Shown piece after piece: positions 1 through 23,964 of a DNA stretch of 23,964 nt. The notes under the pieces are model-generated. The model had not been told where the DNA came from and searched no databases. It saw nothing but the letters and a program-made list of their open reading frames with translations. The stretch comes from Nitrospinales bacterium (GTDB lineage Bacteria; Nitrospinota; Nitrospinia; Nitrospinales; JAJDAT01). The position numbers and the translations under genes were made by a program. Each line of letters starts with the position of its first letter. Position 1 is the first letter of the stretch. The DNA is taken from positions 1 to 23,964 of the forward strand of contig JBHHYO010000040.1 of the NCBI GenBank assembly GCA_046757665.1. The letters run 5' to 3'.

Positions 1-1
1 C

Positions 2-112
2 CTGCCGCCGATTATCCTTGCGGTTTCAACGCTTATTCTTGGGTTGTGTATACCTTCTTTCTTGAAGGATATTCTTAACCTTTTTGCGAGCACCCTGGGA
101 GGCGGTTTATGA
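2..112 (+). CDS. 3' end of hydrophobic membrane subunit, probably HyfF/NuoL-like antiporter subunit of the hydrogenase-4-like (Ehr) complex; partial
   Basis: Frame from nt 2 reads LPPIILAVSTLILGLCIPSFLKDILNLFASTLGGGL*; its TGA (110-112) overlaps the ATG of the next gene (ATGA). Identity inferred from hydrophobicity and the usual hyfF-hyfG order. Confidence 0.6.
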   Translation: MPPIILAVSTLILGLCIPSFLKDILNLFASTLGGGL

Positions 113-1614
113 GCGCGAGCCCGATACTGCTGAAAAACGGTCAGGTGACGCCGCTTGCGGATATTCCCGTGGTCGAATTCGACGACATGCGCTCATACCT
201 TATCGACACGGTAAAAAATGGCGCCAAGGTGTCGAAATTTTTTGGCCACCAGAAGAGTTCCGGCCCCGTCAGGATTTATGCCGTTCTGGGGTTGCACGAC
301 AGCCATCAGATAGCGGTTATGGCGGCGGATGTCGGCGATTCTTATGCCTCCCTCACTCCGGAGTGCCCGCAATTTCACTTGTTCGAGCGGGAGGTTTATG
401 AGCAATACGGCGTCAAGCCGGAAGGCCATCCCTGGCTCAAACCGGTCCGGTTTCATAAACCCTATAATGATGCGAAAATCGACACGCCGCAGATAGGTGT
501 TACGGAATTTTTCCGGGTTGAAGGAGAAGAAATCCATGAGGTAAATGTTGGCCCGGTACATGCCGGCGTTATTGAGCCGGGTTGTTTCCGGTTTCAGTGC
601 CACGGCGAAGGAGTTTTTCATCTTGAGATCTCCCTAGGGTACCAGCATCGGGGTATCGAGAGAGCGGTGATGGGGGGTCCGCACAGAATCACTTTGTGGC
701 AAATGGAAACCATAGCGGGCGATATGACCGTCGGCCATACGACAGCCTACTGCGAGGCGCTGGAGGCGCTTTCCGGAACTTTCGTGTCGGAACGGGCGAA
801 TGTTATCCGCGCCATCGGCCTGGAAATCGAAAGATTGACTTGTCACAATACCGATCTGGGCGCTCTTGCCCTGGACGTGGGGTATCTTCCCGTTGCCATG
901 TTCTGCGGCAGGCTTCGCGCCGAGCTGTTGAATTCCTCTGCCGAGATTTGCGGCAGTCGGTTCAGCCGCAGTATGGTTGTTCCCGGCGGTGTCGGGTGGG
1001 ATATCGATCCTCCTTGTCTGGACAGGCTGAGCAAAAAGCTGAAAAATGCCTTTCGGGAAATTTCCGGCGCGGTGGGTTTGATTTGGGACAAGCCGTCGAT
1101 GCTGACTTGGTTTGAAGGAACGGGCAGGGTGTCGACAGAAGATGCCGTGGGCGTTGGATTGGTCGGGCCGACCGGCCGGGCCGCCGGTATTCCGCGTGAT
1201 GTCCGAATCGATTACCCAACGGGTGCGTATGTCACCCATCCGATTCCCATTTCCGTGGCCGACAGAAAACCGGGCGACGTTTATTGGCGAGCCATGATCC
1301 GATGGATGGAAATGCAACGCTCCTACGATTTTATTATGAAAATGCTGGGTTCACTGCCTTCGGGAGAACTCTGCAATGAGGTGAAAACGCTGGCTCCCAA
1401 CAGCTTCGTTTGCACGCTGGTGGAGGGATGGCGCGGAGAAACGGTTCATGCCGTTATCACCGACGAGGCGGGGAAATTTGAGCGTTATAAAATAAAGGAC
1501 CCTTCATTTCACAATTGGCAGGGTCTCAGTCTTGCGCTACGCGGCGAGGAGATTTCTCACTTTCCGATCAACAACAAAAGTCACAATCTATCCTATTGCG
1601 GGTATGACTTGTAA
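109..1614 (+). CDS. HycE/HyfG-like large subunit (NuoC-NuoD fusion) lacking NiFe ligands; Ehr large subunit
   Basis: NuoC-like FEREVYEQYGVKPEGHP; NuoD-like VGPVHAGVIEPGCFRF, LGYQHRGIE, EGWRGE, KIKDPSFHNW. L1 position reads ETIAGD rather than RxCGxC and the C-terminus reads KSHNLSYCGYDL rather than DPCxxC. Confidence 0.9.
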   Translation: MSASPILLKNGQVTPLADIPVVEFDDMRSYLIDTVKNGAKVSKFFGHQKSSGPVRIYAVLGLHDSHQIAVMAADVGDSYASLTPECPQFHLFEREVYEQYGVKPEGHPWLKPVRFHKPYNDAKIDTPQIGVTEFFRVEGEEIHEVNVGPVHAGVIEPGCFRFQCHGEGVFHLEISLGYQHRGIERAVMGGPHRITLWQMETIAGDMTVGHTTAYCEALEALSGTFVSERANVIRAIGLEIERLTCHNTDLGALALDVGYLPVAMFCGRLRAELLNSSAEICGSRFSRSMVVPGGVGWDIDPPCLDRLSKKLKNAFREISGAVGLIWDKPSMLTWFEGTGRVSTEDAVGVGLVGPTGRAAGIPRDVRIDYPTGAYVTHPIPISVADRKPGDVYWRAMIRWMEMQRSYDFIMKMLGSLPSGELCNEVKTLAPNSFVCTLVEGWRGETVHAVITDEAGKFERYKIKDPSFHNWQGLSLALRGEEISHFPINNKSHNLSYCGYDL

Positions 1615-1623
1615 GGGATTTTC

Positions 1624-2406
1624 ATGTTAAAAGAACTCTTTGAAAGATTTCGGCAGGGGCACCATACGACGGTTTATCCCGATAAATATCCGGGCGTCTA
1701 CGAGCGCTACCGGGGTACGCCGAAAATCGACAGTTCAAAATGTGTGGACGATTGCAAGGCCTGTATTGACGCTTGCCCGACAGAAGTGATTTCCAAAGAC
1801 AACGGTCGGGTGAAAATAGACCTTGGCAACTGCCTGTTCTGCGTAGAGTGTGAAAGAGCTTGCCCTGAGGGCGCCATCCGCTACACCAAGGACCTGTATT
1901 GTTGCGCCAGCAAGAAGGAGGACCTGGTTATCAGTGATGAAGGTCTGAAACTTGCTTCCGGTATGGAAGAAAAGCTGGTAAAGCTCTACCAGGGGTCCTT
2001 CGGCATTCGCCAGGTCAGCGCCGCGGGTTGCATGGGTTGCGAAGCCGAGGTGAACGCGACGCAAAATATCGTGTTCGACACCACGCGGTTTGGCATTCAT
2101 GTGGTTGCCTCGCCCCGCCACGCGGACGCAATACTGGTGACCGGCCCGGTTTCGGAGAACATGCGGTTGGCGCTCAAAAAGACCTACGATTCCGTTCCGA
2201 AACCGACCATCGTAATTTCCGCCGGCGCTTGCGCCATAGCGGGCGGGCCGTTCCGCGGCAACTCGGAACAGCATAACGGCGCGGATGGCACGGTTCCCGT
2301 GGACCTTTACATTCCTGGATGCCCGCCCCATCCGATCACCATTGTCGATGGGCTTCTGAGGTTGTTGGGGTACAAAGTTGCGGCGGGCGAAGCCACGAGG
2401 GTTTGA
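1624..2406 (+). CDS. Fused 2x[4Fe-4S] ferredoxin (HycF/NuoI-like) and NuoB/HycG-like small subunit
   Basis: CVDDCKACIDACP and CLFCVECERACP ferredoxin motifs, then CMGCEAE, SPRHADAILVTGPV, GACA and YIPGCPP of the NuoB/HycG family. Confidence 0.9.
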   Translation: MLKELFERFRQGHHTTVYPDKYPGVYERYRGTPKIDSSKCVDDCKACIDACPTEVISKDNGRVKIDLGNCLFCVECERACPEGAIRYTKDLYCCASKKEDLVISDEGLKLASGMEEKLVKLYQGSFGIRQVSAAGCMGCEAEVNATQNIVFDTTRFGIHVVASPRHADAILVTGPVSENMRLALKKTYDSVPKPTIVISAGACAIAGGPFRGNSEQHNGADGTVPVDLYIPGCPPHPITIVDGLLRLLGYKVAAGEATRV

Positions 2407-2442
2407 GCCGCCAAGATACCGATTTCCGCCCACCCGGACTTG

Positions 2443-2472
2443 CCGCCGCAGTGTTTGCGGCGGTTATTTTTT
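2443..2472 (+). terminator. Rho-independent terminator of the hyf/ehr-like operon
   Basis: 8-bp stem CCGCCGCA/TGCGGCGG with GTGTT loop followed by TTATTTTTT; T-tract overlaps the convergent mltA stop codon. Confidence 0.7.
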
Positions 2473-3828
2473 GATCAGAAAAAACATTTCCCCCGTTTCC
2501 ATGTAGTGTCCCGCCGCCGCGCCGGCTCGGTCGCCGACGCCGAAATACAAGTCCACCCGCCTTGGCCCCTTGATGGCGCTTCCCGTGTCCTGGTTAACCA
2601 CGAAGCGCGAGAATTTTTTCCACCCCGTGATTTCATCGTTGTCATTGAGCGCCGGTTTTTTGGCCATGATAAAGGCCAGGGCGCCCGGAGGATAAAAAAC
2701 CGGGTCGGTAGCGATAGACCGTCCGGCAACCACTTCGGCGCCGCTGGAACCGCGCGGTTTGCCGTCGGTTAATTCGAAAAAAATGTAGCGTTTGTTCTGG
2801 AAAAGATACTTCTCGATGTCCCAGGGATGATCCTCGAAATATTTCTTGATTCCCTGCATGGAACCTTGTGAGGGTTCAAGGACTCCGTCGCGAAGCATCA
2901 GTTTTCCGATAGTCTGGTAGGAATAGCCGTTGGATCCCGCATAGCGGACTCCCTCCCGGGTGCCGTCCAGATATTCGAGGATGCCGGAACCCTGAATGTG
3001 GAGGAAATATCTTTCCAGGTCATTTTTCAGCCAGGCGATTTCCAAGTTTTCATTTTGCAAAATCCGGTGGCCGTCAATGTCTTCGCGGGTGAAGTTGGGG
3101 TCGTCTTTTTCCAGATATGCGACGGTGTGCGTTTCGTTCGGCAACCACTGTTGATGCATGTATTGGTCCCTGGTCAAGCTTTTCGGCATTTGATAGAGCG
3201 GGTAATTGTACTCCTCCCACTTGAAACGGCTGGCGGAAATGATGGGGGTGTAATATCCCGTAAAAACGATTGGGCGGTTTTTGTCCTTGTTCGCGGCGTA
3301 AAAGATAAATGACTGTTTCAGCTTTTGGGTGAATTCTCCCGGGGGCAATTTTTGGTTCAGCAGGTCCAAAAACTCTTCGAGGGTGATTTTTAATCGGCCC
3401 AGAGTCATGGTGAGGGAGCCCAGGGTTACGGTTTGACGCAGATCCTGGCCGCGCAAAATCGCCAAATAATTTTCGACCGCTTGCGCCAGAGAATTTGTGT
3501 CCAAGTCGTCCGTTAAAATTTCCGGCAGTTCCTTGGCATCGTCAGAGGAGTCCAGGGAGGGGAAATTCTGGATTGTTTCGGCGGGCCGGGAATTCGGCTC
3601 AGGTTGTTGACGCGCGGATACGGCAGGCGGCGGAGTGAGTAAAACGGGGGCATTGGGCAAAGGGTCCGAGTAAGCGACTTCTGCCTTCTGTGCAGGAAAA
3701 TGGGATGGAAACAGGACGCAGGAATTTAACGTAAAACATTCCAGGAGTATCAGGTTGGCGAAGACAAACTTTGAAAAGCGTGAAGCTCGAGGGCGTTTGG
3801 GAAAAATAGAGAACAACATGCTCCGCAT
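2464..3828 (-). CDS. mltA: Membrane-bound lytic murein transglycosylase A (MltA/3D domain), probable lipoprotein
   Basis: FTGYYTP, YFLHIQGSG, YAGSNGYSY, RSIATDP, QDTGSAIKGPRRVDLYFGVG motifs; lipobox-like LNSC. Start taken as ATG 3828 (alternative 3819) because the longer ORF runs into rnhA. Confidence 0.9.
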   Translation of the reverse strand: MRSMLFSIFPKRPRASRFSKFVFANLILLECFTLNSCVLFPSHFPAQKAEVAYSDPLPNAPVLLTPPPAVSARQQPEPNSRPAETIQNFPSLDSSDDAKELPEILTDDLDTNSLAQAVENYLAILRGQDLRQTVTLGSLTMTLGRLKITLEEFLDLLNQKLPPGEFTQKLKQSFIFYAANKDKNRPIVFTGYYTPIISASRFKWEEYNYPLYQMPKSLTRDQYMHQQWLPNETHTVAYLEKDDPNFTREDIDGHRILQNENLEIAWLKNDLERYFLHIQGSGILEYLDGTREGVRYAGSNGYSYQTIGKLMLRDGVLEPSQGSMQGIKKYFEDHPWDIEKYLFQNKRYIFFELTDGKPRGSSGAEVVAGRSIATDPVFYPPGALAFIMAKKPALNDNDEITGWKKFSRFVVNQDTGSAIKGPRRVDLYFGVGDRAGAAAGHYMETGEMFFLIKK

Positions 3829-3842
3829 CGGCGGTTCCAAAT

Positions 3843-4274
3843 TCAGAGTGAACTCAGGGCTTGATTGGCCAACTCGTCGCAACGCTCGTTTTCCGGATGT
3901 CCGGAATGGCCTTTGATCCAGTGCCAGGAAATCTTGTGTTTTTGATTCAAGCGATGCAGTTCCTGCCAAAGGGACTTGTTTTTCACCGGCTGGCGGGAGG
4001 AGTTGACCCAGCCGTTTTTCAGCCAGCCGTGAATCCAACCGGTTATTCCTTTAATGACGTATTGGGAGTCCGTCGTCAGTTCCACTTCGCAAGGTTCTTT
4101 CAACTCGCTCAGAGCCTTGATGACGGCCGTCATTTCCATGATATTGTTCGTTGTTTTCTTTTCGGCTCCGGTGAGTTCCCTGACTTTACCATTATGCTTG
4201 AGAATACAGCCATATCCCCCAGGGCCGGGGTTTCCCTTGCAACATCCGTCTGTGAAAATCTGGATTTTTTTCAT
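3843..4274 (-). CDS. rnhA: Ribonuclease HI
   Basis: IFTDGCCKGNPGPGGYG, TTNNIMEM, TDSQYV, WIKGHSGHPENERCDELA; start set at MKKIQIFTDG (ATG 4274). Confidence 0.97.
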   Translation of the reverse strand: MKKIQIFTDGCCKGNPGPGGYGCILKHNGKVRELTGAEKKTTNNIMEMTAVIKALSELKEPCEVELTTDSQYVIKGITGWIHGWLKNGWVNSSRQPVKNKSLWQELHRLNQKHKISWHWIKGHSGHPENERCDELANQALSSL

Positions 4275-4556
4275 AATAAACCGGCAAAATCTCATTGAAA
4301 CAACAAGCCGTGTGTTGCTTGGAGCGATTTATCGCTTCTGCTACCTCGCAAGACTTGCAAATTAAATATACCATATTTTCGGCAAAAAAATATTTTTGAA
4401 AAAATGCGGCCTGTTACTATGTATAGACGATTTCTTCATGTATAGTAAAAGAGATGCAGGCCTCAAAACTGCCGAACTGTTGGATGAGTGAATCTGCCGA
4501 TGCGATGTGGAGCGAGCGGATTTGCAAAGCCGGGCAAGTCGGAAGGAAAGGCGATT

Positions 4557-5078
4557 ATGACCGCATCCGAAACAAAACCTCGGATCAATTTTCAGTGCTG
4601 TGACGCGATTCAAATCAGTTTGAGCATTGAGAAAGAAGGATTGGCTTTTTACAAGAAAGCCGTCCAAAATGCCAAAAACCAGGATGTGAAAAACCTGTTT
4701 GCTCAACTGATCGAGGAAGAGGAAGAACACATCCGAATATTGCGCGTCAAGGAAAAGTGCCTGTTGCCTGCTTTAAAGAGCAAGTCGGATGTGTTTCGGC
4801 AGGATCTGGATTTGTTTATCTCGCAGGAATTAAAAGGCAGGATATTCCCCCCCGTCAAGGGAAAGCTGGCGAAGGTTCCCGACGTGGAATACGATTTTGA
4901 AGCTTTGGACTTTGGGATTGAGTCGGAGAAGCGCTCCATCGCTGTTTTGAGTGAACTGTTGCATCAGGAAAGAAAAATCGATGTCAGAGTTATCTTCGGC
5001 CATCTTGTGGTTGAGGAGAAAAGGCACTTGGCGGCTTTGCGGGAGCTGAGAAAAAAACTGCCGCGCCAATCTGTTTGA
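4557..5078 (+). CDS. Ferritin-like/rubrerythrin-family di-iron protein without rubredoxin domain
   Basis: IEKEGLAFY...EEEEH and ESEKRSI...EEKRH repeat of E/ExxH ligands; start set at ATG 4557 after purine-rich GGAAGGAAAGG. Confidence 0.8.
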   Translation: MTASETKPRINFQCCDAIQISLSIEKEGLAFYKKAVQNAKNQDVKNLFAQLIEEEEEHIRILRVKEKCLLPALKSKSDVFRQDLDLFISQELKGRIFPPVKGKLAKVPDVEYDFEALDFGIESEKRSIAVLSELLHQERKIDVRVIFGHLVVEEKRHLAALRELRKKLPRQSV

Positions 5079-5432
5079 ATCGATTGTTTTGCTTGCAGAG
5101 GTCCTGGATCGGCCGTCGTTTCACCATTCCGTTGCTTAATGAGGTGCAGGAATAATACTTTGCCTTGCCCGATGCGCGGGGGGATCGGACGGTGGAGGAT
5201 CAAGAGATCAGGGCCGTTAACGATTTATAACCGGAGCCAATGCCTTTCAAACTTGTGCAGGGGCTGTCTTCCGGCTTGACGGGGCAGGCTTGGATCCAAT
5301 AAGCTTCAGCTTCCTATCTCTTTTTTTGGCCTTTCGAGGGCGCAAAAAATCGAAATTACGTGTCAATTTATAAGATTGTTTTTCCACGGAGCCGGGATTT
5401 CCTGGGGGCCTTTGCCCCAGTCAGGAAAAGGT

Positions 5433-5462
5433 TTGACAGCCCGCAGTTTGGTGGTTTATAGT
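5433..5462 (+). promoter_or_regulatory. Sigma70-type promoter of the for operon
   Basis: TTGACA (5433-5438), 18-bp spacer, TATAGT (5457-5462), 38 nt upstream of ATG 5501. Confidence 0.7.
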
Positions 5463-5500
5463 GATGGCTCCTAACCCTAAGAAAGAAAAGGATTAAAAGC

Positions 5501-6148
5501 ATGAGTCAGTATAAAGTTGTGGCGGGCCCAGAGGCCTACCTCCCGCCCGCAGCGGCGGCGATGGGAATTGTTTTGCCGGATCCGGGCGAAGGGCTTATTG
5601 AGGGAAAAGTGGTTTCGGAAGAAGAGGCGGTGGAACATGCCGCAAGAAAGCTGTTGGGAGCAAAAGTGCCCACTATTTTCCCCGGTCCGCTGGTGCTCTG
5701 GAGTTGGAACGAGGAAGCAGAGGGATTGGCGACCGCTATCCGCAAGTTGGCCAATGCCGTTCCTGCGCGTCTTATTCCCATGGCGGATTATCGCCCCAAG
5801 TACCCCAAGATTGACCCGGCGGTTGAGATTAATCCCAATCATCCCAACCTGACCATTTGGCACAACAACATTGATGTTTGCATGTTCATTGGCGTTCACT
5901 GCCACATGTCCAATCTGGCTTTAAAAATTATTCGCGGCGGCACGAATTGCTACACTATTGCGTTCTGCCTCCAGTGCGGACATGAAGATGCCTGCACGAC
6001 GATGCGCGATGCCACCCCGGAGTCGGTCATGAAACTGGTTGCGGCCGTTGAAAAGCTGAAGAGCCAGGGCGTAAAAAGTCAGGCTTTACCATACACTCAG
6101 TTTAAGCACGTCCCCAAATGGAAGCAAACATCGGGGAATGGAAATTGA
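5501..6148 (+). CDS. forD: Five-subunit 2-oxoacid:ferredoxin oxidoreductase, delta subunit (CODH-beta-like family)
   Basis: GPEAYLPPAAAAMG, PTIFPGPLVLW, MADYRPKYPKIDP, NPNHPNLTIWHN, GVHCH; first gene of a D-A-B-G-E cluster as in Hydrogenobacter forDABGE. Confidence 0.75.
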   Translation: MSQYKVVAGPEAYLPPAAAAMGIVLPDPGEGLIEGKVVSEEEAVEHAARKLLGAKVPTIFPGPLVLWSWNEEAEGLATAIRKLANAVPARLIPMADYRPKYPKIDPAVEINPNHPNLTIWHNNIDVCMFIGVHCHMSNLALKIIRGGTNCYTIAFCLQCGHEDACTTMRDATPESVMKLVAAVEKLKSQGVKSQALPYTQFKHVPKWKQTSGNGN

Positions 6149-6226
6149 ACGTGGTGTTTTATTGTGTAACTTACCGATTGTCAGTGGGCGTTTGGCCTGC
6201 TTGAACTATTTCAGGGAGCGATCATT

Positions 6227-7465
6227 ATGAATAAACCAGTGACTCCTAGTACGCGAAAAATTCTCCAGTCGCCGAATGTGAACATCGGCCAAAAAAACCA
6301 GAAGGACCAGACGTTTACCGACCCGAATGACTTTTTCTTCGAAACAGAGAGGAAAAAAAGCTTTTTGACCGGTAGCGAGGTAATCCGGGAAGCCATTCGC
6401 ATTGCCAGCGTGGATATTTCGGTGGCCTATCCGATCACGCCGCAGAGTGAAGCGGCGGCGCTGATTGGCGAATTGTTCGCCGACGGTTATTTGAAGGATT
6501 ATTTTCGAGGTGAGAGCGAGTTTGCCGTGATGGGCCAGTGTGCGGGCGCGTCTTTCGGCGGCGCCAGAGTGTTTACCACCACTGCGGGTCCGGGAACCAT
6601 GCGGGCGTTCGAAAATTTTCCCATGTGGGCCGGGGCGCGTTTGCCCATCCAGGTTTGCGTGACCTGCCGCGGAATCAATTCGCCCTTGAGCATTCAGCCC
6701 GATACGCTGGAAATCTATTTCCTGCTGGAAACCGGAATGCTGATTTGGCACGCCGAGACGGCGCAAGACCTTTACGATTATATCCTCAAGGGATTTATCG
6801 TTGCGGAGCAACCTGACGTGCATCTGCCCATCGCGGTTTGTTGCGACGGTTTTTTCGTGACTCATACCAAAGATACGGTGGAGTTGATTCCGGAAAATGC
6901 TTGTTTGCCTCCGTATGATCCTTACCGGTCTCCGGTTCCGTGCATGGATATGGAAAACCCGCCGGTGCGCATGATGCGGGATCCGTTCGTCATGAAATCC
7001 AACTATATCCACTATGCCACCCACTCTTCCTGGCAACAGGAGATTCGAGCCGCCATTCAAAGGTCGCGGAAACACACCATCCCCATGCTGGATGGCCTCA
7101 TTGATACGGAAAATATCGATCGGGAGATTCTGATCGTGGGTTCCGGCACGGCGGTTTCCCAGGGGCGCGAGGCCATACGCCTTTTGGAGGCCGAGGGAAT
7201 AAAAGTAGGGTTGGTGAAAATTAAAACTTTGCGGCCGTTCCCCACTCAGGAAATCAGGGAAGCGACCGCCAACGCCAAACACATTTTTATTCCGGAATTC
7301 AATATGAGCGGCTGGTTGGGCCGCGAAGTGAAAGCCGTTATCCCGGACAACGACCGGGTTATCCTCGGTCCGCACGTGGCCGGAGGGATGACCTTGCCCT
7401 CGGAAGTGATCGTGGAAGAGATCAAAAAGTACCTTGGAATGGAAGCCACCGTCGTGGGCCGTTAG
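6227..7465 (+). CDS. forA: 2-oxoacid (probably 2-oxoglutarate):ferredoxin oxidoreductase, alpha subunit
   Basis: AYPITPQSE, ESEFAV, TTTAGPG motifs and transketolase-C-like KTLRPFP domain; RBS GGGAG. For versus Por call rests on gene order and recalled similarity. Confidence 0.85.
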   Translation: MNKPVTPSTRKILQSPNVNIGQKNQKDQTFTDPNDFFFETERKKSFLTGSEVIREAIRIASVDISVAYPITPQSEAAALIGELFADGYLKDYFRGESEFAVMGQCAGASFGGARVFTTTAGPGTMRAFENFPMWAGARLPIQVCVTCRGINSPLSIQPDTLEIYFLLETGMLIWHAETAQDLYDYILKGFIVAEQPDVHLPIAVCCDGFFVTHTKDTVELIPENACLPPYDPYRSPVPCMDMENPPVRMMRDPFVMKSNYIHYATHSSWQQEIRAAIQRSRKHTIPMLDGLIDTENIDREILIVGSGTAVSQGREAIRLLEAEGIKVGLVKIKTLRPFPTQEIREATANAKHIFIPEFNMSGWLGREVKAVIPDNDRVILGPHVAGGMTLPSEVIVEEIKKYLGMEATVVGR

Positions 7466-7539
7466 CCTTGTCCGGCGGTGTTTTGGTTCAATCGATTAAA
7501 CGGTGTTTCGTTTAATATCATAAAAAAAGGATACTCCTA

Positions 7540-8460
7540 ATGAGCAAAGAGAAAATACGCATCTGTGAGGATTTGTACGATATCATGCCTCCGGAATATC
7601 AAGACATGGTGGAAAATGCCACTTATGGGAAAGAAGGCCGGGGATGGAAGGATATCGGTTCCAGCAAGGAGCTTATAGAGCCACATTCCTTGTGCGCCGG
7701 GTGTCCGGAGTCCATCACCTTTCGATACATTCTGGCCAGTCTGCCCAATCCCGAAGATACCGTTATGGTGGGTTCTACGGGTTGCACCAGTCTGGTGTTC
7801 CCGCATGTCGCCATCCAGAACATTCATTCCTTGTTCGGCAATCAAAATGCCGTGGCTTCGGGATTGAAACGGGCCTTGAAGGTGCGGTTTCCCGACAAGG
7901 AAAAGGATGTTGTCGTTCTGGCGGGTGATGGCGCCACGGTGGATATCGGCTTGGACATGACGTTGCAGGCGTGGTTCCGCGGCGAAAAATTCACCACCAT
8001 CTGTTACGACAACGAACTGTACGCCAACACCGGCGGGCAGGAGAGTGGGTTGATGCAAAAAGGTTTCGTCTCCAAAATGGCCCCCGTCGGCAAGCAGTTC
8101 GACAAGGTCCGTATGCCGGAGATCGCCCGCGAATCGGGTTGTCAGTATGTGGTGATTATGACGGCGAGCAAACCCAACCGGGTTGAGAAAGCCGTCAGGA
8201 ACGCCGTGTTTGTTGCCCGCGAGCTGGGGCCGACCTACATTCAAATCTATACGCCCTGTATTCTGGAAATCGGCAAGCAAAGCATGGAAGGCTTGGACGA
8301 AATGAAGGATTCGGAAGGCATCGGCGGACGGTTCGCCTACCGGGAATACGTTACCGACGCCGCCAAGGAACTGATCGCGGAAATCGATGCCAAGGAGAAA
8401 GCGGCCAAAAAAGCCGCCAGAGAGGCCGCTAAAAAGGCTAAAGAAACGGCCCAGGTTTGA
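7540..8460 (+). CDS. forB: 2-oxoacid:ferredoxin oxidoreductase, beta (TPP-binding) subunit
   Basis: LCAGCPE, STGC, GDGA...DIG...YDNELYANTGGQ TPP-binding motif, YTPC. Confidence 0.88.
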   Translation: MSKEKIRICEDLYDIMPPEYQDMVENATYGKEGRGWKDIGSSKELIEPHSLCAGCPESITFRYILASLPNPEDTVMVGSTGCTSLVFPHVAIQNIHSLFGNQNAVASGLKRALKVRFPDKEKDVVVLAGDGATVDIGLDMTLQAWFRGEKFTTICYDNELYANTGGQESGLMQKGFVSKMAPVGKQFDKVRMPEIARESGCQYVVIMTASKPNRVEKAVRNAVFVARELGPTYIQIYTPCILEIGKQSMEGLDEMKDSEGIGGRFAYREYVTDAAKELIAEIDAKEKAAKKAAREAAKKAKETAQV

Positions 8461-8490
8461 GCCACCATAAAAGGAGATAAAGAGGTTTTT

Positions 8491-9174
8491 ATGAAGAAGA
8501 GAATGAATATCCGAATTTCCGGCCTGGGCGGGCAGGGGGCCGTAACGGCCGCACACCTTCTTGCTATGGCCGCCAATAATGAAGGGCTGTATTCCATTTC
8601 GAATCCGTTTTTCGGGGCCGAAAAACGCATGGCTCCGGCGGAAAGTTACGCCAGAATCGGGCCGGGAAAAATCTACGATCGCGGTGAGCTGGTTTACCCC
8701 GACGTGATTATGGTCTTCCATGCGCAAGTCATCACCATGCAGAAGAGCTACACCGCGCCGTTTTACTCCGGCATCAAGAAGGACGGTTTGATTGTCATCA
8801 ACGCCAGTGTCGATCTGCTGACGGAGAACGACCACAAGATGCTGGATGATTTGAACGTTGCGGTGTATAACTGTGATGCGACTCACCTGGCCCTGAATAT
8901 CGGCGGCACGGAACTGTCCACCAACATGGCCATGATCGGCGCATGTGCGGGCATCACCCGCGTTGTCGGTATGGATGCTCTCATCAAGGCATTGAATGAA
9001 CGTTTTGGCAAAAAGTACGTGGCTTCCGGCGGAACGGCCGTTCTGGATGAGGCCATCAAGAAAAAATACGCCAAAAAAGAGCAGTTGATCCAAAAAAATA
9101 TCGACACCATGGCCGAGTCTTACCGCTTGGCCGGTAAATGGGCGGAAGATCGTAACTTGGCCATTGCGGTTTAA
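8491..9174 (+). CDS. forG: 2-oxoacid:ferredoxin oxidoreductase, gamma subunit
   Basis: IRISGLGGQGAVTA, FGAEKRMAP, NMAMIGA; RBS GAGG. Confidence 0.88.
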   Translation: MKKRMNIRISGLGGQGAVTAAHLLAMAANNEGLYSISNPFFGAEKRMAPAESYARIGPGKIYDRGELVYPDVIMVFHAQVITMQKSYTAPFYSGIKKDGLIVINASVDLLTENDHKMLDDLNVAVYNCDATHLALNIGGTELSTNMAMIGACAGITRVVGMDALIKALNERFGKKYVASGGTAVLDEAIKKKYAKKEQLIQKNIDTMAESYRLAGKWAEDRNLAIAV

Positions 9175-9245
9175 CGCCGCGAGTTTGCTTTTAATAACCG
9201 GGGTCTTCCAAAGTCAGTTGCCCTGTAAAATAGAGAGGTTGAAGA

Positions 9246-9527
9246 GTGTATAACGTTGCTTTTGTAGATGACGATAAATGCGTGGCGGAAAAGGGATGCC
9301 GCCTTTGCATCATGTACTGTCCCGAGGCGGACACGATTGTGTTGGATGCTAATAAAATGAAAGCCTTGGTCAGGACTGAGAAGTGCAAGGGTTGTGACCT
9401 GTGTGTGGTCGTTTGCTCCACCCATAAAGCCATATCCATGCATCCGGTCAATGAAGCCACCGGTGAAATATGCTTGGATGAGGAGCAAAAAGAATCCGCC
9501 GGCTTGGGCCAGGCTTACCAAGGTTGA
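9246..9527 (+). CDS. forE: Oxidoreductase epsilon subunit, ferredoxin-like [4Fe-4S] protein
   Basis: GTG start after GAGAGG; CVAEKGCRLCIMYCP and CKGCDLCVVVC cysteine motifs; last gene before the terminator. Confidence 0.8.
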   Translation: MYNVAFVDDDKCVAEKGCRLCIMYCPEADTIVLDANKMKALVRTEKCKGCDLCVVVCSTHKAISMHPVNEATGEICLDEEQKESAGLGQAYQG

Positions 9528-9552
9528 CTTTTCACTCGCACGGAACGATACC

Positions 9553-9592
9553 AAGCGACCCATGGCGCCAACGCCATGGGTCGCTTCCTTTT
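9553..9592 (+). terminator. Terminator hairpin closing the for operon
   Basis: Perfect 15-bp stem AAGCGACCCATGGCG/CGCCATGGGTCGCTT, CCAA loop, followed by CCTTTT, 25 nt after the forE stop. Confidence 0.75.
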
Positions 9593-9607
9593 ATCCTTAC
9601 CCCGCCA

Positions 9608-10174
9608 ATGAAACGCTCCGTACGCCGACATCACAAAAGACTTCTTGCGTTGGTTCTGTTGTTTGTCTTGCCGGCGACAAGCTTGAGTTTTTTGATGTTG
9701 CCCATGGCCCGTGCCGGGTCTGTGGATCGCCTTGGAAGCCGAATTCTCCTTGCCAAGCACAAGGGGGTTCCGCATGGACTGCTTCACAGTCTGGGCCGGA
9801 AAGGTTCCGGAATTTGCCCGCAAACCCGATCGACGGCAAATGCTCCGGATGAATTTTACGTTAAAAAAAATCCTCTGCCGGCTACCCTGGAAAATATAGA
9901 CGTCGGCCGCGCCCTTTACCAGGTGGATGCCCAGCCGACGGCCTGTAAAATTTGCCATGGCGCCGATGGCAATGGTTTTGGAATGATGGCGCAGGGTTTG
10001 ATTCCCATGCCGAGAAACTTCACTTGCGCGGAAACGATGCAAGAGATTCCCGACGGCCAGATATTTTGGATCATCAAGAACGGCTCGCCCGGGACCGGGA
10101 TGCCGCCCTATACCGGCCTGTCGGATGAGCAGATTTGGCAACTGGTGCTCTACCTGCGGCAGTTTGCCAAATAG
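9608..10174 (+). CDS. Exported monohaem c-type cytochrome
   Basis: Single CKICH haem motif, PRNFT, IIKNGSPGTGMP (probable distal Met), LSDEQIWQLVLYLR; basic plus hydrophobic signal-like N-terminus from ATG 9608. Confidence 0.85.
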   Translation: MKRSVRRHHKRLLALVLLFVLPATSLSFLMLPMARAGSVDRLGSRILLAKHKGVPHGLLHSLGRKGSGICPQTRSTANAPDEFYVKKNPLPATLENIDVGRALYQVDAQPTACKICHGADGNGFGMMAQGLIPMPRNFTCAETMQEIPDGQIFWIIKNGSPGTGMPPYTGLSDEQIWQLVLYLRQFAK

Positions 10175-10216
10175 TACAGTTCTTGGGCTGGCCTGTTTCT
10201 CGTAATCAGTTCGAAG

Positions 10217-11890
10217 TTAATGGATCGTCAGCTTTTTGTATTTGGAGCGGCGGTTCTCTTCCTTGCCCCCCAGCTCCCGCTTGCGAACTTCCCGGTAGTC
10301 TTCAAAATTACCTTCGAACCAGCGGACTTTTCTATCGCCCTCAAACACCAGCAGGTGGGTGCAAATCCGGTTCAGAAAAAACCGGTCATGGCTGATCACC
10401 AGAACACAACCGTTGAACTCCAGAAGGGCATTCTCGAGGGAACGCAGGGTGGCGACATCCAGATCGTTCGTGGGCTCATCCAGCAACAGGACGTTGCCGC
10501 CGCGCCGTAAAAGTTTTGCCAGGTGAACCCGATTCCTTTCGCCACCGGAGAGGTTGGCCAATTTCTTTTGTTGATCCGTTCCCTTGAAGTTAAAGCTGGC
10601 GGCATAGGAACGGGCGTTGACGGTGGCTCCGGCGATTTCCAGGAAATCACCTCCGCCACCGATTTCCTCGAACACCGTTTTTTCGTCATCCAAATGGTCG
10701 CGGTGCTGGTCCACATAAGACAGCCTCACCGTTTTTCCCAGGGTGACGGTTCCCTGGTCCGATTTGTCGTCGCCGACGATTAGCCGGAACAGCGTGGTCT
10801 TCCCCGTTCCATTGGGTCCGATCAGCCCGACGATGGCGCCGCGCGGGATATCAAGTTCCAGGTTTTCAAACAAGAGATTTTCTCCGTAGCCTTTGGTCAA
10901 GCCCCGGATTTCCATGACGGACTCGCCAAGAGCCGGGCCGGGAGCGATCTGGATTTCCCTGGGATTTTCCTGCATCACGATTTTTTGCGAAGCGAGTTTT
11001 TCATATTCCCGGACGCGGGACTTGTTCTTTTTGTTGCGGGCGCTGGGGTTGGAGCGAATCCACTCCAGTTCCCGGTCGAGCGTTTTGCTCAGTTTGGAAG
11101 CGGTTTTCTCGTGTTGTCGAAGCTGGTTGGCTTTTTGCTCCAGCCAGGCGGAGTAATTTCCTTCAAACGGGATTCCCCTGCCGCCGTCCAGTTCCAAGAT
11201 CCACTGGGTAATGTTATCCAGGAAATAACGGTCATGGGTGGAGATGATCACGTTGCCTGGGAAGTCCCGTAGCGTTTCTTCCAGCCATTGCACCGTTTCC
11301 GCATCCAGATGGTTGGTGGGTTCGTCCAGCAACATGAGGTCCGGTTTTTCGAGCAACAACCGGCACAAGGCGACGCGCCGGGCCTCGCCGCCGGAAAGGG
11401 TGGATACTTCCTGGTCGTCCGGCGGCAAGACCAGCGCATCCATGGCCACGCTCACCTGCCGGCCCAGTTCCCATCCGTCCGCGGCGTCGATTTCATCCTG
11501 GAGCCGGGCCATTTTATCCAGCGCCTTTTGCATTTCTTCATCGGACATCGGGTTGGCCATGCTGGCGCTGACTTCGTTGAATTCATCAATCGATTTCCGG
11601 ATACCGGCAAAAGCTTCCTCAACAACTTCGCGGACGGTTTTTCCCGGTTCCAGGCGGGGCTCCTGGGGGAGGTAGCCGATGCGCGTTCCCTTGAGAGGTT
11701 TGGCCTGGCCTTCAAAATTGTCGTCCTCCTGGGCCATGATGCGGAGTAGCGTCGATTTTCCCGATCCGTTTTTGCCGACGATGCCGATTTTGGCGCCATG
11801 GTAAAACGACAGGTGAATGTCCTTTAATATGACTTTGTGTCCGTAGGACTTGCCCAAGCCGCTCATGGTAAAGATGTATTCTCCGGCCAT
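10217..11890 (-). CDS. ettA: Energy-dependent translational throttle ABC-F ATPase EttA
   Basis: Two ABC domains (GKNGSGKST, LSGGE, LLDEPTNHLD; GPNGTGKTT, LSGGERNR, LLDEPTNDLD), MAGEYIFTM start with AGGGAG RBS, PFEGNYSAWLEQK and RELEWIR. Confidence 0.95.
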   Translation of the reverse strand: MAGEYIFTMSGLGKSYGHKVILKDIHLSFYHGAKIGIVGKNGSGKSTLLRIMAQEDDNFEGQAKPLKGTRIGYLPQEPRLEPGKTVREVVEEAFAGIRKSIDEFNEVSASMANPMSDEEMQKALDKMARLQDEIDAADGWELGRQVSVAMDALVLPPDDQEVSTLSGGEARRVALCRLLLEKPDLMLLDEPTNHLDAETVQWLEETLRDFPGNVIISTHDRYFLDNITQWILELDGGRGIPFEGNYSAWLEQKANQLRQHEKTASKLSKTLDRELEWIRSNPSARNKKNKSRVREYEKLASQKIVMQENPREIQIAPGPALGESVMEIRGLTKGYGENLLFENLELDIPRGAIVGLIGPNGTGKTTLFRLIVGDDKSDQGTVTLGKTVRLSYVDQHRDHLDDEKTVFEEIGGGGDFLEIAGATVNARSYAASFNFKGTDQQKKLANLSGGERNRVHLAKLLRRGGNVLLLDEPTNDLDVATLRSLENALLEFNGCVLVISHDRFFLNRICTHLLVFEGDRKVRWFEGNFEDYREVRKRELGGKEENRRSKYKKLTIH

Positions 11891-12013
11891 GGTTCTCCCT
11901 ATAGATGAAAGGTTAGTAAGTGTTGCGGAGGATTTTCCGGGAAGCGGTGCCAAGCGGCAACAGGGCGTGTTTGCAACCGCCTCGCCGGTTTGTCGAAGTA
12001 TCTCGATCAGGAA

Positions 12014-13483
12014 TTATACAACTTCCCGGTCAAAAAATTCTCGCCGGGGCAGACCGTCCATGTAGTTTCGAATATCGTTTTTATAGGAGACGAACGGGTC
12101 CACCATCAGGAAGGGCTCTTCGTTGTCGAGGCGGAAACCGAACCAATCGATAATATAAGCGGGTTTTCCATACTTCGACTGTCGTTCGATAAGGGTTTTG
12201 ACGAGTTCGCCGCGGCCGTCGGCGCGGGTGCCTTTGGGTGGGACGCTTTTGGCGCGTTCGATAGCGGCATCGCTGGTCTTTCGGTAGGCGTCGCCGTTTT
12301 CCTCCAGTCCCCAGTACAGCCCCTGTTCCTTGTTCAGGTTGTGAAATTCCAGGTCCAGGCTTTTGAGCCACGGGTCGTGCCAGTCCAGGTTTTCTTCGTT
12401 ACGGAATTCGTTCAGCATCCAATACTTTCCGGCCCAGTCCACGCGGCCGAGAACCGCCTCCGGCCCCTTGGCGAGGTCTTGTAAAACCGACTCCCAGGCC
12501 CGGATAATCCAATCCGTTTCCAGGCTTGTTCCCGAGAGATGTTTTTTGGCGGCCTCCATGATTTCCATTTGCAGTTCCAAGGCGGTGGTGTGGCGTCCGT
12601 TTCCCAGGATGATGGGCCACTTGAACTCTTGATCGCGGGAAATTTCCCGCATGGTTGAAACGGAGTCGATGAGAATCCAACTGGGATCGCAGGCGCCCAT
12701 TTCGATAAGGTCCATCATGAGCGAGGTGGTTCCCATTTTCATGGCGACGGCAAACTCGCTCATATTGGAATCGCCGACCAGCAGGTGGACCCGGCGGAAC
12801 TTGTGGGGGTCGGCCAGGGGTTCGTCGCGGGTGTTGACGATGGCGCGGTTGTATTGCACCCATCGGTAAGCCTCGTTGGGAACGTGGTCGGCGCGCTGGG
12901 AAATTTGGAAATCGATTTTTTCGTATTCCGGGCCGGTTCGCGTCAATCCGTCCCAATCCTTGAACGGATGCGGGTTGCAGGCGCCGATCCGCCCCGCGCC
13001 GCACAGAATCTGGCGGGTGACCAAAAAGGAAGCCAGCAGTTTGATGCTTTTCTGGTTGTCGAACGGGTAGGAGCGGTTTCTCAGGTAATTTTCATGGCAT
13101 CCAAACGTGGCGTTGGATTCAAGGTCGACGTTGTTCTTGATGATCGCCACCTGGTTGGCCCATCCCAGCTCCTCCAGCGCTTCCTGGATGATCAGGTCTC
13201 CGGCGCGGTCGAAGGTGATGAGGTCAACCAGGTTGGAACATTCCGGACTGGCGTATTCCAAGTGGCCCATGTCCAGATAAATTCGTCCGCCGTTGGCCAG
13301 AAAACCGCCGTTGTCGGGCGGTTCGTCATTGGCCCGGTAATGTTGGTCCAGCAGGCCGATTTTTTGCGTGTTGAAAATATATTCCTTGATGCAAATGGCG
13401 ACCTCGACGGGTCCCAGCTTGAAATCGTCGTTCTTGATGAGCATCCCGTACTCGGTTTCAATGCCAAAAATGCGTTTTCTCAT
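12014..13483 (-). CDS. pafA: PafA-like modifier-protein ligase (glutamine synthetase/carboxylate-amine ligase fold)
   Basis: RIFGIETEYG, FLANGGRIYLDMGHLEYASPEC, GCHENY, NTRDEPLAD, RRVHLLVGDSNMSE; ATG 13483 overlaps prcA stop (ATGA). Confidence 0.9.
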   Translation of the reverse strand: MRKRIFGIETEYGMLIKNDDFKLGPVEVAICIKEYIFNTQKIGLLDQHYRANDEPPDNGGFLANGGRIYLDMGHLEYASPECSNLVDLITFDRAGDLIIQEALEELGWANQVAIIKNNVDLESNATFGCHENYLRNRSYPFDNQKSIKLLASFLVTRQILCGAGRIGACNPHPFKDWDGLTRTGPEYEKIDFQISQRADHVPNEAYRWVQYNRAIVNTRDEPLADPHKFRRVHLLVGDSNMSEFAVAMKMGTTSLMMDLIEMGACDPSWILIDSVSTMREISRDQEFKWPIILGNGRHTTALELQMEIMEAAKKHLSGTSLETDWIIRAWESVLQDLAKGPEAVLGRVDWAGKYWMLNEFRNEENLDWHDPWLKSLDLEFHNLNKEQGLYWGLEENGDAYRKTSDAAIERAKSVPPKGTRADGRGELVKTLIERQSKYGKPAYIIDWFGFRLDNEEPFLMVDPFVSYKNDIRNYMDGLPRREFFDREVV

Positions 13484-14223
13484 GATGACAAACAAGCCGC
13501 CTTCAATTGTTCTATTTCCTGGCCGGACAGGGGCCGGTAGATGGATTTCCGTGGAGCCGTGTGGCAAAGCACGGCGCCCTCAAGAATCCACTTGTCGAAA
13601 GCTTCCTTGAGGGCGGTGGGGGAGTCGTCGTCCTCGTCATTAATTTGCTGTCTTCCTTTCTCCCAAAGCTTGCAGGCCTCCAGCAGAGCGCGGTCGAGCG
13701 AAAAATCGGCGAAGGGTTTTTCGGTAATTTGTTGATCGAGCCAGTCGGCCATTTTTTTGTTGCCACAAACCACGGCGCCTTTTTTAAAGGTTTCCCAGTA
13801 GCCGTCGTAATTCAGGTGGAAAAAATGAGGTGCGCCATCCAGGTCGATTTCGACCAGCACCAACTGAACCAGGTACGGTGCGCGCTGAACCTCCTCGAAA
13901 TTTTGTTTCAAGGCGGGAGCAAGACCGAACTGGAGCAGGCGGGTCAGCGTCACATCCCGCGCTGACCGGTTGAATCCTTCCACGTGGGCCATGTCGAGCA
14001 GGATCATGCGCAGTTTTTCTACGTCGGCGGGATGCCCCATGCCGCCGATGGCGATGCGGTCATAAATTTCGTAAATTTTCCCCGGCTGGGGACAAAACCC
14101 CAGCAACAAGGCCCCGTCCTTGAACGGGACGGCCAGCACGGGCTGTCCCTTCTTGAGTTTCCCCTGGACGTAACCGTGTCGCGTCGCAATGGCCTCGGTC
14201 CAGCGAAACGGCTCGTCAAACAT
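13480..14223 (-). CDS. prcA: 20S proteasome alpha subunit (divergent, UBact-operon type)
   Basis: KIYEIYDRIAIGGMG, RSARDVT, PYLVQLVLVEI...YDG resemble actinobacterial PrcA; lies between prcB and pafA. Confidence 0.88.
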   Translation of the reverse strand: MFDEPFRWTEAIATRHGYVQGKLKKGQPVLAVPFKDGALLLGFCPQPGKIYEIYDRIAIGGMGHPADVEKLRMILLDMAHVEGFNRSARDVTLTRLLQFGLAPALKQNFEEVQRAPYLVQLVLVEIDLDGAPHFFHLNYDGYWETFKKGAVVCGNKKMADWLDQQITEKPFADFSLDRALLEACKLWEKGRQQINDEDDDSPTALKEAFDKWILEGAVLCHTAPRKSIYRPLSGQEIEQLKAACLSS

Positions 14224-15025
14224 GTTTATTCCCCTGCATGGATTTTTTGAACAAATCGGCCATCTCGTCTTCCGGGATGAAATGGTAGCCGTCCCGGGTG
14301 ATGCTGGCGATGATGGGGAAGATATTTTCCTCGGGCCGGGCCTGGCCGGTTGCGCTGTCGAACAGGGCCGCGGTATGCAACAGGCGGATGGCGAGCATTG
14401 CGGCTTCCCGCCGGTTGCGCCGCTCCAACGGTTTTGCTCCCCAGAGGTTTTCGTGTTCGAGGATGCCGCGGATCATGGGCGACCCGGAGCCGGTGGCGGT
14501 GTGAGTTAAGATTTGAAACTGCGCGCCCATCATGTCGTAAAAATAAATTGCGGGCTTGTTTTTCTGAACGTCGAACAGGGCGAGAATGGGACTCACCGCG
14601 CCGATGCCCTGCATGGCCATTCCCACGTTTTCCTTAAGCAGTCTGGACAGGGCGCGGATTTTGCCTTCCGCGCTCAGGGACTGGAGTTGGGAGCGGCGGT
14701 AGTATTCGAAGTTGTGCGACATGATGCGGGCCATTTCAAAAGCGGTTGCCGGCACTCCGGCAATGGCCATCAGGGAATAATCGTCAATCGGGATCACCTT
14801 GTCGCAACGTTCGTACATGATGTTGGTGCCGGCCGAGGCCCGCCGGTCGCCGGCTACGATGACGCCGTCCTTGAAATGAAACGCCAGAACGGTAGTGCCC
14901 TGGGTTACGCTGGAGGTCTCCGGGCCCGGCAAATGCTTCGACACCGCCTGCCACCGGTAACCGGAACGTTGCAGAAGGTCGAAAAAATCGCCGGTAGTTG
15001 AGTTTTCCAATGCGCTTGTTTTCAT
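14216..15025 (-). CDS. prcB: 20S proteasome beta subunit with 43-aa propeptide
   Basis: QG|TTVLAFHFKDGVIVAGDRRAS; catalytic Thr1, Asp17 and Lys33 are present at exactly canonical spacing; ATGSGS motif. Confidence 0.95.
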   Translation of the reverse strand: MKTSALENSTTGDFFDLLQRSGYRWQAVSKHLPGPETSSVTQGTTVLAFHFKDGVIVAGDRRASAGTNIMYERCDKVIPIDDYSLMAIAGVPATAFEMARIMSHNFEYYRRSQLQSLSAEGKIRALSRLLKENVGMAMQGIGAVSPILALFDVQKNKPAIYFYDMMGAQFQILTHTATGSGSPMIRGILEHENLWGAKPLERRNRREAAMLAIRLLHTAALFDSATGQARPEENIFPIIASITRDGYHFIPEDEMADLFKKSMQGNKHV

Positions 15026-15198
15026 TGGCCCGTTCGTTGTCGATATTTTTCCGACTGTTTTGGGTCGACTTTTTTCATGCGCTTCAAAATACTGTCACGT
15101 CCGGGCCGGGAAACGTCTGGCCGGGACGGGCCGATTTCCTTGTGGTCGGGTGCGGGGTCCTTTTTTTCCTCGCGTCTTAAGGGATCATTTAAGTCCAT
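15022..15198 (-). CDS. ubact: Ubiquitin-like small modifier UBact (58 aa)
   Basis: MDLNDPLRREEKKDPAP...LKRMKKVDPKQSEKYRQRTGQ; C-terminal R[T/S]G[E/Q] and LxRM..VDP pattern of UBact; AAAAGGAG RBS; occupies the pup position between dop and prcB; stop overlaps prcB ATG. Confidence 0.9.
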   Translation of the reverse strand: MDLNDPLRREEKKDPAPDHKEIGPSRPDVSRPGRDSILKRMKKVDPKQSEKYRQRTGQ

Positions 15199-15317
15199 GC
15201 GAACGACTCCTTTTGGTAAGTGACTTTTTTTAAATCGGTGGCGGAGGTTTTCCAACCCGCGTATAAGCAAACGGGAAAGCTCGCCGCTTAAGTCAAGCCA
15301 CTATTTTATTAAAGTTT

Positions 15318-16808
15318 TTAACCCGGTTGCAAAATGTTTTTAGATATGTCCTTAAGCATGTTTTCAACTTCGCCGGGTTCAATGACGCCGCTCAAGTCGA
15401 GGGCGCTTTCGTTTTTGAATTCAATGCCGGTCCAATGAATGGATTTTATTTCCTCGGCGCGAGATGCGACGGCCTGCCCGCGGATCATGGCCCGGGTGCC
15501 CTCGGGCGGATGATGAACGGCATCTTCCACTTCCCTGTCGGTGCACAGCCGGGTTACGCTACCTTCCTCTTCCAGGCCGCGGTACAACCCGCGTTCGGCG
15601 TCGAGATTATGATATTCCAAATCGAGGCTTTGCATCCAGGGGTCGCGCCAATCAAGGTTCTCGGATTCCAGGAAGCGGTTGAACAGTTTGTCCTTGATCG
15701 CCCAGTCGATCCGGTCGGCCAGGTTTTCGGATTGATGACGCAGATCGTGCAAGGTGCGGCCCCACTCCCGGATCACCCAGTCCCAGTCCTGGCGTCGGCC
15801 TTCATAGTGCCGCGTGGCTTCCGAGAGATACCAGTCCTGGATTTCCAGGGGGGAAATGGTCCGGCCCGTTTCCCGCTTGAGCAAAACGGAACCTGTTTTG
15901 TCCCGCGATACCTGTTTGATATCGGCGACGGGGTCGGCCAGCACGGGAGGGGCGGAAATTTTTTCCTCGCCGATCAAGGTCAGGACCATCTGCGTGGTTC
16001 CCACTTTCAACGCCGTGGCGTACGGCGACATGTTGGCGTCGCCGAGAATCAGGTGAAGCCTGCGGTACTCTTCGCCCGGAGCATGTGGCTCGTCGCGGGT
16101 ATTGACGATGGGTCTCCGGGTCATGGTTTCGATGCTCAGCAGGGTCTCGATGAAATCGGATCGCTGGGAGAGTTGCAGTCCCGTGAACGGTTCCGTTTGT
16201 TTTGTTTCGGAGCCGACTTTCCCCGCCCCGGCGTAAAGTTGCCGGGTGACCAAAAACGGCGTCAGCCGCTCCACCCAATATTCAAACGGCAGTTTGCGGG
16301 GGATCAGGTAATTATCGTGCGTGCCGTAGCTATGGCCGCTGTAATCGGTATTATTTTTGTATAACTGGACGGCGTTTTCTCCGATCTCCCGGTTTCTCAG
16401 GCGGGCGCATTCGGCGAGAATCCTTTCTCCGGCGCGGTCCTGGGCAACCAGTTGGAAAATGTTCCGGCACTCGGCGGTGCTGTATTCGGGGTGGGTATGG
16501 TCGTTGTAAAACCGGGCTCCATTGGTCAGCACCCGGTCGCTTTTCATTTCCCAATAGGAATAGGGCCGCTTGCGGTCCTGTTTGCAAAACTCGTCCTCTT
16601 CCTGGTCCTGGGCGAGCTGGGCGACGGAAAACCCGCGCTGGTCGAGGTGGCTACGCTCCCGGGAATAGGCCCAGATGCCGAATACGCTTTTTATCGGACA
16701 GCATTTCAGCAGGGCCATGGATTCATCGACCGGGTCCGAGACTTCGACATTTTCCCGGATGATGCCGTATTCCGTTTCGATCCCCATCAAGGGCACAATG
16801 TTGCTCAT
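15318..16808 (-). CDS. dop: Dop-like deamidase/deconjugase
   Basis: LMGIETEYG, Dop-loop-like WAYSRERSHLDQRGF, VLTNGARFYNDHTHPEYSTAEC, YKNNTDYSGHSYGTHDNY, YRRLHLILGDANMS. Confidence 0.92.
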   Translation of the reverse strand: MSNIVPLMGIETEYGIIRENVEVSDPVDESMALLKCCPIKSVFGIWAYSRERSHLDQRGFSVAQLAQDQEEDEFCKQDRKRPYSYWEMKSDRVLTNGARFYNDHTHPEYSTAECRNIFQLVAQDRAGERILAECARLRNREIGENAVQLYKNNTDYSGHSYGTHDNYLIPRKLPFEYWVERLTPFLVTRQLYAGAGKVGSETKQTEPFTGLQLSQRSDFIETLLSIETMTRRPIVNTRDEPHAPGEEYRRLHLILGDANMSPYATALKVGTTQMVLTLIGEEKISAPPVLADPVADIKQVSRDKTGSVLLKRETGRTISPLEIQDWYLSEATRHYEGRRQDWDWVIREWGRTLHDLRHQSENLADRIDWAIKDKLFNRFLESENLDWRDPWMQSLDLEYHNLDAERGLYRGLEEEGSVTRLCTDREVEDAVHHPPEGTRAMIRGQAVASRAEEIKSIHWTGIEFKNESALDLSGVIEPGEVENMLKDISKNILQPG

Positions 16809-18409
16809 ATCATGGACCGCTTGAAGGTCATCGCCGCGTCACTGTCGGAATCCCGCGGACGCCTGACCCGAACCACATCCTGGGGGTCGATGTCCAGCAG
16901 TTGCAACCAATCCTCCAGATTGGGCTGGGCGGGCAACAAACTGCCTTCGGTGAATTCGGTTTCCAGGGATCGGGACAGGTCGTCGGCCTTGAGCACCAGT
17001 TCCCCGCCGGCGATGGCTCGTTCGATGGCCAATTCCTTCGCCCGTTGCACTACGCCCTCGATGATGGCGCCGGAAATGAAATTTTTCCAATAGAGGGATT
17101 TGGTTTCTCCCGTCTTCAAGGTCAGGATCAGGACTTCCTGCTTGGGCGATTTGGTGAAGAGTTTGTCCAGAAAGGGCGCGGTCATTTTCTGTATGTCCGC
17201 ATGTTCCAGTTTGCCGTCGAGATAAATTTTCAGGATGTCGCTACATCCTTCGCGGTTAGGCCTGCCGATCTTGATTTTACGGTCGATCCTGCCCGGCCGC
17301 AGTATGGCGGGGTCGATCAGGTCGGGCCGGTTGGTGGCCAGGATGACGACCGTTTCCTTGAGGGATTGAATGCCGTCCATTTCCGCGCAGAACATGGGCA
17401 CCAGGGTGTTGGTGATATTGTTGGTCCGCCAGGCTTGGCGGGTGCCCAGGATGGATTCCGCCTCGTCGATAAAAATAAAGGGGAGTTGTTCTTTTTCCCG
17501 GTATTCCCGGGCTTTTTTGAAAATTTCGCGTATTTTTCTTTCCGATTCACCCAGCCACATGTTCAGGATTTCCGGTCCCTTGACGTGGATAAACCGGCCT
17601 TCGACATTTCTTTTTTTATCGCCGCTCAGTTTTTTGACGATATCGGTCAGGATTGCCCTGCCGACCAGGGTTTTCCCACATCCGGGCGGGCCATAAAACA
17701 GGAACCCTTTCGGCAGTTGGTAATTCATTTCCTGGAGGATGTCGGAATGCAGTACCGGGTATTCGATGACCTTGCGGACTTGTTCGATGACTTTTTCCTG
17801 ACCGCCGACGCGGTTCCAGTCGACGGGGACAAAATCGTCTTCGACAAAGGTTTTGCTTTCTCTCTTCGGCAGTTTGCCGAGGATGATTTTTTGACTGGGA
17901 TCGAGCACCACCTCATCGCCTTCCTTGAAGGTCGATGGGTCCAGGTCCTGGCTTAGCATGGCCATGGACTCGGTGTTGGCGGTTGTGCCCGTGACCAGCC
18001 ATTGGCCGTCGGCCAGGCGCGTGATGATCCTGGCCATCGGGCCCTGTTGTGGCGGCGGCAGTTTGTAGATGGCGGTGAATCCCTCGTTCAGGGCGACCTG
18101 GTCACCGACATTGAGGGGCTCCTGGATTTCCGGCGAGACCGCCACCTGGTATTCCTGGCCGCCGCAGGACAAGCGGTACAGGCTGTCTTTGCCGGGACCC
18201 AGGATGGTGCCGATACGGTGAGCCGGGGATTTTAACTTGCCGATCGTTTCCTCGAGGGTTTTTATCTTCAGGGAAAATTGCCGGGCCTCCTGTTGCGCCT
18301 GCAACAGGGCATCCCGCAGGTCGTAAATTTTCTCCTGCAACTTGGGTCGATCGGCGGTCTCGTCAAGTATCTGGTCAATCAACTCTATAATGTGAGTGGG
18401 GTCGCCCAT
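16805..18409 (-). CDS. arc: Proteasome-associated AAA+ ATPase (ARC/Mpa-like)
   Basis: N-terminal coiled coil ending KLKSP, two OB-like repeats (GDQVALNE, GDEVVLD), Walker A GPPGCGKT, pore loop NMWLGESE, Walker B FIFIDEAE, SRH ATNRPDLIDPAILRPGRID. Confidence 0.93.
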   Translation of the reverse strand: MGDPTHIIELIDQILDETADRPKLQEKIYDLRDALLQAQQEARQFSLKIKTLEETIGKLKSPAHRIGTILGPGKDSLYRLSCGGQEYQVAVSPEIQEPLNVGDQVALNEGFTAIYKLPPPQQGPMARIITRLADGQWLVTGTTANTESMAMLSQDLDPSTFKEGDEVVLDPSQKIILGKLPKRESKTFVEDDFVPVDWNRVGGQEKVIEQVRKVIEYPVLHSDILQEMNYQLPKGFLFYGPPGCGKTLVGRAILTDIVKKLSGDKKRNVEGRFIHVKGPEILNMWLGESERKIREIFKKAREYREKEQLPFIFIDEAESILGTRQAWRTNNITNTLVPMFCAEMDGIQSLKETVVILATNRPDLIDPAILRPGRIDRKIKIGRPNREGCSDILKIYLDGKLEHADIQKMTAPFLDKLFTKSPKQEVLILTLKTGETKSLYWKNFISGAIIEGVVQRAKELAIERAIAGGELVLKADDLSRSLETEFTEGSLLPAQPNLEDWLQLLDIDPQDVVRVRRPRDSDSDAAMTFKRSMI

Positions 18410-18443
18410 GGATAAAATCCATTGAAATTAATCGGTTTAGTTT

Positions 18444-18473
18444 ATTGTAAGGCGAAAAAAAAAATTCCGTCAA
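18444..18473 (-). promoter_or_regulatory. Sigma70-type promoter of the arc-dop-ubact-prcBA-pafA operon
   Basis: Minus strand TTGACG (18473-18468), 18-bp spacer, TACAAT (18449-18444), 34 nt upstream of the arc ATG. Confidence 0.65.
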
Positions 18474-18483
18474 GTTATTTGTC

Positions 18484-18517
18484 GCAGGCTTGGGCCTGCG
18501 GCGGTTTGGGTTATAAT
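18484..18517 (+). promoter_or_regulatory. Possible promoter of the divergent gene at 18559, with short palindrome
   Basis: Perfect TATAAT (18512-18517); only a weak -35, overlapped by the inverted repeat GCAGGC-TTGG-GCCTGC (18484-18499). Confidence 0.4.
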
Positions 18518-18558
18518 GGAGAGAAGTTTTTTCTGTTAACACGCGGATTTTAAACACC

Positions 18559-19842
18559 ATGCTCTTAGTTCAAAATAAACCGTATATCGACAAGTGCATA
18601 GTCAGTTTCAGCCATAACCGGTATTCGACTCGCCGGGCGGCGGACAAAGCCAGCCTGAAAAAAGCCCGGCGGGAAATCGCCGCCGGTAAAAGAGGTATCA
18701 GTCATCTTATCCTGCGTGCCGACGATGACCGGATCGACCGGTTGAAATTTCTCTTCCTCATTCACGGCATCCCCATCGTTTGTTACACGATGGCCAACCT
18801 TCTCCATTCCAGCTTGAAGGAAATCGTGGTGGTCGGCTCGCCGGAGGTCAAGCGCGTACTGGACGCTTTTCTGGAGATCGCCGGCGACAATGGGAAAACC
18901 GCGCATTTTGTTCTCGAAGACCCTGAGTATCTGAGCCTCATGAACACGATGAACCTGGGGCGCAACAAATTGTCGCTGGATACCACGGAGCTGGTTTTGT
19001 TCCAGCCGGGCGACTTGCCTTTCATGTACGACCTGGAGAAAGTTCTGCGGGACGAGGCAATTGCGACCCACAACCTGATTTTGTGGCTGAATGCGCGCGC
19101 GAAAATGTTTCCACGTTTCGAGGAGGACCCGGAAAGCGAATTCGTGAAGAGGAATTACCATTACCGGACGATCGACGAAAAAGCCGACGAGGTGCTCGAT
19201 GTCAAGGAGCCGAATATTTACCCGATCAACTTGTCGGCTATGGAGCCGGATATTATCGAACTGCTACACCAAACCCGCAAGGACGGGCAGATTTTCAGGG
19301 CGGCGATCACCAAGGCCCTGAGGCATCCGTCGCGTTTCCTGCGTCTGCTCCCCGTGTTCACCCATCAACTGTTGCATTTCCGGGCCGACATGGAGCGGTT
19401 CCGGAAGCATGACGATTTTCAGTTTGGAATGCACAAGAAAAATTTTGATTACGGGGTTTCCGTGCTTTTAAACACGGCGTTTACCACCAGGATACACAAC
19501 GACCCGGCCTTCGTCGCCGACGTGGACGCCCTGGAGGATTGGGAGGATTATGAAGCGCTGACCGATTATGCCCGGCGGCAAGGCGGCGAGGATGGCCTGG
19601 TTGCCATTCACCCTTACGGCGGGAAACTTCTTGAGTTCAAGAAAAAAGCCATGCCGGGCCTGAAAAAAAACATGCCGATGTATGCCGATTTTTGCGGCTA
19701 CATGAACGACATTTACCGGACCCTGCAAATGCCATATGTTCCTTTTGACGGCAACGGGAACTACATCAATCCCCGCCCTCACAATAAAGAGGTCGGAAAT
19801 GCCTTCCGATGGTACAATCAAAAAACCCAAGGCCAATGCTGA
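18559..19842 (+). CDS. Hypothetical protein with divergent MobA/NTP-transferase-like (GT-A) fold
   Basis: KFLFLIHGIPIVCYTMANL...KEIVVVGS, LVLFQPGDLPF and ADVDALEDW match the K-x-L...G-x-P, DxP and D-V-D-x-x-E-D patterns of that fold; canonical N-terminal LAAG/LAGG motif is absent. Confidence 0.55.
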   Translation: MLLVQNKPYIDKCIVSFSHNRYSTRRAADKASLKKARREIAAGKRGISHLILRADDDRIDRLKFLFLIHGIPIVCYTMANLLHSSLKEIVVVGSPEVKRVLDAFLEIAGDNGKTAHFVLEDPEYLSLMNTMNLGRNKLSLDTTELVLFQPGDLPFMYDLEKVLRDEAIATHNLILWLNARAKMFPRFEEDPESEFVKRNYHYRTIDEKADEVLDVKEPNIYPINLSAMEPDIIELLHQTRKDGQIFRAAITKALRHPSRFLRLLPVFTHQLLHFRADMERFRKHDDFQFGMHKKNFDYGVSVLLNTAFTTRIHNDPAFVADVDALEDWEDYEALTDYARRQGGEDGLVAIHPYGGKLLEFKKKAMPGLKKNMPMYADFCGYMNDIYRTLQMPYVPFDGNGNYINPRPHNKEVGNAFRWYNQKTQGQC

Positions 19843-19897
19843 ATTGCTGAAACGGCCGGAAGATGGGACGCAAGCCAAGAGATATTAAACTCAAACC

Positions 19898-20857
19898 ATG
19901 ACAACTTATTATTTTCCCAAGAGACTGCATCCGCATTTGGAAAAAGCGATTTTGCTGTCTTTGCTACTCCATATTCTGGCGTTTATCCTGCATGGTTTGA
20001 CGCCGCGGACCATGCCTGTGACGCCGCGGCTCGAACCGATCAAGGTAAAGTTCATTGAAACTCCCAAGGAGAAGGTTCCGGATCGCGGCACGCTGATCGA
20101 TGCTCCCAAACCGCGGCGGATCGAGAAACCGCGCACCGCCAAGTTGCTGGCGAAATTCGACAGCCGGGCTCATTCCAACGTGAAAAAGAACAAGGCTTCC
20201 GATTACCGGCACCGCAAGCTTGTGGCGCCCAAGTTACGGGGCCGGCACCCGGCCATAAAAAAGAGGAAGGTGGTTCCTCCCAGGAAGAAACGGGTTGTCA
20301 AGCCGCGGCCGGGGACCATACAAAAAACGCCGCTCCGGCCGCCGTCCAACAAGGGTTTGCAACTCGGCATCAACCCGCGGGTAAAAAAACCGGCGCCCGC
20401 CGAGGAACAGCAAACGCCGCGTTCACTGTTCGCCCTGCTGGACGGGTTCGATGCAAGCCCCTATGCCGAAACCGACACCGGCGCCCAGGAAGACTTTGAT
20501 GATGGCGAAACGATTTCCCTGGATACCAAGGAAACTCTGTACGCCGATTACTTCGCCCGCATCAAACATCAAATCGAAAGGGTCTGGGGGTATCCGGAGT
20601 CTGCGGCGCGGCGCGGCATCAGCGGGCAATTGACGTTGCGGTTTCAGATTTCCAAGGAGGGTAATTTGCTGAGGGTGCATGTCACCCAGGCCTCTGGAGC
20701 GGAAATCCTGGACCGCGCCGCCGTCAAGGCCGTGAAAATGGCGGCGCCGTATTATCCTTTCCCCGCGACCATCAAAAAAGAAAAACTGGCCATTCTGGCT
20801 ACCTTCATTTACAGCCCTTCTTACGGCAGGTCCTATCAGTACCAGACGTACCGTTGA
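19898..20857 (+). CDS. TonB-family energy transducer
   Basis: N-terminal TM with SxxxH (LLSLLLHILA), Pro/Lys-rich linker, TonB C-terminal domain YPESAARRGISGQLTLRFQISKEG...LDRAAVKAV...PFP. Confidence 0.88.
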   Translation: MTTYYFPKRLHPHLEKAILLSLLLHILAFILHGLTPRTMPVTPRLEPIKVKFIETPKEKVPDRGTLIDAPKPRRIEKPRTAKLLAKFDSRAHSNVKKNKASDYRHRKLVAPKLRGRHPAIKKRKVVPPRKKRVVKPRPGTIQKTPLRPPSNKGLQLGINPRVKKPAPAEEQQTPRSLFALLDGFDASPYAETDTGAQEDFDDGETISLDTKETLYADYFARIKHQIERVWGYPESAARRGISGQLTLRFQISKEGNLLRVHVTQASGAEILDRAAVKAVKMAAPYYPFPATIKKEKLAILATFIYSPSYGRSYQYQTYR

Positions 20858-20884
20858 GGAAACGGTTTGGTCGAATAAACCGGT

Positions 20885-22870
20885 TCAGTCTTTCGGGGGT
20901 TTGATCCCGTCGTGCAGGAACTTCCGCACCTCGGCGATTTCCTTGACCACCCGGCAGTCGGGCAGGGAGGCGATGAACCGGCGGCCGTAACCGCGGTTCG
21001 TCAGCCGCGGGTCGAGGATCGAGACGATCCCCGTGTCGGTTTTTTTGCGGATCAGCCTGCCGAAACCCTGCTTCAACTGGATGATCGCCCGCGGCAGTTG
21101 GTAATGCTTGAAGGGGTTGACCGACTGCGCGCGCAGGTGTTCCAGCCGCGCCTCGGTGAGCGGTTCGTTGGGAACGTCAAACGGCAGTTTGGTGATGATG
21201 ACGCTTGTCAAGGCTTCGCCGGGAATGTCGATCCCCTGCCAGAAGGAATTGGTGCCGAAGATCACCGACGGGGTTTGTTTGAATTTTTCGATCATTCGTC
21301 CGGTGGAAATTTCTCCTTGTTTGAGGAAAGGGTATTTGTGCGACAACGGCCCGAGTTCCTCGTGCACCCGATTGAGCGTGTCGTAACTGGTGAATAGAAC
21401 GAAGGTCCGGCCTTTTGCGGCTTCCACGAGGTCTTTTATTCTTTGGGACAGGGCCTGGATATAGCGCCCGGTTTTTTCCGAAGGTTCGGGCAGGTCGGCG
21501 GGGATGTACAGCAAGGCTTGCGTGCGAAAATCGAACGGTGAGTCGAGGATCAGGTCTTCCTTTGGTTCGCAACCGATACGTTTTTTGACAAAGTCGAAAC
21601 TGTGATCGGTGGTGAGGGTTGCCGAGGTGAGTACCGCCCGCGGGGTTCTGTCGAACACTTGCTCTTTCAGCGGTCCGCTGACGTCGATGGGGACGCCGCG
21701 CAGGATGGCGCGGAGAAACCGGCGGCCCTTGCCCAACTCCAGCCAGTAAACGTAGTCGTCCACTTTCTGATTCAACAGGGCGTTCAGGGTGTTGTTGAAC
21801 TCGGCACAACGGATGGCGGCGGCGGACACTTCCAGTTGATCGTCCTCGGACGGCAACTGGCCTTCAAAAGTTTTCAGGGATTCCTGGAGGACCCGCAAGG
21901 GACCGGTGATGGCGTTTTCGATCGGCGGCGGTTTGTAAAACCGCAGGACCCGGGCCTGCCTGCCGTACTCTTCGAATATCCGGTCAAAGAAGGTGTCCAC
22001 CGCGCGGCGCGCGTCCAGGACTTTTTTCTGCAACGGCAGGATGGGGCTGTCGGTCTCCAGGCGACTCAGGATGCCTTTTTGGGTTCTGCGGTTGAACAGG
22101 CGGTCGAGGAAATAAATCAGCGCGGTGTTGGAGAGTTCCAGTCCCAGGAAATGGGTGGCGACTTCCTCCACGTTCTGCGCTTCATCAAAAATGACGGCGT
22201 CGTATCGCGGCAGTACGCCCCCGCCGCTGGCAATGTTGGCGAAGAAGAGGTGGTGGTTGACCACCAGCAGGTGAGAGCCGAACCATTTTTTGCGTTCTTT
22301 GAAGTAGAAGCAGGCGTTATAGGTTTCGCAACGTTTGCCGAGGCACAGTTCTTTTTGCCGTCCGACATCCTCCCAGACGGCGGGCAGGACCTCGAAGGGC
22401 AGTTCGCCGCGCACCCCGGTTTCCGTTGTGCCCGCCCAATCGGCAACGGCCTGCAACTGGCGCGAGGATTCGGAATCGGTGAACAACCCCGTCTGGTGAG
22501 CGCGTTTCAAGCGCCGCAGGGAAAGGTAGTTCCCATGGCCGACGCACAGTGAATAGCGGAAGGACAGGCCGAGTTTGTCGCGCAGAAATGGAATGTCCGT
22601 ATGCAGGATTTGCTGTTGCAACGCCTTGGAATAGGTTGAAACCACAATCTTGCGGTTGTTTTTCACCGCCCACAAAACGGCGGGAATGAGATAGGCCAGG
22701 CTTTTCCCCGTGCCGGTCCCGGCTTCCACCATCAGGTGGTGGCCGTCGGCGAGCGAACGGGTCACGGCCTCGGCCATGGTCACCTGTTGCCGGCGGAACT
22801 CGAAGGCGTTCATATGCCGCGCCACCCGGCCCTGGTTTCCCAGGTATTCGTTTATGGTTTCATGATTCAT
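20885..22870 (-). CDS. DinG/YoaA-family ATP-dependent helicase
   Basis: Q motif FEFRRQQ, EAGTGTGKSLAYL, VVNHHLFF, IFDEAQ, LTSATL, SFWQGIDIPG, KLPF, KQGFGRLIR; start set at ATG 22870. Confidence 0.93.
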   Translation of the reverse strand: MNHETINEYLGNQGRVARHMNAFEFRRQQVTMAEAVTRSLADGHHLMVEAGTGTGKSLAYLIPAVLWAVKNNRKIVVSTYSKALQQQILHTDIPFLRDKLGLSFRYSLCVGHGNYLSLRRLKRAHQTGLFTDSESSRQLQAVADWAGTTETGVRGELPFEVLPAVWEDVGRQKELCLGKRCETYNACFYFKERKKWFGSHLLVVNHHLFFANIASGGGVLPRYDAVIFDEAQNVEEVATHFLGLELSNTALIYFLDRLFNRRTQKGILSRLETDSPILPLQKKVLDARRAVDTFFDRIFEEYGRQARVLRFYKPPPIENAITGPLRVLQESLKTFEGQLPSEDDQLEVSAAAIRCAEFNNTLNALLNQKVDDYVYWLELGKGRRFLRAILRGVPIDVSGPLKEQVFDRTPRAVLTSATLTTDHSFDFVKKRIGCEPKEDLILDSPFDFRTQALLYIPADLPEPSEKTGRYIQALSQRIKDLVEAAKGRTFVLFTSYDTLNRVHEELGPLSHKYPFLKQGEISTGRMIEKFKQTPSVIFGTNSFWQGIDIPGEALTSVIITKLPFDVPNEPLTEARLEHLRAQSVNPFKHYQLPRAIIQLKQGFGRLIRKKTDTGIVSILDPRLTNRGYGRRFIASLPDCRVVKEIAEVRKFLHDGIKPPKD

Positions 22871-22932
22871 GACGGATCCCTGCAATCGATTCTATTTGAT
22901 CCTTGCGTAGATTGCGAAGGAAAACAAGCGGA

Positions 22933-22961
22933 TTGACCCCGCCCGCCGATTTCTTTATAGT
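22933..22961 (+). promoter_or_regulatory. Sigma70-type promoter of the SYLF gene
   Basis: TTGACC (22933-22938), 17-bp spacer, TATAGT (22956-22961); GAGGAG RBS before ATG 23020. Confidence 0.7.
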
Positions 22962-23019
22962 ATTTTTGATTTGGAAGCCTTCCTGAATTTGCGTTCCATC
23001 TGTTGCCGAGGAGTTTTTT

Positions 23020-23748
23020 ATGAGCATCCTTAATCTTTCCCGCGTGGTTGTACGGTTTGTCATCTTGGGTGTCGCCGGGGTTTTGTTGTTTTCGTCGCTG
23101 GTCTGGGCCGGGGCCGAGGAACGCAGGAAACTGCTTCGGGATTCCATCTCGGTTCTCGAGGAGATCATGGAAACTCCGGAAAAAGGCATTCCCTTCGAGG
23201 CGCTGGCCAAGGCTAAAGGTGTCATTATTTTTCCCACTATGGTGAAGGGCGGATTTATTCTGGGCGTCCGATACGGAAAGGGCGTTGCTTCGGTGCGCTT
23301 GCCGGAAACCGGCACCTGGAGCCCGCCAGCTTTTCTGACGACGGTGGGAGGGAGCCTGGGTTTTCAGGCCGGCGCCGAGGCGATCGACTTGATCCTGCTG
23401 GTTATGAACCAGCGTGGCGTCGAAAGTTTGCTCAAGGATGAGTTCACTCTGGGCGGCGACGTGGGAATCGCCGCCGGGCCGGTGGGGCGGCACGCCGAGG
23501 CGGGAGCCGACCTGCGCATGAAAGGCGAAATCTATTCCTATTCCCGGAGCAAGGGCCTGTTCGCCGGAATTTCCCTCAAGGGCACGTCCATCCACGCGGA
23601 CAACGACGCCAACGAGTTGTACTACAGGATGGAACTTTCCCCGGAAGACATCCTCATTCTCCACAAGGCTCCCAAACTGCCGGAGTCGGCCAACCGCTTC
23701 ATCCAGTCTCTGAACCGGCTTGCCCCGCCGCCGGAGAAATCGAAGTAA
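23020..23748 (+). CDS. Exported SYLF/YSC84-domain lipid-binding protein
   Basis: Signal peptide; IIFPTMVKGGFILGVRYGKG, WSPPAF, GGSLGFQAGAE, AAGPVGR, IYSYSRSKGLFAGISL. Confidence 0.92.
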   Translation: MSILNLSRVVVRFVILGVAGVLLFSSLVWAGAEERRKLLRDSISVLEEIMETPEKGIPFEALAKAKGVIIFPTMVKGGFILGVRYGKGVASVRLPETGTWSPPAFLTTVGGSLGFQAGAEAIDLILLVMNQRGVESLLKDEFTLGGDVGIAAGPVGRHAEAGADLRMKGEIYSYSRSKGLFAGISLKGTSIHADNDANELYYRMELSPEDILILHKAPKLPESANRFIQSLNRLAPPPEKSK

Positions 23749-23781
23749 GTCAAACGGTGTAAACCCTCGCGGATCATTCGG

Positions 23782-23909
23782 CTAGTACTTCGTTGCAAAA
23801 GTTCGCGCAATTTGCACGCTTCGACAAGCTCAGCGTGACAGCAAATTTGTCGCTGAGCCTGTCAAAGGGCGGTCATTTCCCTACGCTTATTTTTGCAACG
23901 AAGTACTAG
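23782..23909. mobile_element. MITE-like non-autonomous element, 128 bp
   Basis: Perfect 19-bp inverted repeats CTAGTACTTCGTTGCAAAA (23782-23800) and TTTTGCAACGAAGTACTAG (23891-23909), CTAG at both outer ends, no coding capacity. Confidence 0.7.
23819..23867. repeat. Inverted pair of REP-like units inside the MITE
   Basis: CTTCGACAAGCTCAGCG (23819-23835) pairs with CGCTGAGCCTGTCAAAG (23851-23867) with two mismatches. Confidence 0.6.
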
Positions 23910-23964
23910 TACTTAATTGCGTAATTTAGAGTATTTTTTATAAAGTTGTTTTTGAGTAATGCTT

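Follow-up and report, generated by a model that had tools for sequence, protein, structure and literature searches.

A complete UBact-proteasome operon in the genome of a Nitrospinota bacterium

The window analyzed here is a stretch of 23,964 nucleotides from a Nitrospinota MAG. It contains a six-gene operon, arc-dop-ubact-prcB-prcA-pafA, on the minus strand between positions 12014 and 18409. All six frames are intact in the ORF translations and Pfam names each of them, in agreement with the complete one-strand operon described by the first-pass annotation. The arc gene (16805-18409) encodes an Mpa/ARC-type proteasomal AAA ATPase of 534 aa and is followed by dop (15318-16808), whose 496-aa product is of the deamidase/de-conjugase type. 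The next gene, ubact (15022-15198), codes for a 58-aa basic modifier. It is followed by prcB (14216-15025; 20S β subunit, 269 aa including a 43-residue propeptide), prcA (13480-14223; a divergent 20S α subunit of 247 aa) and a pafA-like gene (12014-13483), which encodes the presumed UBact ligase (489 aa when read from its ATG, in a frame that is open upstream to a TTG at 13567). The coordinates give overlaps of 4 bp for arc/dop and 8 bp for prcB/prcA, and the four-base ATGA overlaps of ubact/prcB and prcA/pafA can be read directly in the sequence, all as previously annotated. The three ATGA overlaps and the 8-bp overlap couple translation tightly across the operon. A TonB gene (19898-20857) and an MltA gene (2464-4038) lie near the operon in the window; both were confirmed, and together with the Nitrospinota genome they bear out the suggested Gram-negative envelope and non-actinobacterial host.

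A sigma-70-like promoter (TTGACG-18-TACAAT, 18444-18473, minus strand) is located 34 nt upstream of the arc ATG. As annotated, it is found at this place, and when read from 18473 to 18444 it matches the consensus at 10 of 12 positions. By itself this match proves nothing, because the region contains three such promoter-like sites and 3.2 are expected from shuffles. In 26 of 27 Nitrospinota loci, however, a TTGnnn-17/18-TAnnnT element precedes arc by 28-40 nt, and the arc promoter-like element is thus conserved in position in this phylum, whereas Nitrospira-type loci have no promoter match at the Nitrospinota position. The spacer between dop and ubact (15199-15317, minus strand) is 119 nt long, compared with about 2-50 nt in relatives, and shows no fold signal (z is -0.77). 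It carries the ubact Shine-Dalgarno sequence, AGGAG, 8 nt upstream of the ATG, and the open frame extends to a TTG at 15270. A 9/12 promoter-like site is found at 15332-15303 (minus strand), around the end of dop and the start of the spacer.

The product of ubact passed the cut-offs of both PF20513 (74.6 bits, E is 5.3e-21, cut-off 27.8) and NF033388 (73.5, cut-off 35), and its translation ends in RTGQ, which confirms the small ORF as UBact. The HMM searches that had been proposed as a check also returned Pup_ligase (1e-151 and 1e-127) and Proteasome twice each. The 2017 UBact paper reportedly gives the C-terminal motif as R-[T/S]-G-[E/Q]. In an alignment of 29 sequences from two phyla, 20 of the 58 UBact positions are invariant, the C-terminal half is almost invariant, and Arg-55, Thr-56, and Gly-57 do not vary. 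The gene is present in a single copy in the genome. The last residue is Gln in 37/37 Nitrospinota rows and Glu in 4/4 Nitrospira-type rows, and dop is retained in both; in Pup-type systems, a terminal Gln on the tag implies a deamidation step.

The five enzyme and protease components all score under the NCBIfam equivalog cut-offs, which belong to actinobacteria-trained models. PrcB passed the Pfam Proteasome model PF00227 (99.9 bits, cut-off 22.4) and reaches 159.8 with the NCBIfam 20S β model (TIGR03690, cut-off 191.9); its best PDB matches are the Rhodococcus and Mycobacterium tuberculosis β chains. Because the mature PDB β chains begin opposite residue 44, we assign Thr1 to this position, so that the propeptide ends in Gly-43; counted on the translation, Asp17 and Lys33 correspond to Asp-60 and Lys-76. 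PrcA also passed the Pfam model (32.6 bits, cut-off 22.4) and matches the Rhodococcus α chain 1q5q (3e-11). At the sequence level it is very divergent, with a score of 53.4 for NCBIfam 20S_bact_alpha (TIGR03691, cut-off 139.05). ARC contains an N-terminal coiled coil, two OB domains, and an AAA module (Pfam Prot_ATP_ID_OB_N, Prot_ATP_ID_OB_C, and AAA), with Walker A (GPPGCGKT), Walker B (FIFIDEAE), and a W-L-G pore loop; PMC8755798 describes an Ar-Hb-Gly pore-loop motif in Mpa/ARC. ARC scores 370.4 with pup_AAA (TIGR03689, cut-off 504.75), and the Mpa chains 7ljf and 7px9 align over its residues 33-517.

The penultimate Tyr of the C-terminal GQYL is named in PMC8755798 as the main determinant of Mpa-20S docking. 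ARC ends in RSMI in the window, and 33 relatives end in RSII (26), RSVI (2), or NQII (5); a penultimate Tyr is absent from the window protein and from all 33 relatives. The penultimate residue is Met in the window versus Ile in most relatives. UBact tagging could be real but not chiefly a degradation signal: without stable docking of ARC on the 20S core, tagging would serve regulation or unfolding, and the proteasome would work largely alone or with another activator. The missing tyrosine is consistent with this alternative, and so is the divergence of PrcA. The ARC tail itself is conserved, however, with two terminal aliphatic residues in two phyla, which argues for a docking function that is probably kept via a different residue. 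In addition, arc, ubact, and the 20S genes belong to one translationally coupled operon in 23/23 loci that reach that far. We consider this alternative unlikely and prefer a UBact-proteasome pathway in which ARC would serve the 20S core.

The dop product scores 506 bits with Pfam Pup_ligase. The Dop structure 4b0r aligns with its full length from residue 7 (314 bits), whereas the PafA structure aligns only from residue 86. The Dop model (TIGR03688) is the best-scoring one at 410 bits, although below its equivalog cut-off of 492.3; P0167, which lies on the Dop side of our tree, exceeds this cut-off. The Dop-loop is present, as seen from the 88 residues that separate GxExE from the catalytic Asp (58 in the PafA-like protein), and in the catalytic loop (YNDHTHPEY) the Asp is directly followed by His, which is the Dop state in rows 10-11 of Hecht Table 1. 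All 23 Dop-type rows are found on one side of a branch (support 70), and the sub-clade of the window Dop has a support of 100.

The PafA-like product scores 426.8 bits with Pup_ligase; in relatives, PafA-family or Pup ligase is the routine annotation. The PafA-like product has no Dop-loop and aligns with the PafA structure 4b0t from end to end (residues 2-472, 247.4 bits), but with Dop only over residues 61-427 (244.5 bits). Its score with the PafA model (TIGR03686) is 329.5, below the cut-off of 551.3, and 317.1 with the Dop model. Both ligase-fold proteins contain the GxExE motif (GIETEYG) and the catalytic Asp loop; together with Thr1/Asp17/Lys33 of PrcB and the Walker motifs of ARC, the annotated catalytic motifs are therefore intact. 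Compared with actinobacterial PafA, the PafA-like protein has an Asp loop that is shorter by one residue, and its α-loop has little in common with PafA or Dop, two conserved threonines being replaced by V-Q. We assigned the 23 discriminating rows of the Hecht table by hand from the structure alignment and rechecked them. Nine rows are in the PafA state (Ala29, Phe37, no loop, Phe61, Leu70, Gly73, Ala78, His200, and Asp446), two in the Dop state (Ala51 and Pro80), two are ambiguous, and ten resemble neither enzyme, eight of these being α-loop positions. The ligase function of this enzyme is presumed from its sequence, and its active-site loop is divergent.

In a predicted complex of the PafA-like protein with UBact, residues 31-58 of the tag occupy a groove formed by residues 342-398 of the enzyme, and the tail reaches the active site (residues 11-19 and 71-74). 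The complex scores 0.89 (best control 0.00), which may mirror likeness to 4BJR because the PafA-Pup complex is already solved. The mark for such scores was attained by 58 of 80 solved complexes and by 2 of 110 mismatched pairs, and the prediction runs have at least 76% of contacts in common with a partner pLDDT of at least 57. As an alternative, the second ligase-fold protein could be a second hydrolase or a mixed-activity enzyme, with conjugation achieved otherwise or not at all, and UBact could have a non-covalent role such as that of an adaptor or assembly factor. The nearly equal PafA and Dop model scores are compatible with this, as are the mixed states of the Hecht rows, the α-loop that resembles neither enzyme, and the free trees, in which the PafA-like clade is not joined to actinobacterial PafA and takes a weakly supported place (64) next to the Dop side. 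A tree forced to unite the clade with actinobacterial PafA is nevertheless 7.28 lnL better than the free tree (AU p is 0.77; the naming of the groups followed inspection of a first tree), and the branch that collects the Dop-type rows excludes the PafA-like protein. The missing Dop-loop, the end-to-end alignment with PafA, and the retained PafA-type His200, Gly73, Leu70, and Asp446 point in the same direction, and an invariant R-T-G-[QE] end whose tail is predicted to lie in the active site is hard to explain without chemistry there. We judge the hydrolase alternative improbable and continue to regard the PafA-like protein as the presumed UBact ligase.

The last 28 residues of UBact have a mean net charge of +5.9 among 29 unique sequences (+7 in the window), compared with -6.6 for the same segment of the Pup ORFs that we located behind dop in 74 of 80 actinobacterial loci. 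Over 22 groove columns the net charge is negative in the UBact-type enzymes (PafA -2.7, Dop -1.4) but positive in the actinobacterial ones (PafA +2.2, Dop +3.2); the tree groups behind these counts, too, were chosen with a first tree already at hand. The acidic groove residues of the PafA-like protein include Glu-359, Glu-363, and Glu-379. Adjoining non-interface columns do not show the same split. UBact and the surfaces that bind it appear to have evolved together, a strongly positive C-terminal half of the tag facing negative grooves on both enzymes, the opposite of Pup.

In 2008, Pup-like loci had been described outside Actinobacteria, and the name UBact followed in 2017 (Lehmann, Udasin, Livneh and Ciechanover, BBRC 483:946). 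Nitrospinae entered the list of phyla with the system in 2020; PMC7947786 counts them among the phyla with Dop/PafA homologues, and the locus type is in print for them as for other phyla. Our searches for bench work on UBact turned up nothing beyond citations of the paper that named it, in line with the earlier statement that conjugation, substrates and role of UBact are not known to have been demonstrated by experiment. Of 120 genomes of the phylum, 94 carry UBact (93/101 within the order of the window and 0/18 elsewhere), the gene order of the window recurs in 21 of the 23 loci that hold all six genes, and the cultured relative Nitrospina watsonii has the same operon. The components diverge from the actinobacterial models, but a decaying, disused relic of horizontal transfer is very improbable given six intact frames with coupled starts, the retention of the system throughout most of the order, the almost invariant C-terminal half of UBact, and the conserved promoter position.

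Taken together, our analysis defines the locus, with a probability of about 0.8, as a complete, vertically inherited UBact-proteasome operon of Nitrospinota and as the equivalent, in Gram-negative bacteria, of the Pup-proteasome system of Actinobacteria. The operon is real and, judging from its sequence, almost certainly functional. It is a typical member of an already catalogued system, one ordinary copy and no new kind. Our computations cover only the identities of the genes and the predicted fit between tag and ligase, and we infer each biochemical step by homology with the Pup system (PMC3511204 and PMC8755798). The disordered, basic UBact of 58 residues would be synthesized with a C-terminal glutamine, which the Dop-type enzyme would deamidate to glutamate. 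With ATP, the PafA-type enzyme would then activate the side-chain carboxylate of this glutamate and link it to lysines of target proteins. The N-terminal coiled coils of an ARC hexamer would catch UBact, and the free N terminus of the tag would be threaded through the pore past the W-L-G loop. The substrate would pass into the PrcA/PrcB 20S core, to be cleaved by Thr1 of the processed β subunit, and Dop may also remove UBact.

More tentatively, and with slightly less than an even chance, the UBact machinery may be a charge-inverted version of the Pup machinery, the two mutually insulated, in which ARC docks on the 20S core by its aliphatic tail rather than by a penultimate Tyr. If the charge-inverted insulation holds, UBact enzymes would not cross-react with Pup, and the two systems would provide a natural orthogonal tagging pair and a clean case of tag-enzyme co-evolution. 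To our knowledge, no proteasome-linked protein-tagging system other than UBact is catalogued for Gram-negative bacteria. Any intact UBact locus, including the one in the window, can serve as a template for reconstitution, and three class-wide details could be useful, each offering a concrete mutation or cross-reaction experiment: the reversed charge of tag and groove, the tyrosine-less ARC tail, and the atypical loop in the active site of the presumed ligase.

The UBact-proteasome loci of Gram-negative phyla (PF20513 and NF033388) have the same six genes in the same order as the window, whose tag passes both models and has the R-T-G-Q end. Compared with them, the window is peculiar in its 119-nt dop-ubact spacer and the penultimate Met of ARC, and in nothing of substance. 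Nitrospira-type UBact loci (L043-L047) have the gene order of the window, proteins that are 42-59% identical, and an ARC end, NQII, that likewise terminates in two aliphatic residues. Their tag has a longer N-terminal half and ends in Glu (4/4 rows), so that deamidation would be unneeded, and a 427-aa MobA-like neighbor is missing from them (0/5). Comparison with the actinobacterial Pup-proteasome system (Mpa/ARC, Dop, Pup, PrcB, PrcA, and PafA) reveals homologous enzymes, unfoldase, and 20S core; the Pfam families and the best solved-structure relatives agree on the parallel drawn by the first-pass annotation. Among solved structures, Dop and PafA come closest to the dop and pafA-like products, and for ARC, PrcB, and PrcA the best full-length matches are Mpa and the bacterial 20S β and α chains. 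Common to both are a Dop-loop in Dop and none in PafA, and a small disordered tag ending in Gln or Glu. Pup, however, ends in GG[QE] and is acidic (-6.6), whereas UBact ends in RTG[QE] and is basic (+5.9, last 28 residues in both cases), and the groove charge of the UBact-type enzymes is inverted accordingly. The window ARC lacks the GQYL tail of actinobacterial Mpa, the Asp loop and α-loop of the window PafA-like protein differ from those of actinobacterial PafA, and the window pafA, unlike its counterpart in the actinobacterial system, is joined into the operon right behind prcA.

Between positions 12014 and 18409, the minus strand of the window carries six genes in head-to-tail arrangement: arc (16805–18409, 534 aa), dop (15318–16808, 496 aa), ubact (15022–15198, 58 aa), prcB (14216–15025, 269 aa), prcA (13480–14223, 247 aa) and pafA (12014–13483, 489 aa). 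The window, 23,964 bases, makes up the entire contig C40 of a 2.97-Mb genome in 160 contigs with a completeness rating of 97.6%. We find that the operon is a correctly identified member of a catalogued system: the first-pass annotation is confirmed in its overall observation, and its interpretation as a UBact-proteasome operon is supported. By their coordinates, arc and dop overlap by 4 bases and prcB and prcA by 8 bases, and direct reading of the sequence places an ATGA in common at the ubact/prcB and prcA/pafA junctions, all as first described. An AGGAG located 8 nt 5' of the ubact ATG favors the 58-codon start over a TTG at 15270. The dop-ubact spacer (15199–15317, minus strand) measures 119 nt compared with roughly 2–50 nt in relatives; it gives no fold signal, folding no better than shuffles (z is −0.77), and searches of the whole window returned zero Rfam families and zero tRNAs. 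A promoter-like site with 9/12 matches is found near this spacer at 15332..15303, and the Dop of the window has an additional C-terminal stretch of ∼11 residues compared with its relatives.

The sigma-70 promoter previously proposed for arc was located as TTGACG-18-TACAAT, a sigma-70-like element 34 nt 5' of the gene. As the region contains 3 sigma-70-like sites with 3.2 expected from shuffles, their count lends the promoter no support, and only positional conservation does. In 26 of 27 Nitrospinota loci the pattern TTGnnn-17/18-TAnnnT recurs 28–40 nt before arc, and none of the five Nitrospira-type loci has it there; the position of the putative promoter element is clearly kept among Nitrospinota loci, though these relatives are mutually non-independent. 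Divergent from arc and upstream of it lies a gene for a 427-aa protein (18559–19842, plus strand) with a sub-threshold MobA-like NTP-transferase match, which occupies the same position in all 27 Nitrospinota loci reaching that far and in 0/5 Nitrospira-type loci. It has no NCBIfam match, only a below-threshold match to NTP_transf_3 in Pfam, and in the Atlas it falls only into hypothetical clusters specific to Nitrospinota; its linkage to the operon may reflect no more than common descent. Also on the minus strand, immediately downstream of pafA, is a gene for an EttA-type ABC-F translational throttle (10217–11953; 837 bits, cut-off 599), which is not adjacent to pafA in relatives, only weak ABC matches being found ∼2 kb away in three loci. 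Farther off, genes at 5501–9174 (plus strand) encode a CO_dh-like small subunit and POR_N/PFOR_II, TPP_enzyme_C and POR gamma-type proteins, a cluster that we take to resemble the multi-subunit 2-oxoacid:ferredoxin oxidoreductases employed by the reductive TCA cycle. At 109–2406 (plus strand), the gene for a fused Complex1 30-kDa/49-kDa-like protein of 501 aa precedes that for a ferredoxin-domain protein that also has an NADH-dehydrogenase 20-kDa-subunit domain; the two genes might belong to a module of hydrogenase-like or complex-I-like type.

Profile searches for Pup_ligase, Proteasome and UBact, suggested earlier as a check, found all three families in Pfam. Both ligase-fold proteins match Pup_ligase (506 and 427 bits), the small protein matches UBact (74.6 bits, cut-off 27.8), PrcB and PrcA match Proteasome (99.9 and 32.6 bits, cut-off 22.4), and ARC contains an AAA domain and two proteasomal-ATPase OB domains. 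The best NCBIfam matches are the same six families, with UBact alone above its cut-off (73.5 versus 35) and the other five below their equivalog cut-offs (pup_AAA 370/505, Dop 410/492, PafA 330/551, beta 160/192, alpha 53/139); we take these five models to rest on actinobacterial training sequences. Of the solved structures, Dop (4b0r, 314 bits, full length) is the best match to the dop-like protein, whose alignment with PafA begins only at residue 86 and thereby shows that a Dop-loop is present. The pafA-like protein is matched by PafA (4b0t, 247 bits) over its full length and by Dop over residues 61–427 only. The Mpa structure covers ARC residues 33–517, and 20S subunits of Rhodococcus and M. 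tuberculosis match PrcB and PrcA. Since mature beta chains begin opposite PrcB residue 44, the propeptide comprises 43 residues and Thr1 corresponds to Thr-44, with Asp17 and Lys33 at Asp-60 and Lys-76. These residues and the ARC Walker A (GPPGCGKT) and Walker B (FIFIDEAE) motifs are intact, as the first-pass annotation had read them, and the ARC pore loop is W-L-G.

We infer that the pafA-like protein is the ligase. It has the PafA state at only 9 of the 23 rows in the table of discriminating residues of Hecht et al. (PMC7947786). Compared with that of actinobacterial PafA (YLDVGSHPEY), the protein's Asp loop (YLDMG-HLEY) lacks one residue, and its alpha-loop resembles neither PafA nor Dop, two conserved threonines being replaced by V-Q. 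As the best 120 homologues are solely of the Nitrospinota type, representatives at 50% identity were used for phylogeny: 93 of 150 passed a length and motif filter and, supplemented by 14 rows that represent the window and its homologous loci, gave a 107-row FastTree, from which 57 rows were chosen for IQ-TREE under a site-heterogeneous model. Two protein rows served as reference points, P0187 scoring above the PafA cut-off and P0167 above the Dop cut-off. The PafA row of one Nitrospira-type locus (frame at L045:9404–10921) was left out of the PafA alignment because of an in-frame stop, for which a sequencing error, pseudogene formation or a coordinate fault may be responsible. The clades of the window's PafA and of its Dop each have a support of 100. 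The free search did not join the PafA clade with actinobacterial PafA; a constrained tree joining them has a log-likelihood higher by 7.28 units, and the AU test does not reject it (p is 0.77). A branch with support 70 separates all 23 Dop-type rows from the rest, and with the constrained tree this leaves an origin of the pafA-like gene as a Dop-derived paralogue unsupported. Our trees appear to agree with the two clades described by Hecht et al. (PMC7947786).

The closest relatives of Dop come from Nitrospinota (Nitrospinaceae or Nitrospina, 63–71% identity), with Nitrospira-type loci at ∼52%, and the named PafA relatives among the best 120 are all Nitrospinota. TonB and MltA are confirmed as neighbors and are consistent with a diderm envelope, in line with the Gram-negative host originally proposed. 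UBact occurs in 94 of the 120 genomes of the phylum in our collection (49/57 high-quality ones), with 93 of 101 genomes positive in the window's order, represented by four families, and 0/18 in the five other families. The window's genome has one UBact gene and two Pup_ligase genes, all inside the operon. All six genes are present in 23 of 34 loci, 21 of them in the order of the window; the other 11 loci are truncated at contig ends, and the part that they cover follows this order. Two Nitrospinota loci (L035:1842–3599 and L036:7524–9283) have the order arc-dop-prcA-ubact-prcB-pafA, with prcA ahead of ubact. Given a system that is already known and near-universal in its order, the copy in the window is ordinary.

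The name UBact reportedly goes back to Lehmann et al. 2017. A literature search of titles and abstract starts found no bench work on UBact, and further searches revealed no experiments on the Gram-negative system; some papers with the term only cite or mention it in passing, and most other titles with the word use it in a different sense. Outside Actinobacteria, Pup orthologues ending in G[EQ] are reported by Iyer, Burroughs and Aravind 2008 (PMC2588565), and Hecht et al. 2020 (PMC7947786) name Nitrospinae among the phyla with Dop/PafA homologues and give the residues distinguishing the two enzymes. By homology to the Pup system, as outlined in PMC3511204 and PMC8755798, Dop would deamidate the terminal Gln of UBact, PafA would ligate the resulting Glu to lysines with ATP, ARC would bind and then thread the tag, and the 20S core would degrade the substrate; Dop might also remove the tag. 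Leads for the bench are offered by the reversed charge, the tail of ARC and the unusual loop of the putative ligase.

The tag ends in Gln in 37/37 Nitrospinota rows and in Glu in 4/4 Nitrospira-type rows, and dop is kept in both types of loci; Pup likewise exists in Gln and Glu variants. A PafA-UBact complex predicted from alignments of 22 (PafA) and 29 (UBact) rows scores 0.89 (best control 0.00; the mark is attained by 58/80 solved complexes and 2/110 mismatched pairs), a value that shows likeness to the already solved PafA-Pup complex (4BJR) and is not proof of binding. At least 76% of contacts are common to the runs, with a partner pLDDT of no less than 57, and UBact residues 31–58 are predicted to contact PafA residues 342–398 and the active-site elements 11–19 and 71–74.

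Comparison with the actinobacterial system revealed that UBact is basic and Pup, by contrast, acidic: over its final 28 residues UBact has a net charge of +5.9 (29 unique sequences with values from +4 to +7; +7 in the window), and actinobacterial ORFs ending in GGQ/GGE behind dop (74/80 loci) have −6.6 (range −8 to −4). For groups defined as clades of our own trees, a choice made with a first tree already in view, the net charge of the 22 groove columns that the model identifies is −2.7 in the window's PafA clade (−6 in the three rows from Nitrospinota) and −1.4 in its Dop clade; actinobacterial PafA and Dop have +2.2 and +3.2. Within this stretch, non-interface columns have no comparable split between UBact-type and actinobacterial enzymes. 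Groove columns 363 and 372 are Arg/Lys in actinobacteria and Glu/Trp in the window, and column 379 is Gln/Ala and Glu, respectively. Docking of Mpa uses a GQYL tail with its tyrosine as the main determinant, according to PMC8755798; the window's ARC instead ends in RSMI and lacks the penultimate tyrosine, which is likewise found in none of 33 relatives (26 RSII, 2 RSVI, 5 NQII).
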